In this document: positions 1-64,000 of the stretch, one piece after another
How the letters are laid out: each line of letters begins with the position of its first letter
How positions within the stretch are numbered: position 1 is the stretch's first letter
IMG/VR virus record: IMGVR_UViG_3300028045_000007
Span: 1 to 64,000 of that record
Length of the DNA stretch: 64,000 nucleotides
Reading direction: 5' to 3' (one strand)
DNA from: a virus
Notes under the pieces: generated by a model
Seen by the model: only the letters and a program-made list of their open reading frames with translations
Databases searched by the model: none
Told to the model about the DNA's origin: nothing
Translations under genes and position numbers: made by a program

Positions 1-160
1 TATTGTTTTCCTTTATCATGGGATCGATATGATCAATTTCAAGATCATCTTCGCTGCCGCACCAAACGCATGGGCCGTTTTCGTCGAACCATTCTTGACG
101 ACGACGAGCCATCCATTCCCGTTGATAGGCCCTTTGTTTTTCTTTGTCTTTGTATCCCAT
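1..160 (-). CDS. HNH endonuclease (runs off the left window edge)
   Basis: Manual translation from ATG at 160: MGYKDKEKQRAYQREWMARRRQEWFDENGPCVWCGSEDDLEIDHIDP; CxxC plus LEIDHIDP is typical of phage HNH proteins. Not in the ORF track. Confidence 0.85.
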   Translation of the reverse strand, partial: MGYKDKEKQRAYQREWMARRRQEWFDENGPCVWCGSEDDLEIDHIDPMIKENN

Positions 161-168
161 GATTGTAT

Positions 169-237
169 TGGGGTGGAGCAGGGATTTGCACCCTTCCATT
201 CGGGTCACAGCCGAATTACCCACTTTGGGAACTCCAC
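169..237 (-). tRNA. Atypical compact tRNA-His(GTG)-like gene
   Basis: Manual fold: acceptor GTGGAGT/GCTCCAC, discriminator C, encoded CCA, anticodon arm TTCGG-CTGTGAC-CCGAA, 3-nt D loop, 4-bp T stem with loop TGCAAAT. Confidence 0.65.
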
Positions 238-1300
238 AGTCCGTTTGCTGCCCTATCGCAGCGGTGTACGTGGAGGGCGGCTTACGTGTCCCCGCCCTCG
301 TTCAATACTCTCCACGTAGAGATCAAGCTTTTCACCTTGATATGAGCCTACGCTCTGTAATCAGTCACGTAGCTGTAGCCGCCATAAAAATCGCGAAACC
401 GTTAACTTCGCGTGCCGCCCCCCTAGCGGGGGAGTGCTCGGATATTTCTACACTACATTCTCATGACTTCCATACGCGGTGCCATGCCTAGGTCGGCTCT
501 CTGCATATGGCGTACTTCTGCCACGGCTTGCCAGCCGCAGCCCAAGTGATGGGTTGGTTTTTTCTTGATTGTACGTATCGCTTACTTAAACGTTATCTTC
601 AGCGATATGCAATCGTGGTCAGCATCCGTTTACCCATCCAAGCCTGCTTTCCGTGTATTTAGGGGGCTATCACAAGTTCTAACCCTGGTTGCTAGTGACC
701 GCCGATATGTGAAACACAATATACATGGTTAGGCGTCTGTGAACACGGTGATTAGCCGCTTCACTAGCTTCGTCTCTGTCGTTGCCTCTCGACTCCCAAC
801 AGCAGGACATAGTGTGTAGTTCATTCTGTGTTCCTTCTGGTGAAGCGATCAACTTCCCATAGGTCGCACGTAGCACTTTGAAAGCTTAGGACAATCGCCG
901 TACTACCCCTCGCGGGACATCTTCTCTTTTTCAAGATCAGATAGAGACGCTTCTGTCCTACACACGCTCGTTTTACTCATCTCAAAGAGATGGGCTTTCC
1001 TAAGATCACATTTTAAACAATGTTAGTTGCTTTTAGCCGTTACTTCGGTAAACGAATAAATCCGCCTTATTCCAAGCTGAATACCCACGGTGACACGTGG
1101 TCTCTTGCCTAAAACTTAATCGTGTGGTTCAGATGCGTCACCATCCTCGGTCACACTCGCCTGCCCAGTTCTCAACAAAACGGTGGACACCGCTCTATTG
1201 AAGACAAGCTTTTCTCTACCATGCGGCCCGCAGGCGACCGACTAACAGTCCTGGCCCAGCTAAAAGCACAGGATTTAGAATGTCCGGAGAACGCGGACAT
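238..1300 (-). ncRNA. Candidate large (~1.06 kb) structured ncRNA
   Basis: No credible ORF in an otherwise gene-dense genome, many hairpins, downstream of a promoter and between two CCA-ending tRNA-like elements. Confidence 0.55.
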
Positions 1301-1304
1301 ATGC

Positions 1305-1374
1305 TGGTGCGTCGGGCAGGTACTACCCCTGCTCCATTCCCTTACGGGATATGCCTTACTTACACTACCGACGC
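1305..1374 (-). ncRNA. tRNA-like RNA lacking an anticodon loop
   Basis: GCGTCGG-TA-GTGT-AAGTAAG-GCAT-A-TCCC-GTAA-GGGA-ATGGA-GCAGG-GGTAGTA-CCTGC-CCGACGC-A-CCA: cloverleaf with perfect 7-bp acceptor, 5-bp T stem and CCA, but a GNRA tetraloop in the anticodon position. Confidence 0.7.
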
Positions 1375-1505
1375 ATGTTCCTTAGCGGCAGACGCTATGC
1401 GTCTCTGCCGCTATGATTGGTTCCGAGTTGTCAAAGAGAGGCGGCTGTGTTATGCCCTACCGCCTCGTCGGGCTCACCAGCGGCGTTTTCGCCTCCGGTA
1501 TGTAC

Positions 1506-1533
1506 ATTATACACTAGTTTCGGTGTTCGTCAA
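1506..1533 (-). promoter_or_regulatory. Sigma70-type promoter for the ncRNA unit
   Basis: TTGACG-N16-TATAAT. Confidence 0.75.
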
Positions 1534-1545
1534 CTTCTTTTCGAG

Positions 1546-1581
1546 AAAAAGTTGGGCTGGAGGCCACACAACCCCCAGCCC
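1546..1581 (-). terminator. Intrinsic terminator after rIIB
   Basis: GGGCTGG...CCAGCCC hairpin followed by AACTTTTT. Confidence 0.65.
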
Positions 1582-1603
1582 AGCGGAAACACACGGAGAA
1601 AGA

Positions 1604-2476
1604 TCAGTCGTCCTGGCACTCACCCTCGCACCAATAGTCACCACAATGCTCGCAGTAGTCTTCCGAGTCGCAGTCGTAGTCATCGTCGTCCTGACCTAGA
1701 ACGCAGGGCATCGATTCTCCGATGGATACCTCGGAGCGATAGACGGGCTCCTCGATCAACTTCTCGCACTCCTCGACCACTTCGTACTTGCAAACACGCA
1801 ATTTGGAGCAAGAGCAGTCGAGCGGCACGCTGACAGCATCAGCGGGATTAACTTTAACGAGAACGACTCGACCGTCACTGCCAGCCCAGTCGGTTGCGTA
1901 GCGGTGGGTGCCAACGTGGAACCCATATGAGCAGCCAACGCTATGGTCATCGTTGACCTTGTTGCGAGGCATTTCATTAATGACTCCCACGCTATTGTCG
2001 AATCTGCCAGTGTGCTTGTCTTTCCATTCGGCGGAGATGCCCTTGTAGGCAATGAAGCATCCATCCTCGGTGACGGGGAAGTTGCCGTGTTCCAGGAATC
2101 TGTAAAGCTCATTGACGGCACGTCCGCTCGGATTTGCCATAAGCTTTTCCAGGAAGAGAGCCAGCGGAGCGTAGTCCTCGCCGTTTCGCATGAACTCGCC
2201 AATGCGGTCTGCGAGCACGTTGTTGATCTGCTCTCCATTCCAGAAGACCTCACCATACGGATTAACAGTAATGCCATTCAGTTCGCGTTCTATCGTAGTG
2301 GCAGGATTGAGCAGATCGTCGAGCCGATCGTAGCCAGACTTGTTGGACAAGATACTTGCAATCGGACCATAGTTCGGATGGGTGAGACCAAGCGAGTGGG
2401 TCTGACCGTTCCAGACCAGATTGATGTTGCCGTCAGCAGTGGTGATGTACGTGGGCTTTTTCTTTTTCCAGAACAT
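1604..2476 (-). CDS. rIIB: rIIB-like protein
   Basis: Motifs ANPS...ELYRFL, TEDGCFIAYK, MPRNKV..D...CSYGFH, VKVNPADAVSVP.D....KLRVCKYEV; adjacent to rIIA. Confidence 0.9.
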   Translation of the reverse strand: MFWKKKKPTYITTADGNINLVWNGQTHSLGLTHPNYGPIASILSNKSGYDRLDDLLNPATTIERELNGITVNPYGEVFWNGEQINNVLADRIGEFMRNGEDYAPLALFLEKLMANPSGRAVNELYRFLEHGNFPVTEDGCFIAYKGISAEWKDKHTGRFDNSVGVINEMPRNKVNDDHSVGCSYGFHVGTHRYATDWAGSDGRVVLVKVNPADAVSVPLDCSCSKLRVCKYEVVEECEKLIEEPVYRSEVSIGESMPCVLGQDDDDYDCDSEDYCEHCGDYWCEGECQDD

Positions 2477-2477
2477 A

Positions 2478-4409
2478 TTAGTTTTTCTCCTTGAGAGTGA
2501 TGTACTCAACAATGTCTGCCACGTTGACGTGACGAATTTGAATCTGCGAAAGTAGAGGATAACGTTCACGAAACAGTTCACAGTAATCAGGAGTGTCTGA
2601 TGGGTCGGGCACAACTAGATCGAACATCGCGAACATTGATTTAATAGTATTGCCGATGCGAGACGCTTTGGACATTGCTACCAAGTCGTCGCACACGGGC
2701 GACATATTCTTGATGGCATGGATGAGCATTGCCGGAAATGTGTAAGAGTCAAAGCTGTGTTGCATGCGACTCAGTTCGTACTTGGTCAGTAACGTTAGAC
2801 GCTTTTCTGCATACTTCTTTGCTTCGGTCTCGAAATCAGCCAGACCCAGTTTGTTACTGAGACGCTTGTAGTGCTTGTCGGCAATGCCGTAAACGGTATC
2901 GTATCCCATGGCTTGAGCAATTGCCAGGATTTCCCAAGCATTACGCTCTCTACCCTTGACCATGACGTTCCAACCAGTACGAGGTATGGCAATTGCTTTA
3001 GTGGTTTCTACCTTGTCTTCATCGACACGAGACCATTGATCCGCCTTGGAGCCACTGTATCCAGTAATGCTCTTAAAGAAGGAACGAGTGCCAGTGAACT
3101 TCTTTCGTTCACTCTGGGGAGCGTCGGGAAGCTCACTTATTCTGATGCTCGGCTCTCCGAACACCTGGGTGAAGCGAACCTCGTCCTCAACGTCGGCGAG
3201 GTACATGATGCCCTCTTGGGAACTCAACCAGTAGCGAAGCCGATTCTTGTAGGCTTGCGTCATCTTGACATCGCAGTGGACGATGACGTAATCAGTATAC
3301 TCGCTCGGCTGGAGCGATTCACGCCAGCGGTCTTGTCCGATGCAGAGCTTATTGCCCTTGAGCTTCATGCACTTGAGTTCGTACTTGCCCGATTCCTTAA
3401 TGGAAATGGATTTTTTTCCGGCGGGCAGGTCCCATACGTTACTGAAGCGTTGACGATTCCTGATCTCGGCCATGACACTAATGTCACCAGTCAGTTGTGC
3501 GTCAATCTTTACCTGAACGTCTTTCGATACCTTGTCCAGATGAGATTGAATATTGGCAATCGTGCGTTCGTTATAGTGAAGCTCCTCGCGGCTCACTGCA
3601 AAGTCACATTCGCCATTGTTAACAAACAAGATCAGGGCTCCACTCTGTCCCAGTTTGATCTTGAAGTGTTCCGTTGCCACAGTGTAGCGGACGTTACCCA
3701 TAACCACATTGATGCGGGAGGGAACACCAGCTTCTTGGCGATTGGAGTAAAGCTTGTAGTGAGCATGTTCGAAAAGAGGCTCGCACTCCTCGAATTCGAC
3801 GTTAGCCCCAGTGATCTTGGGACACATAGGCATAAATCGATACACCTTTTGTGCGGCACGCTGCCACTCGTACTCATCGCCAGCCTTGACTTGAACTGTG
3901 ATTTCAAGACCATTCGGTTCGTCAGTGGCATTGGTATCCATCAGGGCGATACGCGGCTCGCCAGTTTCGTTCCTATATGCGGAGTACGTATAGGAGGTAC
4001 CGTTCCAATAGGACGTTACCATGAACTGGTCCGTAAGAGCGAAGGGCGATTTCGAGCCCAAACCAAGGCGACCGATGAAATCGTCAGAATCACTCCTGGT
4101 GGACTCGAAGTACGTAGTGTAAACGTGCTTCACGTCTTCGGGCGAGAGTCCCGTGCCGTAGTCGCGGACCTTGAAAAAGGAAGCAAAGGAGTTGGGCATG
4201 TGAACATCGAAGGGCTTGTCGGTGGTGCCAGCTTCGACTTGAGCGTCATACGCATTGGTAGACAACTCTCTTACGACCGCAAGGATGGGGTCGGTGTACA
4301 GGCGGCTGGAGAGCACTTCGAAGGCGTGTGCGTTGGCCGCGATGGTGAAGTTGCTTTCGGAGAAGTCTCCCGACCGCTCGATGGTTCTGTCTTTAGTGTG
4401 TAGCTTCAT
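2478..4409 (-). CDS. rIIA: rIIA-like protein (N-terminal GHKL/Hsp90-like ATPase)
   Basis: LYTDPILAVVRELSTNAYDA, VRDYGTGL, GRLGLGSKSPF, SREELHY. Confidence 0.9.
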   Translation of the reverse strand: MKLHTKDRTIERSGDFSESNFTIAANAHAFEVLSSRLYTDPILAVVRELSTNAYDAQVEAGTTDKPFDVHMPNSFASFFKVRDYGTGLSPEDVKHVYTTYFESTRSDSDDFIGRLGLGSKSPFALTDQFMVTSYWNGTSYTYSAYRNETGEPRIALMDTNATDEPNGLEITVQVKAGDEYEWQRAAQKVYRFMPMCPKITGANVEFEECEPLFEHAHYKLYSNRQEAGVPSRINVVMGNVRYTVATEHFKIKLGQSGALILFVNNGECDFAVSREELHYNERTIANIQSHLDKVSKDVQVKIDAQLTGDISVMAEIRNRQRFSNVWDLPAGKKSISIKESGKYELKCMKLKGNKLCIGQDRWRESLQPSEYTDYVIVHCDVKMTQAYKNRLRYWLSSQEGIMYLADVEDEVRFTQVFGEPSIRISELPDAPQSERKKFTGTRSFFKSITGYSGSKADQWSRVDEDKVETTKAIAIPRTGWNVMVKGRERNAWEILAIAQAMGYDTVYGIADKHYKRLSNKLGLADFETEAKKYAEKRLTLLTKYELSRMQHSFDSYTFPAMLIHAIKNMSPVCDDLVAMSKASRIGNTIKSMFAMFDLVVPDPSDTPDYCELFRERYPLLSQIQIRHVNVADIVEYITLKEKN

Positions 4410-4476
4410 GTGTGTTCCCTTGTGTGAGGTGACTACAGTATACTGCGTCAATAGCGTTTGTCAAGTCACTTGCAGA

Positions 4477-5433
4477 TTATTTTGGGCACCTATTGTTGTA
4501 GTCACGACAAACGTCCAAGCACATCTTTTTACAGATAGTGTCCTTTTGGCAATCGTGGTTTTCAAGCCACTCCGCACGCTCTTGACGCATGTTCGGTCCA
4601 ACCTTGCCGATGGGATCGCCCATCTCACGCATATAGATGATGCAAGGGAAATGATACCCCTTTGCTACCGCCATGTCGTCCAGCACCAGCGGACACCGAG
4701 AGTTGTCAGTGTCTTCCATGCCACGAACGTGAGCACCACGCAGCACGTTATTGATACGATACCGCAAGATTGGGTACTTGTCAAGGATACGGTCGCCTAA
4801 ACTTGCCAACTGGGCAAGAGCCAGATTGTACTGGGCCGATGGAATAACCCGAATGTCAGAAACACCCAGTGCATCAGCGAACAGCACCGCGTTGACACAA
4901 TCGTGTACGTTCTCCTCAGTGAAGACCATGCCGACCGTGATGTACGTAATCTTGCTGAGACGACGAATGTTGTCGATTACAGTGTCCCATGCTCCAGGAA
5001 CGCCAGTCATCTTGTCGCCAATCGTGGCACAGCAGCCATCAAGCGAGATCGAGAGATCGTTCACGCCGCACTCGATAAGCTCGACGTACCTCTCGTGTGG
5101 GAACGAGCCATTACTTGAAATCGCAATATGCTCAACGCCGCCCTCTTTGCACATGGCCACCAGCGTGTCCAGTCCTTTGTAAAGCAGAGGCTCGCCGCCA
5201 GAGAAGCGAACGTTGCGTAGACCCTGGGAGATCCACAGACGCACTACCTCTTTTGCCTTTTCAAGTGGGAGAGTCCCTTGCAGATCTTCCCTAAGGCCCC
5301 TACAGTAAGGGCACTTGAAATTACAAGCGTGTGTGAGGATCAGTTCACACCTATGGAGAGGAGAGCTAACACTGGTGTTGGCTGCCCGCTCGTCCGACAG
5401 TGTGTAAAATCCGATGTCTTCTAGTCTTTGCAT
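4477..5433 (-). CDS. Radical SAM protein
   Basis: CNFKCPYC (CxxxCxxC), FSGGEP, SISLDG, Cys-rich C-terminus. Confidence 0.9.
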   Translation of the reverse strand: MQRLEDIGFYTLSDERAANTSVSSPLHRCELILTHACNFKCPYCRGLREDLQGTLPLEKAKEVVRLWISQGLRNVRFSGGEPLLYKGLDTLVAMCKEGGVEHIAISSNGSFPHERYVELIECGVNDLSISLDGCCATIGDKMTGVPGAWDTVIDNIRRLSKITYITVGMVFTEENVHDCVNAVLFADALGVSDIRVIPSAQYNLALAQLASLGDRILDKYPILRYRINNVLRGAHVRGMEDTDNSRCPLVLDDMAVAKGYHFPCIIYMREMGDPIGKVGPNMRQERAEWLENHDCQKDTICKKMCLDVCRDYNNRCPK

Positions 5434-5505
5434 GTCTCAATGAAAACTGGGCCAGGACGTTTGTTTATCCTGACCCAGTATACCAGCTAACTGACCGTTG
5501 TCAAG

Positions 5506-5860
5506 TTATTTCTTCGGCGGGGTTGGCATTTGCATCAGGAGGCTACTATCGAGGCCACCGTCGCCACCCATGAACCACTGAGGATATGCTCCGTCCCACT
5601 TCTCGGCACGGATCTTATCAATATCCAAGCGTTTCATCGCAAGGAATACCGGGTTCTCTTGGGCTTCAGAGGTTGCCTCGTTCACCATGCGGAGAGCGTC
5701 AGCTTCACCGGAGGCGATACGACGAGCCTTCTCGGCGATAGCGTTCGCTTCAAGCTCGATGATGGCGTTCTTGTCGGTTTGGGCAACCAGCAGAGCAGCC
5801 GCAACCACTTTCTCCTGCTGGGCAACAAACGTGTCCGAAGCCAGTGTAGAGACCCATGTC
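5506..5860 (-). pseudogene. C-terminal remnant of an SPFH/band-7-like gene
   Basis: Coiled-coil A.GEADA segment and EKWDG.YP tail; no own start; overlapped out of frame by the upstream gene. Confidence 0.55.
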
Positions 5861-6268
5861 GGCACGCTCATAGAAGCCCTTGAGTTCCTCGATGATGCCG
5901 GGAAGCTCATGCGTTAGGAAAAGCCACGGGCGATAGTGTGTTGACCAATAGCCCGAATCCTCAAGCGTGTGTTTCATGCCATTCGCCGCAGGCGAATTCA
6001 TTGAATGGATAATCACGGTGTCGATCTTGGGAGAGTGTAGACTCATCCAGCGGGCGACCGCACTACCAGTGTTGTCGTCATCAACTGAAACAAAAGCCTC
6101 GCCACCCAGGTCGTGATCTAGAAACAGAGTGTCGTAGTCTTCCGTCTCCAATTGCTCGATGCACCCTGCGGCGGTGGTTGTGATATCAACCTCGACACCC
6201 GCAGCTTTGCACACGGCTTCAAACCTCTCGATACGATGAGGGTCGTCTTCAAGTACTAGTATTAGCAT
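5750..6268 (-). CDS. Cyclic-phosphate-processing receiver domain protein
   Basis: ILVLEDD...LFLDHDLG...TG..VA.W...IIHSMN.PA signature. Confidence 0.8.
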   Translation of the reverse strand: MLILVLEDDPHRIERFEAVCKAAGVEVDITTTAAGCIEQLETEDYDTLFLDHDLGGEAFVSVDDDNTGSAVARWMSLHSPKIDTVIIHSMNSPAANGMKHTLEDSGYWSTHYRPWLFLTHELPGIIEELKGFYERADMGLYTGFGHVCCPAGESGCGCSAGCPNRQERHHRA

Positions 6269-6976
6269 TTACCAATTAGTTGTAATGGTTTCGCCATCCC
6301 AGATGGTATAGCTTCTGTCTTCGATGATTGGACAACACGTCCACTCCATACCGCCTTGCTCGCCTTTAGCTCCCAGGTGATGGTGACCAAAAAACCAAAA
6401 GCGAGGTTGATAGTGTTCTCGTAATTCGTTTAGTAGAGACCTGTTGCCGTGTCCCACAATAGAGTTATATCTTTCATAACAATAAGGGATACTGGCAGGA
6501 TGGTCATGGCTGAAAATGGCGTCGATGGGACCATCGACGGTTTCGAAAGTCTTACGTATTTGTCCGTACGTAATGTCTTCTTGCGGCCACCAGCTAATGT
6601 GTGGATGACGAGCCTCTTTGTCGGCAGACGTAGCTCCCCCACAGAACAATAGTCTATACTGTTCTATTTCAAGAACACTACCGCGTGACATGTACTTCCA
6701 ATCGGGCTGTAGTGATCCACCATCAATGTCCAGACGATCAAAGTTCTCATGATTGCCATCAAGCCAATAAAACTTAACGTTTTCCTTGTAATAGGCAATC
6801 TGTTCGTCGGTGAGATATGCTCGCGTGAGCTTGTGCGGCTTGTCGTCCCATCCATACCCGAAGTCGCCACACTGAATCACGTGAGTAATATCAGGATGTG
6901 CTTGTAGGGCTCTTGCGAGCGTTATGTTTAAGTGACCCCAGTCTCCGTGAGTGTCACCCAGGATTAGGATTTTCAT
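6269..6976 (-). CDS. Calcineurin-like metallophosphoesterase
   Basis: GDTHG, GDFG, GNHE, SHDHP, FGHHH motifs. Confidence 0.9.
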   Translation of the reverse strand: MKILILGDTHGDWGHLNITLARALQAHPDITHVIQCGDFGYGWDDKPHKLTRAYLTDEQIAYYKENVKFYWLDGNHENFDRLDIDGGSLQPDWKYMSRGSVLEIEQYRLLFCGGATSADKEARHPHISWWPQEDITYGQIRKTFETVDGPIDAIFSHDHPASIPYCYERYNSIVGHGNRSLLNELREHYQPRFWFFGHHHLGAKGEQGGMEWTCCPIIEDRSYTIWDGETITTNW

Positions 6977-7401
6977 TCGGGCAGCTTGCAGATCACTGCG
7001 TTCGGTGCGACCTTTGCGATGATATCGAGTACCATCTCCCAATTACCGCCAGCGAGACCACAGCCCAGACTGTGCGGGATATAGAGAACGAGTTCGTTTG
7101 CTTCAGTAAAATCATACGCCTGATCTAGTGCGTACTCAAGGGCACCATAATTGGTTCGTAGTCCCTCGCCGTAAGTGCGTTGGCCAGCAAGATTAGCAAC
7201 GTACTGATTGTCGCCAACCGTTACAATTTGACAATCGCCTAGTTCCCATCTACGCTTTTGCGAGTACGCATCAAACACGTGGGGCCACTTGGTGCGAATT
7301 TGAAGGGCGAGACCACTACCCATCACACGCTGGCAATTAACCTGATGGCAGATGATGGCGGGTCCAGTCACGGTAAGAATGTCTTGGTCTATGGTTTGCA
7401 T
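6973..7401 (-). CDS. Macro domain protein (ADP-ribose processing)
   Basis: ICHQVNC..VMGSGLA.QI..KWP and GCGLAGGNW motifs. Confidence 0.9.
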   Translation of the reverse strand: MQTIDQDILTVTGPAIICHQVNCQRVMGSGLALQIRTKWPHVFDAYSQKRRWELGDCQIVTVGDNQYVANLAGQRTYGEGLRTNYGALEYALDQAYDFTEANELVLYIPHSLGCGLAGGNWEMVLDIIAKVAPNAVICKLPE

Positions 7402-8156
7402 TTCGGGATCGGTCCTTCGTTGTTGGCCCAAGCTTCGAGATCTTCAACCGTGTACCAGCCAAAGTTATTGTCTTGCTGTTCGCGGGGGTTGAGCCAGTAG
7501 ATCACGGGGTGAGCCGACTCGGTTTCCTCGCCTTTCCAGCGAGGACTGAGGGCGTAAAACGTCTTGCCCGCCGCCTTCAGTTTCTCGTGGATGCCAGCAG
7601 CCGTTGACGCTTCCGTCAGTGCTCGCCAGTCTTCGTGAGCGGCGATCCACTTGTCGGCCCACTCTTGGGGTAGGGCGGATTGGATGATGATTTTCAGGCC
7701 ACTGTTACTGAAGGCTTGACCTTCGCTCGCAAACAGCGACTCACACGTCACGACAGCATCATCGTATGTAAATGCCCGCACAATCGCGTCGTAGACGTTT
7801 TTGTCACGAATGGCTACCACGAAGCCGCTTTCGGACCACGCACCAAGTACTTCCGCGTCATCGTCGAACCATTTCGACAGGAAGCGTTCGCCAACCTCTC
7901 CCACACTTTCCCAATCGGAGAGGGCAATCAGGTGCCACTCGATCTCCTTGATGGTCATTGTGCCGTACAGTAGTTTGCTGGTTTTGGTTACGTGGTAACG
8001 TGCCGCACCGTCCGCTTTCTCGAAAATGCCGAGATCTCGCTTGATGCCCTTGACGCCCCACTCGTGTTCGGCAGTGAAATCCCAGCCGAGGTTCACGCCA
8101 ATCAGGTTTCCGTCTTCGTCCCTGATGACTCCGTTGTCCTTGAATGTGCTTTTCAT
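7389..8156 (-). CDS. Hypothetical phage protein
   Basis: 255-aa ORF directly after a TTGACA-N16-TATAAT promoter (leaderless). Confidence 0.75.
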   Translation of the reverse strand: MKSTFKDNGVIRDEDGNLIGVNLGWDFTAEHEWGVKGIKRDLGIFEKADGAARYHVTKTSKLLYGTMTIKEIEWHLIALSDWESVGEVGERFLSKWFDDDAEVLGAWSESGFVVAIRDKNVYDAIVRAFTYDDAVVTCESLFASEGQAFSNSGLKIIIQSALPQEWADKWIAAHEDWRALTEASTAAGIHEKLKAAGKTFYALSPRWKGEETESAHPVIYWLNPREQQDNNFGWYTVEDLEAWANNEGPIPKCKP

Positions 8157-8186
8157 GTAGGCATTATACCACGTAAGTCATCGTTG

Positions 8187-8447
8187 TCAAGACCTTCCTT
8201 CAAACTTCTTTTGGAGACGTAGGTATTCCTGGTATTCCTGTGATTCAACTCTTTTGATCGCCCGAGCACACCCCATCGCCTCGAATAGAATGCTGCCGAA
8301 GTTGGGAGCACCCTTGTCGATCACCATGTACGAGTTTTCATTACCTTCTCTCGGCAGAAAGAAGGCTATTCGCGTACACTTATGTAGTGTGTCCGCCACG
8401 AGGTTTACTTGTCTGTCACGATTGCGAAGTTGCGGGTGTTCAGCCAT
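8187..8447 (-). CDS. Hypothetical protein
   Basis: Start overlaps the stop of the upstream zinc-ribbon gene. Confidence 0.6.
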   Translation of the reverse strand: MAEHPQLRNRDRQVNLVADTLHKCTRIAFFLPREGNENSYMVIDKGAPNFGSILFEAMGCARAIKRVESQEYQEYLRLQKKFEGRS

Positions 8448-8640
8448 CTTTCTTGTCCTTGGGATAGTCGTTACAGTAAAAGCCATCGCCCTTAAAGATA
8501 ACGCCAACGTTCCTACTGATGATTCTTTTCAAGTGAAGTTTCCCACAATTGGGACATTTACGCTTAGCCCCCTCAGTGATGCTCTGGAAAAACTCACATT
8601 GGAGACCACAATCCCCACATTCGTACTCATACGTGGGCAT
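8440..8640 (-). CDS. FmdB-family zinc ribbon protein
   Basis: MPTYEYEC..CG...CP.CG...RIIS...FKGDGFY.NDY. Confidence 0.9.
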   Translation of the reverse strand: MPTYEYECGDCGLQCEFFQSITEGAKRKCPNCGKLHLKRIISRNVGVIFKGDGFYCNDYPKDKKDG

Positions 8641-9551
8641 TACTGGTTAGCCATAAGCCACTGGGCAGCAGCGATCATCATGTAGATCATGGCGGCGGCA
8701 CTGCCAATACACAGAATTGCAGTAACGAGGAGCCAGACATTGAAGGTGCGGACAGCAGTCTTCATGGTTTGGTCGAAGTTTTGTTGCCGGGGTTCGAAGG
8801 GTTGGATTCGTCTACGCATTGGTTATTTTTTGAAGGGGCCGGATAAAGAATGGCGGCTGCAATGAGCCATCCTCCAGCGACCGGATGCTCATTCATAAGT
8901 AGGTAGGTGCCACAACCAAGAAACAGGAGTGGTGCGATGTTGTTGACTAACATGCCTTATTATACCACCGTTAAACGCTATGTCAACTCTTTTTCGAGAT
9001 CTTCCAACATCGAATCAACCAGAGCACACCTGTCCTCACGTTGCCATTCGTCAGCAATAGTTGTAGAGCCATCGGCGAGCCGACGAAGCATGGCATAGGC
9101 ACAAGGGATATTCCAGATGATATGTATTCCCTGTTCATTGTGGGGAGCCTCTGGATGCACGAAGTCCTCCATGCACTGCTCGAAGAGCATTCGGAGACCG
9201 TCGAGTTCACGTTTGGTTAGTTCCTGTATGGTCATTTTTGTGTCAGATATGATGTTCAATGTCACAGTGATGTATGCACTTTTTGTGACGTATAGAGCAC
9301 TGTTAAGCTATATCGCTTCACCTTCCTCTAAAACGATTTTGAGTTTGCCACCGGCATTATCACGTGGTTCGACACGCACGATTTTGTATCCTGTCAGACA
9401 GGTGTAGTAGTTGTAATTGCCACCACCGAAGACATCAAGGCTACCCTCCCAAAAGCGAAATTCTGGCGTAAATCCTTCCGTGCAAGTGACCTGTCCCGTG
9501 AAGCGTGTCAGTTCACATTGACATGAGGAATCCCAGTAGACGACGTAAGTT

Positions 9552-9686
9552 TTATTCATTTTCGAGTTCCTTAGCAAGTGCAATTGCCATATCCCAGCCC
9601 TTCTGAGTGGGCTCGAAACGAGCAAAGGGCGAGAAGTAAAACGTATTCTTGGCGAAGTGCGGATCGATCATTTCTGAGATCTTCAT
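9552..9686 (-). CDS. 44-aa leaderless ORF, paralog of the C-terminus of 10382..10720
   Basis: MKISEMIDPHFAKNTFYFSPFARFEPTQKGWDMAIALAKELENE versus IDPHFAKNTYYFSPFARFEPTEHGWTMA; own promoter ending in TATACT. Confidence 0.65.
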   Translation of the reverse strand: MKISEMIDPHFAKNTFYFSPFARFEPTQKGWDMAIALAKELENE

Positions 9687-9736
9687 GACTCAGTATACCT
9701 CACGCAGCGGACGGGGCAAGTCTTTTTCAAGCGAAG

Positions 9737-9928
9737 TTATTCTTTTTCGAGCGTTGCTCTCAGCACTCCCTCAATGATATGCTGCTGGAAACGAACATCA
9801 ATGCCTTTGCGGTAGAGGTCGTCTACGATCTGGCGGGCAGAGAAGTCGGAGTCCATGTCGGTGGTGGCAAGCACGTTGCTGGTGATGGCGGCGATCTTGG
9901 CCACGATACGTTCTAATTCAGGATTCAT
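9737..9928 (-). CDS. Small hypothetical protein ending LEKE
   Basis: ORF track; member of the LEKE series. Confidence 0.6.
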   Translation of the reverse strand: MNPELERIVAKIAAITSNVLATTDMDSDFSARQIVDDLYRKGIDVRFQQHIIEGVLRATLEKE

Positions 9929-9950
9929 TGTATCACACTTAGTGTCTAAG

Positions 9951-10166
9951 TCAAGGCAGAACCCTGACTTCTTCCATCTTGAACTCCACTATTTCAAGCT
10001 CACGCCAATGGCCCGAAATGCGTAGGCACCGCTTACAGTGCTTGAAAGCAACGGTGGTGATACCCAGCGTTCCGTAGATGTCGCCAATGGGGCCGAAGGA
10101 GTGTTTACCTTTGGACTTATACTCTCCGGTGGCCTTGTCCCTGATCTTGTACGCTAGGATGGTCAT
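9951..10166 (-). CDS. Small hypothetical protein
   Basis: Starts at the ATG of a junction repeat. Confidence 0.65.
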   Translation of the reverse strand: MTILAYKIRDKATGEYKSKGKHSFGPIGDIYGTLGITTVAFKHCKRCLRISGHWRELEIVEFKMEEVRVLP

Positions 10167-10168
10167 GG

Positions 10169-10372
10169 TTATGCTCTATCTTTTTCAAGCCGTTCAAACT
10201 TCCTCAAGAGAGAAACAAGAACAGTATGTTCGTCGGAGCCCTCGGTCTCGATCTCTTCGGTGAGACGTGTGGTGATGCTGCTTGCGATAAGCTCTATCTC
10301 TTGGCGAGTGAGCTTGACGACGCGATTGCGGATCTTGTCGAGCTTGGTGGCCTTGAAGTCTTCGTATGACAT
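10169..10372 (-). CDS. Small hypothetical protein (ends LEKDRA)
   Basis: Bounded by junction repeats. Confidence 0.7.
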   Translation of the reverse strand: MSYEDFKATKLDKIRNRVVKLTRQEIELIASSITTRLTEEIETEGSDEHTVLVSLLRKFERLEKDRA

Positions 10373-10381
10373 GGTTATATC

Positions 10382-10720
10382 CTATTCCTTTTCAAGCTCC
10401 TCAGCAAGTATTCGTGCCATCGTCCAACCATGTTCAGTGGGTTCAAAACGGGCAAAAGGAGAGAAGTAGTACGTATTCTTGGCGAAGTGTGGATCGATGC
10501 TATCCTGCTCCTCTAGTTCTTTGAGGAAGCAGTCTCGATACACCAGGATCTTGTCGCCCTCATGGTTGTGGCAATCAGGGTAATTCACCATGACGACCAG
10601 GGTGGAGCCAATCTGAATCCATGTACGAATAGTGTAGTTGGACGGATCAGGATTGCCAGAAGGCCGGGACCGTTGTGGCTCGTCGTACGACGACGATGAT
10701 CCAAATATGTTTATTCCCAT
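10382..10720 (-). CDS. Hypothetical phage protein (ends ELEKE)
   Basis: Bounded by junction repeats; partial paralog at 9552..9686. Confidence 0.75.
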   Translation of the reverse strand: MGINIFGSSSSYDEPQRSRPSGNPDPSNYTIRTWIQIGSTLVVMVNYPDCHNHEGDKILVYRDCFLKELEEQDSIDPHFAKNTYYFSPFARFEPTEHGWTMARILAEELEKE

Positions 10721-10729
10721 GGTTATATC

Positions 10730-10921
10730 CTATTCTTTTTCAAGCTCGTCGTTCACTCCCCTAAAGAGAGAAAGAACTTCCTTAGAGAGAAGGAACAGAC
10801 TCTTGACTCTGGTGGGGTCTGCTCCGTGTGCGATTAGTTCGTCGCAAGTGACGCCTAGGCGGGTGAGGTCGAGGGCGGTGCAGGGCTTGTAGTTGAGGGC
10901 TCGGTGGTCGTATTCGGGCAT
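10730..10921 (-). CDS. Small hypothetical protein (ends ELEKE)
   Basis: Bounded by junction repeats. Confidence 0.7.
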   Translation of the reverse strand: MPEYDHRALNYKPCTALDLTRLGVTCDELIAHGADPTRVKSLFLLSKEVLSLFRGVNDELEKE

Positions 10922-10930
10922 GGTTATACC

Positions 10931-11083
10931 TTATTCTTTTTCAAGCTGAATCCAAGCAGTAGAAAGAGAACCACTACTAGAACGAAAGAGACCATACAGC
11001 CACCAACCACTCTTGGTGCGGAAGCCGGATTTGTGGTATTCGAGGATGGCTTTGATGATGGTGAGTTTGGTGTTATCTGACAT
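10931..11083 (-). CDS. Small hypothetical protein (ends QLEKE)
   Basis: GGAG RBS before MSDNTKL; ends in a junction repeat. Confidence 0.6.
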   Translation of the reverse strand: MSDNTKLTIIKAILEYHKSGFRTKSGWWLYGLFRSSSGSLSTAWIQLEKE

Positions 11084-11894
11084 AGCTCCGTATCCTGTGG
11101 GATAGTGTTTGCGATACACCTATACACACACTCTCACTAGTACTTATTAGCCCCTAACTACCTCGGCCCGAACGCTCCACCGATTTTAGTGCAGCTAGAA
11201 GCGGCTGCCGCCACCTCAAGGTGCATCAGAATCTTGCTGAGTCGCTCCGCTGCCTCAGTAGCTTCCTCCCAAGTCGGGGTCCCCACGTCGTGTTGGTCCA
11301 GCACTTTGATCCACTTCTCTAACTGTCTATGGATGATCTTCTTCATGAGGGCTTCAAATAGAGTTTACGAGGGGTCGCTGCAACCTTTCCAGGCCCGCTC
11401 TCCATGGTCGTACCAGAACCACCCCGATTGCGTCTTACAGTACCAATCGTTGAAGCGGGCTTTCCAGCAAACATCTATGACTGCCTCATCTGGAACCCTT
11501 ACCCCGTTCTTGGTCAGGAGCTTGTTGTAATCCTTCATGGCTCTATCATATCATATGGTTAGTGTTTGTCAAGATCAACTTAAAAAAGAAATTCACTTGA
11601 CAGTAGAGAGCCTTTGGTGTACTATGAATGTGCATGGGCACCAACGTGAATGGCCCCTGTACAGTTGGCCTCGCAAGCCTGTAAACGAGACAAAGATCGG
11701 CCCAAGGCGAAATGGGCGAAAATCACGTCTCATCCTGTTTTTTCCTGTTTTAAGTGGACAGGACTTGAAAAAGAGGGTATAATGGTGTGACTTGCCGACG
11801 GGCGAGTAAAGGTCTCCCCACTGGTGAAGCTAGCCAGGGTGGTAAATTCCCAGAGATCCGCGTGGTTTGCCGAGGCCACACTTACAACTTATGT

Positions 11895-11971
11895 CGCGGG
11901 GTAGAGCAGTCAGGCAGCTCGTCAGACCCATAATCTGGAGGTCGCTGGTTCGAATCCAGCTCCCGCTACCA
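11895..11971 (+). tRNA. tRNA-Met(CAT), initiator-like with altered anticodon arm
   Basis: CGCGGGGTAGAGCAG...GGTTCGAATCC...TCCCGCTACCA; unpaired C1/T72; anticodon arm TCAGA-CCCATAA-TCTGG. Confidence 0.92.
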
Positions 11972-12173
11972 CATAACCAGCCGTCACCCATGAGCCCGAC
12001 CGGCTGGTTGTTTCGAGGGGATTACAAAGAGTGGACAAACGCACCCGATTCTGCTGAATCAACCGGGTGCCTCCGAAAACCACAGCCGCAGGCAGGCGGA
12101 AGCGGTGATACAAGATGTCATCGCCCCCTCAGGAGCACCGGGATACGTCCTGGTGCTCCTTTTTCGTGTAATT

Positions 12174-12319
12174 GTAGCAGCATGGGGTCACCCCTTACTT
12201 AAGCCCATTCGCTAACTTCTGAACGAAGTAAGCGTCTGGGCTAATTTCGTAGCAGGGTAGGTTTTTCCCTTACTGTGTGCCATCCTTGAAATTGTAGCAG
12301 GGTGGCATTTGCCCTTACT
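12174..12319. repeat. Three 26-bp bipartite direct repeats GTAGCAG-N11-CCCTTACT
   Basis: Copies at 12174-12199, 12249-12274, 12294-12319. Confidence 0.8.
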
Positions 12320-12732
12320 TGGGGGCCGGGGCACACGCCTGTGGGTCAGGGTAATGTAAAATCCCGGCCCCCGAAGGGGGCCGCCCTCCGCTCAAGGCGG
12401 ATACTGGGGTCAGGCGGGCGGCAACTCCTGACGCCGATACTCTCATCCTTATCCGCGTTGCTTTGTTCTCGTTTTCAAGTCACCTCAGTATACTCTACTG
12501 AGCGTGGAAGTCAAGGAAAAGCCCGGTTTTCTTTACCGGGTGTGTCCGTGGTACTCCAGTGGCCACGGCTCTCTTTTCCTTTCGTTCATGCCATCACTAT
12601 ACTATATGGGAGCCGATTGTCAACTCGAAATAGAAAATTAGTTTGTTCTTGACTTCCGGCACCCGTACTGTATACTCTTGGCGAATCGAACGAAACGCCC
12701 CTGAGGGGCACAACACCGGAGACAATAGTAAT

Positions 12733-12945
12733 ATGAGCGAAGAAATCAAACGCACCGTGGGCCGTCCCGCTTCCTTCCCCGCCAACGTGGAAACCAAGGC
12801 TTTTCTGAAAAAGCTTCCGGTCGATGCCATTGCCATGGTGAGGGAACTGGCGGAACGTCGGGGGCAGAATCTCGACTTCACCCTGGATCAGATGATCCGG
12901 CGGTCCTTCAGAGAGGCGACCCGCAGCCGCTCGAAAAAGAGCTGA
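12733..12945 (+). CDS. Small putative DNA-binding protein (ribbon-helix-helix-like)
   Basis: GRP motif, short strand then two helices, basic tail; promoter at 12649. Confidence 0.5.
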   Translation: MSEEIKRTVGRPASFPANVETKAFLKKLPVDAIAMVRELAERRGQNLDFTLDQMIRRSFREATRSRSKKS

Positions 12946-13158
12946 TGTCCTGGGCAAAAGTCTGGTACGCATCCCTCCCTTTTTGGGCAATCGCCTGCCT
13001 GTATGCTGTCGAGCTATATTACAGGTACCACTGATCCATGGGCCACCCGATTACAGGTGGCCCATCTTTTTTCAGGAATGCAGTTGACTTCTCGCGATCG
13101 TACGGTATACTGACTGTGAATCGAACACAACGCAACTCAAGCAAAAGGACACAGAGCC

Positions 13159-14247
13159 ATGACCGATATCACTGGATTCTTCAACGCAAGGCAAGATGGC
13201 GACACGCACGCTAAAAGCCTCTTCACCGGGATCGGCGGCGACACCTCCGATACCATCATCTCCGACCTTCCGACCTTCCTGGAAGCCGCTGGCAGGGACT
13301 ACGGTATCCTCCGAAAGCCCGCCCTTGTGAATGATCCTTTCGGGGGAGTCGATGAGCACGGGAATATCGTTCCCGTCACCCGTGAGGTCGAAGGACAGTA
13401 TCACCTGACCCGTACCAATGATGGCCGGGTCGTCTCCCCTCACACTGTCACGGGGCAGTATGAGCCGCTGACCCTGCTCGATATCGCTGCTGAAATCCAG
13501 CCGTGGTGCGATGCCGGGTGGGTCACTCCCGATGCTGTCTACAGTGGCAAGAACGAATCCCTGGAGGTTCTCTGCCTCCGTATGGACGCCTCCGGAATGC
13601 TCCCGAACGGGGAACAATGGGATCACTATATCGTCTTCCGGAACCCGCACGGCTCCGGTGGCAAGGCCAAGGGAACCATTATCAGCTATAAGCCGGTATG
13701 TTCCAATACTTTCGGGGCTATCGGTCGCGGGATCGAATTCTCGGTGACTCACCGGATGTCCGCGAAAATGACCGAGGAAGAACGGCAGACCGTTATGGCC
13801 AAGCGGGTGGCGAAAGCGAAAGCCGCCTGGACTCAGGCCGACAAGTATATCGCCGGGCTCGCTCAGCGTATCAACGCCTGGAACGCCCAGCCCTTGACCG
13901 TGGTGCAAGCCGGTGCCCTGACCGATACCCTGCTCGGTATCAAGCCGGGAGCCGATCTCACGAACCGGGAGGAGGTTTCCAAGCAAGCCGCGAACAAGCG
14001 GGACGCGATCGTCCGAGGATTCTCAATGCCGCAATTCGGCACGAACGGTGCCACCCTGGGCGATTGGGTCAACGGTTTCACCTTCTGGAACTCCAGCCCG
14101 AATTCCGAAAGCGTGTCCAAGTCTCAAGTCGCCTCCGTGGATCGCATGATCCGGAACGTGGATCCGAACGGCTCCGGGTACAAGCTGGAAGCGAAAGCCC
14201 TCGAAATCGCTCGGCGTGTCCTGGACGGCACGATCACGCTGGCCTAA
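13159..14247 (+). CDS. DUF932-family protein
   Basis: YIVFRNPHGSG...PVCSNT...THR and the C-terminal W..NG.T.W pattern; own promoter. Confidence 0.75.
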   Translation: MTDITGFFNARQDGDTHAKSLFTGIGGDTSDTIISDLPTFLEAAGRDYGILRKPALVNDPFGGVDEHGNIVPVTREVEGQYHLTRTNDGRVVSPHTVTGQYEPLTLLDIAAEIQPWCDAGWVTPDAVYSGKNESLEVLCLRMDASGMLPNGEQWDHYIVFRNPHGSGGKAKGTIISYKPVCSNTFGAIGRGIEFSVTHRMSAKMTEEERQTVMAKRVAKAKAAWTQADKYIAGLAQRINAWNAQPLTVVQAGALTDTLLGIKPGADLTNREEVSKQAANKRDAIVRGFSMPQFGTNGATLGDWVNGFTFWNSSPNSESVSKSQVASVDRMIRNVDPNGSGYKLEAKALEIARRVLDGTITLA

Positions 14248-14630
14248 TCTTTACGCGGGCGGGGCTTGACAGCCCCGCCCCGTAAGGTATACTCTGGTAT
14301 GTCAAGACACACAATCGGAACCAAGCGAGGTTCCGTCCGGGGGGCTCCCCCCGATGTCTATGTAGGTTTCGGAGAATTCGACGAAACCGAGGAAGCCTGG
14401 GAGCCGACCATCCGGTTGGCAAAGAACATGGGAGCGTGGGTGCTCTGTATGATTCTCTCGGCTTTCCTGTTTGTGCTCATGGTAGCCTTTGGCTGGCTAC
14501 CTGACGATTTCCTAGATTGAGCCACGGGGCCGGTTCCGACCGGCCCCAATTATTTTTTCCTTTCCGCTTGACTTTCGAGTACCATGGGGTATACTGTCAC
14601 TGTTGAGGAGAGGAGATTGAAAACTCAGAT

Positions 14631-14825
14631 GGGGGGATAGCTCAATTGGTTAGAGCGGGTCGCCGCAAGGCGATGTCCTCAAGTCTTAGCCAGACTGTCG
14701 CACGGTTAGCTCCCGTGACGCATAGGAAAGCACCGGGGGGTTGCTCCCCTGAGAGACGAACAGGAATACAATATAACTCGAGGTTATTGTATCGGTTGCA
14801 GGTTCGAACCCTGCTCACCCCACCA
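14631..14825 (+). ncRNA. tRNA-shaped RNA with a ~135-nt structured insert replacing the anticodon arm
   Basis: 5' GGGGGGA-TA-GCTCAATTGGTTAGAGC; 3' GCAGG-TTCGAAC-CCTGC-TCACCCC-A-CCA; promoter TTGACT-N16-TATACT at 14568-14595. Confidence 0.8.
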
Positions 14826-15397
14826 CCTACAACCCTGTATAATTCTAGCAGCGTCACGCATACTAGTTACAGGGACCGATCGCGTCATGGTCTTCCTTCC
14901 GCCCTGCCAGAATGGCTCTGCCATTCTGACAGGGTGTTTTTTTCTATGTCCTCCCCACGGATCGGGATACTATTTCACAGTAGCAGTATATCACACCGGA
15001 GGCGGCTGTCAAGTCCTAAAACATAACTTTTACATTCCAGGTGCGGTGGTATGTGTAAAATCGGCCCCCTGAGGGGTCCAGGAGCCCGCGTGCCGCGTTT
15101 TTTCGCATAGCTCGCGATAGGCGTAGTCGCGTGACGGCCCAAACCTCGGCACAGAGCCGCACAGAGCGTCTCAGGGAAAAGCAAAAGAAATAAAGAAAGC
15201 ACTTGCCTTTCTCTCTCCATGCGGTATACTGCTGGCATGAATAAAGCATATTTCGTTGGGGCCGTGGGGCTCTCTCATACGCTACTGAGGCAGAAGCCGA
15301 GATAGCAAAAGACGGCGACCCCGATGGCTACTCTCTGATGGTCGAAGAAATAACGGAAACCGTTTGACTTCTCACGATTGTGGGGTATACTGAAACC

Positions 15398-16030
15398 ATG
15401 AAGGTAACGATCAAGCAACTCGAAACGGCAACGGGTACCCTCTCCAATCCCTCTAAAATGCCGGGTTTCGGCTACGGTATTCCGGCCCGCCATTGTATCA
15501 CGGGCGGTAGGCTTCGCAAGGTCGATTGCAGCGTATGCTCGCATTGCTACGGATGCAAGGGGCGATACGTATTCAAGAGCGTGGTAGCGGCTCAGGATCG
15601 CCGTTTCGCCTCCCTGGCAGACTTGGAAGTCTGGACTGCCAATATGACAGCCCTGATTTCGAGAAAACTCGAAAAGAAAGAGAAAGTCTTTCGCTGGCAT
15701 GATTCGGGCGATATCCAATCGGCGGAACATCTTTCCGCTATCGTGCAGATCGCTCGCAACCTTCCCGCGATTCAATTCTGGCTCCCGACGAAAGAATACG
15801 GTATTGTCCGTCGATGGCTCAGGAGCCACCGTATGCCTTCCAATCTCGTCATCCGGGTTTCGGCCCCGATGGTCGGCGAATCTCTCCAGGCCATTCCTGG
15901 CACCGTTTCGAGCACCGTGCAGACTGGAAAAGGTTTCGTATGTCCCGCCCCCGATCAGAATAACGAGTGTCAGGACTGCCGGGCTTGCTGGAATAAAAAC
16001 GTGAAATCAGTTGACTATCACAAGCAATAG
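15398..16030 (+). CDS. GP88-like Cys-rich phage protein
   Basis: LS.PSKMPG...C.TG..L...SVC..CY..KG.Y, FRWHDSGD, FWLPTKE, CPA..Q...C.DCRACW. Confidence 0.8.
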   Translation: MKVTIKQLETATGTLSNPSKMPGFGYGIPARHCITGGRLRKVDCSVCSHCYGCKGRYVFKSVVAAQDRRFASLADLEVWTANMTALISRKLEKKEKVFRWHDSGDIQSAEHLSAIVQIARNLPAIQFWLPTKEYGIVRRWLRSHRMPSNLVIRVSAPMVGESLQAIPGTVSSTVQTGKGFVCPAPDQNNECQDCRACWNKNVKSVDYHKQ

Positions 16031-16256
16031 GGTATACTGAAAGCACGTGGAAGCGAGGGGCCACTCGCCGCCACTAGGGTACACGGGCGAAATCCCAATC
16101 CCGCCGGTAGCCCCGTCAAGGTGAAATAATCCTGGCGGGGCTTGTTCTAGTCCCCTTGTAAGCTCGCTCACGGCCACGGGAAAAAATCAAGGTAGCTTAG
16201 CCACGCACGAAAAATGAAACGCCCGCACGCGGGCTCCCAGAGCGTCCGCTGTAATT

Positions 16257-16499
16257 GTGTTTTTCAAGTTGACAATACACAAACTTCCGTGTTACGGTAT
16301 CGTGGTCGAAGTCAATGATGTCGGCTATTGTGGCACCATCATGCCGGGGCAACTCACTCACCACATTTTCGAGGGGATCACCAGCATGGTCCTGGCTCAC
16401 GCTATTGCGGGAGTGGACATCGAGGACCCGAGGTATCTGGAGGGGATCGAAACCGCTGTAGAAAACGTTGAAGGATTACTTGACGAATCACGATCCTGA
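16257..16499 (+). CDS. Hypothetical protein
   Basis: ORF track; same strand as its neighbours. Confidence 0.5.
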   Translation: MFFKLTIHKLPCYGIVVEVNDVGYCGTIMPGQLTHHIFEGITSMVLAHAIAGVDIEDPRYLEGIETAVENVEGLLDESRS

Positions 16500-16513
16500 G
16501 GTATACTGAGGAC

Positions 16514-16738
16514 ATGGAAACAACAACACTCGCACCCGGGATCTACACGCTTTTCGTGCTGTATGAAAACGGCATCTGGGAACAGCCCCTCTATCGTATC
16601 GAGGGAGAGGGATGGACCGAGCACGCTATCGAGGCAATCGCTATCAATGCGAACCGCAAGATATTCTACGCTTGCGGAGTTCAGGAAGACCGCGACGCTG
16701 ACGAAGACCTTGCTGAGAACCTTGGAGAGTGCCCCTGA
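16514..16738 (+). CDS. Small leaderless hypothetical protein
   Basis: ATG a few nt after TATACT. Confidence 0.65.
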   Translation: METTTLAPGIYTLFVLYENGIWEQPLYRIEGEGWTEHAIEAIAINANRKIFYACGVQEDRDADEDLAENLGECP

Positions 16739-17250
16739 TGCAATGCACGCAACGCAAGAACACGATAGGCACCTACCGGAAGCTCAAGCGGCTCATCCTC
16801 CCGGGGGCCATGGTCCTAGACTATGGCTCTGGCTATGGCCTAGGGGCAACGTTGCTCCATGCGGACGCTTTCGAGCCCAATGCACGTGAGGGAGTATGGC
16901 CCACCTACACTCAGCCCCATCACATTCCCGCGAGTCTGTACGACGTGGTGGTATGTAACTGCGTGCTAAACGTGGTGGACAAGTGGGAGGATCGGGTGGA
17001 GATCATGAACCATATCGTGCGTGCCCTCAAGCCGGGTGGGTGTGCATACATCATGGCACGCTCGCATAGGGACGTGGGCGATATCAAGCACAAAACAGCA
17101 GAGGGAGACGGCTGGAGACTGAAGAACGGTGCTTTCCAGCGTGGATACGGTCGTGACGAGCTAAGGGGCTTCCTGGTGCCCTTCGGTGAGGTGACGCGGA
17201 TTTTCCGCATCAATAGTATCGGATTCTGCTTGACAACTCCTACTCCGTAG
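16738..17250 (+). CDS. Class I SAM-dependent methyltransferase
   Basis: VLDYGSGYG, YDVVVCNCVLNVV, LKPGG, FQRG. Confidence 0.85.
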   Translation: MQCTQRKNTIGTYRKLKRLILPGAMVLDYGSGYGLGATLLHADAFEPNAREGVWPTYTQPHHIPASLYDVVVCNCVLNVVDKWEDRVEIMNHIVRALKPGGCAYIMARSHRDVGDIKHKTAEGDGWRLKNGAFQRGYGRDELRGFLVPFGEVTRIFRINSIGFCLTTPTP

Positions 17251-17681
17251 GATACAATGAGAGCATGAAGCTCGTTCCGAAAACCCGCAAAGGGAAGAAC
17301 AGGCTCCACGAAGCGGGGACGGACGAGTGGCGTATCGTGAGACGGAGTGATTCCGTGATATGCTTCAACGGCAAGCCGGGCATCCTAATCGAGCCCGTGC
17401 TAGAGGATAGAACCAAAGCGGACAATAAGAGTCGCTGGGTCCTCGCTGACAATGATCCGGATTTTACGTGGGCCTAACGGCTCGCAGAACCATGGTACTC
17501 TATGAGATTTGGGACGGGAACCGTTATCGGTCAACCGTCATGCCCTCGGAAGACCTCGATGAGGTTATCAGCGAGGAAGGGAGACGATGCAATCGGCTCC
17601 ACGTGGTCAAGGTGGAAAACGGGAAAAGGAGCGATCTGGTTCCCGTCCGTCACGAGGACTATTCAGACGAGGAATACGGCG

Positions 17682-17981
17682 ATGAAGCTCGCAACTGAGT
17701 GGCTTTTCAAGCGGCCCGCACGTGCCCTCAAGATCTATTTCGGTGGTGGTAGAAAGGATGCCATCATCGAGAAATGCATCGACTGTGTAGGCACGAGCCA
17801 GGAAGCCAAGCTCTGCCCGTGCGTGGATTGCACGCTCTGGCCGTTCCGTCCTGGTGCTACCAAGGGCGAGGTTCCGGACCACGTGCCCTCACGTGAGGAG
17901 CTGGAAAGGCTCGCGGGCGAGAAGGTGCCCGATGCCGTGCGGGAGAACGCCCGCAAGATGGGCAACGCCCGGAAAGAGTGA
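17682..17981 (+). CDS. Cys-rich hypothetical protein
   Basis: AI..KC.DC...CPC..C.LWPFRP pattern. Confidence 0.7.
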   Translation: MKLATEWLFKRPARALKIYFGGGRKDAIIEKCIDCVGTSQEAKLCPCVDCTLWPFRPGATKGEVPDHVPSREELERLAGEKVPDAVRENARKMGNARKE

Positions 17982-18338
17982 GGTTTCTCACAATTCTATT
18001 TGACTATGCTCCGCTTTTGTTGTACTATGTACATATGAAGCGGAGCAAAGCCAAACGAAAGCCCAAGTCGGCAGAGAAAGCCCAGCGTGGTGCTGGTGCT
18101 GCTGCAAACGCTACCAAGGGCAGGGCTCGCACCTTCCGCAACCGCAAACGTGAGGCTGCACGTAAAGCGTGCAGGGGCAACCGATGATGCAAGCATGGAA
18201 CGTCTATCGTCCGAGCCACTATGGGAACCTGCGTCACATTGACACGGTATTCTATACAGCCGACTGCGATGCGGAGTGGGTCAAGGACACCCTTGTCAGT
18301 CATGACGGCTATCGTCCTGATATCATAGTGAGGAAGGC

Positions 18339-18680
18339 ATGAAGTATCCCGCAGTACGCCGCTACATGGGTCTTCGTGCTCGATACGCCGAAGAGGATTG
18401 CCCCCGGTGTGACGATCCTGGCTCTGGTATGTGGCTCGATACTCACCACAAGGCATGGATATGCACACGGTGCAAGCGTGCTAGTAGATACCACCTACAC
18501 AAAGCGAGCAGGAACTATCAGGGCAACCCCTATCAGGGGTCGTCCAATGATAACCAGCGGGCCGAGTGTGCCACCCTGGAGGAAGCCCGTGCCCTACAGT
18601 TGAAGCTGAGTAGGCGGAACGGTGTGGGCTGGCGGATCTACGATGCTGATACCCTTGAAGAAGTCGCGGGTCCTATTTGA
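18339..18680 (+). CDS. Zinc-ribbon hypothetical protein
   Basis: CPRC...CTRC. Confidence 0.6.
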   Translation: MKYPAVRRYMGLRARYAEEDCPRCDDPGSGMWLDTHHKAWICTRCKRASRYHLHKASRNYQGNPYQGSSNDNQRAECATLEEARALQLKLSRRNGVGWRIYDADTLEEVAGPI

Positions 18681-19278
18681 CTTCTCCCGATCCTGAGGTA
18701 CAATAGAACCATGAAGATCACTGGACAACTAATGACGCAACCGCAAGCCACAGAGACCGCCGATGGTAGAGTGTTGGTAGCGGTCTTTGGAGTCATCGCG
18801 GTACCCAAAGGGAGCGAACTGGACATCACCCATAGGCAATTCATTGTCGCTGGTGGTGCTGATTGGTCCGGTATGCACACCGATTTGAAGATCCACCACG
18901 TGGAGACGCAAGATCACCCCGAGTGTAGGGGCATGGGTGTTACCGGCATCCTCACTAGCCCCATTTGGCGGGTATGATGATCGAGCAAGTACGCGGCACC
19001 AGAGCCCCGTGGGACGAACGTATCCAAGCCCTATGGGATGAGCGTGTGGCTCCTCTCTTCGCCGATGGTGAAACGTGCAGCCATGCCAACTACTTCTCCC
19101 CTCGGCCATACGTGGACGAATACAACCGGGCTACTCGTTTCGAGGGATTCTGCTACACCGTGCAGCCGGGGTATCGTGTTTGCATAAAAGAATGGTTCCC
19201 CTCTTGACTAGTACCGATTAGGTGCTATACTGTCATCGTGAACGAGAAAACGACATTCATCCACGAACGAGAATAGAT

Positions 19279-19731
19279 ATGGGACAATACTACCACGTCG
19301 TGAACCTGGACAAACGCGAATACCTCCACCCGCATCGTATGGGGGACGGCTTGAAACTCCTGGAGTTCGGCTCCTCAGGTGACGGCACCATGCTCGGGCT
19401 TGCCGTGCTCCTGGCAGACGGCAACGGTCGCGGAGGTGGAGACCTTCACTCTGAGCATCCCATCATCGGCTCATGGGCAGGGGATCGCATCGTCATTGCT
19501 GGCGACTACGCTGACGAGGGGAACTACATCGCCGCCGAGGACATCACCCCCGAAATGGTGGAACAGATCCGCGACGACTACGGCGACGAGGAGAAGGAGG
19601 TAACGCACGAGACCATCACTCTCTACACGCTTTCCTGCGTATCATTCCGCGAGGTTTCGGAAGAGGTGCGGGCCGCCTTGCAGGGCGACCAGTGGTGTGC
19701 GGAGAACATGCGAGCGGGCTTCGGCTCGTAA
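19279..19731 (+). CDS. Hypothetical phage protein
   Basis: MGQYYHVVNLDKREYL...GLKLLE...GSWAGDRIVIAGDY. Confidence 0.75.
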   Translation: MGQYYHVVNLDKREYLHPHRMGDGLKLLEFGSSGDGTMLGLAVLLADGNGRGGGDLHSEHPIIGSWAGDRIVIAGDYADEGNYIAAEDITPEMVEQIRDDYGDEEKEVTHETITLYTLSCVSFREVSEEVRAALQGDQWCAENMRAGFGS

Positions 19732-19784
19732 CGAAAATCCTAGGGGCCGCTTGACAAAGCGGCCCCTAGTGCTATACTGTAGTC

Positions 19785-20357
19785 ATGAATCACGCCGAAG
19801 AATCAATAGCCTACTACCTTGAGCATTATAGCTCGTGCCGCCTTGCGGCCCTCAACGCCCTGCTATTCTGTCTCAGTGGTGGTGCGGAATGGAATACCAA
19901 CGGCCAGCTAGACAACTGCTCAAGCGAGGTGCCGCCCGAGAAATGGTATCCGCCGGGTGATAGCCCGGAAGAGGCTAAAGAGTTCCACGATGGAAACGAT
20001 GCTTTCGAGCGAGCGTACTATGCCGAGAACACTTGGCACAATTGGTTTGATGCGTTCGACGTGATGCATTTCCATATCGGTGCAGTACCCGATAACGTTA
20101 GCGACGACTGGCTAGCTGTGTGTATCGAAGCGTGCGAAGCGTACCTAGCCGTGCCCAAGTGGATGCCCAAGATTGCAATAGGGTTCGACTACAGCGGCGT
20201 AACGTACACCGATGATGGTGAGCAGGTGGGAGAGATGCAACGGATTATGGAGCCGTGGCGATCCGATCCCGAGCTGAAGCTAGATAAGCCAGCCGTTACC
20301 AAAATCCTGGAAAAACTACTTGCAATTCGTGCTGAGCGTGATACAGTAGAGGCATGA
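19785..20357 (+). CDS. Hypothetical protein, leaderless
   Basis: TTGACA-N16-TATACT then ATG 6 nt later. Confidence 0.7.
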   Translation: MNHAEESIAYYLEHYSSCRLAALNALLFCLSGGAEWNTNGQLDNCSSEVPPEKWYPPGDSPEEAKEFHDGNDAFERAYYAENTWHNWFDAFDVMHFHIGAVPDNVSDDWLAVCIEACEAYLAVPKWMPKIAIGFDYSGVTYTDDGEQVGEMQRIMEPWRSDPELKLDKPAVTKILEKLLAIRAERDTVEA

Positions 20358-20632
20358 GAGTCAAAGTCGAATATGCTGAGAATCCCGAGTGGGATGGAAT
20401 CATCGAGGGCGAGACATGGAACGATATCATGCACTCTGGAGTAGGTTGCACGGCTACTCGCATGACGGTGCTACCCGAGATCGAGACCTATGCCGATCTC
20501 CTCGCTCTCCAGGCAGAACGGTTCCCCGAGGGAGACGTATGTGAGGACAACGGGGGTCAACTCATCATATACACTGGTCTCCAAGAGACCAAGGGCGGGG
20601 AGTTGGAGCCAGCGGGAGAGCCGGAAGACTAG
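20354..20632 (+). CDS. Hypothetical protein sharing the GGQ(L/I)xIYTGL module with 21737..22063
   Basis: Shared C-terminal motif. Confidence 0.65.
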   Translation: MRVKVEYAENPEWDGIIEGETWNDIMHSGVGCTATRMTVLPEIETYADLLALQAERFPEGDVCEDNGGQLIIYTGLQETKGGELEPAGEPED

Positions 20633-20891
20633 AAGTCTGGCAAAACGCTTTACCTAAAATCCTACAGTGTGGCGTTTTGCGTTACTAAACACACCCCCAC
20701 CCCCAGCGGTACGCGGCCTGCCATTCTGGCAGGCTGCTGCCATTTTGGCTGTCAAGCACTTTCCGGCAACTCTTTGCCGGAAAAGATTTCCACCCCACAA
20801 TATCGACAATCCATTTGCTTTTCGTGCTCAGTGTAGTATGATGAGGTGTTCAATCAATCAACCAACCGCTCACCAGAGCAAGGTAACACCC

Positions 20892-21239
20892 ATGAACGTC
20901 ATCACCCAATCCGAAGCCGCGAACCTCATCCGTCAGAGTGGCGGCAAGCTCTTCGGAGTCACCTTCCTGACCCGTGGCAAGGGCAATCTCCGCCGGATGA
21001 CCGCACGGACTGGCGTCCGCAAGGGCACCACGGGCGAGGGCCAGAAGTTCAACGCCCGCGACCTCAACCTGATCACCGTTCACGAATTCGTGACGGATGA
21101 GGCACGGGACGCGAGGGGTCGCTATCGCAATCTCACCACCCAATTCCGGAACGTGGCGATCGAGGGAATCACCCGGCTCAAGGTCGGCGGAACCGAATAC
21201 GACGTGGTTCCGGACACTTCCGGAGACTCTCCCTTCTAG
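20892..21239 (+). CDS. SH3/WYL-like beta-barrel protein, paralog 1
   Basis: GGKLFGVTF....G..RRMTAR.GV.KG; close paralog of 23150..23476. Confidence 0.65.
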   Translation: MNVITQSEAANLIRQSGGKLFGVTFLTRGKGNLRRMTARTGVRKGTTGEGQKFNARDLNLITVHEFVTDEARDARGRYRNLTTQFRNVAIEGITRLKVGGTEYDVVPDTSGDSPF

Positions 21240-21736
21240 TCTAGCCCATAGGGCTAAACAAAAATCCAAGGCCCCGCTTGACAATGCGGGGCCTTGTGCT
21301 ATACTGAAGGCATGAAGAAATGCAGCACACACGGCGGAACGGAATGGAAAGGCGGCTACTGCGACAAGTGGTCCACCGATGCGGGGAAAGGCCCGTGCGT
21401 TGAGACTCACGAGCCCGAGCCCGGCACCTACGCCCACACGGCTCGTATGCTGGTCGATTGCGGGATGGACCCGGATGAGGCCGATCGCTGGAAAGACGAA
21501 ATGAAGGAGCGGGATCTGTAGCCTGCCACAATGGCGGGGCCTAGCGGCCCCGCTAGTCGCTCCCTAAGCTCCCTGGCGGAGACCACCCCGCACCCCGCGT
21601 GGCTTAGCTACGCATGGCGAGCGAGGGTAGGCACACAAGCCCGCACGGGCAGCCTGATAGCCTGCTGTGAGCTTGAAAAGAGAAAAGAAAAGGGAAATGC
21701 CGCTTGCCTTTTCCCAATCGTGTGGTATAATAGAGC

Positions 21737-22063
21737 ATGAAATACAAAATCACCTGGACAGAGAATGTTGGTTACGAAGCAATCGTCGAAGGAGCAGACA
21801 GCCCCGAGCAGGCCCTAGAGTGGTTCCAAGATGATGCGGGCGAGTGGAATCCTCAGTCTACCGACTACTGTGAAATCGAACAGGACTCAATCGAGGTAGA
21901 GCCCTACTTTGATTCCAAAGAACAGCTTTCGGAACTCTGTTTCAAGCTGAGGACCGTACTCCCTCACCTGGAAGCTACCAGAGACGAAGGGGGTCAGATC
22001 GTGATCTACACTGGTCTCAAACTCACCGACCAAGGCAATCTGATCGAGCACGAACCCGAGTAG
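21737..22063 (+). CDS. Cassette gene, hypothetical
   Basis: Leaderless after a repeat-borne promoter. Confidence 0.7.
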   Translation: MKYKITWTENVGYEAIVEGADSPEQALEWFQDDAGEWNPQSTDYCEIEQDSIEVEPYFDSKEQLSELCFKLRTVLPHLEATRDEGGQIVIYTGLKLTDQGNLIEHEPE

Positions 22064-22650
22064 AATCAGAAGTGTGGAAAAAGGCTTTACTTAGAATTTC
22101 AGCAGTCTAGGAAAATCCTTTACTTACATATACCACACACCCTTGGGGGCCGCCAGATTGGCGGTCTCCTGCCATTGTGACAGTCAAGGGAAATCGCCGA
22201 AATATTCGTGTCAAGCGAAATCACCGGAATATTCTTTTCGAGAATTCACTTGACAATCGCCTATCGTGGGGTATACTCTCACCATGAAGCAACCGACAAG
22301 CGAATACAGGCTGGCCATGGCGGACAAGGTGGACGAGTGGATACCCGCGTGCGGTGGTCACGAGGAGCCATTCACGGTCAACCATACCCGCTGGCAATAC
22401 ATGTACAACCCGGCCACGGGTGAGCATGGCTATCTGAATCTCGATACCGATATCATCGAGACTCCAGAATGGCTCTAGGTGACCCTCAGGCGGCCCACGG
22501 GCCGCTCTGCGAGGCTTTATTTTTTCGCACGTGGCTAAGCCACGCGGGCGGGCGGGCGGTGCCCGCAGCGGGCCGCACAGGCCGCGTGAGAGCATAAAAG
22601 AAAAGCAATTGAGAACTTGACAATCGCAGATCGTAGGGTATACTGTAGTC

Positions 22651-22782
22651 ATGAAAGCCAAAAAAATCCGTGTACCAGTGCAATGCAATGAGTGTGGAAA
22701 AAAGTTCAAGGTCACGAACTTGAGTGGACGGTGCCCAAAATGCCGAGGATGCGATTTCGAGCCTACTTTTGAAGTAGCCTAG
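22651..22782 (+). CDS. 43-aa zinc-ribbon cassette gene
   Basis: MKAKKIRVPVQCNECGKKFKVTNLSGRCPKCRGCDFEPTFEVA; fills the gap between two repeats. Confidence 0.7.
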   Translation: MKAKKIRVPVQCNECGKKFKVTNLSGRCPKCRGCDFEPTFEVA

Positions 22783-23149
22783 CGTCCACGAGAGGGGTCT
22801 ACGGGCCTCTCTCCGGGGTTATGTTTTTTCCCGCGTGGCTAAGCTACGCGGAAATCGACTCGTGCCCGCAGCGGGCCGCACAGGCCGTCTGAGAGCATAA
22901 AAGAAAAGCAATTTAGAATTTGACTTTTCGAGTTCACGTGGTACAATGTAACCATGACAAGAAAGATCATTGAGGACCAGGGACAGTTCTACGCTGTCGA
23001 ATACGACCCGCACTATCCCGCCGAGGTTACCATCATCGGCACTTTTGCCGATCGGGAAAAAGCCCAGGAAGTTCTTGACAAACGCTCCTGATAGGGTATA
23101 CTCTCAGTGTTCATCGACTGCTACCGCCGACAAGGCAAGGCAAACAACT

Positions 23150-23476
23150 ATGACTCAGATCACTCAGACCGAAGCCGCCCGCATGATCCGCAACTCCGGG
23201 GGCAAGCTCTTTTCCGTCACGTTCACGAAGCGGAGCACTGGCTCCCGTCGCCGCATGACCGCCCGCGTGGGCGTTCGCAAGGGCGTTTCGGGTGGCGGGC
23301 AGCGGTTCAATCCCGCCGACCATCATCTCTTGACCGTTCACGAATTCGTGACGGACCCCGCACGGGGCGACAGGGGGCAACTCAGCAATATGGGCACGCA
23401 ATGGCGGAGTGTGCCGATTGACGGGATCACCGAGCTTCGGTGCGGTGGCCAAATCTTCCAAGTGAAGGACGCCTAG
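23150..23476 (+). CDS. SH3/WYL-like beta-barrel protein, paralog 2
   Basis: GGKLFSVTFTKR..G..RRMTARVGVRKG. Confidence 0.65.
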   Translation: MTQITQTEAARMIRNSGGKLFSVTFTKRSTGSRRRMTARVGVRKGVSGGGQRFNPADHHLLTVHEFVTDPARGDRGQLSNMGTQWRSVPIDGITELRCGGQIFQVKDA

Positions 23477-23664
23477 AAAACACCCCCGCAGGGGCGGCTG
23501 AGGCCGCCCCTGCGGACTTCTCCCGAGCTTTATTTTTGGGCACGTAGCTTAGCCACGCTGAAATCGCCACGTGCCCGTGGCGAGCCGCACAGGCCCGATG
23601 AGGACACGAAAAAGAAAAAGGGTATTCTACTTGCAATTTCAAGGCAATAGGGTATAATGAAACC

Positions 23665-23997
23665 ATGACGAACAGCAAGAACAACCGCAGCGAACGCAGC
23701 ATCCTTCTCTCCGTCTTCTCGGACGTGTTCAAGGATGTCAACGGCTTCCGCCCTACGGGGTGCCTGTTCCCCTCGGAATGCACCGAGGAGGAGATCCAGG
23801 CCAAGCTGGACGCCCTCCAGGTGACCCTGGAGGAGCAACTTGCCGAGGAGCAGGCTATCGACGATGATCTGGATGAGCGTTTCGAGGATTGGCGGGATGA
23901 CGCCGAAGCCATGGATGGCGATTTCGACAGCGGGATGGCTTCCGCCGGTTTCGGTACGGATGAGGACTACGGCTGCTATGGCGATGACGGCTGGTAA
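23665..23997 (+). CDS. Acidic cassette protein
   Basis: SDVFKDVNGFRP and MASAGFGTDEDYG; leaderless. Confidence 0.75.
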   Translation: MTNSKNNRSERSILLSVFSDVFKDVNGFRPTGCLFPSECTEEEIQAKLDALQVTLEEQLAEEQAIDDDLDERFEDWRDDAEAMDGDFDSGMASAGFGTDEDYGCYGDDGW

Positions 23998-24426
23998 GCC
24001 GACAAGGGAGCGAACAATGCGACTCAGTTACCAATGGACCGGAACGAACGATAGGGGCGATGGCGAGGCGGATCTGGAACTTGAACCCCCTTGTTGTCCG
24101 GATCACTGTGGCGGCGACCTCTTTCTCGAAAGCGACCCCCGCGACAACCCCGAAAGCGAAGTGTGGCGGTGCTGCGACTGCAAACTAACATGGGACGGCT
24201 GCGGCTACGAAATCGAAGACGAGGAGTAGCCTGCCAGAATGGCGGGGCCTAGCGGCCCCTCCAGTCACTCCAGGAGCCCGCGTGCGGGGAGCGACCTCGA
24301 CCCCTTGTGGCTTAGCCACGCGGAAATTGACTCGTGCTCGTGGCGGCCCGTATGGGCCGCCTGAGGGCACAAAAAGAAAAGCAATTTGGTTCTTGCATTT
24401 CGAGGATAGTGTGGTATTATCTAACC

Positions 24427-24627
24427 ATGGAATACATCGACAGCAACGGCGACACCTGGACCATCTCCCTTGACCCGAAGCCCATCCCGACAGCGGCTCT
24501 GGATATCGACTACTGCCATGAGGACTACGATGGGGCTCCTGACGCCCACGATCACCGTTGTGGCAACGCGGGCAGTATTGCCGAGGCCAAGGCGATAATC
24601 GAAGAGATCGCGGCAGACTACGCCTGA
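24427..24627 (+). CDS. Cassette gene, hypothetical
   Basis: PKPIP...HEDYDGAPDA.D.RCG; leaderless; between repeats. Confidence 0.7.
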   Translation: MEYIDSNGDTWTISLDPKPIPTAALDIDYCHEDYDGAPDAHDHRCGNAGSIAEAKAIIEEIAADYA

Positions 24628-24833
24628 AAAACCCCGCACGGGCGGCTCAGGCCGCCCCTGCGGGCTTCTCGCGAGCTTTATTTTTTCCCGTGTGGCTTAG
24701 CTACGCTGAAATCGCCACGTGTCCGTGGCGAGCCGCACAGGCCCGCTGAGGGACACAAAAAGAAAAAGCATTTAGAGCTTGCTTTTTTGAGTACAGATGA
24801 TATACTCTCAGTGTTCAAACAAAGGAGCAAACC

Positions 24834-25124
24834 ATGAACAAGCACGAAGCAACACGTCTCGCATCGCTGGCCAAAGGCAAGGCCCTCATCCTGGAAGGCC
24901 AGTTTGAAATCCTGGACACCGTTGTCACTTTCGAGTTCAGGCCCGGCACCCCGGAGTTCGAAGTCGGCTGCAAGGCCCTTGAGATCCTGGAGGCAAAGCT
25001 GGAGGCCGCACAAGGTGAGGCTACAATGCTCTGGGGACTCGCCCTGGATGACATCGAGGAGCCTGGAGAAGAGTACACCGAGCAGGATGCTGCTCGCGAC
25101 TTCGGGGCCGAGCCCAAAGATTGA
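24834..25124 (+). CDS. Cassette gene, hypothetical
   Basis: AAGGAG RBS; between repeats. Confidence 0.7.
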   Translation: MNKHEATRLASLAKGKALILEGQFEILDTVVTFEFRPGTPEFEVGCKALEILEAKLEAAQGEATMLWGLALDDIEEPGEEYTEQDAARDFGAEPKD

Positions 25125-26813
25125 CCGCTGCTCCTCTGGCGGCCCCTCGCAGAAAGCTGCGAGGGGCCGTTTCTACGTGTCCAGGAGCCCCGTGGGCGAG
25201 AGCCCACAAAACGCACGTGGCTAAGCCACGCGGGCGTGCCGGTGGTGCCCACAGCGGGCCGCATGGGCGGCCCCGTGGAGTCCTGTCAGAGCGAAAAATA
25301 AAATTGAGATACTACTTGCCTTTTCGAGTTCTTGTGATATACTCTCAGTGTGAAGCAAACAATCATCAAAGGAGCAAACATGCAGTACACTCACAGCGTT
25401 TGGGAAGATCACGGACATTTCATCGGGTTGCGGCTTGGCAATTGGGAACTCCTCATGTACACGGGGGCGGATGAGCCTTTTTGGAAGGTGTCCAGAATGC
25501 AACGGCGTGGTTGCTTCCGGGGCGGTATGCACTTCCTGCGGTACTTCTCCCTGATCCGCTACTGGCCCTCAGAGGTGCATCATGCCGAGCTTGGTTGAAC
25601 ACCTCCTGGAACGTCTCCAGCGAGCTTCAGAGGAGCGACAGCGGCAGCACGAGGCAATCATGCGAGAGCTTGTCGAGACGAAAATCACGCCGATGGATCG
25701 GGAATGGATCGTCCGCAAAAATCGGGACAAAGAAATAAAAGATTGAGCTTGACAAAACGCCAGGGTAGGGTATACTCTGGCGTTCAATCAAACCAACAAA
25801 GGAGCCAGCATGATTCTTCAAGTGACCTACCAAGACGCCAGCGAGCCCGATTGCTGCCGAGTGGACTACATCGTGACCGTGGACGGCACCGAGCACTGCC
25901 TCGCCCCGTCCGCCCTCGGCACCAAGTACAACGACCGGGAAGCTATCGAGCGTGCCCGCATGCTCTTCGGCCCCGGCGTCTGCCTGCTCTTCTGATGCTG
26001 CTCCTCCTCTGGCCCCTCGCAGAAAGCTGCGAGGGGCCATTTCTACGTGTCCAGGAGCCCCGTGGGCGAGAGCCCACAAAACGCACGTAGCTAAGCCACG
26101 CGGAAATTGACTCGTGCTCGTGGCGGGCCGTACAGGCCCGCTGAGAGCACAAAAAGAAAAAGCATTTAGTTCTTGCATTCTGACGATTGTGTGATATAAT
26201 GACACCATGAACGACACGAGCAAGAGCGATAAGCGGTACGGGCAGAGCGGGGAGTGGGGCAAGCTCTCGCAAGCCTACCGCAAGGCCGCGAACAAAAAGA
26301 GCCGCAAGAAAGCCAAAAAAGAACTTGACAATCCCGCTCAGTAGGGTATACTGTGGCAACTTCAACAAAGGAGCAAGACATGACCCAGTTCAACGACAAC
26401 CTTGAAATCGGCGGAGACCTTCAGGACGAGTACAAGGCCATTCAGGAGGCCGAGCTGCTCGCAGAGGCCCCCGAGCCCGAGCCGATGACCCCCGCCGACG
26501 AAGAGGGCTTTTACGCGGAATGGTGCTACGATAACGGGGTGACCCCCGAGGAGATGGCTCTCGCCCAGGAGATGATCGAATTCGAGGAACGCTAGTGCAT
26601 CGCTGCTCCTCCTCTGGCCCCTCGCGGAAAGACCCGCGAGGGGCCATTTCTACGTGTCCAGGAGCCCCGTGGGCGAGAGCCCACAAAATCAGCGTAGCTA
26701 AGCCACGCGGAAATCGCACCGTCTCCGCACGCGGGCATACAGGCACGCTGAGAGCACAAAAAGAAAAAGCATTTGGTTCTTGCATTTCGAGGATAGTGTG
26801 ATACTATCTAACC

Positions 26814-27329
26814 ATGAAGCAACGGAAAGAAATCATCTCGGCAACGCGGGCCATCCTTCACGAGTGCGTCCAGCTTGCCCCCCAGTGGGATCGCGAAATC
26901 AACAACGTGACCATCACGATCAACTCTCGGCTCACCGCGTGTGCGGGAAGGGCCAACATCCTGAAGGGAGAAATTCAGATTTCCCTTCCCTACTTTGCCG
27001 ACGATGGCAACTTCAACACCGCCCTTCGGGAAGTGGTTACGCATGAACTGGCCCATCTCCTCTCTCCCCCGACTCTCAAGGGACGCAAGAGAGACGTTCA
27101 CGGGCGAGCCTGGAGGGCCATGCACCGCCTCCTCGGTGGCAATGGTGACCGTTGTCACACTCTGGAGCTTGCGGCAGGCTACCAACGCAACACGCGGGGC
27201 CGTACGGCTCGTGTAGCGGTCTCCTGCGGTTGCGGTTGTGGCCAGCCAATGAAGCTGGGGCCGACTCAACTCAAGAGACACAATCGGGGTGAAACGTACT
27301 GCCTGAAGGGCCACAGACGCCGGTTCTAG
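26814..27329 (+). CDS. SprT-like zinc metalloprotease domain protein
   Basis: RLT..AGRA, VVTHELAHL (HExxH), HGRAW, C-terminal Cys cluster. Confidence 0.85.
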   Translation: MKQRKEIISATRAILHECVQLAPQWDREINNVTITINSRLTACAGRANILKGEIQISLPYFADDGNFNTALREVVTHELAHLLSPPTLKGRKRDVHGRAWRAMHRLLGGNGDRCHTLELAAGYQRNTRGRTARVAVSCGCGCGQPMKLGPTQLKRHNRGETYCLKGHRRRF

Positions 27330-28051
27330 AAAACACCCCCGCAGGGGCGGCTCAGGCCGCCCCTGCGGGCTTCTCGCGAGCTTTATTTTTTCGCCTGTGG
27401 CTAAGCCACGCGGAAATCGCCTCGTGCCCGCACGCGGGCGTACAGGCCCGCTGAGGACACAAAAAGAAAAACGATTTAGAATTTGCTATTTCGAGGTAAT
27501 CGGGTATACTGTGGCATGGTCAAGACAGACGACAGCCAGACGCGGGAACACCTCACCATCCTCACCATCACTGACAGCCACGGAATGGTCGTGCTGAGTG
27601 AGACCGTCCGGAAGGACGACGCAGAGGCCATCATCGCGAAGTTCCTCTCCACTATCCGCTAGGAGCCTTCTATGTACCCTGAGTTTACCCTGATCGACGA
27701 TGGCACGCTTGATACAGTATGCCAGTGTGACCGTTGTGGCGAAGTCCTGCGGTTCTCTGGGGCCACGAGAGACGAATTGGGATATGTTGATCCTGAGTGG
27801 CTTGCCGATCAGGCCGAGCATCATGCCGACAGCGGCGATTGTGCCGACTAGCAGCCACCCGGAGGGGTCCAGGAGCCCCTCTCCAGGGCTCTATTTTTTC
27901 CCGCGTAGCTAAGCCACGCGGAAATGAGCCCGTGCCCGCTGCGGGCCGCACAGGCCCGATGAGGGACACAAAAAGAAAAATCAATTAGTGCTTGCATTCT
28001 GACGATTTCGAGGTATACTGTTCACATGGATACAGCAAGCGAAACGAACCA

Positions 28052-28474
28052 GTGGGCCACGTTCAACTTGAGATTTTTCACGTACGAGCGGTAGACTCCC
28101 ACCGAGGACAACTCGACAAGGGGGGTCTACCCTACATTCTGCACCCCTTGACCGTAATGGGGAGCGTGGACGGCATAGAGGCCAAGACCGTGGCCGTGCT
28201 GCACGACGTGGTAGAAGACACGCACGTATCGCTGGAGACGCTCTCCTTCCTTTTCCCTGATCTCATCGTGCGGGCCGTGGACGCTATCTCCAAACGTGAA
28301 GGGGAACTCAATCGAGCCTATTGGGAGCGTGTCAAGGCTAACCCGCTGGCCCTGGAGGTCAAGCTGGCAGATATCGCTCACAACACCTCGCCCGGTCGAG
28401 TGGCCGCACGAATCGAAGCAAGGCACGAAGCGAAAAAAACCGCAATGGTGGAGAAAGCCCATGCTGGAGAATGA
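28052..28474 (+). CDS. HD-domain hydrolase (SpoT/Mesh1-like)
   Basis: H.GQ.DKGG.PYILHP, AVLHDVVEDT, VKLADI.HN; start codon uncertain. Confidence 0.85.
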   Translation: MGHVQLEIFHVRAVDSHRGQLDKGGLPYILHPLTVMGSVDGIEAKTVAVLHDVVEDTHVSLETLSFLFPDLIVRAVDAISKREGELNRAYWERVKANPLALEVKLADIAHNTSPGRVAARIEARHEAKKTAMVEKAHAGE

Positions 28475-29348
28475 TGACATGTATGACATGGGGGTCACTA
28501 TGTGCTCGGCTGGTGTCGTGCTCGTGGTGCTCTTGCCCATCGGGCTGGCCGTGTCCCTGCTGATCGTGAGCTTTCTGTAGGATAGGAAAGCCGAAAAATC
28601 CTACAGTGTCACAATCCCCCTTTAGGGGCCGGGTATGTGCGTTCTACTCCCTAGTGCGTAGGCAATTCGTTCCTGGGAAAATCCTTCCCAGCAATCCTTT
28701 CGTACGTATTAGTGCGTATGGAAATTCTATCATAGAAGCATACCATACCCTGAGTGGAAGTCAAGCAAAATCACCGAAATCTTTTGATATTTTCCGTGCC
28801 AAGTGGATTCCACAAAACAAAATAGCAGAACTGAATTGTCCTAACCCGCTGCAAAAGCACGAGTTAGGGCGTTTTCGAATACTACATTGGCCCGCCGATT
28901 TGCTTCTCGCCCATAGCAGGGTATACTGTCCCCATGAGTGAAGCACAAGACAACGGAATGGAAATCGCCGAGCGGGATGCCGCTCAAGAACAGAACGCCG
29001 AGAAGACTACACTGTCCGGCATTGGTAAGATGCTTAGGGGCATAGTCAAGAGTAACCCACACGGTGCGGAGTACTGGCGAGATGCCGCTCGCCGGATTCA
29101 GGAACGGATGTTCCAGGACATCGTGTAGAAAAAACCCCGCACGGGCGGCTGAGGCCGCCCCTGCGGGCTTCTCCCGAGCTTTGTTTTTTCGCACGTGGCT
29201 AAGCCACGCGGAAATCGCCCCGTGTCCGCACGTGAGCGTACAGGCCCGCTGAGGACACAAAAATAAAAGCAATTTAGAACTTGCATTTTCCCAATACTGT
29301 GGTATACTGTCGGCGGATTGAGAAACACGAAACCACGGAACAAACGAA

Positions 29349-29450
29349 ATGACCACCCGCACCTGCCTCACCTTGCTGACCCTCGCCGCTGGCACCGCCT
29401 GCTGGCTCGTTTTCGCTCTCGCCTCTACCGCTACCGCTGCTGGTCTCTAG
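29349..29450 (+). CDS. 33-aa hydrophobic peptide, paralog of 30289..30397
   Basis: MTTRTCLTLLTLAAGTACWLVFALASTATAAGL. Confidence 0.55.
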   Translation: MTTRTCLTLLTLAAGTACWLVFALASTATAAGL

Positions 29451-30112
29451 AATGAAAACCGAAACTATCTACATCGACGGCCAGCCGGTTGTCGCCTACG
29501 TGGTCGAATCCGCAGCCGATCTCGATTCCCTGCTGAGCAAGGCCGCCCTTGGGGTTGACCCTGAGCCCGAGCCCGAGCCCGATACCTGCGAGATGTGCGG
29601 GGATCCCTCTGGTGGGCATACCCTGTGCGGGGAGTGTAATGACTACGTTTTCGGTTTCGAGGACTGGTGCGGTTGGGAAAACGCCTATGGCGAGGAGGCA
29701 TACTAGCATGGTATTCGATCCTATCACTAAGGGCTACCCCTGCTATGCTGAGTGGTGCCGTGTGCGGGCTGCCCTGATAGCCCTTCCTGACCATCCCCAA
29801 CGTATCCCTACTGTGCGTATGGCGATAGCCTCCCTGGTGCGTACCCTCAGGGGCAAGGGTGAGCGTGGTACTGCTGCTGGGGTATTGCACTATACCACGT
29901 GGCTGGGCTACCCTGTATCGGACGCTCAACTAGACAATCGGTACCACTGAGCATCCCACTAGGGGCGGCTGAGGCCGCCCCTGTGGCCCCTTCCTGGGGA
30001 CCTACCTGTACCATGCGTGGCTTAGCTACGCACAAAAAAATAAACGCTAGTACGCACGCTCCTGGGCACGTTAGAGCGTACCCTGTAGGGTACTATATAC
30101 GCATATGTGCAT

Positions 30113-30192
30113 AGCAAGGCACGTGCCAAGTGATGCGTATGAGAGAATCCATATTCCCCACACGACGCAAGTCGTTGTATTTCAAGGGGTTA
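30113..30192 (-). promoter_or_regulatory. Sigma54-type promoter with upstream IHF-like sites
   Basis: Minus strand TTGGCACGTGCCTTGCT (30129-30113) matches TGGCACG-N4-TTGCW; back-to-back WATCAA-N4-TTR-like sites at 30168-30192. Confidence 0.65.
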
Positions 30193-30288
30193 GGAGCATA
30201 GGGATAATCTCTCGCTTGCACTCTCGACCGCACCCCTAATAGTATGGTATACTGTCAGCGGATTGAGAAACGGCAAACAAGGAAACGA

Positions 30289-30397
30289 AATGACCAACCT
30301 CATCACCCCCCGCACCGTCCTCTTCGCCCTCGCCCTCTCCGCCGCCGCCTACGTCGTGTCGGCCCTCGCCAATGCCGCTACCGCCGCCGGTCTCTAG
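30289..30397 (+). CDS. 35-aa hydrophobic peptide
   Basis: MTNLITPRTVLFALALSAAAYVVSALANAATAAGL; same leader GCGGATTGAGAAAC as the 29349 gene. Confidence 0.55.
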
Positions 30398-30418
30398 GTC
30401 ACCACACAGGAGCACACA

Positions 30419-30679
30419 ATGGAAACCATCGAATTTCGCGGGCTGGTCATCGAAGTGGAAATTTCTTCCTACCCCGCTACGGGGCCGACGTTCTCCTGTG
30501 GTGGCACGCCCGCTGAATGGGATATGGAAATCTCTTCCGTGTCCCTGGGTGATGCGGAAGAACTTTCCGACTACCTTGAAATCGAGGATGTGAGCGAAGT
30601 GGAAGAATTTTCCACTGAGATGTTGGAAATCCTTGCCAACAACTGGTGGGAAGAAATTTCCGAAGAGATCGACGACTAG
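30419..30679 (+). CDS. Highly acidic small protein
   Basis: AGGAG RBS; Glu/Asp-rich. Confidence 0.7.
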   Translation: METIEFRGLVIEVEISSYPATGPTFSCGGTPAEWDMEISSVSLGDAEELSDYLEIEDVSEVEEFSTEMLEILANNWWEEISEEIDD

Positions 30680-31079
30680 GAAATCCTTTCCTACCCCACC
30701 CTCCCTGCCAAGCTGACACCCTCCTGCCAAGATGGCAGGGGGGGTTTTTTCGTTCTGCCAGAATGGCAGGACGCCGGAATCCGGCTAGGTCCCTCACAAA
30801 CACAGCAACACGAAAACTCGGTTAAGAGTTACTCAGTACCTTTGCTGTCCAACCTATAGCAGCTAAGATAGTCATCCCAACGAATGTCCCATCCAGCCTC
30901 AGACAATTCAACAGCAACCAATCGCTTCACCGCTACACTTAACGCGTAATGCCGTAATTCACCATTGTCGTAGCCATCGAGCAATCTTGACCGCACGTAT
31001 TTCAAGAACTTTTTAACTTCGCGTCGATAACGGTTCATACGATACTTTTCGAACTCTTGAGGGGTTGGTATACCAGCCA

Positions 31080-31436
31080 TCAAAATCCCCTCCGGTCGTT
31101 ATACGACCGCGAGCGTCTTTGCTGATGCCTGTAGTTAGCGTTACGACACTGGACTCGATCATAGCTGACAATACGAGTGCGACTTCGTCGCGAGGCAGCA
31201 CTCTGTCTCTGGCGGGCTGTGTCCCGCCTAACTTCTTCGCGGAACCGGCGATAGCGTTGCCTGTCTAGGCGGTCAAGCCGCCTCTGCACATTCTCATATG
31301 TGGTGAGCTGTCTTGATAGCGAGCCACATTTCGAGTAATCTGGCTGCGGCGGTCTAATTCTCGTTGACCCTTGTTGGCTAAAACCAACAGAGGAGATAGC
31401 GATTGCAGCAATAGCCGCCAGGATATATTTCTTCAT
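31080..31436 (-). CDS. Signal-peptide-bearing Arg-rich protein
   Basis: MKKYILAAIAAIAISSVGFSQ N-terminus. Confidence 0.65.
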   Translation of the reverse strand: MKKYILAAIAAIAISSVGFSQQGSTRIRPPQPDYSKCGSLSRQLTTYENVQRRLDRLDRQRYRRFREEVRRDTARQRQSAASRRSRTRIVSYDRVQCRNANYRHQQRRSRSYNDRRGF

Positions 31437-32840
31437 TTATTCAACCTTTTCAATCTCAATGGGCTCTTTCGTGTTTTCGTGTTCTTCGCTTGCTACTGGC
31501 TCCACAGAATTGTCAAGAGCCATGTTCACGGCTTGGTCCTGGTCTTCGGCATCAACCAAGTAATGCTCGTAGACCACCACGGTGCGAAGCACCGTAAGTC
31601 TGTATGTACTCATGCTAACTCCTTTTCGAGATCGAGACATCACGCACTCTTTCGACCATAACAAACTGGCCCTCGTAGATGTATTTTGATCTAGCCAACT
31701 TCGACCTCCACGTTGTAATACTCTGGCCACTCGCCCCACGGCTTTTCTTCGGGGAACTTGATGCACGGTCTGTTGTCCACCCTAATCATTTCGCGGAGGA
31801 CTGCAATCGCGAGTTCCTGAGATGACCACCCGCGAGCCACTGGCGGCGAGCCGGGTAGCCACGTGGCGTCAGCCGTGTACTTGCCGTCTTCGATGGTTAT
31901 ACGTACGACGTTCATGAGCCGTCCTGCCCGTCTGGAGAGGGCGAAGCCTCTTGAAACTTCCACAGTCCACGCACGAAGTACGCTTCCTTGTGATCTTCGT
32001 CTTTGCCGAATAGCGTCCACGAGATCGGTGGCTCATCAGGGCTTCCAGCCCTATGGAAGTACAGATGGTCATTGGGTGATGGCTGGTCTACCATACGCAT
32101 TGTGTCTACGTCGGGACCAAGCATCAGAATGTATAGCCATCCTTCGGATGGAATGCGGCCTTCGCCTACGGTTTGAACGTCTTTATTCATTAGATTTCTG
32201 TTTCCGTTTGGTGGGGCATATGGAGCTTTGCTACTGCGTCGTGGACGACGCATTATTTGTATTCGCCTGTTTCTGGATCCCACGTTTTGAAGGGGAGGTC
32301 TCGTGACTTCTGTGGCTTCATCGCAGGTTGCCGCGATCGTCTCTCTTTGGGCTGCTCCGGTTGCCGCAACTCGTATTCCTGCACTTTCCTTTTCGAGTTG
32401 TCCATCATGCGAACGTCATAGAAACCGTCAAAGTGCTTGTGAGCACCACACATGCAGTCGTGGTGATGATACCACCCAACAATCATGCAACGCTCGCCAG
32501 TCAGTACTACTTCGGCTATGCTGCCACAAGAGAACTTGCACTGGCGTTCATTTTCGCCTTCGTAGTCGCACGGGCCACAGCTTGCTAGCAAAGCTAGCAA
32601 AAGGGAGGCTAGTAGTTTCTTCATAGTCCTTGCCAAAGTCTCGGGTCATCGGTGTTTGATTTCAAGGTGGACAACAACACCGTGCGATTCCGCAAACGAT
32701 TCTTGACTGGTAAAGTGGCGGTTAGCCAAGTGATCAGCTCGTCATTGGTTGCATCCTTGAGATTGATAACGTATAGCATGTCATCGATGGATCGCAGGTT
32801 ATTCGCTTGCATGCGGTGTTCTACCCAGCGGTGTATTTCG

Positions 32841-33434
32841 TCAACCATCATTGTGCCACCCCTCTGGGTGATCGAGAAAACGCAGATCGCTAGTTAGTCT
32901 GACTGGTCCGCCAAACATGTCGTAACCTACATCGTACTTGTGCGTGAAGACTTGCTTCGCTGCGTCTTCAGCACAGTATACCGTGTGTAGGTGACCATGC
33001 AAGTGAATACTGCCAGAACTTTTTCTGTGCCAATCGTCCAGTGGACGATGGCTCAGAATGAACGTGCGGTTTTCCACTTTGATTTCGAGGACTTCGCCCT
33101 CCAGTACCTCAACGTGCGGTACCTCTTGGCCCCTACGGTCCAATATGTCCACCAGACCAGGACCCCATTTCGAGGGCTCGTCGTGGTTCCCCACGACAAT
33201 CTTGATACGACCACCCAATTGTCTCAAATACCACAGGATACGTTCTTCGTCAACCCTAGGTCCCATAGCGAGGTCTCCCAGGTGAAAGATCACGTCGTCA
33301 TCGCTGGTGGCAGAGTTCCATCGTTCAATGACGGCCCTGTCCATCTTTCCGGTACTGCGAAACGGTCGTGAGCAGTACCGAATAATGTTGTGGTGCCCAA
33401 AGTGGGTGTCGCTAGTCGCGAATATTCTGCTCAT
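32841..33434 (-). CDS. Calcineurin-like metallophosphoesterase
   Basis: SDTHFGH.NII.Y..RPF, HLGD, GNHD, HLHGHLH, DVG.D. Confidence 0.9.
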   Translation of the reverse strand: MSRIFATSDTHFGHHNIIRYCSRPFRSTGKMDRAVIERWNSATSDDDVIFHLGDLAMGPRVDEERILWYLRQLGGRIKIVVGNHDEPSKWGPGLVDILDRRGQEVPHVEVLEGEVLEIKVENRTFILSHRPLDDWHRKSSGSIHLHGHLHTVYCAEDAAKQVFTHKYDVGYDMFGGPVRLTSDLRFLDHPEGWHNDG

Positions 33435-33982
33435 CTTTCTTGTGCTCTAGGGGAGGTACTGTAAACTCCGCCATTTCAAGTGGCTTGAAGCACTCAGGAC
33501 ATCGCAGAAGGGGTTTGCCATCTAAACTAATGCCCGTCTGGTAAACGCCCTCTGACTTTTTACAAACGAAACAAATGGTGCTCATAGATACCCTTGGAAT
33601 TTCACGTTGTCACGATCTTTTAGTTCAAAACCGTGTCCATAGTAGCCGTTGTGACAGTTGAAGATATGGAGATACATTGTTTCCCGGCGATCGTCTTTTC
33701 GACGTAGCCGGAAAACGGCGATACCACCACTCTCCAACACGATACCCTCGGTGTTGGTATAGAAGAAGCTTGCATCAAAGACCCAATTCTCCCAATCTAG
33801 TTCTTGTAGCAGTTCTTTACTTGCGTCCCTACAGCCATCTTCGTCGGTAGGCGGACCCTCTTGGGGTTCTTCCGCCAAGAACCAATCTGCCCACTCGCAA
33901 CACGATTGGTAAGAATCGTATCCCACAAAGACATTATTCTCGTCTACCCAATTGTGCTTACCGTTTTCGTCGAAGTATCTCA

Positions 33983-34321
33983 TTATGCTAGTAGGATTAA
34001 ACAGGTCATGTGAGCTAATTGATCGAGCCCGATCACTTTCCAGAAAGCGTAAAGGCGTCCTTCTCGATGGTACTTTCCAGCCAGACGGCTGGAAATCCAA
34101 TCTATGGGCCAATGGAGTATACCATTCAGTGCCGCAAAAGTCAAGGGAGATTCCACAAAACCGTCAGCGAGAAACGCTATAACTGCCGTGTAGATAAGGA
34201 CATGTAGCGTTAGAATCCAGTTCGACTTACTCTTGTTGAGGCCCATCCACGTGGTCTGACATACGAAGTCAGCCACGAAGTGAGCCGCCAACAAGTAGAT
34301 TACAAGCCAAGCTTCGATCAT
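33983..34321 (-). CDS. DUF3307-like membrane protein
   Basis: AHFVADF..Q..WM..NK, HV..Y, H..ID, GLDQLAH. Confidence 0.8.
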   Translation of the reverse strand: MIEAWLVIYLLAAHFVADFVCQTTWMGLNKSKSNWILTLHVLIYTAVIAFLADGFVESPLTFAALNGILHWPIDWISSRLAGKYHREGRLYAFWKVIGLDQLAHMTCLILLA

Positions 34322-35001
34322 TAGTAGCCGTAGGTCACAGTGACCAAAGCCCCCGCTTTAGTGTTGCCGTTACTCAGTAGCCACATGTTCACGCCGGGCG
34401 TATAGCTGATAGATGGCAACAGAGTTGTGGTCGAGTAGAAATCCACATTCGCCCCATTGGTGAGGGCGGCCAGAACCGAAGGTTCTGTGATCACTTGTCC
34501 TATTTCTGTTTTAAGTGGATCAAGCTCAGCGTGGGTTCCACCACTCGGTCCATCACCATCAATCACGCCATCGTGCGGTGCCACAGGAATGTTACCCAGG
34601 CTATTACGGCAAACGTCTACCATCATGTTGTGAGAAACGGACCCGCCAACAGTACCATTCGGCATCACGACCGAAATATCCCAGGTGCTATCGCCATCAG
34701 TCCCCAGGTCGCTCCGACTCGGGAAGGGTTGTCCACCGTGGTTTGGAGCATACCAAGACCAGCAGACGGCAGCATGGCCTCCGGGCGGACCACTCATGAT
34801 CTCGACTCCGTATTCCCAATACACTTTCAAGGCACAATCGACACGCACCCACTGGAGTCCAGGTCCAGCCGCAGGCAACGTTAGTACTTGAGTCTGTGGA
34901 TTGTCAATACGGAAAGTAGTGACGGTAGTAGATGGCACCGTAGGTGCCGAGGCTGGCGGTGCTAGCGGAGCTAGAGCCAGTAGTGCAGCAGTTAACATCA
35001 T
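34321..35001 (-). CDS. Secreted protein, choice-of-anchor E-like
   Basis: Signal peptide, APHDGVIDGDGPSG motif, terminal VTVTY.Y strand; family recalled by eye. Confidence 0.45.
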   Translation of the reverse strand: MMLTAALLALAPLAPPASAPTVPSTTVTTFRIDNPQTQVLTLPAAGPGLQWVRVDCALKVYWEYGVEIMSGPPGGHAAVCWSWYAPNHGGQPFPSRSDLGTDGDSTWDISVVMPNGTVGGSVSHNMMVDVCRNSLGNIPVAPHDGVIDGDGPSGGTHAELDPLKTEIGQVITEPSVLAALTNGANVDFYSTTTLLPSISYTPGVNMWLLSNGNTKAGALVTVTYGY

Positions 35002-35319
35002 GTCTTTTTCACTTCGCTCAAAAGAGCGGTGTAGTTTTTTTCTCACATCCACAACTGCGGTATGTCTCGGATTCCCTGTAACGGTATCCACATTTCACGC
35101 AGTAGAATTCGTTGTTGTGTTCCTTGTACATATGATCGCAGGATTCCTGGATCGCCCACAGGGCACTACTGGCATTGCGAACAAGCTCGGCCAACTGGAA
35201 GGCACTCAGTCTGAGCAGAGCATCCGGGATCATTTCTTGCGGCAGACGAGTCTCCGCAAGAGCGTGCTTGATACAGCGGCCAGCGTCATCGAAGGCCACT
35301 TCGGCATCGAATAGTTCTT

Positions 35320-36057
35320 TCATTGGTCCTTTTTCAGTTTGAAGGTCATCTTGTCCCAGTCAGCGATACACCAATCACCATCACCGTCTAGCCACAGACG
35401 CATGTACTTTTCCTCCTTGCAGGAAGCGTAAAACTCGAAAGTGGCTCCAGTCCAGGTGTGGGTAAACGTTACCCAGCATTCACCCTCCGACATACTGCAA
35501 CGCCAGTTGGTGTCATCAACGCTAATCCAGCAATCGCCTTCCACATCGATAGTGTGAGCGTTGTAATCGAATGTACGCCAGCTATCATCGATGACGGTGA
35601 CCTCTTTGTCCGAAGACTTCGGACAAGCCTCAGCGGGCAGCGTGGTACCGTCCGGAAGCAGAACCACGTCGCCGATAAGTTGCCCATGACACTCGTCAGT
35701 ATAGCAGTCGTCGTAGCCCTCGATATAGAGAACGTCGTCTTTCTCGCGGATAACCATTGGCCCGAAGTCGTTACACTCCCTCTCATACGTCTCTTCACAC
35801 CCACAGGTATAGGTAACGTAGACTTGACAGTAGTCAGGAAGCGTCGGAGGTCCGTCCGCTTTGCAAGTAAACTCGCCCGGCTTGTTGTAGTTCTCGACCC
35901 AACAGTCCAAGCCCATCATGGTGTCCTTGTCCCATTCGGCATACTTGAGATCGATCTTGGTGTCCTTTGAAGGCGTAACCACCTTCGAAGTGTTACTAAA
36001 GGCAGCCACCAACAAGACGGTGACTAGGCCACACAATACAGCAATTGTTTTCTTCAT
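35320..36057 (-). CDS. Secreted Cys-rich protein with an internal two-domain repeat
   Basis: Signal peptide; DCW...C...C.V..T pattern occurs twice. Confidence 0.65.
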   Translation of the reverse strand: MKKTIAVLCGLVTVLLVAAFSNTSKVVTPSKDTKIDLKYAEWDKDTMMGLDCWVENYNKPGEFTCKADGPPTLPDYCQVYVTYTCGCEETYERECNDFGPMVIREKDDVLYIEGYDDCYTDECHGQLIGDVVLLPDGTTLPAEACPKSSDKEVTVIDDSWRTFDYNAHTIDVEGDCWISVDDTNWRCSMSEGECWVTFTHTWTGATFEFYASCKEEKYMRLWLDGDGDWCIADWDKMTFKLKKDQ

Positions 36058-37004
36058 ATACTTCTCCGCATGTGATCTGCGACAATGTAAATAAGTAGGT
36101 CGTCACACCATTCCATGTCTACCTTGTCAGGTAGAGAAGACGCGACCATCGTTTCTTCAACTCTCGCAAGAGACCTATCAAGGAAATCTTGCACTTGTTC
36201 CAGCTTGTACTCACCCTTTTTGATGTCGAGCAACATTGATGCGTACGGCAGCGGGAAGACGATCTCGCCATTGGTCAGAATGTCTTCTAGCTCATATGAG
36301 ACACGTACGGCGTGGCTCAGTGCTTTCCAGTCTTTACCGTCCTTGACGGCAGCTTGGTTGGCACGCACGCCATAACGAGAAATAGCAATGTCAATGGCCG
36401 TTCGGACGTGGTGAGAAGAAGTAGTTTCTCCGAACCACTTGCCACCGATTTGAAGCTCACGGACACCCTGCGGATTCTCACGTTCATCGTCACGAGGCAA
36501 CAGGTCCCACCTGTCGGCAAGCGTAGTATAGTCGTCGCATCCCTCGTGTAGTACGTCTTGAAATGCCTTGAGTTGGTTTAGGCGGTCGCCCTTCAAGGAG
36601 TACTTGGCGGCTTGGCTACGAGCATAGCCCACGAACGCATGCATGTTTTTCGAGAGAAATTTGTGCCTACACTTCACAAGCTCATTCCAAATCCAGCCGT
36701 ACTGACCTGTTGTTCTAGTTAGCTCTGCTGGCGTAAACAACATGTCAATGGCGACAGTCTGGCCTTGTGAAGCCAGCCTCACAAAGTGGTGTAGCCCGAA
36801 GCATTGACGGTCAACCTCGTCGGGAGCATTTTTGCGGGTGTCATCTCCGGAACCTTCGCTAAAGGTTCTCGGAATACGCCCTAACAGGATATCTTGTGCC
36901 GCAGGCAGAAAGATACCGCAATAGTCGCGATCTGATTGCTCGGTGGCAGTACCGTATAGATGACTGCCGAAGACAGTTTCGCAGATTAGGTTCTTCGGTC
37001 TCAT
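36054..37004 (-). CDS. Pol-beta-superfamily nucleotidyltransferase (RlaP/NrdC.11-like)
   Basis: FGSHLYGT.T..SD.DY.GIFLP, GYARSQAAKY..KG.R, DWKALSHAVR, SSLPDKVD. Confidence 0.9.
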   Translation of the reverse strand: MRPKNLICETVFGSHLYGTATEQSDRDYCGIFLPAAQDILLGRIPRTFSEGSGDDTRKNAPDEVDRQCFGLHHFVRLASQGQTVAIDMLFTPAELTRTTGQYGWIWNELVKCRHKFLSKNMHAFVGYARSQAAKYSLKGDRLNQLKAFQDVLHEGCDDYTTLADRWDLLPRDDERENPQGVRELQIGGKWFGETTSSHHVRTAIDIAISRYGVRANQAAVKDGKDWKALSHAVRVSYELEDILTNGEIVFPLPYASMLLDIKKGEYKLEQVQDFLDRSLARVEETMVASSLPDKVDMEWCDDLLIYIVADHMRRSI

Positions 37005-37376
37005 TTTTCTAACTCTCGTAGACGAAGCTCTTCTTTGATTTCGTCTTTGTGTTCTTCGTACCATGCGTTATACAATGCCATCTTGGCCTCGTATTCGTTG
37101 AGGGCCTTTTGATAGAAGAACGTCTCGCTGTGAGTACAGAGGTCTACTGTACAGTGAGGTCTGTCGGATTCGTAGTAACAGCACTCGTAGCTCAGTTCGG
37201 ACTCAAGAAACGCTTCGGGATCTTCGGCGATTGCTTTCTGAAACATAGGCATCAGTACGTCTAAACTGACGTGATCGTCGCCCTCAGCGATTCTGTCTTT
37301 GAGGATCTTGCCCTTGGAAGCAGACTTCTTGGGCTCAACCGGCTTCTTCTTGATTCTAAATTTCTTGCGTTTCATG

Positions 37377-37675
37377 ATATAATCTCGAAGTATTCGTAGT
37401 CTCGATATCTTTCTTTGCCTCTACAGCCACGCTTAGAAAGGCGTATTTGAATCATGGTGCCACAATAGTACTTTGTGCCAGCCGGTCCTCGATATTCGTA
37501 ATCGTGTACAATCCTGAAACCACGCCTCGGAAGAGGTCTTGGGGATACGCCCTAACAAGATATCTTGTGCCGAAGGCAGAAAGATTCCCTTGTAGTCGCG
37601 GTCTGACTGCTCTGTGGACGTGCCGTATAGGTGGCTACCAAATACAGTCTCGCAGATTAGGTTATTCGGTCTCAT
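37377..37675 (-). pseudogene. Chimeric remnant: nucleotidyltransferase N-terminus joined to a copy of the 38131..38358 C-terminus
   Basis: First ~50 codons nearly identical to the 37004 gene; the downstream DNA encodes RGFRIVHDYEYRGPAG...KRGCRGKERYRDYEYFE in another frame. Confidence 0.75.
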
Positions 37676-38130
37676 CGGGTATCTGCTCGAAATAGAATCC
37701 GTGGATTCGTTCTAGTTCTTTGACGACTGCGATAAAGTGCGGCAACGCGGAGTTTTTACCGGCCTTGACCAAGTTGGACTCTGCTATCGCAAGATGACAT
37801 AACATAGTGCTATAGTCTGTGCGTAGTGCCCTGTCATACTTCAGCACGATTCTTAGGTGGTTGCTATCAGGGTTTTTCACTGATTTGCCTCAACAACCTC
37901 TTGTAGCTCGTCTTCGGCAACCCACACAACGTCGTCCGGATGGGTGGCAAGAGCACTCTTGATGCAGTATTCCCAAATACCCATTGCCTCGCTGTACTGC
38001 TTGTCTACGACAACGAAGACGTGCCCGGTGTTAGTCTCGATGACGTAGTTTACGTCGTAGAGCCCATCTGCCTCTTCGGGCATGATGCAACCGGCGGCCA
38101 AAAGAAACGCAAAAGCTAGGATCATGTTTT

Positions 38131-38358
38131 TCATTGTAGTTCGAAGTATTCGTAGTCTCGGTATCTTGCCTTGCCCCGGCACCCACGCTTGAAAATACGT
38201 ATTTGGATCCAGGTTCCTAAGTAGTAGGGCTTACCCGCTTTACCCCTATATTCGATGTCGTGTGCGAGCCTAAAGCCACGCTTCGGGTGTGCTTTCTTCA
38301 GTTCGTGTAGGCGACCTAGTGCTATCGCCTGAGTGAGTCTACGCCGGGACCTTGCCAT
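38131..38358 (-). CDS. Basic hypothetical protein
   Basis: Paralogous fragment at 37377-37530 supports coding status. Confidence 0.7.
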   Translation of the reverse strand: MARSRRRLTQAIALGRLHELKKAHPKRGFRLAHDIEYRGKAGKPYYLGTWIQIRIFKRGCRGKARYRDYEYFELQ

Positions 38359-38836
38359 TGATGATGTCCTCGGTGCTGAACTCGTTGATAATCTTCTCCC
38401 TATGAATCGCGTAATCGAGACAGTTCTTTGTGCCTCCAGGCGAGCCGTTATAGTAAGCCGCTAGTACGTCACAGTTGTCAACCATCCACTCATTTCTTAT
38501 TTGAAGTTTGCCTGGGTTGTATCCAGGCTCGCAAATATACTTCACCTCGTCGCACTTGTCAAGTAGCTTCTGATATTTTTGTCTTGAAAAGTCAGGCCAC
38601 TTGGAATCGTACCCCTCAAACGGGAGGGCTGCGAGTACTGGCAATTTGAGGTGAAGTCCAACCTCCATCCAAAACTGATCGATACCCAGGGCTCCACCCG
38701 AGATAAGAACTAGCTCACCACCTGGAGCTTGCTCCAGAAAGTCTCGCATGTGACGGCGAATCGCTTTGTGTGCCGGGTCGTTCCTGTATCCGCCCAGCTT
38801 GTCTGGTCTGTGGCCTGTTACCGCAATATATACCAT
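38339..38836 (-). CDS. SLOG-family protein (YspA/DUF1273-like)
   Basis: IAVTGHRPDKL, ISGGALGID, RNEWMVD, GGTKNC. Confidence 0.9.
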   Translation of the reverse strand: MVYIAVTGHRPDKLGGYRNDPAHKAIRRHMRDFLEQAPGGELVLISGGALGIDQFWMEVGLHLKLPVLAALPFEGYDSKWPDFSRQKYQKLLDKCDEVKYICEPGYNPGKLQIRNEWMVDNCDVLAAYYNGSPGGTKNCLDYAIHREKIINEFSTEDIINGKVPA

Positions 38837-39304
38837 TCAGGATTCCCAGTACTCCACTTCGTAGTCAGTAGGTCCATCCAGCGGCGACAACATGATATAG
38901 AAACCATTGATGTCGGGCTCAATCAGCCATTGTAAGATGACTAGATCGCCTGCCATGGAACTGAAAAATGGGGTGTATACCGGCTCACCCTTCTCGTCGT
39001 GCGTAATGACGAACATTTGAAACGGTGCGTCAGCAACGATATCAAAATTGGCTAACAGGGGCTCTTGAACGCCAAACCAGTACGTGTCCGTATCAGTGTG
39101 CCATTCTAATTCACCACAGAAACTCTGTGGAACGAATACGAAGCCACCCATGTAGGTTGCTGTTAGAATGTCGTCGTTGGGCTCCTCGTCATAAATACAG
39201 ACCTGCGGAGGGGGCGGCGGATCTCCCGACCCACCCTCTTTGGGTTTTTCCCCACGGCTACAACCAAGTAGTAGTAAACATGCTGTAAGTGCTAGTAATT
39301 TCAT
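38837..39304 (-). CDS. Predicted lipoprotein
   Basis: LLLGC lipobox, Pro linker, DEEPND motif. Confidence 0.65.
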   Translation of the reverse strand: MKLLALTACLLLLGCSRGEKPKEGGSGDPPPPPQVCIYDEEPNDDILTATYMGGFVFVPQSFCGELEWHTDTDTYWFGVQEPLLANFDIVADAPFQMFVITHDEKGEPVYTPFFSSMAGDLVILQWLIEPDINGFYIMLSPLDGPTDYEVEYWES

Positions 39305-39562
39305 TTCTGGTGAAACCTCCAAAACTCTTTGTCGCCTCTGGCAACAACTTCAATTCGCCAGCCAACGCTATTGTATTTGAGCATGATAGCTCTATCGACG
39401 CCCGGAATGTCAAATGTGCTTGGTTCGACATCTATGGGCGGTCCATTTGTATAATACTCCGCTACGAGTGCTTTGTCAATACGATCTTGCTCTTTCTTGA
39501 CAAATGCATTGACACGTTCGTCATTTTGCCTAGCTGCTTGTTGAGGATTGATAGCCATTCTA

Positions 39563-41038
39563 CTACTCCTGTAAGATACCGTAATTTGCTGGCGACAGAC
39601 AATCCAGCGGATTTTCGCCAACACTACTCATTTTGGCTTTTTGGATAAAGCCAGGGATACCACCGAATTCATCAAAGTTCTCTACCGTGAACACAGAGTA
39701 CCACGGCACTCCACCACCATTCTTTTTATTGGCTTGTTCGCCAGCGTCAACGTCAACATACCATTTTGGCTGTGGCCCAATAAATGCTGCCGCTGCGTCT
39801 GCTATGTCGGTCATGCCGATGCGACGACACGCTTCTACCAGAAGCATAGATTCAAATGTCTGCGTAATACGTCCGGTCATTCCGGGTGGATCTTTACGTG
39901 CGTCGGGCAATTGCCACGACTCTGGACCGAACGCATTAAGCATACCGTTAGGCATAGCTATTTGCTTAGTGGCCGTTTGCCAATGTTCAACGTGATCGTT
40001 CATAAATGCAGCCATCATGATGACGTGGGCTTCTGTGCGACCGATCCAGCTACAGGCATTGTGATGTTCTGTATTTGCCAGCTTCCACCAAAGAGTATCG
40101 TGCCACGGCTTGTAATACGTAGAACGCGGTGCCACTCTTTTCATTGTGTATGCCATACGACAGTCGTTCTGCACCATACCGAGCCAGAACTGAGCCCAGG
40201 GATTATAGTCGTAAAGACCCATGGCGTTGGTTACGGCACGCCTGAGATGTTGGCCATCATGACTGGACCAGCCACCCTCCCAGTGTGGTGTTGTCCAGAG
40301 TTTTTCGTATCGACACCACTTCTTGGTTTCAAGATGATCGCCACCAAATCCCGGAAGCTCTATTACCGGATTGCGAGTGAGATTATATTCAATTGGCACC
40401 TCTAAAGGCAAACCAGTGTTAGGATCGAGACATGCGATTCTTGTGCGACTCGTCGTGCCATCCATCTGTCGTGCATGAAGAGCGGCACCTTGCCAAGACT
40501 TCCACCACGAACCATGATACGGTGCGATACGGAATCCACCTGGACCCGCCCCGCCCGACAAACCAAAGAACTCATACGGGCCAACAGTTTGAGTTGGCTC
40601 ATAGTGATTTAGCGTGTTCTTGCAGAGGTCGTGAGCCCATTCAGGTATTACGGGATCTTTATTGATACGTTGACGATAGAGTGATTCTTCACCAAAGCCT
40701 TTCGTCAGCGTTCCTCGCGGCGGGATAACATTAATGCCCTTAACATCCCATACCTTCCTGTCGCCGATCGTTACAGCCAATCGCTTGAAATATGCGAATC
40801 CACGATCTTGAAAGCCATTGATAAAGGCTACTCGCCACGCAACCATCCCTTGTGAAATGGTCGCGAAAATGTAGCACGCGATCCCATCGATCTTTTTGAA
40901 GTAGACTACGAAACGACCGATAGCAAGGTCACCACCATACAAGTAATCAAAGTCACTAAGGGTACATGAAAACCTCTTTGCTCTTGAAAACCTGCCGCGA
41001 TAGCCGGTGTACTCGATTTTTAAACGCCCTGTTTCCAT
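39563..41038 (-). CDS. Large hypothetical protein
   Basis: 491-aa ORF with GGAGG RBS; family not recognised. Confidence 0.7.
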   Translation of the reverse strand: METGRLKIEYTGYRGRFSRAKRFSCTLSDFDYLYGGDLAIGRFVVYFKKIDGIACYIFATISQGMVAWRVAFINGFQDRGFAYFKRLAVTIGDRKVWDVKGINVIPPRGTLTKGFGEESLYRQRINKDPVIPEWAHDLCKNTLNHYEPTQTVGPYEFFGLSGGAGPGGFRIAPYHGSWWKSWQGAALHARQMDGTTSRTRIACLDPNTGLPLEVPIEYNLTRNPVIELPGFGGDHLETKKWCRYEKLWTTPHWEGGWSSHDGQHLRRAVTNAMGLYDYNPWAQFWLGMVQNDCRMAYTMKRVAPRSTYYKPWHDTLWWKLANTEHHNACSWIGRTEAHVIMMAAFMNDHVEHWQTATKQIAMPNGMLNAFGPESWQLPDARKDPPGMTGRITQTFESMLLVEACRRIGMTDIADAAAAFIGPQPKWYVDVDAGEQANKKNGGGVPWYSVFTVENFDEFGGIPGFIQKAKMSSVGENPLDCLSPANYGILQE

Positions 41039-41039
41039 A

Positions 41040-41576
41040 TTAACCCTCCCCTATTTTACCTACCTGGATATTGGCACGGAGCAAAAGCTCGATGCCGCTG
41101 AGAACCCTATATTCCTCATCATATATTACTCTAACAATACCCGACTGGATGATCAGTTTGGCACAATCGAGACACGGTGAAGAAGTAACGTACAAGGTGC
41201 CGCCACGTACGCTTACGGTAGAGCCAGCCGCCTTGGCTATTGCGTTTGATTCAGCGTGGAGTACCTCTGGCTTGGTTACGAGTTCGACAGAGTGCAACGG
41301 GGGGCCGCTTGTTATGCCGCATGGCAACTCTGCATTGCAGTAATTGCAATACAACAATCGCGTAACTCTGTCCTCGACCCACTCATGTACACAGCTAATT
41401 CTCTCGTTTTCGCAGCAGTTATCAAAACCAGAAGGCGTACCATTAAAACCAGGGAGCATCAGTCCGTCTGGCAGTACAATTACGGCACCGACCTTCGTGC
41501 GTTGAGCCCGCGACAGCTTACTCAACGCACGAGCACAGTCCATATATGCCTTATCTAGTGATTTCTGATTTGCCAT
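41040..41576 (-). CDS. dCMP deaminase
   Basis: KVGAVIV, GFNGTPSG, HAESNAI, SPCLDCAKLIIQSGI. Confidence 0.92.
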   Translation of the reverse strand: MANQKSLDKAYMDCARALSKLSRAQRTKVGAVIVLPDGLMLPGFNGTPSGFDNCCENERISCVHEWVEDRVTRLLYCNYCNAELPCGITSGPPLHSVELVTKPEVLHAESNAIAKAAGSTVSVRGGTLYVTSSPCLDCAKLIIQSGIVRVIYDEEYRVLSGIELLLRANIQVGKIGEG

Positions 41577-41801
41577 CGAATGGATTTAGTAGTTGGGCGG
41601 TTTTTTCCGCTTCGAATAATCGACTCAGTTCGGAACGTAGACCACGGAGCCAGTTGGCAGCTATAGCTTGAAAAGCAACTTCCTCGTCGCCTTCTTGCGA
41701 TACGGCTAAGTCTCTCAACTCCCCCATATGCACCTGTGCAGCACGCCTACCTCGCATTCGAGCCAAGAAAAGCGTGTGTGCGAAGGTATCTTTCTTAGGC
41801 A

Positions 41802-42335
41802 TTATTTGTTTTCGTCGTCAGGGTCGAAGGATTGAAACGGCAATTGTAAGAATGCTTTAGCGTATTTCGACATCAGCTTGTCGTAAATGTCTTCTGGCGA
41901 ATATGACTTATCTTTTGAAATGACATGCATATCTGTTGACAGCATCGATGCTTTCACTGATATCTCATGAAACCCAATGACAATATTCTTGATGAGCTTC
42001 TCTATGCGAGCCTTACGAAGTCTGACTTCTGCATCTTGAAGCGTCTCTTTTAGTAAGTTCAAGCTTGCCCTTAGTGCGTCGCGACGCTTCTCCCAATTCA
42101 GACGTTGCAACGCGGTGACAGGGGGTTCGTCACATGACAGAATCGCGGAACTAATTTTTGAACTCTTAAACATTGCGTGAGCGTCCCGAGGATCGGCAGC
42201 GTCCACACATACTCCGCTGAAATCCATATTTACAGGATCAAACTCTTCTTCTGCAAATGCGTCAATATCCTGCACGAAGACGTTACTCTGGATCTTACCG
42301 CCCTCCCTTATGTGATAAACGTAGTATCTAGTCAT
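41802..42335 (-). CDS. Hypothetical protein
   Basis: ORF track; operon context. Confidence 0.65.
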   Translation of the reverse strand: MTRYYVYHIREGGKIQSNVFVQDIDAFAEEEFDPVNMDFSGVCVDAADPRDAHAMFKSSKISSAILSCDEPPVTALQRLNWEKRRDALRASLNLLKETLQDAEVRLRKARIEKLIKNIVIGFHEISVKASMLSTDMHVISKDKSYSPEDIYDKLMSKYAKAFLQLPFQSFDPDDENK

Positions 42336-42963
42336 GATGAAGTCTACTATCTAGATGACACGAAGTCAAGAAATTTTGCCCCAATTATTCAAGAGCCGCA
42401 GGAGTTCGTGAGTACGAATCTCTAGCTCCTTCTTGCGTAAGTGACTTGGGTTCGTGGCCAGTTCGCTCAATAGGTCAGCAAGCTGCTTGTCGATAACGGC
42501 TAACAGCATACTAACGGTTGGCGGCTTAGGGCCAAACAACGCTTCTGTTACGCCTAACACTAGCTCGATACCAAGAGCCACTTCGGGTGACGCCACGGCA
42601 AGTCCAGCACGTACAATAGGATCGTTAAGTATATCGGTTACTTTTTCCACTAGATGAATCCACCTTTAGAATACACTCACTTCGCATTCACTGACTGTAT
42701 TTTGAATTCAACCGTGAGGCCATTACTGGTTTCGACGTATTTACATCGAACCTGTATCGTGGAATTCGCCAATACTTCGTTATCGCCTACACGTCCCCTA
42801 AGCCAGCGATGCAGGAGCGGCTTGATGTCTTCGATAGCCTCTACCTGTTTGGGGATGGCTTTTTCAAGGCCAATTGGAGCAGAACGTAAGATTCTGCCAT
42901 TCTTGAAAGATACTTCGGTGCTAAAACGAGTCTTCATGATGACTCTATTATACGGTCGCGAAG

Positions 42964-43689
42964 CTAGTGCGTCAACCTACATCGTCTATTTTTCCGCAAC
43001 CCAGACGTATTCGTCCACCAGTGGCTAATGCTGTGCCTGGCAATATCGATCTCGACCTGAGATAGCGTCTTTTGCTCTCCGTCCTTGACGTACGTCGGAT
43101 ACATCACGCATGACATTGCATTCGTCCCAAATGGTAGAATTACTGAACCAGTTGGAGCCGTATCTGTCATACTGAATACATGGGGCACCCCAAACACGTG
43201 TCCGAGTTCGTGTAGTGCAACTGAAAAAGCCTGTGTGGGGTTATCCTCTAAACGATCTGCATCTAGTAGGATCACGCGGTCACGCGGCAACCACATACCC
43301 AGTACGTTATCCGTTATAGCATAGGGCGATGTCTGGAGATCATCGATGACGATATTGATCACACCGGCACGTTGAAGTACTTCGATCGGCGTGTCCGGAG
43401 ATCCAATATAGACCGTAACCCTGATCGGCACATGACCGATCCACTCCTCGATCGCCTTGCACAATCCTACCATTGTTTCTGGGTACTTGTCGATCTGTTC
43501 TTTGTGAACTATAAACTCAAACGAGACATAAAAGTTATGCTCACTGGTGGCAGAATCCCGTGTTACTTCTACGTCTGGTGGACTAGTGAAGCTCAGTTGA
43601 TCAGTTAGATCGTACTTGTTCTGAGTAGGCGTTACGCAACAGGACAGGATCAGTAGGTATAAGCCAATCGGGATATATCGTAGCTTCAT
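42964..43689 (-). CDS. Matrixin-like (metzincin) metallopeptidase, possible lipoprotein
   Basis: HELGHVFGVPH (HExxHxxGxxH) plus Met-turn VMYP. Confidence 0.85.
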   Translation of the reverse strand: MKLRYIPIGLYLLILSCCVTPTQNKYDLTDQLSFTSPPDVEVTRDSATSEHNFYVSFEFIVHKEQIDKYPETMVGLCKAIEEWIGHVPIRVTVYIGSPDTPIEVLQRAGVINIVIDDLQTSPYAITDNVLGMWLPRDRVILLDADRLEDNPTQAFSVALHELGHVFGVPHVFSMTDTAPTGSVILPFGTNAMSCVMYPTYVKDGEQKTLSQVEIDIARHSISHWWTNTSGLRKNRRCRLTH

Positions 43690-44482
43690 AGTACAATCTC
43701 ACTTCTAATGAACAGGGCCGTGCAAGGCTGGGAGCCATTCACTAATACTCTAAGTGACCGGCCCGGAAAAACTTGAAAAAAGGAAAAGGATACACGCCAC
43801 GTACTACTTACTAGGTGAGGCTGCCATTTTGGCATCCGGGTTTGACACCGCATGTTCGCTTCGCATTCTTCGTTCTGGCTTTCATGCTCTTATTTTGTCA
43901 TCAGATTCGGCTTTTGTCACCAAGTTTATGGAAACAATCATCACATCCGAGCAAGATCTTAGTAGTCATGATGAACCATTACCTGATGGCGTGCTGTTGG
44001 TACATTTTAAGATCGTAGGTGTCGGACCCAACACTTTAACTGAAGCTAATCACTTAGGACCTAAGATTTGCGACATCGTTCGTCCGCAACCTGGGTTTTT
44101 TGTAATTGGTAGCACCGAGGAAGGTATACGAGCCGCAATGCATGACCTCGTAGACCGTTTCTGTGATTCTAGAGAGGAAGTAGAATGAATCAACGTTCAA
44201 AGAGAGCAAGAGATCGTAAGAAGACGCAAGATATCGACGTATCAACAATCCAAACGGGTGGTTATGTGGCCCATCACGGTCGTAACCAAGATCCTAACGT
44301 TCGCGTCCCGAAGGCTACTGGTGATATGACCGAGGGCATCAGGTCCGGTCTTGCCAAGGCTTCTCCCTTTTTCAAGAAGCTGAAAGAACTAAAGCCCGAC
44401 AGTCCAGAAGAGGAAAAGAAGGCGGTGGCCGAAGCAACAGAGAAGCATACCAAAAAGAAGGGCAAAGTAAAAGAAGAGTAGT

Positions 44483-45073
44483 ATGACATTCACCGTAGTG
44501 GCCAGCGGCACCCTCACCTACGATGACGTGTCAGATATAGTTGAAGCATTAACCAGGACTGAGGGGCGAAAGTATCCAATTCCTGGGATGGACTTCGAAG
44601 ACACGGCTCAAGAAATCCGTGCAGAGTGTTTGCGGGTATTGAGCTTCTACGACCAGAGCCGCATCGGACCTTCTCCGTTTAAGTTTCTTCAGACGTGTGT
44701 CCGTAACTTCTTATACAATAAACGAAGAGGGATTTGGGTTCCGAACAATCCGCCGTGTACTCGTTGCCCCATGTGGAATAAGGCAAGTAAGTTTTGTACT
44801 GCTGAAGAGGTAGATTGTCGCAAGATAGTGCAGCACCGCAAAAACATGAACACTAAAGCTGCATTAAAGCAACCGGCTTCTCTTGAGGTTGACGTGTCTG
44901 ATCCAGAGCATGAACTCGCCATCGACGCCATGCTCCTAGATGAAAGCATTCGTGAGGCCATGCCCCCTCATCTTGTTTCACAGTACGAAAAGATGTTGGC
45001 TGGCGAACATGTTACGGCACGTATTAAGCGACAGGTACGCGACATTGTATCAACCATTATCCATCATGCCTAG
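44483..45073 (+). CDS. Phage sigma70-like sigma factor
   Basis: Region-2-like GMDFEDTAQE...YD.SR....KFL..CVRN.L.N.RR; heads the late block. Confidence 0.75.
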   Translation: MTFTVVASGTLTYDDVSDIVEALTRTEGRKYPIPGMDFEDTAQEIRAECLRVLSFYDQSRIGPSPFKFLQTCVRNFLYNKRRGIWVPNNPPCTRCPMWNKASKFCTAEEVDCRKIVQHRKNMNTKAALKQPASLEVDVSDPEHELAIDAMLLDESIREAMPPHLVSQYEKMLAGEHVTARIKRQVRDIVSTIIHHA

Positions 45074-45875
45074 ATCATTTCCCGAAGAACAGCGACTCAT
45101 GGTTCGTGAACTTGCCGAGCAAGGTCACACCCATGTCGCAATTGTTAATGCGATGAGGGAACGTTTTCCTCAAGACTGGAAGGCGAAGAATGCTCATCGT
45201 ACCGTGAGTCGCATACTCAAAGACAACCCAGTAAAGTCCGCGATCCCCACGCCCGACATGCCTATGCCGAGTGTTAAGGTACCCTCGATGCCTAAGACGT
45301 TGGACGAGATGACGCGGGAGGAACGAGCACGTTACATCGAGGCACGCCTCCAAACGACGCCCAGATTTCGCATGGCATTCCGAAGCTTTGCCAAAGAAGA
45401 TAAGGATGTATTTGTCGATGAATACATGAGGATCATCAGGTCTACTGATACTCTCACCGAGGTAGAGGAGCAGGCGTTGTTCGCCGCCATTCTTGAACTC
45501 ATTCTTGCTTTTCAAGCACTTAATCGTAAAGAGAAGGAAGAACAGTGGCGTGACCAATCTTTAGCCGGGGAAATCGACGAGGATGATCCCCGCTATCGTC
45601 GTTTGGTAGAACCCAAGTATCAGAAAGAGTACGATGATCATATGAAGATGTATCAGCGTGGTACAGAGCAACTCAAGATGTCTCGTAGGGATCGTCTCAA
45701 GGAGGTGCGATCACAGAAACAGACGTTGATTGACTTAGCCGAAGAGTTATCGAGTAAAAATGCACAGTCAGAGGTAGCACACGAGATCGAACGCTTAGCT
45801 AAATTGCGAGACGATGAGCTTAAGCGTTTGTTGGAGCTAGGACATATCCATGGAGTGTTTGCGGACTATGAATAA
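45066..45875 (+). CDS. HTH/coiled-coil protein, possible terminase small subunit
   Basis: N-terminal HTH-like segment, helical body, upstream of the large terminase. Confidence 0.45.
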   Translation: MPRSFPEEQRLMVRELAEQGHTHVAIVNAMRERFPQDWKAKNAHRTVSRILKDNPVKSAIPTPDMPMPSVKVPSMPKTLDEMTREERARYIEARLQTTPRFRMAFRSFAKEDKDVFVDEYMRIIRSTDTLTEVEEQALFAAILELILAFQALNRKEKEEQWRDQSLAGEIDEDDPRYRRLVEPKYQKEYDDHMKMYQRGTEQLKMSRRDRLKEVRSQKQTLIDLAEELSSKNAQSEVAHEIERLAKLRDDELKRLLELGHIHGVFADYE

Positions 45876-46824
45876 AGAGCAACTAAAGATAGCGATGTTG
45901 TTTGCTTCTTGGGAAGAATTTGGCGAGGGGTGGAGCACGCCCATTGGCATTAGAGAAGAGCTGAGATCTCGTGGTCACGAGGTACGCCAATATAATCTTT
46001 ATCACGATCAAGGTATATTGTTTGCGGACAATGTGCGTCACTATTCTAATCAGGGTATTAACCAACTGTATCAAGATTTCCATGCGGGCACGTTTCGTCC
46101 TGACGCAATCTTCTGTATGGATTATGGGCCGTGGGACGCGATGCAATTTGGCAAACAGTATTTTCCTGGTTCCGTTTTAGTGAAAGAAGCTGGCGACGAG
46201 CCACAGGCTCACGCACAGCACTGTAGGGCAGCTCCGAGAGTTCATGTTATCTTGTCTCCTGACCTTCAATGTGTTGAACGTTATCACACAATGGGGTTCC
46301 ACGCGGTTCATTGGACGCACCATGCTGACCGCCGTATCTTCTATCCCCGACAGGAGGTGAATATCGAGTTTGATTGTGTGACCACGTGTGGTTCACGTGG
46401 CGAGAACGGTCTCACTGACAAGATTCAGAAGGCTCTCGGGGCTCGTTTCAACAATGAACGCTATTTCTTTGGCGACGACCACGCCAAGCGTCTCTGTATG
46501 GGTAAAATGGTCTTTCAATGTTCACAGTTCAAGGAAATTACTCGTCGCATTTTTGAAGGTATGGCATGTGGTCGCATGGTCATCACGGATCGCATACCGG
46601 ACAGTACCGGACTGTCAGAAATGTTTATTGAAGGTCAAGATATAGTGTACTATGACAGTGCGGAAGACGCTATCAATAAGATTCGTTACTATGCTTCGCA
46701 TGACGTGGAACGCGAAGAGATCGCTGTAAATGGCTACAAGAAGGTAATGGCCTATCATACGGAAGTGCAGCGTTGTGATGATTTCGAAGCATGCGTGCTT
46801 GCCGCCAAGGAGACCTTGGTATGA
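45868..46824 (+). CDS. Glycosyltransferase (GT-B, CgeB-like)
   Basis: RRIFEGMACG..VITD, IVYY....D...KI.YY. Confidence 0.85.
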   Translation: MNKEQLKIAMLFASWEEFGEGWSTPIGIREELRSRGHEVRQYNLYHDQGILFADNVRHYSNQGINQLYQDFHAGTFRPDAIFCMDYGPWDAMQFGKQYFPGSVLVKEAGDEPQAHAQHCRAAPRVHVILSPDLQCVERYHTMGFHAVHWTHHADRRIFYPRQEVNIEFDCVTTCGSRGENGLTDKIQKALGARFNNERYFFGDDHAKRLCMGKMVFQCSQFKEITRRIFEGMACGRMVITDRIPDSTGLSEMFIEGQDIVYYDSAEDAINKIRYYASHDVEREEIAVNGYKKVMAYHTEVQRCDDFEACVLAAKETLV

Positions 46825-47630
46825 CGAGTAGTGAGCGACATCTACGTCCCGATCAATCACGTTGGGACTTTAACGTACAACGATACAAAGATGATCGTGA
46901 CGTATTTTCGGAAAAAGGATTACTGTCTATTGTTGTGCTTGCACACGGTCGTCCGGAACATACTCATCTTGCCGTGTCGTCAACTATATCCTGTCTTCAA
47001 GATTATCCTGGTGAGATTGAGTGGATCTTTATTGAGAACTGCGATAGTGACGCTAACATGAAGTTCTTTAGGGGATTAGATCTAGAAAGAAAGGTTATCG
47101 TTTGTCAGAGCAACTATGGCATTAATGAGGCACTCAATCAGGGGTGGAAACTGTCTCGTGGCGAGTATGTCATGATTCATGAAAACGACTGGCAAGCGAT
47201 ATGCAACATAGATTTTGTTACGCCAGCCAAACAGATATTTGAGCAAGAGATTGATGTTGGTGTAATACAGTTACGTGACCCACACGATCCGAACGAGAAT
47301 TTTGGACGAGGTAAGCCAGAGTACAATCCCTGGTCCTGCACCGTAGAACAGGTTATGGAAGCTGGCTTTCATATATACGAGAGTCAGACTAGTGACGGAC
47401 ACTCTTATTTCGTGTCGAATCATCCTAATGGATTTAACAACAACCCAGTAATCATTCGGAAGAGTCTATATCATGCTTGTGGATCCTATCCAGAAGCACT
47501 GATGGGCTGCGATCCTCGCCATGGAGAAACAGAGTATCAAGCTCGTGTAGCTTACAAAGGCTATGAGACGGCGTACATTGGTGTGCCTATTTACCAACAC
47601 ATGGGACGAATACAGACTAAGGCGACGTAA
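46821..47630 (+). CDS. Glycosyltransferase family 2
   Basis: LSIVVL..GR, IENCDSD, NYGI..ALN.G...SRGEYVM.HEND. Confidence 0.85.
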   Translation: MTSSERHLRPDQSRWDFNVQRYKDDRDVFSEKGLLSIVVLAHGRPEHTHLAVSSTISCLQDYPGEIEWIFIENCDSDANMKFFRGLDLERKVIVCQSNYGINEALNQGWKLSRGEYVMIHENDWQAICNIDFVTPAKQIFEQEIDVGVIQLRDPHDPNENFGRGKPEYNPWSCTVEQVMEAGFHIYESQTSDGHSYFVSNHPNGFNNNPVIIRKSLYHACGSYPEALMGCDPRHGETEYQARVAYKGYETAYIGVPIYQHMGRIQTKAT

Positions 47631-47632
47631 GC

Positions 47633-48268
47633 ATGAGAACAAATAAGCTATCTAACGATACGTCAGATGCACATATTATTGGACGTGTATTGTCCATGAC
47701 AGATAACATTCCCAAGTTCATTATTGATGTTGGTGCGTCTGAGGGGCATTACAATAGCAACTCAATGCCGTTAATACTTGAGATGTCTTGGTGTGGCATT
47801 CTGCTTGAACCCATGCCGATTCAGTTTAAGCAATTGATGACAAGATATCAAGACATCGATGACATTCAATGTATCAATGCGGTGTTGTGCGATAACGACA
47901 GTATCGTTGATATGTTTATTCACCCTAATGATGGTGACGGTACCACAGCAGGCAACCATGGTTCGTCACTCATCAAAATGGCTCGTAATAAAATTGTTGT
48001 AAAGGTGCCATCTATATCATATGAGAGCTTAAATAGCTTGCGTAATCTAAGGGATGTAGGAATTTTGTCTATCGATACGGAAGGATACGATTTTGATATT
48101 TTGCGTGGCCTACTGCCTCTTGGTCTGCCAGCAGTTATCATTAGTGAGGTTATTGAGGTGGGCGAAGAAGACAAGGTGCGTTTTATAGAGTCGTTTGGCT
48201 ATCATATGATCATTGATGGGCATTCAAATAAAGCCTGGGCATTACCACATTATATACGGGAGAACTAA
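47633..48268 (+). CDS. FkbM-family methyltransferase
   Basis: IDVGA.EG..NSNS, GILLEP, LSIDTEGYD..IL. Confidence 0.88.
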   Translation: MRTNKLSNDTSDAHIIGRVLSMTDNIPKFIIDVGASEGHYNSNSMPLILEMSWCGILLEPMPIQFKQLMTRYQDIDDIQCINAVLCDNDSIVDMFIHPNDGDGTTAGNHGSSLIKMARNKIVVKVPSISYESLNSLRNLRDVGILSIDTEGYDFDILRGLLPLGLPAVIISEVIEVGEEDKVRFIESFGYHMIIDGHSNKAWALPHYIREN

Positions 48269-48312
48269 TATGGAAAACAATTTTACGACCGGCGTTCCAC
48301 AGGGCGAAAGTA

Positions 48313-48360
48313 ACGGAAGTGTTTTTCCGGATCAATACGGAAGTGTTTTTCCGGATCAAT
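48313..48360 (+). repeat. Perfect 24-bp tandem duplication within a CDS
   Basis: ACGGAAGTGTTTTTCCGGATCAAT x2 (GSVFPDQ repeated). Confidence 0.9.
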
Positions 48361-48748
48361 CGTGCCACTACGTACAGTCAATGCCCTGGACATACGTGCC
48401 GTATCCGACCAAATCTGCTCGTGAGCAGGTACAGGACGAGATTCTTATTAAGTTAGCCGAAGCAATTGAAGGCAATGACTTAAAGAAGGCAAGACAATTA
48501 ATTGAACTGGCAAAAACCCTAAAGGAACTGTAGAAGGAGATTAGATATGCCCAAACAAAATGACAAGGTATTGATTGATGGCGTGAAGGCACGCATTGAA
48601 ACATTCTGGGGACAAGGCAAGCACACTGTGTATAAGCTTGACGATGGTCGGGTAGTTTTTGATATTAGTGACGATGCTATTGTAGCAGATGAGCCAGTGA
48701 TCAAGAGAGGTCCCGCCCCGAAACACCCATACAAGAAGCCTAGCTTGG

Positions 48749-49234
48749 ATGACTAAGATTAAGCCAACTATTATTGTTGACACTCGGGAGAAGCTCCCTT
48801 GGGACTGGGAAGACGACGACGCTTTTGCGTCAGTAATCTATCGTAAACTTGACGCGGGTGACTATAGCATCGAGGGTCTCGAAGATGTCATTTTCATAGA
48901 ACGCAAGGCGTCTGTGGACGAGTTGTATAACAACTTTACCACGGGGAAGAAGCGTCTTGCGGCTGAGTTCGACAGGGTGACCGATCATAGGGTCAAGATC
49001 TTCATTATTGAAGAGACGTGCGAGGACATTCTCAATCCTCGTAAATACTACGTCAATAAAAAGAAGATCAATCGCAAGAGTCCAAAGATGCCTCCTGCTG
49101 TTGTAGCCTCTAGTCTTACTAATTTAGTGTTAGAGCAAAACGTACACGTGATCTTTGGTGGAAGTCGAGCACAGTCAATGGTTCGTGGTATCCTTTTGCG
49201 TGCCTGGGAGCTATATCAAAAAGGTCAACTATGA
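48749..49234 (+). CDS. ERCC4-domain nuclease
   Basis: IIVDTRE, KL..GDYS, IERKAS..EL. Confidence 0.9.
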   Translation: MTKIKPTIIVDTREKLPWDWEDDDAFASVIYRKLDAGDYSIEGLEDVIFIERKASVDELYNNFTTGKKRLAAEFDRVTDHRVKIFIIEETCEDILNPRKYYVNKKKINRKSPKMPPAVVASSLTNLVLEQNVHVIFGGSRAQSMVRGILLRAWELYQKGQL

Positions 49235-51255
49235 AGGCTTCGAACATTAGAAGGCTACGTGGTGCCCCCTGGAGTCACATATGGACAAAGGACGATATTA
49301 AGACAGTCTTCGATGAGTGTGGTCCATTTCATAGTATCTACCATGCGTCAACGTTCAATCTGTCATGGTTTGTCGAGAAGACATTCAATAACCAACAGGG
49401 GAAGCCGCTTAAACTAGAAGACTTCCAGCAGATTATGCTGGATATGCTATGGCACAAGAAGTTCCCATTGGTTCTAGCCACACGTGGTGCCGGCAAGACC
49501 TTCATATTAGCATTGTATGCATTACTCAAGGCACTCCTGGTGCCCGGCTCGAAGATCGTGATCGTGGGGGCGGGCTTTCGTCAGGCAAAGCTTGTCTTCA
49601 AATATATTGAACAACTGTATGAGTCTAGCCCATTAATCAAGGAGGCCGTCTCCCATTGGGGCGGCCCTAAGTATGGATCTGATGCGGCAACACTTCGTGT
49701 TGGCTTATCGCACATTCAGGCTATCCCGATTGGTGATGGCGAGAAGATTCGTGGTTTGCGTGCTACGGTTCTGATCGCTGATGAGTTTTCATCTATTCCT
49801 GAAGACATCTTTGATATTGTTATTGAGCCGTTCACCGCCGTTCATATGAACCCGGCAGAACGTGCGGCACAAAAGAGATTCACGAGACGATTAGAAAAGC
49901 TTGGTGCGGACGACGGTCTCATTAAGGCCATTGAGAGTACTCAGGGGTTTGGTAACCAAATTGTACTCTCTGGCACCCCAAGCTATAAGCACAATCATTT
50001 TTACAAGAGATGGGCCGTCTATATGGCCTTTATCAAGTCGCGTGGCGACCCTAAGAAATTGAAGCGTGCCCTTGAAGAGCGGCAGCTACAGTCAACGGGT
50101 CGCTGGCAAGAGGTGGACGAGGATGATGTTGCCCATGCCGAAACATCTTGGCACCATTATGCTGTTTTCCAGTTACCCTATACGGCTTTGCCTGAGGGGT
50201 TTATGGAAGAGGACATTATCCGTAAAGCGAAGGCAACATATCCCGCCCACCGTTTTGCTATGGAGTACATGTCACAGTTTCCGGATGATACCGATGGTTT
50301 CATTCGACGATCCTGGATTGACAGAGCTACTCCGCGAGGACCAGACGATATTCCAGTTACAATAGAACTATATGGTGATCCGCGTGCAACATATGTGATG
50401 GGGGTTGACCCCGCTCGATTTAATGACAACCTGGGCGTAGTCGTTTTCAAGATCACTGACCGTGGCAAGGAATTCGTTTATTGTCAAGCCTGGGACAGCA
50501 CTCAGTTTGGCGTATCAGCACAGAAGATCCGAGAGATTGTGAAACGATTCAATGTCTCCTATATCGTAATGGATAAAGGGGGTGGCGGCGAGGCTATTCG
50601 AGAATGGCTATGTAAGAAGACCGATGGTGTTGATCCGGCAGATTTCATTTGGGTCATTCCTGACCAGATGGAGAAGTTTACCGGCAACAAGATGGGTATG
50701 TCGGCTCCAGGTCAGAAGATCTTGGAGATGGTGGACTTCACGCCATCATGGATTTCTCAGGCTGCCCATGCGGTTTCTGCCAACATCGAACAGGCCAATG
50801 TTTTGTTTGCAGACCGTGGCTATGCTGAAGCGGTGTACGACCAATACTTGCGTCACTTTTCCAAGCAAACAATCAACGAAAGCGAAAAGGTGTTCCTACA
50901 GCGTGACTTATGGGGTATGGACGAGTGGGAAGCCGAACAGGTGGGACCTGGGATTAAACCTACTTTTGGAGTACAGCAAAACATAGATGAGTGCATTAAT
51001 GAAACGTGTGCTATTATGCGTATGGTTAGTCCCAAAGGTACCGAAAGTTTTGAACTGCCGAAATTGGCCGAACAGCCCGAAGGGTTAGATATGCGTCGTC
51101 GAGACCGTTGGTCTGCTCTGATGCTCGCTAACTATGCCGCTAAAGTATACATGGGTACTGGCCACAAGACTAGTAATTCACCCGGCCTCGCCACTGGTAC
51201 AGGCCGCAACTATACAAACCGTGGAGTCCGTCGTAGAGGGTCCGTCTCTTATTAG
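49231..51255 (+). CDS. terL: Terminase large subunit
   Basis: Walker A ATRGAGKT, Walker B LIADE, nuclease MGVDPA, RRDRWSAL. Confidence 0.92.
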   Translation: MKASNIRRLRGAPWSHIWTKDDIKTVFDECGPFHSIYHASTFNLSWFVEKTFNNQQGKPLKLEDFQQIMLDMLWHKKFPLVLATRGAGKTFILALYALLKALLVPGSKIVIVGAGFRQAKLVFKYIEQLYESSPLIKEAVSHWGGPKYGSDAATLRVGLSHIQAIPIGDGEKIRGLRATVLIADEFSSIPEDIFDIVIEPFTAVHMNPAERAAQKRFTRRLEKLGADDGLIKAIESTQGFGNQIVLSGTPSYKHNHFYKRWAVYMAFIKSRGDPKKLKRALEERQLQSTGRWQEVDEDDVAHAETSWHHYAVFQLPYTALPEGFMEEDIIRKAKATYPAHRFAMEYMSQFPDDTDGFIRRSWIDRATPRGPDDIPVTIELYGDPRATYVMGVDPARFNDNLGVVVFKITDRGKEFVYCQAWDSTQFGVSAQKIREIVKRFNVSYIVMDKGGGGEAIREWLCKKTDGVDPADFIWVIPDQMEKFTGNKMGMSAPGQKILEMVDFTPSWISQAAHAVSANIEQANVLFADRGYAEAVYDQYLRHFSKQTINESEKVFLQRDLWGMDEWEAEQVGPGIKPTFGVQQNIDECINETCAIMRMVSPKGTESFELPKLAEQPEGLDMRRRDRWSALMLANYAAKVYMGTGHKTSNSPGLATGTGRNYTNRGVRRRGSVSY

Positions 51256-51310
51256 TGTACTAGAGACATGAGCAATTATATCGCAATCTAATTACCCTGG
51301 AGCCCCTTCC

Positions 51311-53734
51311 ATGACTAAGAAACGCACTAATGCCGTCGAGAAAGCTCGCGAAGCCGTAATGTCACGTGCCGCTTCCCCTAACACTATGCTGTCGGCAACG
51401 AGCCGTACCAACGGCATGGATCGCACTAAGGGTTATTTTTACGGTAACATGGGTGACAGCGTTGAGCGTCGTGCCGATGGTGACGGGATGCTTGGTGGGG
51501 GCTCAGACATGTTTGGAGGCGGAGGTTCATCCTGGCAGGCTCAGGGTCCTGGCAACTACTTTGGATCTGGCCTCATTAGTGGCTTTGGTCGTATGCATGG
51601 CGGCGGCTATGGAAATGCTGGAGGATTTACATATCTCCGTCGTTTTTCGTCAAACGCATCCTTTAACCACGATATCATCTCGCGATGCATGATGGCGTAT
51701 CTGGGTTACGGAGTAGTGCGTAATATCATCGATCTTTATGCCGACTTCGCTACCGAAGGTATTGAGATTGATCACCCAGACGAGAGTGTTCGTAACTTCT
51801 ACAGGGCGTGGGCGACCAAGGTTGACTTACGTGACCGCATCCATAATTTCTTTTTGAATCTATTCGTTTCAGGGAACGTATTTGTACATCGTCGCTGGGC
51901 TGAACTGACCCCTCAAGAAAAGCGTGCGATGAGACGTTCTAAGGCGACAGAAAAGCTTGGTGATTCTCTGATCGTACGGGGTGCATCGAAAGACACTACG
52001 GTAGAGGGGCGTGAACACGGATTTATTGATTGGTACCTGAGTCAAAAAGGTGAGATCAATCTCGGTGACGACTCTAAGAATGGCGATAAGACAACTGCCG
52101 CACCGAAGACTCCGCAAGAAGAGAACATGCCAGAGAATCTAGAAAAGCGTATTCCTTGGGGATACACTTTTCTGAATCCACTTCAAATGGAAATGAGAGG
52201 TCGCAAGTTGCGTGGCGACCACTATTGGATCATGGCAATCGACAAACGCGACACGTTAGATTTGGCTCGCGGTTTAGGAATGCGAAGTACGCAAGAACTG
52301 GGTACGACCGAAGTTAACTTGCCGCGTGAGTTCCTGAGTCGCATCAAGGCTTATAGCGGCCCCGGAGCCGGTTACTCCGCAGAGGTCAAGCTAAACAATG
52401 AAGAGCTGTCTGTCGTGCAGGCACCGGGCAAATGGGACTGGTTTGATTGGGCGGTGCCGTTCTGCTTCCCGGCACTACGGGCATTGACATTCAAGGACTG
52501 TCTACGCAACATGGAAATGAAGGCTTGCCAGTCTGTCATTAACTCCATATTCCTTTTCAAGCTGGGTAACATTAAGGAAGGCTTACCCGCTGAGGACGAA
52601 CACTTCGAGCGTTTGGCAGACATGCTTCAAATGCCTGGACAGGCTTTGAATATCCTATGGAACGAGGCCATTGAGGCCGAAGTCATCCAGGCTGATGTCA
52701 AGGGTATTTTCGACATTGGCAAGCATGACTCTGCCGACAAGGATATCTTGACTGCACTTGGCATCCCCGAGGTATTGATTGGTGGCAAGGGCGGCAATTT
52801 CTCCAACTCATTTATAGCCGTATCAACAGTCCTAGAGCGTCTTGAGTCGTACCGTAATAAGGTACATACTTGGCTCATGAGCGAGATGAAAGTGATCGCT
52901 GACGCGATGGGCTTTCAGAAGCTTCCTACGATCAAGTTTGGTCGTACCAGTCTCAAGGATGAAAAATCACATCAGGCGTTCCTGACTGGTCTATATGATC
53001 GTGGAATCCTGTCTGGCGATACATTGCTCAGAGAGGCCGATACTGATGCCGAGATTGAAGCTTCCAAGATGAAGGAAGAGAAGAAGAAGTACAAAGAGAA
53101 GGATATCTTCGAGCCTAAAGGGCCTTTTGTTAAAGATCCCAAGCCAGCTCCCGGCACTCCTGGTGCGAAGCCGCCTGGAGGTGCTGCACCAAAGGCTAAA
53201 CCCAAGACTCCAAATGGCCGTCCACAAAATAGTGGTACTGGCCCCACTGGCGAACAGAGTAATCCGCGTGGTCCAAAAGGACAGAACGTTGCCGTCATCC
53301 TGGAGGCACAAGAACTTATTGGTCGTCGCGGACGTGCCATGCTTGAGCGTGTCGAGTCCTTCATTAGTGAACGTGTCATACGTGCTAAGGCCAGAGAGAA
53401 TCCTAACCTTAAGCACGTGAAAAATCTACGTGCCGAAGAACGCGACCGCCTTGAGTGGTTGATCTACAATGTTTTCAGTCACATGCCACTACCAGAAGAA
53501 CAGGACAAGCCGATTGAAGATGAATTCATCATCAATATGCTTCGCTCCGATGCTTGTGAGCGAATCAAGGTAGAGGTATTTAATATGTATACCGACAAGG
53601 TAGCCGAGTACAGTAAAACATACGGTAAGACGCCAACACGTGAGATGCGTCGTCAATTTATGGTATCTGCTTGGACCCAAACGGCCATCATGGAACATAT
53701 TGAACAAAAACCTGAGCCACTTTTAGGGTATTAG
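51311..53734 (+). CDS. Portal protein
   Basis: Follows terL; VVRNIIDLYADF, ALGIP..LIGG..GNFSNS; size and synteny. Confidence 0.8.
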   Translation: MTKKRTNAVEKAREAVMSRAASPNTMLSATSRTNGMDRTKGYFYGNMGDSVERRADGDGMLGGGSDMFGGGGSSWQAQGPGNYFGSGLISGFGRMHGGGYGNAGGFTYLRRFSSNASFNHDIISRCMMAYLGYGVVRNIIDLYADFATEGIEIDHPDESVRNFYRAWATKVDLRDRIHNFFLNLFVSGNVFVHRRWAELTPQEKRAMRRSKATEKLGDSLIVRGASKDTTVEGREHGFIDWYLSQKGEINLGDDSKNGDKTTAAPKTPQEENMPENLEKRIPWGYTFLNPLQMEMRGRKLRGDHYWIMAIDKRDTLDLARGLGMRSTQELGTTEVNLPREFLSRIKAYSGPGAGYSAEVKLNNEELSVVQAPGKWDWFDWAVPFCFPALRALTFKDCLRNMEMKACQSVINSIFLFKLGNIKEGLPAEDEHFERLADMLQMPGQALNILWNEAIEAEVIQADVKGIFDIGKHDSADKDILTALGIPEVLIGGKGGNFSNSFIAVSTVLERLESYRNKVHTWLMSEMKVIADAMGFQKLPTIKFGRTSLKDEKSHQAFLTGLYDRGILSGDTLLREADTDAEIEASKMKEEKKKYKEKDIFEPKGPFVKDPKPAPGTPGAKPPGGAAPKAKPKTPNGRPQNSGTGPTGEQSNPRGPKGQNVAVILEAQELIGRRGRAMLERVESFISERVIRAKARENPNLKHVKNLRAEERDRLEWLIYNVFSHMPLPEEQDKPIEDEFIINMLRSDACERIKVEVFNMYTDKVAEYSKTYGKTPTREMRRQFMVSAWTQTAIMEHIEQKPEPLLGY

Positions 53735-53752
53735 TCATATGAGGGATCTCGT

Positions 53753-54670
53753 ATGGACAAGACTGTAGCCATTATCCGTAAAGTCGGAGACAAATATTGT
53801 GTTTTCTCCGAAAGCGGCAAGAACTTAGGGTGTTCTACAACTCGTCAGGGTGCAGAAAAGCGATTACAGCAGGTTGAACACTTCAAGAATAAAGGGTCAT
53901 CAAACATGAATTACGACAACGCATTTGATAATTTTACCAAGGCACTTCACGACATTGATCCGACTGAGGTTGGCAAAGCTCCTGAAGCGTCTCCTCGTGA
54001 GATTGATGTAGAGTCTGAGACTCTGACGGTATCTGATACTTTGCAGGTTGGCAGCATTGCTAGTCGCCAGTCAGATCGACTGTTAGATACTAAGGACCAT
54101 TTCCCAGTCTTCTCTCAGGTACAAGCTCAGTCTAGTATGGCTCGCGTGATGCAACTCAACGAGTCGCCCTCTTGGTATAATGGCTCCATTGCCGAGCTTC
54201 GCCAAGAAGTCTACAACGGCATCATGAATTTGCACCCAGAGATTGAGTTGAATATTAGGGTGCCAGTTGAGCAGACTACCGCTCTATCCGATGGCGAAGA
54301 GGCTTCCAAGACCACTCAGCAGTCCATTGAAGATCCGATGAACACCTTGAAAAAGGATAATGTTCCTCAGGTGGGCCGCCCGACCCTGACGAGTGCCCAG
54401 GTAGTTCAGGCTCTTGAGGACGAAGAGACTCGCAAGGCCATTAGTGGTCGTTTAATGGAAATGGTCGATAAGCAGATCGACCACTTGAAAACAGCTAAGA
54501 AGGTAGCGACCCGTCTCCTAAAGAGCGGCCTGAAGGCTGAAGAATTTGATCAGATGAGCACGTACGTTCAAGAGGATATCTTGCGTGAATTAGTTTCGCG
54601 TGGTGTGAATGCTACCGCTACTGATCGTCGCCGTGAGTTGCTTGACCGTTTAAGTCGTAAGGAGGACTGA
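53753..54670 (+). CDS. Hypothetical head-region protein
   Basis: N-terminal IRK.G.KYCV.SE.GKNLGC...A.KRL.QVE.FK module. Confidence 0.65.
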   Translation: MDKTVAIIRKVGDKYCVFSESGKNLGCSTTRQGAEKRLQQVEHFKNKGSSNMNYDNAFDNFTKALHDIDPTEVGKAPEASPREIDVESETLTVSDTLQVGSIASRQSDRLLDTKDHFPVFSQVQAQSSMARVMQLNESPSWYNGSIAELRQEVYNGIMNLHPEIELNIRVPVEQTTALSDGEEASKTTQQSIEDPMNTLKKDNVPQVGRPTLTSAQVVQALEDEETRKAISGRLMEMVDKQIDHLKTAKKVATRLLKSGLKAEEFDQMSTYVQEDILRELVSRGVNATATDRRRELLDRLSRKED

Positions 54671-55177
54671 TCATGCCTACTGATCTGAACGCAGGATATA
54701 CAAATAACGTAAACGTCATTCAGTCTCGCGTGGACGGTGCCCATTCGGTTCGTTATACGGATCGTCCCATTGACTATAATGGAGACGGGGCAAAGTCAAA
54801 AGTGACCATTACGTTTGTTAGTGGTGATGCCACGGGCACTCCCGCTGCTCCGGGTGGCAAAATGAGACAGACCGTTACGAAGCCCACTGGTATCGCTCGC
54901 AGTATCGTGGACGAAGTTACCGAAACTGACGGCGGTGTTCATAGCGATAGCGATGTAGACCAATTCACAGAGGGGAGTTGATCATGGCAGATATTAAATC
55001 TAACGATAAGATGTTTGGACGAGGCGATTGGGATCGTAATCGTGGCATGCAGCACGATACTTTCAGTGAAGCTTTGGAGCGTGCTCATGCTGAGCAAGAA
55101 CCAAAAGAAAAGCCCAAAATCGTCCCCTTGAAGATTTTCGAGCAGTAGTTTCGCCGTTTAGTTTATTGTCAATTGAC

Positions 55178-57034
55178 ATGAAATATCGCACTACATTCAC
55201 TACAAAGGCCGAGGTTGTTCATCCTCAGTCCAAAGAGTTTAAGGCAATTGCCAGTACTCTTCAGGAGAGTTACGGGTTTGATCTTAAGCCGCAGATGGAT
55301 CTCCTCTACGCTCGTTCGTGTCTGGTTTCTGCCGGCACCTCTGTTGGTGTAAATGATAACGACGATATCTTTACACGCGAGGAAGCCTGGGCAGCCCGTC
55401 ACACGCCTGTCCTCAAGCCATTCAATTGGCAACACCAAGACAAAGATATTCTTGGTGTAATGTATACAGTTCAAGCCTGCGATCTAGACGGCAACGTCCT
55501 TGACATTTCGGACGACACGCCTCCTGATTGTGACTTTGACTTATGGGTAGAAGCCGCCATTTTCCGCTTGATTCATGAAAGTCGTGCCGCCGAGATCGAA
55601 GCTCGTTCGAAAGCAGGCACGCTTTTCGTATCTATGGAAGCTTGGTTTGATGATTACAGTTATGGTTTATGTGACCCCGATACTGGTGATCTAGGCAAAA
55701 TTGTAGCCCGTCAACAAAATACCACGTTCCTGGATCGGCACTTACGTGCCGGTGGTGGCACGGGGGTATATCGTGATCCTGAGTCAGATCAGGACATGCG
55801 GATCGGTCGCGTCCTAAGGGCAATTACCTTTGGAGGTTGCGGCTTCGTGGACCGTCCCGCAAATAAGCGTTCCAAGATTGATACTGTTGAGTCTATGAAC
55901 TCTTCAGCGGAACGAGACACCGAATCGCAAATTGAAATCTTACTCCAAAAAGTGGAAGTGCTTGAGGCACAACATACACAACAACAAGCGGAGGAATTGG
56001 TAATGAACCATACTCAAGGTAACCAGGGGTCTGACCCCGAAGTCATTGGAGCGGCTATTGGTGCTGAACTCGACAAGCGAGACAAAGCAGAAGCCGTAGA
56101 ACGTGAGCGTACCGACTTGGTAGCTCGTGCAGAAGCAGCGGAAACCGCAAAAGACGAACTTCAGGCAAAGGTTGACGAACTTAGTCAAGCTCAGGACGCC
56201 AAGGACGTTGAGGTTGAGGCTCTTCAGAACCAACTTAAGGAATACGACGATGCGGTTGAGGGGCTCGTGCAAGAGCAGTCTACTGCTAGTGCTCCTGCTG
56301 AAATCGCTGCTATCGATGGTGTCACTGATGGTGACTCCGCTTGGAATGCCAAGATTGCTTGGATTCAGAAGTCGATGGCGTCTTTGCGTGATCGTGCGGC
56401 TCGTGCCGATGAGCTTGAAGCAGAGCTTGCCAAGGCCGAGGCTGTTGTACGTGAACAAGAAGTACGTAGCCTGTTTGGCGATCTGATGTCGGATGAGGCC
56501 GTTGAGACATTCGTGTCGCACGCCTCTTCTCTCGACGAAGACGAATATTCTCGCTGGCGTGACGAGAAGGAGCTAATGCTTCTTGAGCTATCGCAAGCGA
56601 AAAAGGAACTGCCCGAAGCTTTTAAGAAGAAGGGCAAAGATGACGACGACAAGGACGACAAGAAGGATAAGGGCAAAGCCAATATCTTTGAAGGTCTCCT
56701 AAGAGATCGTCGTGCGGAGGCGTACCCAGAGACGCCGACCGACATGGGCGACATGATCAACCCCCCTGGCGGCGAAGGCGTCGAGAGTGGTGTGAGTGCC
56801 GACCAATTAAGAACACCTCGTAACAAGATTGCTGGTAGCACTGCCGGGAACGATCCTGTCGAAGAGCTTGAGAACGCTCAAGCCGAAGACGGCATCCAGC
56901 TTGCCGGTGCCCAAGCGAGTGACGATGGTGAGGGTGAGAACCCGTTCCGCACCCTTGCGGGACTGGTGACTAACACCCATGAGGAAGAAGATGATGAAGT
57001 TCAGGATCGTCCTGGCTTTGACCCAGTTCAGTAA
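55178..57034 (+). CDS. Prohead protease/scaffold fusion
   Basis: N.NDD.F, VSMEAWF, RVLR.ITF.G.G.V..PAN domain plus acidic coiled coil; precedes the capsid genes. Confidence 0.75.
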   Translation: MKYRTTFTTKAEVVHPQSKEFKAIASTLQESYGFDLKPQMDLLYARSCLVSAGTSVGVNDNDDIFTREEAWAARHTPVLKPFNWQHQDKDILGVMYTVQACDLDGNVLDISDDTPPDCDFDLWVEAAIFRLIHESRAAEIEARSKAGTLFVSMEAWFDDYSYGLCDPDTGDLGKIVARQQNTTFLDRHLRAGGGTGVYRDPESDQDMRIGRVLRAITFGGCGFVDRPANKRSKIDTVESMNSSAERDTESQIEILLQKVEVLEAQHTQQQAEELVMNHTQGNQGSDPEVIGAAIGAELDKRDKAEAVERERTDLVARAEAAETAKDELQAKVDELSQAQDAKDVEVEALQNQLKEYDDAVEGLVQEQSTASAPAEIAAIDGVTDGDSAWNAKIAWIQKSMASLRDRAARADELEAELAKAEAVVREQEVRSLFGDLMSDEAVETFVSHASSLDEDEYSRWRDEKELMLLELSQAKKELPEAFKKKGKDDDDKDDKKDKGKANIFEGLLRDRRAEAYPETPTDMGDMINPPGGEGVESGVSADQLRTPRNKIAGSTAGNDPVEELENAQAEDGIQLAGAQASDDGEGENPFRTLAGLVTNTHEEEDDEVQDRPGFDPVQ

Positions 57035-57049
57035 AAGGAGGCTATAATT

Positions 57050-57517
57050 ATGGCTCTAAAAGGAACCCGACAAACCTGGCAGACGAACATCGATCTGACA
57101 GTATCCGGTGTCGCTGAGCGTGGTGGTATTCTTTCGTTCGTTCCCGGCGTAGTAGGTCTTGCAGAGTACGGCAACGCTGCCGCAGTCTCAGGAGCACTTT
57201 CGAAGCCTGCTGGCTTACTTTTAGATGATGTAGAAGCGATGAACTTCTATAATCACGGAGAGTATCGTCAGCGTAACGTAGTCCCGCAAGGTAGTGTCAT
57301 TGGCATTGCTACAGAAGGTGAATTCTGGACGGACTTCGTTGAAACGGCTACTGCGGATGGGTTCAGCGTAGGTACTTACGCTCCCGGTGACACTTTGTAT
57401 CTTGGTGACGATGGAGAGGTAAGTCGTCAGCAAATTCACGCCCTTCGTGTCCAAGTTGGTGTGTGCCTCAGTGCAGCCACCGCTGACGGTTTCATCAAGA
57501 TCCGTCTTGAACTATAA
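57050..57517 (+). CDS. Capsid decoration/cement protein
   Basis: 155 aa immediately before the major capsid gene; paralog at 59856..60422. Confidence 0.65.
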   Translation: MALKGTRQTWQTNIDLTVSGVAERGGILSFVPGVVGLAEYGNAAAVSGALSKPAGLLLDDVEAMNFYNHGEYRQRNVVPQGSVIGIATEGEFWTDFVETATADGFSVGTYAPGDTLYLGDDGEVSRQQIHALRVQVGVCLSAATADGFIKIRLEL

Positions 57518-57529
57518 GGAGGACTGAAT

Positions 57530-58570
57530 ATGAATTACGTACAACGTTATCCACAAAAAGCCATTGAGGCTCTACGTGCAACGGCGAGTCCGGACAGTGA
57601 TGTTCGTTGCCGTGCTCAAAAGACCCTTGCGGCTGAATTGAATGGCCCTCTTCGTCAGGGCGTATTCGATCGTGACAACCTGGGTGGGATTTACGAGAAG
57701 CAAGTTCTCGCCCCCGGTGCCCAGGCTAACTACCCGCTTGACTTCGTAAGGCCCGGTGAAGAAGATGATTACATGGCCTTCACCCTGCCGAAGCAAGGGC
57801 GTGTACCCGAGCGTCACGTTGAAGGCGACGAGCTATGGGTTCCGACGTTCAACGTTGGAAACGCCATTGACTGGTCGTTGAAGTACGCGAAAGAAGCACG
57901 TTTCGACGTGATCATGCGTGCTATTCGTGTTTACGAAGCTGGTTTTGTTCGCAAGATCAACAGTGACGGCTGGCGTACCATCCTTGGTGCTGCTGATGGT
58001 CGTGGCACTGTTGTGACAGCTAATGGTGCCGCTCCGTTTACTGGCTCGACGCTTGTTCCGACTGCGGCTGCTGGACAGTTCACCAAAGAACTGATCAGTC
58101 GCATGAAGACAGCGATGACTCGTGGTGCTGGTGGCAATGGTAACTCCGGTCGTCTGACCGACGTTTACCTGTCGCTTGAGGCCATGGAAGACATCCGTGC
58201 CTGGGACGTGGACGAGATTGACGAGTTTACTCGTCGCGAGATCTTTGTCAGTAAGGAATACGGCCTTGCCCAGATCTACGGGATCGTTCTTCACGAGATG
58301 ACTGAGTTTGGCGAAGGCCAAGAGTACGAAGAGTTCCTCGAAGTAACTCTTGCTCGTGCCCACTCGACTGCCGGGTCCGTAACCGCCAGAGAGTACTGCA
58401 TCGGTCTTGACCTGTCCACGATGGACAGCTTCGTGATGCCGATTCGCGAAGAACTGCAAACTTACGAAGACCCCGCTCTCTACCGTGAGCAGCGTGCCGG
58501 TATCTTCGGATGGATGGAGCACGGCTTCGCCGTTCTTGATCCGCGTCGTGTTCTCATCGGAGAATTCTAA
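57530..58570 (+). CDS. Major capsid protein (HK97-like)
   Basis: 346 aa, AAGGAGG RBS, synteny, C-terminal G.FGW.E.GFAVLD.RRVL.G; terminator-like hairpin follows. Confidence 0.85.
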   Translation: MNYVQRYPQKAIEALRATASPDSDVRCRAQKTLAAELNGPLRQGVFDRDNLGGIYEKQVLAPGAQANYPLDFVRPGEEDDYMAFTLPKQGRVPERHVEGDELWVPTFNVGNAIDWSLKYAKEARFDVIMRAIRVYEAGFVRKINSDGWRTILGAADGRGTVVTANGAAPFTGSTLVPTAAAGQFTKELISRMKTAMTRGAGGNGNSGRLTDVYLSLEAMEDIRAWDVDEIDEFTRREIFVSKEYGLAQIYGIVLHEMTEFGEGQEYEEFLEVTLARAHSTAGSVTAREYCIGLDLSTMDSFVMPIREELQTYEDPALYREQRAGIFGWMEHGFAVLDPRRVLIGEF

Positions 58571-58651
58571 GCCGACGTTTAACTGTAATAAGGGGGCAGC
58601 GAGTTTTTGGCTCGCTGCCCCCTTAGTGTATTTATATTTAGGGGTGTAGAC

Positions 58652-59521
58652 ATGAGTGAAACAAAAGTACTAACTGTTGGTCAAGCGGCATCTGCCCTGG
58701 ATATCTATCTGTCCGCCAGTAGCGTTGCCGTTAGTGGTAAATACGTTGGATTCGAGCTTTTTGACGCAGCGGGTGTATCTGCCGCGAGCGGAGTAGCTCT
58801 TAATCCAGCTCTTGGTAGCTACACTGGCGACGGCACGATTCCCGCTGGCTATCAATTGGGCGATTGGCGTGTTGACTGGACCATTATTACGGTAGCGGAC
58901 AGTTTGGCCACGGCAACAGAACCATTTACAGTACAGGACGTACTGATTTCTATAGGTTTTGTGCCGTCCACCGACGTTACCAGTCAAATTTACGAAGCCG
59001 TTCGATTAGACATTGGTGACCCCGATGGAACTACATTTGACGACGACTTCTTAAAACGTATTCTACAGAAGGCCGTGCGTAGACTTAATCATCGCCTTGG
59101 CTTGTCAGTAGTGTCTAGACCACAGGGCATTCCTGGCGGATTTGGCGGTCCACGCATTCAGGTAACGCCTATTGCGGCAGACGTTGAGGCTGGCACAGTA
59201 ACGCCCAGCAATGATGAGATACACGACCTTGTTATTATGCAAATGGAGCTGATCATCCTTGAAAGCGAAGTAAGTGCTCTCAAAAGAATGGCAGCCTCCA
59301 ACAACATTGGACCATACAGTGCTTCGGTTTCCGCTGCCGCGAATGATGGAGTATCGGTGACTAATGCCGATGGCGTGTCTATCTCAATCTCCCCATCACG
59401 TCTCAAGATACGTGCTGAGCTTCATAAGTTTGATGTTAAGCAACGCCGCGAGGAGCTAGAGGCTGCCGTGCGTGCTTTCTTAAGTCGTATGACTGGAAAC
59501 TTTGGAAAACTCATATACTGA
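58652..59521 (+). CDS. Putative head-tail adaptor
   Basis: VRLDIGD.....FDDD.L motif; synteny. Confidence 0.55.
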   Translation: MSETKVLTVGQAASALDIYLSASSVAVSGKYVGFELFDAAGVSAASGVALNPALGSYTGDGTIPAGYQLGDWRVDWTIITVADSLATATEPFTVQDVLISIGFVPSTDVTSQIYEAVRLDIGDPDGTTFDDDFLKRILQKAVRRLNHRLGLSVVSRPQGIPGGFGGPRIQVTPIAADVEAGTVTPSNDEIHDLVIMQMELIILESEVSALKRMAASNNIGPYSASVSAAANDGVSVTNADGVSISISPSRLKIRAELHKFDVKQRREELEAAVRAFLSRMTGNFGKLIY

Positions 59522-59855
59522 TGCTGGTGCATGCCAAAATCCCCCGTGGCGTCCTACATCTGGAAGGATTCAGAATTTATGGCCGCGAAACAAAGCAGCC
59601 ACCCCGTGACATACCCTTTACACTCTACGCTCATTTCAAGGACAGTTTGACAGACGGCACATACCGCGAAGGTTACCTACAACAGCTATTCGGCCACGTT
59701 TTTCCGGAGATAGCTTTTACATATCGAGAACTTCGTTGGTTGCCAGATGATACATTAGATGCCATAGGCCCACTAATGGTTCAGGATTACGACATTAAGT
59801 GGTCACACAAAAAGAAAGTAGACCAGATCAAGATAGCCCTTCGAGCTAAATCGCC

Positions 59856-60422
59856 ATGTCAATAAAGCCACTCAGACAAACACAACAAGTCAACGTAGAC
59901 TTTATTTGTCCCTGGACACAGGAGAGTGGCGGCTGCCTAACGCTTGCCACCGCGTCTGGCGTTACGTTTGCACAATATGCATACGATCCTACGGATGCCG
60001 CCCCACTAGGCATGCAGCTCCACGATATTGAGTGGATGAATACGACCCTGCATTACAATAGGACATATCGCGGCATCACAACCGATGTGCCCTATGGCAC
60101 GGTTGGTATCGGGGTGCGGGGTGAATTTAGTACAGATTGGGTTTATCCTGTTGGTACGATATCACCCGGTGATACCGTATACGTTGGCCCCAGTGGTATG
60201 TTTACTAATTCTGATAGTTTTGGTGGCATGCAGATTGGCAGGTTCATCGGGGCACTGCAAACAGACCCTCATACAGTGACTTTTCGAGGAATGGGTTTTA
60301 GTCGTCAATACATGGACACCGTGACAAAACAAATTGTATGGGAAAACAACCCTGCTGACGCTACTGAGTTGGCAACTCCTGGATACATCAAGATTGCCGT
60401 AGACATGGGGGCTAGACTATGA
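59856..60422 (+). CDS. Decoration-protein paralog
   Basis: Shares LRQT.Q.N.D, GEF.TD, PGDT.Y.G..G and G.IKI with 57050..57517. Confidence 0.6.
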   Translation: MSIKPLRQTQQVNVDFICPWTQESGGCLTLATASGVTFAQYAYDPTDAAPLGMQLHDIEWMNTTLHYNRTYRGITTDVPYGTVGIGVRGEFSTDWVYPVGTISPGDTVYVGPSGMFTNSDSFGGMQIGRFIGALQTDPHTVTFRGMGFSRQYMDTVTKQIVWENNPADATELATPGYIKIAVDMGARL

Positions 60423-60961
60423 CACTACTACCTAGTAATCAAGATCTTACGGCAGCCAGCGGTTTAGTCAATATACCGTTCCTGGAGGGTATTTATCATT
60501 CTATGATGGATGAGGCGATGCTTGATATGGGGCGTGTGGTGACATTTCATTTGCCAGCTATTAGACAACAAGATACGACCACACAAAGCAAGGCTGCTCC
60601 ACAACAGTTTAATCCTTTCTTTGGTGGAGTTGCTGTACCGCAACATACCACTAGGCAGCCGGGGGTGCAGGTTACGCATCGCGATGTCAATTACAATGCT
60701 CAGATTGTGCTTGGACCGCAAAAAGTTGATAATGATGCCCAGGGCATCGGCGAATTGCTTGATGGCGAAGCAATGATTACTGTTGTTATTGAGGCATTAG
60801 AACACGTTGAAGAGGCTCATAGCGTCAGCATCGAGGGTCGTCGCTATGCTGTTCAGCATCCTACTCGCCCGGTTGGCTTTAGCCAAAGACGTTATCTAAT
60901 GGTAAAGCTTAGAGAGATTCAAGAGCTTGAGCCAGGAACCCCCGACAATACGGTTGGCTAA
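60419..60961 (+). CDS. Putative head closure/neck protein
   Basis: Synteny only. Confidence 0.45.
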   Translation: MTLLPSNQDLTAASGLVNIPFLEGIYHSMMDEAMLDMGRVVTFHLPAIRQQDTTTQSKAAPQQFNPFFGGVAVPQHTTRQPGVQVTHRDVNYNAQIVLGPQKVDNDAQGIGELLDGEAMITVVIEALEHVEEAHSVSIEGRRYAVQHPTRPVGFSQRRYLMVKLREIQELEPGTPDNTVG

Positions 60962-60963
60962 TC

Positions 60964-61989
60964 ATGGGACTTGAATATAAACTACGCAGCTTGCTAAAGT
61001 TGAACTATAAGTTCTTCATTGACATGCATATGTTACGTGAAGGGGCTTTCACTACGATAGCATCTGGAGCAACATTCTATGATGGTAGCGACATGAGTGT
61101 TCTACTGCCAGATGCTCATGCAGATGATACGTTATATGGCGTTGCAGACGGACAAGTGTGGCAATCTCCTTTTCGACAATGGGTATACGAGTCTGGTGTT
61201 CCTCTCGATGGCACCAACGTTCCGTCGCCGCCTCTAGTTGCTTCGGGCGTTTACATTGAGGGTGCCTTCAGGGCTACAAATGATGCTGTCTTCCCGCACA
61301 CCATCGATTACATTAATGGTAGAGTAATCTTTGACACCCCTCAATCATTGGATTTACAGGTACACGGAGAATTCTCGACGCGAGAGGTTCGTGTAGGGTT
61401 TGAGCATGAGTTCAACCGACAGTTTAATACGGGGTTTTTGAATAGTAAGTATACTACAAACCCACTCACGTCCATGCAGTTGGTTTATCCTTCTGGTGCA
61501 GCACAACCATTCCCAGCCGTTTTTATTGAAGTAGATCGTCGAGACTTTAGTGCTTTCGAACTAGGAAACCGCAGTGCAATCATCGAAGACGAAATTAAGC
61601 TACATGTTTGGGCCGTCAATGACATTCAGCGTGACAACATTGTGGATATCTTAACTGGACAATGGCGTAAAGCATTGCCCATGATAGACTTCAATATTGC
61701 ACCATTGCCGCTTTCTGGCATATACAATACCTTGTCTCCTGAATATGTTGCATATCAGACTATGCTGAGAAATACAACTCTAGTGACCACAATTGGCTCT
61801 GGAGTGCCGATTCGATACATCTCTCACATCGATGAAGCGTATGCTCAAAATCTTCCCGCTGCGGAGGAATATGAGAGGGCGTTGGTGACGTATGTAGTCA
61901 AAGTATATCTTAACGCTCCAACTACGCCGCTAGGACAGGTTTTCGGTCCCATCACTACATTGCCGACTATACAGGACCCCGGTATTTAG
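60964..61989 (+). CDS. Putative tail terminator/completion protein
   Basis: IDYINGRVIF, PAVFIE, QRDNIVDIL; precedes the tail gene. Confidence 0.5.
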   Translation: MGLEYKLRSLLKLNYKFFIDMHMLREGAFTTIASGATFYDGSDMSVLLPDAHADDTLYGVADGQVWQSPFRQWVYESGVPLDGTNVPSPPLVASGVYIEGAFRATNDAVFPHTIDYINGRVIFDTPQSLDLQVHGEFSTREVRVGFEHEFNRQFNTGFLNSKYTTNPLTSMQLVYPSGAAQPFPAVFIEVDRRDFSAFELGNRSAIIEDEIKLHVWAVNDIQRDNIVDILTGQWRKALPMIDFNIAPLPLSGIYNTLSPEYVAYQTMLRNTTLVTTIGSGVPIRYISHIDEAYAQNLPAAEEYERALVTYVVKVYLNAPTTPLGQVFGPITTLPTIQDPGI

Positions 61990-62068
61990 TGTACTATCGT
62001 TTAGCGGCAATGGTACCACGCTGTGAGATTTTGAGTTCATGAACTGCCCCGATTAGGGAGGAAACAAT

Positions 62069-63487
62069 ATGGCTAACAACAACCGTGTCTTCTGGGCGAT
62101 CGAGCAAGTCGCCATTAAAGATAACGCAGCTCCTCCGACTGGGGCTGTGGCACCTGTAAACTCACGAGAGTTTAGTACAGGCGTCCTTGCTTCTGGTATT
62201 GACGAGATTGGGGGTATCTGGGAGGTACCTCGTGGTCTTCAAAGTATTGGTATGTCCACGACGTTTAATCTTGAGCAAGTTTTCCAACTTGGACAAGTAG
62301 AGCTTTACGAGTATTCTGAGCGTCAACCAGATATTGAAGTCACCATGTCAAAGATTATCGACGGTACCAAGCCGTTGTTCTTGATGGTGACCGATCCGGC
62401 TGGTGCTAATGACATTGTGGCTCGTACTACCAGTTATCGAGTCGATGTTGCTCTCCAGATCTATCCTGATTCACAATTCCGTGCCACCGGCAGACCGCAG
62501 TCTATTGTTACTGCTTCCGGCATGTACTTGTCCAACGTCTCGTACGTTTTCCCGATTGATGGTGCGGTCACCGAAGACGTAACGTTAGTTGGTAACGACA
62601 AGATTTGGGGTTCGATCGTGGCGGTTAGTGGTCAAACTGCTGGTCATGATGGCGGTCAAGGTGGCGGCGAGCCGCTGGTTCCGTGGCCCGATGCTCAAGA
62701 TGGTGAGACTCCTATGGCTCCGGAAGGTACACCATCTGGTGTATTTGGTCACGATGGCCTGACTTCGGCTCTTGTCGAAGGTGGTGCGTCAGAATTGGCT
62801 GGCGGCACAGATCGTTTTGGTGTTATCATCGTAGGTTCTGGCGTACAGCGTCGCGAAGAGATTGACATCCGTCGCTCTATTCTACCGCGAGATATTCCTG
62901 GTGTCATTAGTCCTGTTGTGTCTGGTATTGATGCGGCCTATGTAAACGGCGGCGGTGGTGCTGAGGGTCCTGGTACCCTGCTTGGCACCGACGTGTTGAT
63001 TGGTAATGCCAACACTGACTATATTGCAGAGCACGTTCAGTCAATCACTTTGTCCTTCGCGATTGCACGTGAAGACATCTTTGAACTTGGTTCGAAGCGT
63101 CCATACGTCAAGGTGCCTGATTATCCGCTAGAGGCGACGACTGCTGTTGAGGTTATCACGGCTCAGGGTGACTTGGTTGATGCCACTTCTACTCCTGATT
63201 ATGGTGGTGACAACACATCGTCCTCTAACACGGTTATCATCCGTACTTGCGATGGTCTCCAGGTTGACCTTGGTGACACCAACCGTCTGACGGGCGTTGA
63301 TATGGGTGGCGGAGATGCTGGCGGTGACAATATGACTGTTACCTACAACTACTCTAGCTTTAACGTATTCAACGTTTCTCATGACTTCTTCCAGCCCAAC
63401 CACCGTGTTTTAGTATTCGAAACCGGGAACAGTCGCTTCAACGTTGGGGCTCCTTCGTTCCTGCGTTCTGATTTGGGTATCTTCTAG
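62069..63487 (+). CDS. Major tail (tube) protein
   Basis: GLQSIG..T.FNLEQVFQLGQ.E.YE and REDIFELG.K.PY; strong RBS; terminator follows. Confidence 0.65.
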   Translation: MANNNRVFWAIEQVAIKDNAAPPTGAVAPVNSREFSTGVLASGIDEIGGIWEVPRGLQSIGMSTTFNLEQVFQLGQVELYEYSERQPDIEVTMSKIIDGTKPLFLMVTDPAGANDIVARTTSYRVDVALQIYPDSQFRATGRPQSIVTASGMYLSNVSYVFPIDGAVTEDVTLVGNDKIWGSIVAVSGQTAGHDGGQGGGEPLVPWPDAQDGETPMAPEGTPSGVFGHDGLTSALVEGGASELAGGTDRFGVIIVGSGVQRREEIDIRRSILPRDIPGVISPVVSGIDAAYVNGGGGAEGPGTLLGTDVLIGNANTDYIAEHVQSITLSFAIAREDIFELGSKRPYVKVPDYPLEATTAVEVITAQGDLVDATSTPDYGGDNTSSSNTVIIRTCDGLQVDLGDTNRLTGVDMGGGDAGGDNMTVTYNYSSFNVFNVSHDFFQPNHRVLVFETGNSRFNVGAPSFLRSDLGIF

Positions 63488-63606
63488 TAAGGTACTGTTC
63501 GGCGGCGAGGTCTCGGGGGTGATCTCGCCGCTCTTTCTACCCCCAGGTGCAAGGTACAATTCGTTTTGCGTACACAGTAGGGGCACCATCGTGCCCCTTT
63601 TTTAGT

Positions 63607-64000
63607 ATGACGGTACAGGATAAAATCAATAAGCTTTTGTGGGATCGTAGATGTGTCGTGTTTCCTAGCGACATGGAGATCCCAGATGGTCTAGAATATG
63701 TTATGTTGTTGGACCTGACGTTAGAAGACCGCAATCGCTATATCATGGTACGCGATTTAGAGGAACGCAAGAATCGTGCTATGGGAGTCCCTACCGAGGG
63801 TGAGCTACTTGACAATGCTCGTGCGGGGGGATATTGGGGCGACGTAGAGACAGAGATCGAAAGTCATGCCGACGAACACTTGGCTTTTCTTGAGGCAGAA
63901 TTTAACGCAAAGAAGAAGTTTAAATCTCGTCAAAATATCATCAAGAAACAGATTGAAGATACGATTGCCAAGCAAGAGTGGGTAAAGCGTAAACGCAATG
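63607..64000 (+). CDS. Partial CDS, possible tail assembly chaperone
   Basis: Open frame MTVQDKINKLLWDRR... to the window end; position after the tail gene. Confidence 0.5.
   Translation, partial: MTVQDKINKLLWDRRCVVFPSDMEIPDGLEYVMLLDLTLEDRNRYIMVRDLEERKNRAMGVPTEGELLDNARAGGYWGDVETEIESHADEHLAFLEAEFNAKKKFKSRQNIIKKQIEDTIAKQEWVKRKRN

Follow-up and report, generated by a model that had tools for sequence, protein, structure and literature searches.

In a seawater phage, the minus strand downstream of rIIB carries a conserved, structured RNA of about 620 nt (positions 1286-667) that accumulates as a discrete species, as seen from contigs of RNA runs, from a homologue and from covariation. The window analysed here is the first 64 kb (64,000 nucleotides) of a 154,408-bp IMG/VR phage record (IMGVR_UViG_3300028045_000007). 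The preferred reading, to which we give a probability of about 0.8, is that the stretch downstream of rIIB is the head of a phage tRNA/stable-RNA operon, that the RNA is trimmed from the operon transcript, and that it represents a new family, known from two members, which resembles GOLLD and ROOL in kind as a large, abundant phage RNA in a tRNA island; the figure applies jointly to the whole of this explanation. A sequence-only reading of the window had proposed a large, discrete, structured minus-strand non-coding RNA beside phage tRNA genes and outside every Rfam family, and that proposal holds.

Gene order and tRNA-like elements downstream of rIIB

In minus-strand order, the genes at this end of the window are rIIA (4451-2478), which is upstream-most, rIIB (2476-1604; PHROG 609, 2.6e-65) and its terminator (1582-1553), followed by the ORF-free stretch and a free-standing HNH homing-endonuclease gene (160-1; PHROG 4234, 1.7e-15). 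Directly downstream of the rIIB terminator is the sigma-70-type promoter of the RNA/tRNA operon (1533-1506), with TTGACG, a 16-nt spacer and TATAAT, matching the consensus at 11 of 12 positions. The contig end cuts the HNH gene so that the window holds its 5' part only. An ENA contig (L135, 168,638 bp) that is 100% identical to the window reaches beyond the window start and contains the complete HNH gene (6254-6718 of the contig, 154 aa), downstream of which are tRNA-Tyr, tRNA(CUA), an ORF, a long tRNA-Pro-like element and tRNA-Gly; the ORF-free stretch therefore heads a phage tRNA operon. The sole call made by ARAGORN with default settings is a tRNA-Met at 11895. The sequence-only reading had listed the promoter, leader hairpins, a tRNA-like element at 1374-1305, about 1.06 kb free of ORFs, a compact tRNA-His and the HNH gene, and each of these features is present, the tRNA-His as a degenerate, tRNA-His-like element.

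The leader hairpins (1500-1377) have an MFE z of -4.6. One of them, GCGGCAGAGACGCAUAGCGUCUGCCGC, is identical with its flanks (1437-1377) in a distant relative, and the sequence of window 1373-1437 recurs without a change in another phage, on a 52-kb contig, and in the relatives L109 and L112. The leader is followed by a tRNA-like element without an anticodon loop (1374-1305), which has a cloverleaf fold with a 7-bp acceptor stem, A73, an encoded ACCA end and a T stem of GCAGG/CCUGC. It has a GUAA tetraloop in place of the anticodon loop and GGUAGUA as the T loop, and so lacks the seven-base anticodon loop and the canonical D and T loops of a tRNA; the Rfam tRNA model does not match it at E<=10 and ARAGORN does not call it by default. 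The element is kept in L109, where substitutions fall mostly in the D-like and anticodon-like arms with pairing retained. The degenerate tRNA-His-like element (237-169) also has a cloverleaf fold (z = -1.2), with the anticodon loop CUGUGAC, a 3-nt D loop, the T loop UGCAAAU and C73-CCA. Base -1 is U rather than G, so the canonical cloverleaf with a G-1:C73 pair that marks tRNA-His is absent. ARAGORN calls this element tRNA-His(GUG) only with relaxed or mitochondrial settings, and the Rfam tRNA model has no match to it at E<=10. Both elements have perfect stems and an encoded CCA, and neither is a normal tRNA.

The rIIB gene was used to recover 107 syntenic loci from viral and metagenome contigs, none of which has a DNA match to the ORF-free stretch by nhmmer and blastn; the same searches found no homologue of the stretch in five whole related phage records. 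Several syntenic loci, for example L030, have a tRNA cluster directly after rIIB, and in L004 the same niche is occupied by an intron-bearing tRNA and a permuted tmRNA (RF04321). A search with the leader motif led to the closer relatives L109 (= L111) and L112, whose rIIB is 45-49% identical to that of the window. Promoter, leader hairpin and tRNA-like element are common to the window and these relatives (nhmmer 8e-27; window 1554-1298 corresponds to L109 4024-4264), and in L111 and L112 nine tRNA genes form a cluster that starts with this module. The module is followed in L109/L111 and L112 by an unrelated 440-nt ORF-free spacer, the HNH gene and a canonical tRNA-His, which in L109 has the same anticodon loop as the window element at 237-169 and lies in the syntenic position. 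The sole further piece in common is a hairpin, GCUGC-GAUAGG-GCAGC (262-244); by blastn, window 268-244 corresponds to L109 4671-4695 at 88%, upstream of the HNH gene and tRNA-His of that relative. Global alignment of the window spacer with the 440-nt or the 715-nt ORF-free stretches of L109 is not significant, and the stretch shares no excess of k-mers with L111. Since the module occurs in relatives together with an unrelated spacer, the tRNA-like "brackets" are conserved operon furniture and the 1-kb insert is specific to this phage. Judging by these closest syntenic relatives, which lack the RNA, it is dispensable in the L109/L111/L112 lineage.

A discrete RNA in metatranscriptome contigs

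Words of the stretch occur in seven public runs, four of which are marine metatranscriptomes of one 2016 study, each containing about 0.4-0.44 of the words. Two of the four (X2 and X4) were compared with window 1-3000 as assembled contigs rather than raw reads. X2 has a contig covering 667-1286 at 100% identity and a depth of 133, with Illumina adapters flush at both ends; X4 has one covering 683-1286, also 100% identical, at a depth of 58 and with the adapter at 1286. Neither run covers rIIB, the tRNA-like elements or 666-238, although in contig data an uncovered position is not necessarily an absent one. Low-depth DNA contigs from two other studies bridge the ends, which means that the DNA is continuous at both 1286 and 667. 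The pattern in X2 and X4 fits a discrete, abundant molecule with fixed ends. These contigs come from one study, do not give the strandedness of the libraries or the chemistry of the 5' and 3' ends, and leave transcription itself unproven; the transcript on which the sequence-only proposal depended is represented in them by a discrete species.

The 5' end at 1286 is 18 nt past the CCA of the first tRNA-like element, and the 3' end at 667 is 430 nt before the tRNA-His-like element. The position of the 5' end is odd, being at the junction of the loop and the 3' arm of a hairpin (1300-1280). From 1286 the RNA starts with a 5' tail of 13 nt, and its 3' end falls within the last helix (703-692/676-665), by two base pairs; the 3'-terminal base is G, and the base directly before the 5' end, 1287, is C. 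A terminal helix that would join the ends of the RNA has an energy matched by 13% of random windows and is not kept in the homologue L138, in which the 5' part instead folds locally into a hairpin. Searches by blastn with 150-1600 and 667-1286 against phage and plasmid records gave no match, and the rest of the phage genome has no long complementarity to the RNA.

The product expected by the sequence-only reading was an RNA of about 1060 nt with ends near 1304 and 238, freed in one piece when the two tRNA-like elements are processed as punctuation marks. Processing signals that resemble tRNAs are an established mechanism, both elements have the perfect stems and CCA ends that such processing would use, the first is kept in relatives, and the 5' end of the observed species is close to the first CCA. 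However, the RNA contigs end at 1286 and 667, with the adapter directly attached at 667 in X2, so that neither end is at a tRNA-like element and the accumulating RNA is 620 nt; homology to L138 stops at about 650, much as the RNA contigs do. The region 666-238 has no homologue and no RNA cover, its folding is unremarkable (MFE z = -1.0 for 666-385), and the spacer within it (651-263), which is ORF-free and non-conserved, with no homologue in L138, L109 or any other locus, contains a terminator-like hairpin at 412-392. Release of the whole 1.06 kb is very unlikely on this evidence.

Conservation, coding potential and covariation

The homologue came to light through a spurious protein. An exhaustive phmmer search, with an accidental 68-codon frame (885-682) as the query, matched P0001 at 80% identity over 55 residues (E 6e-20); this "protein" comes from spurious gene prediction on L138, a Logan contig of 1350 nt. 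Positions 7-640 of this contig align to window 1272-650 (nhmmer 2.6e-87, about 70% identity). The copy starts at the contig end, so that its 5' flank is not on the contig; on the 3' side the homology extends 15 nt beyond the RNA end, which divides GAUAG from CCCC..UACACG, and then stops. The homology block 1272-650 is thus nearly the RNA interval, while the ends of the two were determined independently. The conserved 3' trailer (666-652, CCCC..A.UACACG; alignment columns 644-658) is 73% identical, and the CC at its start is paired with GG 703-702 as part of the last helix. No credible ORF is present in L138, which has a tRNA-like element 145 nt downstream of its RNA copy (Rfam tRNA, 29.7 bits). 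Identity between the two copies is 61% in the 5' third and 68% in the middle, while a near-invariant core of 108 nt (827-720) is 95.4% identical and holds an intact 31-codon ORF (824-729); this core is presumably the working site. A covariance model (R1) run on about 1.06 Mb of loci and five more phage records found the two known members only. Pattern scans with leader, T-loop-like and core motifs found the leader only in L109/L110, and otherwise chance matches. From sequence comparison of this extent, the RNA is a new family of large structured phage RNA with two known members.

No stop-free frame in 238-1304 exceeds 83 codons and no minus-strand ORF exceeds 65 aa. The ten longest frames have nothing meaningful in Pfam or PHROGs, and a six-frame tblastn search of about 1 Mb of related loci gave no match; a decayed protein gene, which would have spoken against the sequence-only proposal, was not found by any of these searches. 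The CUA tRNA of the phage suggested that TAG might be a sense codon, but no credible ORF opened on that assumption. A different coding explanation is that the core is conserved because of a 31-aa micropeptide (824-729), in which case the RNA would be a small, stable mRNA or would serve two functions. Both members have the ORF intact, with start and stop in common, the invariant block nearly coincides with it, and the window has AAGGA, a possible Shine-Dalgarno sequence, 7 nt before the ATG. Against this, five codons have changed, three of them non-synonymously (two to proline), and there are only two synonymous changes among the 31 codons, compared to a divergence of 32-39% in the rest of the RNA. 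Synonymous sites in the core are frozen like the rest of it, which argues that the nucleotides or the RNA are constrained and not the peptide. L138 does not keep the Shine-Dalgarno-like stretch, the ORF matches no protein family, and the other approximately 500 nt show compensatory evolution of the RNA type, all of which make a micropeptide an unlikely reason for the conservation, although the RNA may have a dual role.

Covariation indicates that a non-coding RNA is conserved here. The RNAalifold consensus of window and L138 has 152-155 pairs in 27 helices, the fold being derived from the same two sequences on which it was tested. Among 152 shared pairs, 32 have changed on both sides, about 25 have changed compatibly on one side and none is broken; at least one double change is found in 14 helices. 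When alignment columns were shuffled within conservation classes and refolded (60 shuffles), compensatory pairs numbered 11.7±3 with a maximum of 17, compared to the 32 observed, and the consensus energy was -104±7 compared to -163 kcal/mol (z = -8.6). None of 500 partner shuffles reached the observed value, and sliding the partners by one to three columns left one to seven compensatory pairs. As the sequence-only proposal required, then, a homologue shows conserved, covarying structure. Examples of compensated hairpins are CAUCUC-UUU-GAGAUG in the window and UGCUUC-GUAA-GAGGCA in L138, UCUU-GAAA-AAGA and UCCC-GAAA-GGGA, and AUAUUGUG-UUU-CACAUAU and AUAUCCC-UUCG-GGGUGU, respectively. L138 also has an additional hairpin, CCUC-UUCG-GAGG. 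The first of these examples (CATCTC-TTT-GAGATG in the DNA) is the only one of six stems named in the sequence-only reading that is in the conserved RNA, where compensatory changes uphold it.

The consensus energy is -163 kcal/mol on the minus strand and -96 on the plus strand, and 49 G-U cells of the alignment would turn into A-C if the opposite strand were read. This places the RNA on the minus strand, in agreement with the promoter. The predicted helices inside the core (827-720) and three long-range helices (1223-1216/732-724, 1038-1035/769-766 and 965-954/823-812) do not vary between the two members and hence have no covariation support, a consequence of the family having only two members. 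Seven candidate pseudoknots or alternative stacks have two compensatory changes each between the two sequences. Folding energy of the single sequence is less informative: the MFE z of the 620-nt core is about -2.1, compared to -0.7±1.4 in 15 other windows of the same genome, which is not exceptional, and the "many stems" first seen are no more than chance in the region as a whole and by themselves no evidence.

The covariation also bears on the explanation that the stretch is functionless spacer or decayed tRNA-cluster DNA, with the RNA fragment being either a by-product or contamination of the RNA libraries. Consistent with this, the syntenic relatives have the unrelated 440-nt spacer instead, the RNA runs are all from one study, and contigs cannot prove transcription. 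However, neutral DNA would not retain 152 intact pairs, 32 of them changed on both sides, between sequences that are 70% identical, nor would it preserve a 108-nt core at 95% identity, and the ends of the homology block and of the RNA coincide. Plasmid and vector records have no match to the RNA, no tRNA or protein remnants were found in the stretch, and lack of function is the least credible of the explanations considered.

Comparison with known RNAs and possible function

All 4227 families of Rfam 15 were scanned, at the gathering threshold and at E<=10, and 640-1310 (671 nt) was searched by cmscan with all of Rfam at E<=10 with lax filters. Beyond a junk miRNA match, these scans gave no family match, including the families that the sequence-only reading had singled out (GOLLD, ROOL and introns). 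That reading had offered a divergent member of a known family or a new giant RNA class, and the latter is the better of the two.

Some features of the RNA are reminiscent of group I introns, and the RNA could be an excised self-splicing intron or another self-processing ribozyme that makes its own ends. Its size is comparable, its ends are precise without an obvious RNase E or terminator signal, its 3' end is G and an HNH homing-endonuclease gene is nearby. GUUCACAGAC and AUAU-C-GGCGGUC may resemble the group I R and S elements, and the predicted nesting of a helix (1038-1035/769-766) and a hairpin within a long-range helix (1223-1216/732-724) may recall the P3/P4/P6 topology. Unlike in group I introns, the base before the 5' end is C, where a U-G splice-site pair would have U, the RNA is not flanked by the halves of a host gene or tRNA as exons, and no joined (spliced) form was found in RNA or DNA contigs. 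In the contig data the adapter directly follows base 1286, with no untemplated G in between. Hairpins totalling about 150 nt occupy the place where J3/4 is expected. The Intron_gpI model (RF00028) has no match at E<=10 in the genome of this phage although it matched in eight control genomes, and no self-cleaving ribozyme family in Rfam matches. Self-made ends are highly improbable in view of these differences.

Two other known RNAs were considered and rejected. ACGACAGA..GGCUAAUC was taken to resemble CR-IV/V of RNase P RNA; the bacterial RNase P covariance model (RF00010) has no match at E<=10, while controls matched in 11 genomes. The niche downstream of rIIB among phage tRNA genes, which holds the permuted tmRNA in L004, is the same as that of the window RNA; there is no Rfam tmRNA match and no tag-like frame with a hydrophobic tail, ARAGORN returned low-threshold noise only, and the acceptor stem of the element at 1374-1305 has G3-C70 rather than the G3-U70 of tmRNA.

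The species 1 and 2 RNAs of T4 are co-transcribed with phage tRNAs, processed from a precursor and stable, with lengths of about 120-140 nt. The window RNA is similarly a stable non-tRNA RNA of a phage tRNA cluster; however, it is about 620 nt long and its ends are not at tRNA-like structures, unlike the tRNA-like processing of the T4 RNAs.

The closest resemblance is to ROOL and GOLLD, which are large, structured, phage- or prophage-encoded RNAs that are often near tRNA islands, sometimes very abundant, and have no assigned function (PMC12286853). The window RNA is likewise phage-encoded near a tRNA island, between the tRNA-like element and the tRNA-His-like, Tyr, CUA and Gly genes; it is in a tRNA operon, is abundant in metatranscriptomes, has many helices, and has a conserved centre with a variable periphery, which is counted as a likeness. 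Its length of about 620 nt compares to 574 positions in the ROOL model and more than 800 nt in many GOLLD RNAs. GOLLD and ROOL have recently been shown to form RNA-only cages, a feature of those families; unlike them, the window RNA has two members and no sequence or structure match to either. The ROOL model (RF03087) does not match the whole phage record at E<=10, where controls are without a match too, nor does it match 640-1310 in the all-Rfam cmscan at E<=10, and the conserved 3' domain by which GOLLD is recognized has no match in the all-Rfam scans.

In the preferred reading of a trimmed RNA at the operon head, transcription would start at the promoter (1533-1506) and run through the leader, the tRNA-like element and the RNA gene. 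The precursor would probably be cut at the tRNA-like element by host tRNA-processing enzymes (RNase P and 3' processing), and endo- and exonucleases would then trim the RNA as far as its folded body and yield the species 1286-667, which, from contig depth, would accumulate far above its neighbours. Peripheral hairpins among the approximately 27 predicted helices appear free to vary as long as pairing is kept, and the invariant 108-nt centre may be an active or binding site. By analogy, the RNA would act in trans during infection, most likely on tRNA or the translation machinery, and it may form higher-order particles as ROOL and GOLLD do. It is somewhat probable that the RNA represents an undescribed class of ornate phage RNA of about 620 nt, which has no detectable homology to GOLLD, ROOL or any Rfam family, comes from the head of a tRNA operon and accumulates strongly in ocean metatranscriptomes, with a centre that is possibly catalytic or partner-binding and possibly also capable of self-processing or assembly.

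To our knowledge, very few structured RNAs exceed about 400 nt, ribosomes, RNase P and introns apart. The new RNA would offer cryo-EM and biochemistry a compact target whose ends are defined, and spurious "proteins" in metagenomic gene catalogues can serve to find homologues of orphan RNAs. If the preferred reading is true, the short list of large structured phage RNAs, which includes GOLLD and ROOL, gains a new example, and an independent third family in phage tRNA islands, with its high abundance in the sea directly evidenced, would mean that this niche repeatedly breeds large RNAs.

The record's end and a CUA-anticodon tRNA

Position 1 of the window is a contig end, at which the IMG/VR record breaks off within the HNH gene. 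In L135, an ENA contig of 168,638 bp with identical sequence, the DNA runs on beyond this point, so at least some of the tRNA region is missing from the IMG/VR record, which is rated "99% complete". Just past the window start, the same phage encodes a well-formed tRNA with the anticodon CUA (L135 7006-7079; Rfam tRNA, 60.6 bits), which ARAGORN labels "Pyl". This tRNA, in the same operon as the ~620-nt RNA, is a candidate amber suppressor; allowing TAG readthrough opened no ORF in the ORF-free region holding that RNA.

Unusual tRNA-like genes

The contig with the sole homologue of the ~620-nt RNA (L138) has a tRNA-like element 145 nt after its copy (785-861), in which the anticodon loop is oversized and the T loop (CGAAAAC) unusual; its T stem, GCAGG/CCUGC, is shared with the window's own tRNA-like element. 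Elsewhere in the window, a plus-strand tRNA-shaped gene (14631-14822) has its arms separated by an insert of about 120 nt; the Rfam tRNA match (34.7 bits) is spread across 192 nt, and ARAGORN made no tRNA call there. Downstream of rIIB in a more distant rIIB-syntenic phage (L004) lie an interrupted tRNA gene with an intron-like insert of ~190 nt (9040-9310) and a segment matching permuted tmRNA (RF04321; 9563-10029) at 47.9 bits, barely over threshold.

ORF-free stretches among the tRNA genes

An ORF-free block of ~135 nt is flanked by tRNA genes in both the window phage (L135 6805-6939) and a closer rIIB-syntenic relative (L111 6962-7091). The two copies are 81% identical, in phages with rIIB proteins less than 50% identical, and show three compensatory pair changes; neither matched Rfam. 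The block is probably a further small structured RNA of the operon. From tRNA-His to tRNA-Gly, the same relative has a 715-nt ORF-free stretch (L109 5238-5952, equivalent to L111 6689-7403) whose terminus combines a hairpin resembling a T arm with a GGGGCCA strand and ACCA. This end piece has a homologue in the window phage (L135 8081-8130), called by ARAGORN as a 98-nt tRNA-Pro, and the 715-nt stretch may itself be a large tRNA-ended RNA.

Follow-up and report, generated by a model that had tools for sequence, protein, structure and literature searches.

A conserved tRNA-shaped element without an anticodon loop at the head of a phage RNA operon

mascRNA and the tRNA-like RNAs of MHV-68 are tRNA-like processing signals, and the stable RNAs C and D (species 1 and 2) of the T4 tRNA gene cluster are small non-tRNA RNAs that are co-transcribed with phage tRNAs and owe their maturation to tRNA-processing enzymes. 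The usual view of phage tRNA genes is that they are decoders that serve codon supply or anti-defence, whereas in the phage described here a tRNA body is maintained that cannot decode. In plant mitochondria, t-elements act as signals for RNase P and RNase Z (PMC1920247). The GOLLD and ROOL RNAs are found near tRNA islands, and tRNAs sometimes lie in the linker of GOLLD (bioRxiv 10.1101/2024.12.08.627333; PMC5737381).

The phage is represented by a 154,408-bp record of an uncultured virus, estimated to be 99% complete, and encodes a T4-type large terminase. The window referred to below is the whole 64-kb stretch that was analysed, which is the first part of this record. An initial annotation of the window had pointed to a tRNA mimic in which a GUAA tetraloop takes the place of the anticodon loop; we refer to this element as the mimic. 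Relatives were reached via the terminase and comprised eleven IMG/VR contigs with 59-79% terminase identity; related phages are named below by record (G) or contig (L) numbers.

Fold of the mimic and its detection

The mimic lies on the minus strand at 1374..1305 of the window (70 nt). Read from 5′ to 3′, it consists of an acceptor stem of seven Watson-Crick pairs (GCGUCGG/CCGACGC, 1374-1368/1315-1309), U8-A9, a D arm (1365-1351) with the stem GUGU/GCAU, including two G-U pairs, and the loop AAGUAAG without GG, A26, a capped arm of 4 bp with a GUAA cap (UCCC-GUAA-GGGA, 1349-1338), a variable region AUGGA (1337-1333), a T arm (1332-1316) with the 5-bp stem GCAGG/CCUGC and the loop GGUAGUA, and, after the 3′ strand of the acceptor stem, A73 (1308) with the encoded CCA (1307-1305). 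The nucleotide at position -1 is U (1375, minus). The parts described in the initial annotation (acceptor stem, A73-CCA, T stem, TCCC-GTAA-GGGA, D loop without GG, and GGTAGTA) were correct in every detail. In RNAfold, this four-arm cloverleaf was both the MFE and the centroid structure (-28.6 kcal/mol, z = -3.37), none of 200 shuffles folded as well, and the cloverleaf was kept when the mimic was folded inside a 261-nt context. A strict descriptor (7/7 acceptor pairs, 5/5 T-stem pairs with a 7-nt loop, 4-bp D stem, central hairpin of at least 4 bp, and NCCA) matched only tRNA-Leu(UAG) and the mimic on both strands of the 154-kb genome. The same descriptor gave no match in 10 dinucleotide-preserving whole-genome shuffles, indicating that the cloverleaf did not arise by chance. 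Both the fold and the descriptor thus recovered the arms of the tRNA cloverleaf, namely, a 7-bp acceptor stem, a D arm, an arm at the anticodon position, and a 5-bp T arm.

Programs that find tRNA genes had been predicted to miss the element, and they did so. ARAGORN left the mimic uncalled and found only tRNA-Met in the window with default settings, and the Rfam tRNA model RF00005 (gathering cut-off, 29 bits) had no match on the mimic even at E ≤ 10. With the two further variants described below, RF00005 gave no match for the L032 variant at E ≤ 10 or for the G002 variant at E ≤ 1, and ARAGORN was silent. Genes of this kind escape tRNA finders and therefore remain blank in phage annotations.

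The claim that the element cannot decode also held in all three variants, none of which has a normal anticodon loop, that is, a 7-nt loop with U33 and a purine at position 37 on a 5-bp stem. The elbow deviated from that of a tRNA as well: the loops AAGUAAG and GGUAGUA contain neither G18-G19 nor the T-loop sequence U54-U55-C56-R57-A58. In the genuine tRNAs of this genome, the D loop retains GG and the T loop is UUCRANY; the odd elbow is therefore specific to the mimic. NCCA is encoded by the genuine tRNAs of this phage too, and two of three (Leu-UAG and Met) have U at -1.

Plus-strand ORFs that overlap the mimic (1122-1385 and 1280-1699) and a 42-aa minus-strand ORF were rejected as genes, as they had no PHROG match and were unconserved. 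A reading of the mimic as an attP or integration site was likewise set aside, given its complete cloverleaf and separate promoter. Elsewhere in the window, a second tRNA-shaped RNA was observed on the plus strand at 14631-14825, with canonical D and T loops, CCA, and an insert of ~120 nt at the place of the anticodon arm. The Rfam tRNA model scored 34.7 bits over a 192-nt span of this RNA, and a promoter-like TTGACT...TATACT lies upstream of it.

The RNA operon and its modules

The mimic follows rIIA (2478-4451, minus) and rIIB (1604-2614, minus), both assigned with PHROGs. The rIIB transcript ends at an intrinsic-terminator-like hairpin with a U run (1553..1582, minus; 13-pair stem, tail ACUUUUUCUC). 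Behind it, a predicted sigma-70-type promoter, TTGACG-16-TATAAT (1506..1533, minus; 11/12 matches), heads the RNA operon 125 nt upstream of the mimic, and TTGACA/TATAAT-type promoters are found at the same place in G001, G002, G004, G007, G010, and L032. A conserved leader motif, UCUUUGACAACUCGGAACCA (1418..1437, minus), follows a hairpin in every relative and was recovered with at most 4 mismatches in this phage, G001, G002, G004, G007, G010, and L032/L035; other leader hairpins lie between the promoter and this motif on the minus strand. The promoter and the GACAACUCGG motif recur together in G001, G002, G004, G007, and G010. As an observation in its own right, the motif UCUUUGACAACUCGG (1418-1437, minus), directly after the hairpin, marks the operon head in at least six related phages (L022, L023, L024, L026, L027, and L032). 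Conceivable roles of the leader motif are attenuation, processing, and recognition by a protein. A bulged leader hairpin, GCGGCA-GA-GACGC-AUA-GCGUC-UGCCGC (1385..1411, minus), stands 10 nt upstream of the mimic. The region of this hairpin was 100% identical to that of G002 over ~65 nt, and the motif-plus-hairpin segment was 89% identical to that of L032.

rIIB was present in seven of the eleven relatives, with a tRNA cluster of up to 16 genes downstream on the same strand. In G007, a genuine tRNA-Gly(UCC) stands after the leader motif, and the last two genes of the cluster are Leu(CAA) and Leu(UAG), a feature shared with this phage. The promoter, the leader motif, and the tRNA-Gly of G007 at the same place indicate that the mimic occupies the first-tRNA slot of a tRNA operon. 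The tRNAs of this phage are only tRNA-Met, two tRNA-Leu, and a tRNA-His-like gene; judged from this gene content, the tRNA operon is otherwise largely lost in this phage.

Four nucleotides after the CCA of the mimic, a conserved hairpin, AUGUCCG-CGUUCUC-CGGACAU (1280..1300, minus), forms the first helix of a large downstream ncRNA. This hairpin was 92% identical to that of L032/L035 and is also present in G001, which has no mimic. It is followed by ~1 kb without a credible ORF, in which the conserved core of an ORF-free structured RNA (665..1304, minus), directly 3′ of the mimic, possibly extends to ~240. The segment 1376-665 showed 70% identity to L032 over 728 nt, which was more extensive than in the neighbouring coding DNA, and the identity of the large RNA to L032/L035 was 57-72%. 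RNAalifold analysis of four sequences predicted 64 pairs in the first ~230 nt after the CCA, 26 of them with changes on both sides, and the covarying ncRNA begins 1-4 nt after the CCA. No Rfam family, GOLLD and ROOL included, matched window 1-1640 or L032 12500-13622, either at the gathering threshold or at E ≤ 10. In the large RNA, UACGG-CGAUUGU-CCUAAG (885-902, minus; UAUGG in L035) was noted, which we take to resemble the 11-nt GAAA-tetraloop receptor (UAUGG/CCUAAG). Conservation is 100% on its CCUAAG side and in the flanks, and L032/L035 have a hairpin of the CUC-GAAA-GAG type shortly before it.

The ncRNA ends at a compact tRNA-His(GUG)-like gene (169..236, minus) with the 7-nt loop CUGUGAC, the T loop UGCAAAU, and C73-CCA. 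ARAGORN called this gene only at a low threshold, and it was missed at the default setting and by Rfam. It was 80-81% identical to its counterparts in L032/L035, where the T loop is the canonical UUCGAUU. Its D arm is tiny, its anticodon stem has 6 bp, and position -1 is occupied by U instead of G. An HNH endonuclease gene (1-160, minus) after tRNA-His runs off the contig start.

The order of mimic, large ncRNA, and tRNA-His was shared by this phage and L032/L035. The modules are separable: in G002, ~440 nt and an HNH gene, rather than the big RNA, separate the mimic from tRNA-His, and in G001, which lacks the mimic, the first part of the big RNA comes after another helix-closed module of 230 nt. 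HNH homing-endonuclease genes thus occur within the tRNA/ncRNA region at different positions in this phage (1-160) and in G002 (L024:4841-5299, minus), which is consistent with mosaic shuffling of modules. In addition, L032 (12700-12783, plus) and the equivalent part of L035 carry an extra helix-closed module of ~80 nt between the leader hairpin and the mimic, with a 7-bp closing stem GCUUAAG/CUUGAGC and an internal CUUG-capped hairpin; this module is absent from this phage and G002.

Other RNA-related genes were noted in the record. At the other contig end, tRNA-Leu(CAA), tRNA-Leu(UAG), and genes for a PRPP-synthetase-like protein, SSB, an AAA_33 kinase, a CCA-adding enzyme, and an Rnl1-type RNA ligase run in the same direction. 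Three of these, the Rnl1-type RNA ligase, the CCA-adding enzyme with an HD domain, and the AAA_33 kinase, make up a tRNA/RNA end-repair kit at G000 148000-150667 (L002:1-2668, minus). Near rIIA, the segment 5750-7431 of the window (minus) encodes a cREC cyclic-phosphate receiver domain, a metallophosphoesterase, and a phosphatase, and a radical SAM gene lies at 4477-5433.

Variants in related phages and their conservation

The rIIB homologues in isolated phages were all at most 40% identical, and the phage therefore has no cultured relative; isolated-phage DNA gave no match to window 700-1700. In IMG/VR, an exact-pattern search and a single-protein rIIB search were both without matches. Besides the mimic of this phage, two variants were obtained. 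The G002-type variant, seen in three assemblies, is mismatched at A3.C70, pairs G10 with C25, and carries an 8-nt T loop (AGGUAGUG) as well as ACCA. Its middle arm, CUUCCC-AGCGG-GGGGAG, forms a 6-7-bp stem with a 5-nt loop and could open to CAGCGGG with A33. The L032/L035-type variant, from two metagenome contigs, has G6-U67, the T stem ACAGG/CCUGU, the T loop GGAAGUA, UCCA (U73), and the middle arm CCCC-UCACAU-GGGG with a 4-bp stem and a 6-nt loop. Close relatives with a normal 7-nt anticodon loop, which according to the initial annotation would speak for a recent deletion or an assembly error, were looked for and not found: the loops of the other variants were AGCGG and UCACAU. Furthermore, the same element is present in independent assemblies, and the element itself is therefore no assembly artefact.

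A custom covariance model, the kind of homologue search that had been proposed from the sequence, was built from the three variants (R1) and scored 94.6 bits on the mimic of this phage and 81-82 bits on the two other variants. When nine related phage records were each searched whole with R1, only G002 matched; the other eight, two of them complete, gave nothing. Viral pattern scans returned only G002-type contigs and ordinary tRNA-Lys genes of other phages. The 25 pattern-scan matches in prokaryote genomes, approximately the number expected by chance by our estimate, were rejected, as none scored above 23 bits with R1. Outside the three variants, R1 scored highest on a normal tRNA-Lys(UUU) from large, unrelated phages (29.6 bits) and on the tRNA-Gly(UCC) of G004 (28 bits). 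CUUCCCA in the middle arm of G002 differs little from CUUCCAA, the loop of tRNA-Gly(UCC), and the D stem GUGU is common to the mimic variants and the nearest tRNAs of R1. Since the matches to tRNA-Gly(UCC) and tRNA-Lys(UUU) tie, no particular ancestor was assigned; descent of the mimic from a decoding tRNA is likely. Assignment of the ancestor by global alignment to 63 phage tRNAs was tried and discarded, as no score rose above the tRNA-versus-tRNA background. The tRNA-Gly(UCC) of G004 (L023:2867-2942, minus) is itself unannotated and non-canonical, with the loop CUUCCAA, U73-CCA, a D loop without GG, and a 4-bp T stem with a 9-nt loop, and was missed by ARAGORN and Rfam.

The acceptor, D, and T stems of the mimic were identical at 28-30 of 32 positions (88-94%) to those of the G002-type and L032-type variants. 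Identity between variants was 62-76% in the loops and linkers and 35-44% in the middle arm, which was always a hairpin. In the flanking rIIA, rIIB, and phosphoesterase genes, four-fold degenerate sites were 32-42% identical (proteins, 39-55%), and the stretch of promoter and leader that precedes the conserved motif was 35% identical to that of L032 (63 alignment columns). Because neutral sites are saturated and yet the stems remain nearly identical, decay is disfavoured and purifying selection is indicated, in agreement with the initial annotation, which had argued for selection from the intact stems. L032 and L035 were counted as one sequence because their 5′ modules do not differ, probably owing to a recent recombination; the two were 98-100% identical 5′ of the big RNA and only 75-91% within it, and the high identity of the leader may likewise result in part from recent recombination.

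Across the three variants, 98% of the pair cells were paired, as against 34-55% in slid controls. One compensatory change, from G-C to A-U, was seen in the T stem, and pairing was retained at two one-sided changes. This covariation was not significant alone, with three distinct sequences and a shuffle control that was not exceeded (164/500), and the selection argument rests on conservation compared with saturated neutral sites. The sequence of the acceptor stem was near-invariant, and none of its 7 pairs carried a compensatory change. The odd T loop, GGWAGUA, was conserved across variants as well. Such constraint on the acceptor stem and T loop appears to exceed the needs of RNase P and hints at a sequence-specific partner.

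The middle arm varied in length (12, 16, or 17-19 nt) and in its loop (4, 5-7, and 6 nt), and U33 was found in none of the variants. As both sequence and loop size vary, the GUAA cap is one state of a drifting hairpin rather than a conserved docking loop. Hence the GUAA tetraloop, by which the initial annotation described the element, is present in this phage but is not a feature of the family, in which this arm is the one freely varying part. Taken together, the comparison of the three variants shows that the mimic is kept under clear selection and is incapable of decoding.

Interpretation and relation to known systems

We consider the chance about even that the mimic is a tRNA-derived, non-decoding processing module, which would be cut by RNase P and trimmed to its CCA. 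This reading is favoured because the parts for end processing are kept, the decoding part drifts, and the element lies between a conserved leader and an ncRNA that ends at a tRNA. It builds on the established fold, promoter, conservation pattern, synteny, and downstream structured RNA. All three variants have the features of an RNase P substrate: U at -1, G1-C72, a 12-bp coaxial stack of 7 + 5 bp, and NCCA. A non-canonical cloverleaf in a longer predicted transcript, abutting another RNA, characterizes the class of processing signals, and the mimic has this arrangement. In this reading, an RNA operon directly after rIIB would be driven by a sigma-70-type promoter of its own, and the mimic would be its first structured module. 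Host RNase P would cut between U-1 (1375) and G+1 (1374), by which the conserved leader would be removed. E. coli RNase E is reported to cut 1-3 nt after an encoded CCA (PMC2190699). An endonuclease cut a few nucleotides after the CCA of the mimic, followed by exonuclease trimming, would similarly give a CCA-ended tRNA-shaped RNA of ~70 nt, presumably a stable product, and would also fix the 5′ end of the large ncRNA. The 3′ end of the ncRNA would be set by RNase P at tRNA-His in this phage and L032/L035. The middle arm would need only to be a hairpin so that the cloverleaf folds, and its sequence and loop size would thus be free to drift. A role of the cap in GNRA docking is unlikely, since the capped arm is the freely varying part. 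Several findings stand against the processing module: the elbow nucleotides that RNase P and the CCA-adding enzyme use (G18/G19 and T54-C56) are absent, the mimic and the large ncRNA occur apart in G002-type phages and G001, the sequence constraint on the acceptor stem and T loop goes beyond the needs of RNase P, and the covariation is thin.

The initial annotation had proposed three functions, of which a processing signal fits the anatomy best; a decoy is possible only for readers of the acceptor or CCA end, and an aminoacyl carrier is little supported. Retention of the mimic in G002-type phages without the big ncRNA, together with conservation of the acceptor sequence, the CCA, and the unusual T loop beyond simple pairing, agrees with a tentative alternative, in which the CCA-ended RNA acts in trans as a mimic of the top half of tRNA and binds an acceptor-end-reading protein as a decoy, sponge, or regulator. 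Candidate partners are defence or toxin proteins of the host by which tRNA 3′ ends are modified, cleaved, or sensed, and the tRNA-end enzymes of the phage itself. The same genome holds tRNA end-repair genes (CCA-adding enzyme, Rnl1-type ligase, and AAA_33 kinase, with cREC, metallophosphoesterase, and phosphatase near rIIA) and the second tRNA-shaped RNA with its ~120-nt insert. These repair genes are, however, context rather than a link, and the element, known in three variants only and absent from eight related phage records (two complete), is dispensable in the group. A decoy for anticodon nucleases is unlikely because such nucleases need the missing loop. The narrower proposal of a dedicated acceptor-end decoy, which would occupy a host immune protein or tune the CCA-adding/ligase kit of the phage, seems rather doubtful; lacking an anticodon loop, such a decoy would go unseen by both the ribosome and anticodon nucleases.

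Somewhat more doubtful still is an uncleaved structural domain of the large ncRNA, a module for folding, stability, or assembly like the tRNAs in the GOLLD linker. The downstream domain starts immediately after the CCA, tRNAs covalently linked to GOLLD have been reported, and L032/L035 and G001 have other helix-closed modules at the same position; nevertheless, U-1, G+1, and NCCA are kept as in genuine pre-tRNAs, the mimic persists in G002 without the big RNA, and the capping loop that could dock is unconserved. An aminoacyl carrier for a non-ribosomal reaction, charged, for example with glycine, via the acceptor stem only, is very improbable. The bacterial tRNA-Gly identity set comprises G1-C72, C2-G71, U73, C35, C36, and G10-Y25 (PMC9976931). 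The mimic matches it at G1-C72, C2-G71, G3-C70, and G10-Y25, the L032 variant has U73, the CUUCCCA of G002 is close to the Gly(UCC) loop, and the tRNA-Gly(UCC) of G004 is one of the two nearest tRNAs (28 bits). On the other hand, C35/C36 are absent, A73 stands in this phage and G002 where U73 is the bacterial determinant, no FemAB-type (Fem-type) transferase was found in the genome, and glycine ancestry is not established, since R1 gives an equally good score to a tRNA-Lys(UUU) of unrelated phages (29.6 bits). Least probable, and hardly credible in our view, is a decaying tRNA pseudogene left after loss of most of the tRNA cluster. The few tRNAs of this phage compared with up to 16 in relatives, and the indels in the middle arm, are consistent with loss of decoding, but the stems are almost unchanged over saturated neutral sites, with paired helices and CCA in all three variants, and a very recent transfer of the variants would require equally conserved flanks, which the flanks are not.

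Compared with canonical tRNA (RF00005), the mimic shares the four-arm cloverleaf, the 7-bp acceptor stem, the 5-bp T stem with a 7-nt loop, U8, a 5-nt variable region, NCCA, and U-1, and it sits where relatives start their tRNA cluster; what it lacks is a 7-nt anticodon loop with U33, the G18/G19 pair of elbow nucleotides, and a T loop of the UUCRANY type. The tRNA-like domain of tmRNA is similar in its tRNA top half with CCA and in its lack of an anticodon, whereas the mimic has complete D and middle arms and is without G3-U70, a tag reading frame, and pseudoknots. Indeed, no ARAGORN or Rfam call for tmRNA overlapped the mimic, in which the third pair is G3-C70 here and an A3.C70 mismatch in G002. 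The stable RNAs C and D of T4 offer a parallel as small RNAs other than tRNAs that are made from a phage tRNA cluster. The GOLLD and ROOL RNAs resemble the large ncRNA as phage-borne, ORF-free, highly structured RNAs of 0.6-1.1 kb among tRNA genes, with a tRNA-shaped unit joined in the predicted primary transcript; the differences are that their Rfam models were unmatched here and in L032 at E ≤ 10 and that the attached unit is a non-decoding mimic. Plant mitochondrial t-elements are likewise non-canonical cloverleafs in longer transcripts with a neighbouring RNA at their edge, and the logic proposed for the mimic, with ends made by tRNA-processing enzymes, is the same. Unlike t-elements and mascRNA, the present element belongs to a phage in a bacterium, encodes its CCA, and adjoins a large ncRNA rather than an mRNA; RF01684 had no match on the mimic in the Rfam scans, and no sequence relation to t-element or mascRNA-type signals was found.

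If the mimic is a decoy, it would represent RNA-based counter-defence of a kind not yet described. If it is a processing module, tRNA punctuation, as seen in organelles and in a few eukaryotic and herpesviral RNAs, would also mature ornate phage ncRNAs, which would provide a handle on how GOLLD/ROOL-like RNAs gain defined ends. In our analysis, the mimic fails the defining tests of tRNA, tmRNA, and mascRNA and would work most like t-elements, mascRNA, and tRNA punctuation.

Follow-up and report, generated by a model that had tools for sequence, protein, structure and literature searches.

Organization of the array

The array lies in the genome of an uncultured marine phage (154 kb, 99% complete), and positions are given for the window, the whole 64,000-nt stretch that was analysed. 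About 25 tiny early genes on the plus strand (21312..30397, 33–171 aa, most without a known family) were set apart by 12 composite units, each combining a hairpin, a putative protein-binding site, and a promoter. The 12 full intergenic units measured 171–256 bp from stop to start codon and were spread over 21522–29348, with a partial, rearranged unit copy beyond them at 29951–30060. The small genes between units occurred in groups of one to four, mostly without known function. These counts agree with the first-pass annotation, which had described about 13 units of 170–250 bp between small genes, and the repeated-unit array is confirmed as real. A search for GTRGCTWAGCYACGC with at most one mismatch gave 25 strand-matches corresponding to 14 sites, compared with 0.01 expected from shuffles. 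All sites fell within 16192–30031, with none in the rest of the 154-kb genome, and a lone palindrome copy was located upstream of the array (16192..16204).

The order within a unit was a GC hairpin, an A/T tract, a spacer of 4–6 bp, the palindrome GTRGCTWAGCYAC followed by GCGG, a GC-rich spacer, an A-tract, and a sigma-70-type promoter. The GGAAATCG...CACAGGCCCGCTGAG linker, A-tract, and promoter described in the first-pass annotation were each present, as were its three upstream hairpins, although four interchangeable hairpin types (A, B, C, and D) were counted. The hairpin module directly follows the stop codon of the preceding gene and resembles a terminator or insulator. As terminators, the large hairpins are non-canonical, with the T-run about 10 nt distant or missing. 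The promoter was usually TTGCWT, 16 bp, and TATACT, and the ATG often lay 5–6 nt past the -10 box (leaderless).

All 12 full units were on the plus strand (distances are from palindrome to -10 box). Type-A hairpins were found in U4 (23477..23664; palindrome 23544–23556; promoter 23631–23658; leaderless ATG 23665; distance 108), U6 (24628..24833; palindrome 24692–24704; promoter 24779–24806; distance 108), U10 (27330..27516; palindrome 27397–27409; promoter 27483–27510; leaderless ATG 27516; distance 107), and U12 (29129..29348; palindrome 29195–29207; promoter 29281–29308; 40-nt leader; distance 107). Type-B hairpins characterized U7 (25125..25380; palindrome 25217–25229; promoter 25316–25343; distance 120), which has a Shine-Dalgarno leader in common with U6, as well as U8 (25996..26206; palindrome 26087–26099; promoter 26173–26200; leaderless ATG 26207; distance 107) and U9 (26596..26813; palindrome 26694–26706; promoter 26780–26807; leaderless ATG 26814 of the SprT-like gene; distance 107). 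Type-D hairpins belonged to U2 (22479..22650; with a T-run; palindrome 22531–22543; promoter 22617–22644; leaderless ATG 22651; distance 107), U3 (22783..22953; palindrome 22835–22847; promoter 22920–22947; leaderless ATG 22954; distance 106), and U11 (27852..28025; palindrome 27905–27917; promoter 27992–28019; ATG 28026; distance 108). U1 (21522..21736; palindrome 21599–21611; promoter 21704–21731; ATG 21737; distance 126) carried a type-C hairpin module without a T-run. U5 (24230..24426; palindrome 24307–24319; distance 107) was a mosaic, with the type-C upstream part of U1, the middle of U8, and the promoter of U9. In the terminal partial unit (29951..30060), a type-A-like hairpin (29961–29986) and a palindrome (30017–30029) were present; the A/T run lay on the other side, and a promoter was missing at the phased distance.

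Two pairs of paralogs were found among the cargo, as previously claimed: phrog_2267 paralogs (20892–21239 and 23150–23476) and membrane-peptide paralogs (29349–29450 and 30290–30397). A role of the cargo in host takeover or anti-defence, also proposed earlier, was not supported, as nearly all cargo genes were of unknown function, apart from a SprT-like gene (26814–27329) and an HD phosphohydrolase gene (about 28052–28474).

The palindrome and its spacing to the promoter

The pattern T.GCT.AGC.ACGC.G was unchanged across 33 aligned units from five genomes. Palindrome stem positions 3 and 11 varied independently (AU 8, GC 7, GU 6, unpaired 12), and every measure of covariation of the stem positions was within the shuffled range. 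Positions -10 to -6 before the palindrome were A or T in 41–50 of 51 units, with A-runs and T-runs about equally frequent (23 vs 19). The A/T run always ended 4–6 bp ahead of the palindrome and was present in 42 of the 51 units, compared with a background of 14%.

Measured from the palindrome centre, the -10 box lay at distances that clustered near 87, 98, 108, 118, and 127 (86–88, 96–99, 106–109, 117–120, and 126–127), in steps of about 10 bp. The best period was 10.0–10.1 bp (R = 0.74, n = 19, p about 5e-5), with observations that are conservative but incompletely independent and spacing classes that are partly inherited by copying. The spacing was kept even where the spacers could not be aligned, as between the phage under study (G000) and G005 (32% identity) and in L105, whose spacers had no BLAST hit, whereas the upstream stop codon lay at variable distances (59–105). 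Furthermore, weak TTGC-type -35 boxes were found in 10 of 12 palindrome-linked promoters of the phage but in only 2 of 19 others (Fisher p = 8e-5). The palindrome is thus a putative operator, helically phased and tied to the downstream promoter, a feature that the first-pass annotation had overlooked. For a sigma-70 promoter, an operator centre near -114 is an unusually distant upstream position.

Since the stem shows no covariation, A- and T-tracts are equally frequent, and the distance to the -10 box changes in steps of about 10 bp, the palindrome appears to behave as a double-stranded DNA site for a protein and not as an RNA hairpin. Hairpins and palindromic stem-loops carried on read-through transcripts could instead serve RNase III/RNase E processing, stabilise 3' ends, or bind an antiterminator or another RNA-binding protein. 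Folding of the units was indeed well below that of shuffled sequences (z -2.7 to -5.2), and read-through is plausible given that the large hairpins are non-canonical terminators. However, such an RNA-level element is improbable, because compensatory changes were absent and A.C mismatches common, A and T flanking tracts would not be equivalent in RNA, and helical-period spacing is a property of DNA; the consensus fold of the spacer was also weak (-8.4 kcal/mol, covariation term -0.29), and no Rfam family was matched. Another possibility is that a phage repressor bound at each intergenic site mainly halts RNA polymerase arriving from upstream, the promoter spacing being incidental. This is how the stoperators of cluster A mycobacteriophages work, which are asymmetric, are bound by a temperate phage's immunity repressor (L5 gp71), a monomeric helix-turn-helix protein, and block elongation (PMC9283540). 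The array likewise has at least 12 copies of a 13-bp, here putative, protein site in short intergenic gaps, in a single orientation relative to transcription when the asymmetric flanks are counted; one regulator would govern many transcription units, and upstream hairpins acting as weak terminators could gain from a roadblock. Nevertheless, we regard this as improbable too, since the distance to the upstream hairpin and stop codon is variable while the -10 box downstream sits at distances quantised in roughly 10-bp steps. Unlike stoperators, the core is a symmetric palindrome phased to a downstream promoter, and the phage shows no lysogeny genes and no integrase, hence no sign of a temperate lifestyle.

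Mosaicism of the units and turnover of the cargo

The units proved to be mosaic, and their breakpoints coincided exactly with conserved blocks. In pairwise alignments, near-identity started or stopped exactly at the palindrome, the TGAG/A-tract, or the -10 box; for example, U7 and U8 were about 97% identical through the 3' edge of the palindrome and unrelated beyond it. The nearest neighbour differed by segment within a single unit, and hairpin and promoter modules assorted independently (Mantel r=0.05), which bears out the earlier proposal that modules are shuffled between copies. For 30 of 33 units the nearest neighbour was in the same genome.

At least nine further genomes or contigs of uncultured phages (G001, G002, G005, G007, L074/L079, L075, L076, L080, and L105) had the same architecture. 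A 12.7–18.2 kb block beside the array was colinear with G001, whereas only about 9 of the 25 cargo genes had homologs in the G001 array, in permuted order and with duplications. Cargo order and content are therefore not fixed between relatives; in the terms of the first-pass annotation, fixed cargo with no breakpoints in the repeats would have made these purely regulatory. Its proposal of a gene-acquisition platform did not gain support from the only closely related contig pair, L074 and L079 (96.7% identity), which was colinear over 3.2 kb and showed no gained or lost cassette whose breakpoint lay in a repeat. The remaining relatives shared just 65–77% nucleotide identity. In addition, ten units of G001 carried a different, non-palindromic 13-mer in the palindrome slot, so that a single dimeric binder is insufficient as an explanation.

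Candidate binder and comparison with known systems

The first gene past the early promoter at 12649 (12733..12945, plus strand) encodes a 70-aa protein with an AT-hook-like N-terminus (KR..GRPxxFP) and a ribbon-helix-helix-like body, which is a candidate, unproven binder of the palindrome. No other protein encoded by the phage carries a KR..GRP motif. Ribbon-helix-helix proteins dominated its Foldseek matches, and weak matches were obtained with Arc and CopG in PDB profile searches and with AT_hook, RHH_1, Arc, and CopG in Pfam, all below significance (E 0.02–2; model pLDDT 66). These lines of evidence are each weak and all point in the same direction. Ribbon-helix-helix operators are typically about 13–21 bp long with two-fold symmetry. 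The candidate resembles the Arc/Mnt (P22) and CopG repressors in its small size (about 50–70 aa) and strand-helix-helix pattern, and Arc and CopG relatives are its top structural and profile neighbours. It differs from them in its AT-hook-like N-terminal arm and in similarity scores that are all below significance, and the putative operator would precede the promoter by about 100 bp, whereas operators of ribbon-helix-helix repressors overlap it. Relatives that have a single palindrome or lack it altogether (G004 and G010) carry a homolog as well, so the distribution of the protein does not single it out as the binder.

That the homolog is more widespread than the palindrome, together with the negative searches for classical phage regulators (HTH_3 and HU/IHF negative, HTH_17 sub-threshold hits only), would fit repeats with a regulatory role only, recognised by a global regulator or nucleoid protein of the host, with mosaicism a passive by-product of duplication and no role in gene flux. 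We consider this unlikely, as cargo order differs between relatives and the second 13-mer of G001 suggests phage-side diversification of specificity. Moreover, no bacterial genome carried several copies of the extended site among the 185,579 species genomes scanned, where it was multi-copy only in a phage-like contig of 5.5 kb from the bin of an Alphaproteobacteria metagenome-assembled genome. An integron-like platform, in which the palindrome and hairpins would be attC-like sites at which a dedicated site-specific recombinase captures and excises cassettes, has in its favour the repeat-gene-repeat layout with unrelated small genes, the structured palindromic repeats, and the coincidence of breakpoints with the palindrome. 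It is extremely unlikely, and the array is not such a platform. The first-pass annotation had seen no integrase in the window, and no tyrosine or serine recombinase, integrase, or resolvase was found in the whole 99%-complete genome either, while a RecA/UvsX-like gene was present (genome coordinates 89076–89816; RecA family, E=1.6e-46). There is a separate promoter in every cassette, the palindrome is a short, invariant 13-mer in contrast to the long, imperfect attC, and breakpoints also fall at the A-tract and -10 box, a pattern that homologous exchange typically leaves at any conserved block.

The array is best explained as the variable early region of a lytic phage, with composite intergenic cassettes working at the DNA level. 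To judge from the sequences, these are probably regulatory cassettes of the PeSL kind to which a phased operator has been added, and homologous recombination probably shuffles them. Transcription from the unit promoters would often begin at the A of the ATG, with the A/T-rich tract upstream of the promoter acting as an UP-like element. A sequence-specific protein on the operator, centred near -94, -104, -114, -125, or -134 relative to transcription, could act on the promoter from one helix face and co-regulate about a dozen transcription units through a common operator, by either activation or repression. The binder may be the phage's own early AT-hook and ribbon-helix-helix protein or, alternatively, a host factor. 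Homologous recombination or gene conversion between cassettes, which are direct repeats within 8.5 kb of a genome with a RecA/UvsX-like gene, would swap modules and homogenise copies, and recombination between cassettes may reshuffle, duplicate, or delete the intervening genes.

PeSLs are the promoter-early stem-loops of T4-type phages, in which genes between copies were found experimentally to be reshuffled, duplicated, and deleted by recombination (Arbiol et al. 2010, PMC2839356; Comeau et al. 2014, PMC4122927). Like PeSLs, the units join a GC stem-loop to an AT-rich tract and a strong sigma-70-like early promoter and cluster in front of small function-unknown genes in a variable early region, and homology between copies gives crossover points that make a dedicated recombinase unnecessary. 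Compact PeSL-like cassettes also occur here (19730..19789, plus strand, and a second copy at 21257–21316), with the -35 box in the hairpin loop, followed by the -10 box and a leaderless ATG. However, the array units are about twice as long as PeSLs and add an invariant palindrome of 13 bp, flanked asymmetrically by the A/T-tract and GCGG and helically phased to the promoter. Many of the genes that follow them are leaderless, in contrast to PeSLs with their Shine-Dalgarno site. PeSL behaviour is also defined experimentally by mini-circles and by indels between near-identical phages (PMC2839356; PMC4122927), neither of which was observed for the array. The earlier view of a PeSL-like but independent and more elaborate system is supported by recombining terminator-like/promoter cassettes in a phage showing no T4-type capsid or portal signature. 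No Gp23-family match was found in the phage, in a search whose control was uninformative, and its portal was closest to those of a Bacillus siphovirus and phage G.

Cassette units in the early region

The array comprises 12 complete stop-to-start units of 171-256 bp (U1-U12, 21522-29348), delimited by reading the sequence and anchoring on the palindrome and promoter, and a rearranged partial copy at 29951-30060. Groups of one to four genes, encoding proteins of 33-171 aa, lie between the units. Each unit runs from a GC-rich hairpin module, a few bases past the stop codon, through an A/T run and a 13-bp palindrome followed by GCGG, to a GC-rich spacer of ~45 bp with CACAGGCCCGCTGAG, an AAAAAGAAAAAG tract, a -35 box that is mostly TTGCAT or TTGCTT, and TATACT 16 bp further on. 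The first-pass annotation had described this succession of hairpin, palindrome, linker, A-tract and promoter accurately. The palindrome, GTRGCTWAGCYACGC, was found at 14 sites, all within 16192-30031, compared with 0.01 expected, and has no copies in the other 124 kb of the genome. In the whole 154-kb genome GCGC does not occur, compared with 290 occurrences of CGCG; the palindrome would therefore have been retained despite the purging of some short palindromes. A promoter of the form TTGNNN, 16 bp and a TATACT-like hexamer was predicted in all 12 units (25 sites in the promoter scan versus 7.3 expected). The AAAAAGAAAAAG-type tract lies immediately 5' of the -35 box in this genome and has T-rich counterparts in the relatives.

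The hairpin modules fall into four types: type A in U4, U6, U10, U12 and the terminal copy, type B in U7, U8 and U9, type C in U1 and U5, and type D in U2, U3 and U11. These hairpins are strong, the T-run on the sense strand is displaced or absent, and several score higher as terminators of the minus strand. At the large type-A hairpins of 27338-27369 and 23485-23516 the terminator score is found on the minus strand, where GGTGTTTTCT comes after the hairpin; the plus-strand T-run lies ~10 nt away, beside a small alternative hairpin that uses the same TGCGGG arm. Type-A hairpins may be bidirectional insulators against antisense transcription. The type-C module opens, right behind the stop codon, with the motif CTGCCA-N3-TGGCRG, which was located at 21523-21540, 24231-24248, 20717-20738 and 30719-30743 of the window and at 93846-93870 and 96100-96130 of the related genome G001, with 76-78% identity over ~100 bp between the two genomes. 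The copy at 30719-30743 is a canonical terminator by sequence. Compact cassettes at 19730-19789 and 21257-21316, and at 40345, 40618 and 43324 of the relative G004, hold the -35 hexamer TTGACA in the loop of a GC hairpin, with TGCTATACT and a leaderless ATG behind it; read on the minus strand, the same hairpin precedes a T-run. They resemble classic subtypes of the promoter-early stem-loop cassettes (PeSLs) of T4-type phages.

The record is 154,408 bp long and estimated to be 99% complete, and the window, its first 64 kb, carries RIIA (2478-4451, minus strand), the large terminase (49231-51255) and the portal (51311-53734). Plus-strand sigma-70-type promoters (TTGNNN, 16-17 bp, TATACT) are dense at 11.6-29.3 kb and minus-strand ones at 4.4-15 kb, and elsewhere such promoters are nearly absent; because of the plus-strand clustering, the array is placed in a rightward early region. 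A 172-aa ORF at 5750-6268 (minus strand) starts with a sequence that resembles, as judged by eye only, a response-regulator receiver domain (MLILVLEDD...LFLDHDLG). No DNA-level match to the array was found by megablast among 50,697 isolate phage records. The nearest isolate relatives of the portal are Bacillus siphoviruses and phage G (19-28% identity), the portal and terminase are closest to non-T4 families, and a search for Gp23-family capsid proteins, whose control was uninformative, gave no match. On this evidence from capsid, portal/terminase and DNA similarity, the phage does not appear to be T4-like.

In 19 of the 31 plus-strand early promoters (11597-29308), an ATG lies 5-6 nt past the -10 hexamer, typically as TATACT NNNNCC ATG AA. 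The mRNA would therefore begin at the A of the ATG, making most early mRNAs exactly leaderless. The remaining early promoters are followed by a strong AAAGGAG Shine-Dalgarno site, and the relatives have the same pattern. Such exactly leaderless early genes would provide a further clue to the host and the expression strategy.

The palindrome, its spacing and a candidate binder

Relatives were found via the terminase (59-79% amino-acid identity) and pattern scans. The palindrome occurs ten times in genome G001, three to four times in G002, seven to eight times in G005, as the variant CTAGCTTAGCTAC, and once in G007. Among contigs, L079 and L074 carry eight and three copies, L076 four, L075 and L080 two each, and L105 seven. 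The unit architecture was not found in more distant relatives, and 41 more distant loci with an early GP88-family gene showed no palindrome, no other repeated palindrome and no homolog of the candidate binder, a 70-aa early protein treated below. A metagenome scan yielded new array-bearing contigs, yet no close relative of the present genome. A scan of species genomes returned chance single matches and one phage-like contig, and no host regulon. L105 (JAJFGR010000014.1, 5488 bp) is a 5.5-kb contig binned with an Alphaproteobacteria MAG; its palindromes are spaced 99 or 108 bp from the promoter and its DNA is otherwise dissimilar to the window. It may be a phage contig placed in the wrong bin, or it may hint weakly at the host.

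Measured between the centre of the palindrome and the final base of the -10 box, the spacing was 106-108 bp in ten units of the present genome (G000), and 120 and 126 bp in the other two. It was 96-98 bp in six units of G001, 108 bp in two, and 117 and 127 bp in one each; 99, 108 and 108 bp in G002, plus 104 bp at a degenerate site, ATGGCTAAGCCAG; 107-108 bp in seven units of G005; and 108 bp in G007. The contigs gave 108 bp in six units and 119 bp in one (L079), 88 and 88 bp (L075), 88 and 99 bp (L076), 86 and 98 bp (L080), and 99, 99, 108, 108 and 109 bp (L105). When each genome contributed a single observation per length class (n = 19, L105 left out), the periodogram of the spacing peaked at 10.0-10.1 bp (R = 0.74, p ~5e-5 versus uniform spacing), and deviations from the modal 108 bp were multiples of ~10 bp (p ~3.5e-4). 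The spacing is kept despite spacers that cannot be aligned: those of G000 and G005 are 32% identical, and L105 gave no BLAST similarity at all. Because the ~10-bp steps survive in unalignable spacers, whereas between the palindrome and the stop codon upstream of it the distance varies from 59 to 105 bp, the palindrome would be coupled to the downstream promoter via the face of the helix.

Assuming that the -10 box ends at -7, the centre of the putative operator lies near -94, -104, -114, -125 or -134. In G000, the -35 box is of the TTGC type in 10 of the 12 palindrome-linked promoters and of the TTGAC type in 17 of the 19 unlinked early ones (Fisher p = 8e-5), and the poor boxes of the linked promoters, copies that are not independent of one another, fit promoters that would need upstream help. 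A second, non-palindromic 13-mer, GTAGTATAGACAC, is present in ten copies in G001 (loci L021/L022, 85207-99779), and at least seven units have it in the slot of the palindrome, 97-99 or 107 bp from the -10 box. This suggests that the operator module may exist in more than one specificity. Comparison alone defines the operator unusually well, through its invariant core, asymmetric A/T flank and ~10-bp spacing steps, and control of sigma-70 promoters from far upstream, by the face of the helix, could be tested directly on this array.

Whether the palindrome acts as DNA or as an RNA hairpin was judged from its conservation, folding and flanks. When 33 units of five genomes were aligned, no columns other than T.GCT.AGC.AC were invariant; conservation was at least 90% at the G and C that follow and at the G two positions further. 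The core is a two-fold palindrome, with asymmetry confined to the flanks. Single units fold well, although the consensus fold of the spacer is weak (-8.4 kcal/mol, covariation term -0.29), and no Rfam family matched the units. No covariation was detected in the palindrome stem, where the observed value was no higher than in 401-495 of 500 column shuffles and no measure rose above the shuffles; its sole variable pair was AU in 8 units, GC in 7, GU in 6 and unpaired in 12. The flanks were analyzed across ten genomes or contigs, in 51 units linked to a promoter. Of these units, 41-50 have A or T at positions -10 to -6 before the palindrome, and an A/T run, ending invariably 4-6 bp ahead of the palindrome, is present in 42 of them versus a background of 14%; the 3' flank is GCGG. 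The runs divide almost evenly into A-runs (23) and T-runs (19). In RNA, a run of A cannot stand in for a run of U, while in DNA both give the same narrow minor groove. The RNA readings were rejected on the absent Rfam match, weak consensus fold and absent covariation, and because of these and the equivalence of A- and T-runs, we conclude that the palindrome and its flanks are a putative double-stranded protein-binding site.

That the site might serve a phage RNA polymerase as its promoter was also considered, and dropped, as the site is symmetric and no T7-like polymerase was matched in a search whose control was silent. The stoperators of cluster A mycobacteriophages are likewise 13-mers. However, they are asymmetric, bound by a monomeric immunity repressor and found in temperate phages, whereas here the core is two-fold, only the flanks are asymmetric, and there is no integrase.

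Searches for classical regulators (HU/IHF, HTH_3, HTH_17) were negative or sub-threshold, and no DNA-binding domain was found by Pfam in ten other early proteins. The candidate binder of the DNA site is the 70-aa product of 12733-12945 (plus strand), the first gene past the early promoter at 12649. Its homologs share an invariant arm, KRGRGRPxxFP, which in G000 reads KRTVGRP, and behind the arm comes a strand-helix-helix pattern; the 70-aa product is the sole G000 protein carrying this AT-hook-like arm motif. Sub-threshold Pfam matches among the homologs were to AT_hook, RHH_1, Arc and CopG (E 0.02-0.05 for the last three), and a PDB profile search pointed to Arc and a CopG-family protein (E 0.5-1.7). 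With an AlphaFold model of pLDDT 66, the top Foldseek list was nearly all ribbon-helix-helix proteins (among them CopA, Arc, MatP, omega, PutA and AmrZ; E 0.4-5). These weak but consistent matches suggest that the product may combine an AT-hook with a ribbon-helix-helix domain, which would fit an operator of an A/T tract and a 13-bp palindrome.

The gene of the candidate binder was found wherever the start of the early region is available in the palindrome clade, L076 included, and is conserved in all complete relatives, with two copies in G010; a homolog search with the protein itself returned only itself. The phyletic profile does not discriminate, with G004 and G010 carrying the gene and one site or none, without arrays; G003 and G008, whose sequences end just past the gene, are uninformative for it. 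Because of G004 and G010, we put forward only tentatively the possibility, which we consider rather doubtful, that this protein acts at the palindrome. The site and the candidate protein together offer a handle on the timing of early expression in an uncultured phage group.

Mosaicism and comparison with known systems

The shuffling of modules between copies that had been noted for the array was borne out by sharp breakpoints. In pairwise alignment, U7 and U8 share ~97% identity between the stop codon and the palindrome's 3' edge, past which they are unrelated, U4 and U6 are nearly identical as far as the A-tract, and U6 and U7 have only the -10 box and leader in common. U5 is a mosaic: it matches U1 before the palindrome, then U8 as far as the A-tract, and finally U9 down to the ATG. 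Nearest neighbours differ between segments of one unit. Similarities of the hairpin and promoter modules were uncorrelated (Mantel r = 0.05, p = 0.31), and adjacent segments were weakly correlated (0.25 and 0.49). Unit similarity within a genome was 0.49-0.81 in the multi-copy genomes G000, G001 and G005 and 0.45 in G002, with three pairs only; between genomes it was 0.32-0.46 for most pairs and up to 0.71 for G005/G007. Of 33 units, 30 had their nearest neighbour within their own genome. Given an operator core that is invariant across genomes, this within-genome similarity would therefore reflect homogenisation plus selection.

Cargo order and content are also not fixed among relatives. A block of six genes at 12.7-18.2 kb is colinear between G000 and G001. 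About nine of the 25 array genes have homologs in G001, in the order 4,1,5,6,3,2,7,8 relative to G000, and three are duplicated there. The relatives, at 65-77% nucleotide identity, are too diverged for fine breakpoint mapping, and the sole close contig pair, L074/L079, is colinear over 3.2 kb. The mosaic breakpoints, homogenisation and permuted or duplicated cargo all point to recombination between copies. The absence of an integrase, reported at first for the window, extends to the whole 99%-complete genome, where tyrosine and serine recombinases (PF00589, PF00239) gave no match with positive controls included and a RecA/UvsX-family protein was found at 89076-89816 (E = 1.6e-46). We judge from these comparisons that the array is probably shuffled by homologous, not site-specific, recombination.

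An integron-like mechanism would also yield gene cassettes. However, integrons have IntI with an array of attC sites and promoterless cassettes read from one common promoter, whereas here there is no IntI and each unit has its own predicted promoter; the missing recombinases and the fit to the PeSL model likewise argue against it. The mosaic pattern and a RecA/UvsX-family gene without a site-specific recombinase match the published PeSL model (PMC2839356, PMC4122927). Like PeSLs, the units contain a predicted sigma-70-like early promoter with an AT-rich tract before the -35 box, precede genes of unknown function, and form a variable array, with the 12.7-18.2 kb block colinear in relatives. In PeSLs a stable GC-rich stem-loop acts as terminator or attenuator, and exchange between copies yields mini-circles and, among close relatives, indels or replacements. 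However, PeSLs are carried by T4-like myoviruses, and no T4 signature was found here in capsid, portal or terminase. We regard the array as putative PeSL-like cassettes, each a self-contained expression unit, from a new phage lineage; a helically phased operator far upstream and frequent leaderless starts set it apart.

To our knowledge, shuffling cassettes of the PeSL type have so far been described in T4-like phages only. The array would place a PeSL-like solution, with self-contained expression units that double as sites of crossover, in a lineage where no T4 hallmark genes were found. This suggests that such cassettes may be a general means for large lytic phages to maintain fast-evolving small early genes. 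In a fuller scheme, which is conceivable but which we would not favor, this marine-phage clade would carry its early genes on plug-in cassettes: a phage AT-hook plus ribbon-helix-helix regulator would bind an operator at -94 to -134, in ~10-bp steps, and act on an often leaderless promoter with a weak -35 box and UP assistance. Operator modules would themselves be swappable, with two 13-mer specificities for one slot in G001, and recombination would rewire both gene content and regulatory class.

The cargo amounts to ~25 genes, few with any family: a SprT-like metalloprotease domain (26814-27329, Pfam E = 1e-12), for which no other viral loci were found, an HD phosphohydrolase (phrog_990, E = 2e-34) and two phrog_2267 paralogs. 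The others have no family, save for a few weak and uninformative matches (E 6e-5 to 0.009). Of the earlier interpretation, the PeSL-like array of self-contained cassettes with recombining modules was upheld, while the proposed host-takeover or anti-defence cargo gained no support; by analogy with other phage early genes such roles are plausible. In the interval 28026-28474 (plus strand), the HD phosphohydrolase (homolog in G005) follows a leaderless ATG at 28026 that opens a frame of 22 codons only. Its own, different frame would start at a GTG near 28052, with no visible ribosome site, and the discrepancy may reflect an unusual start, a frameshift or a misassembly.
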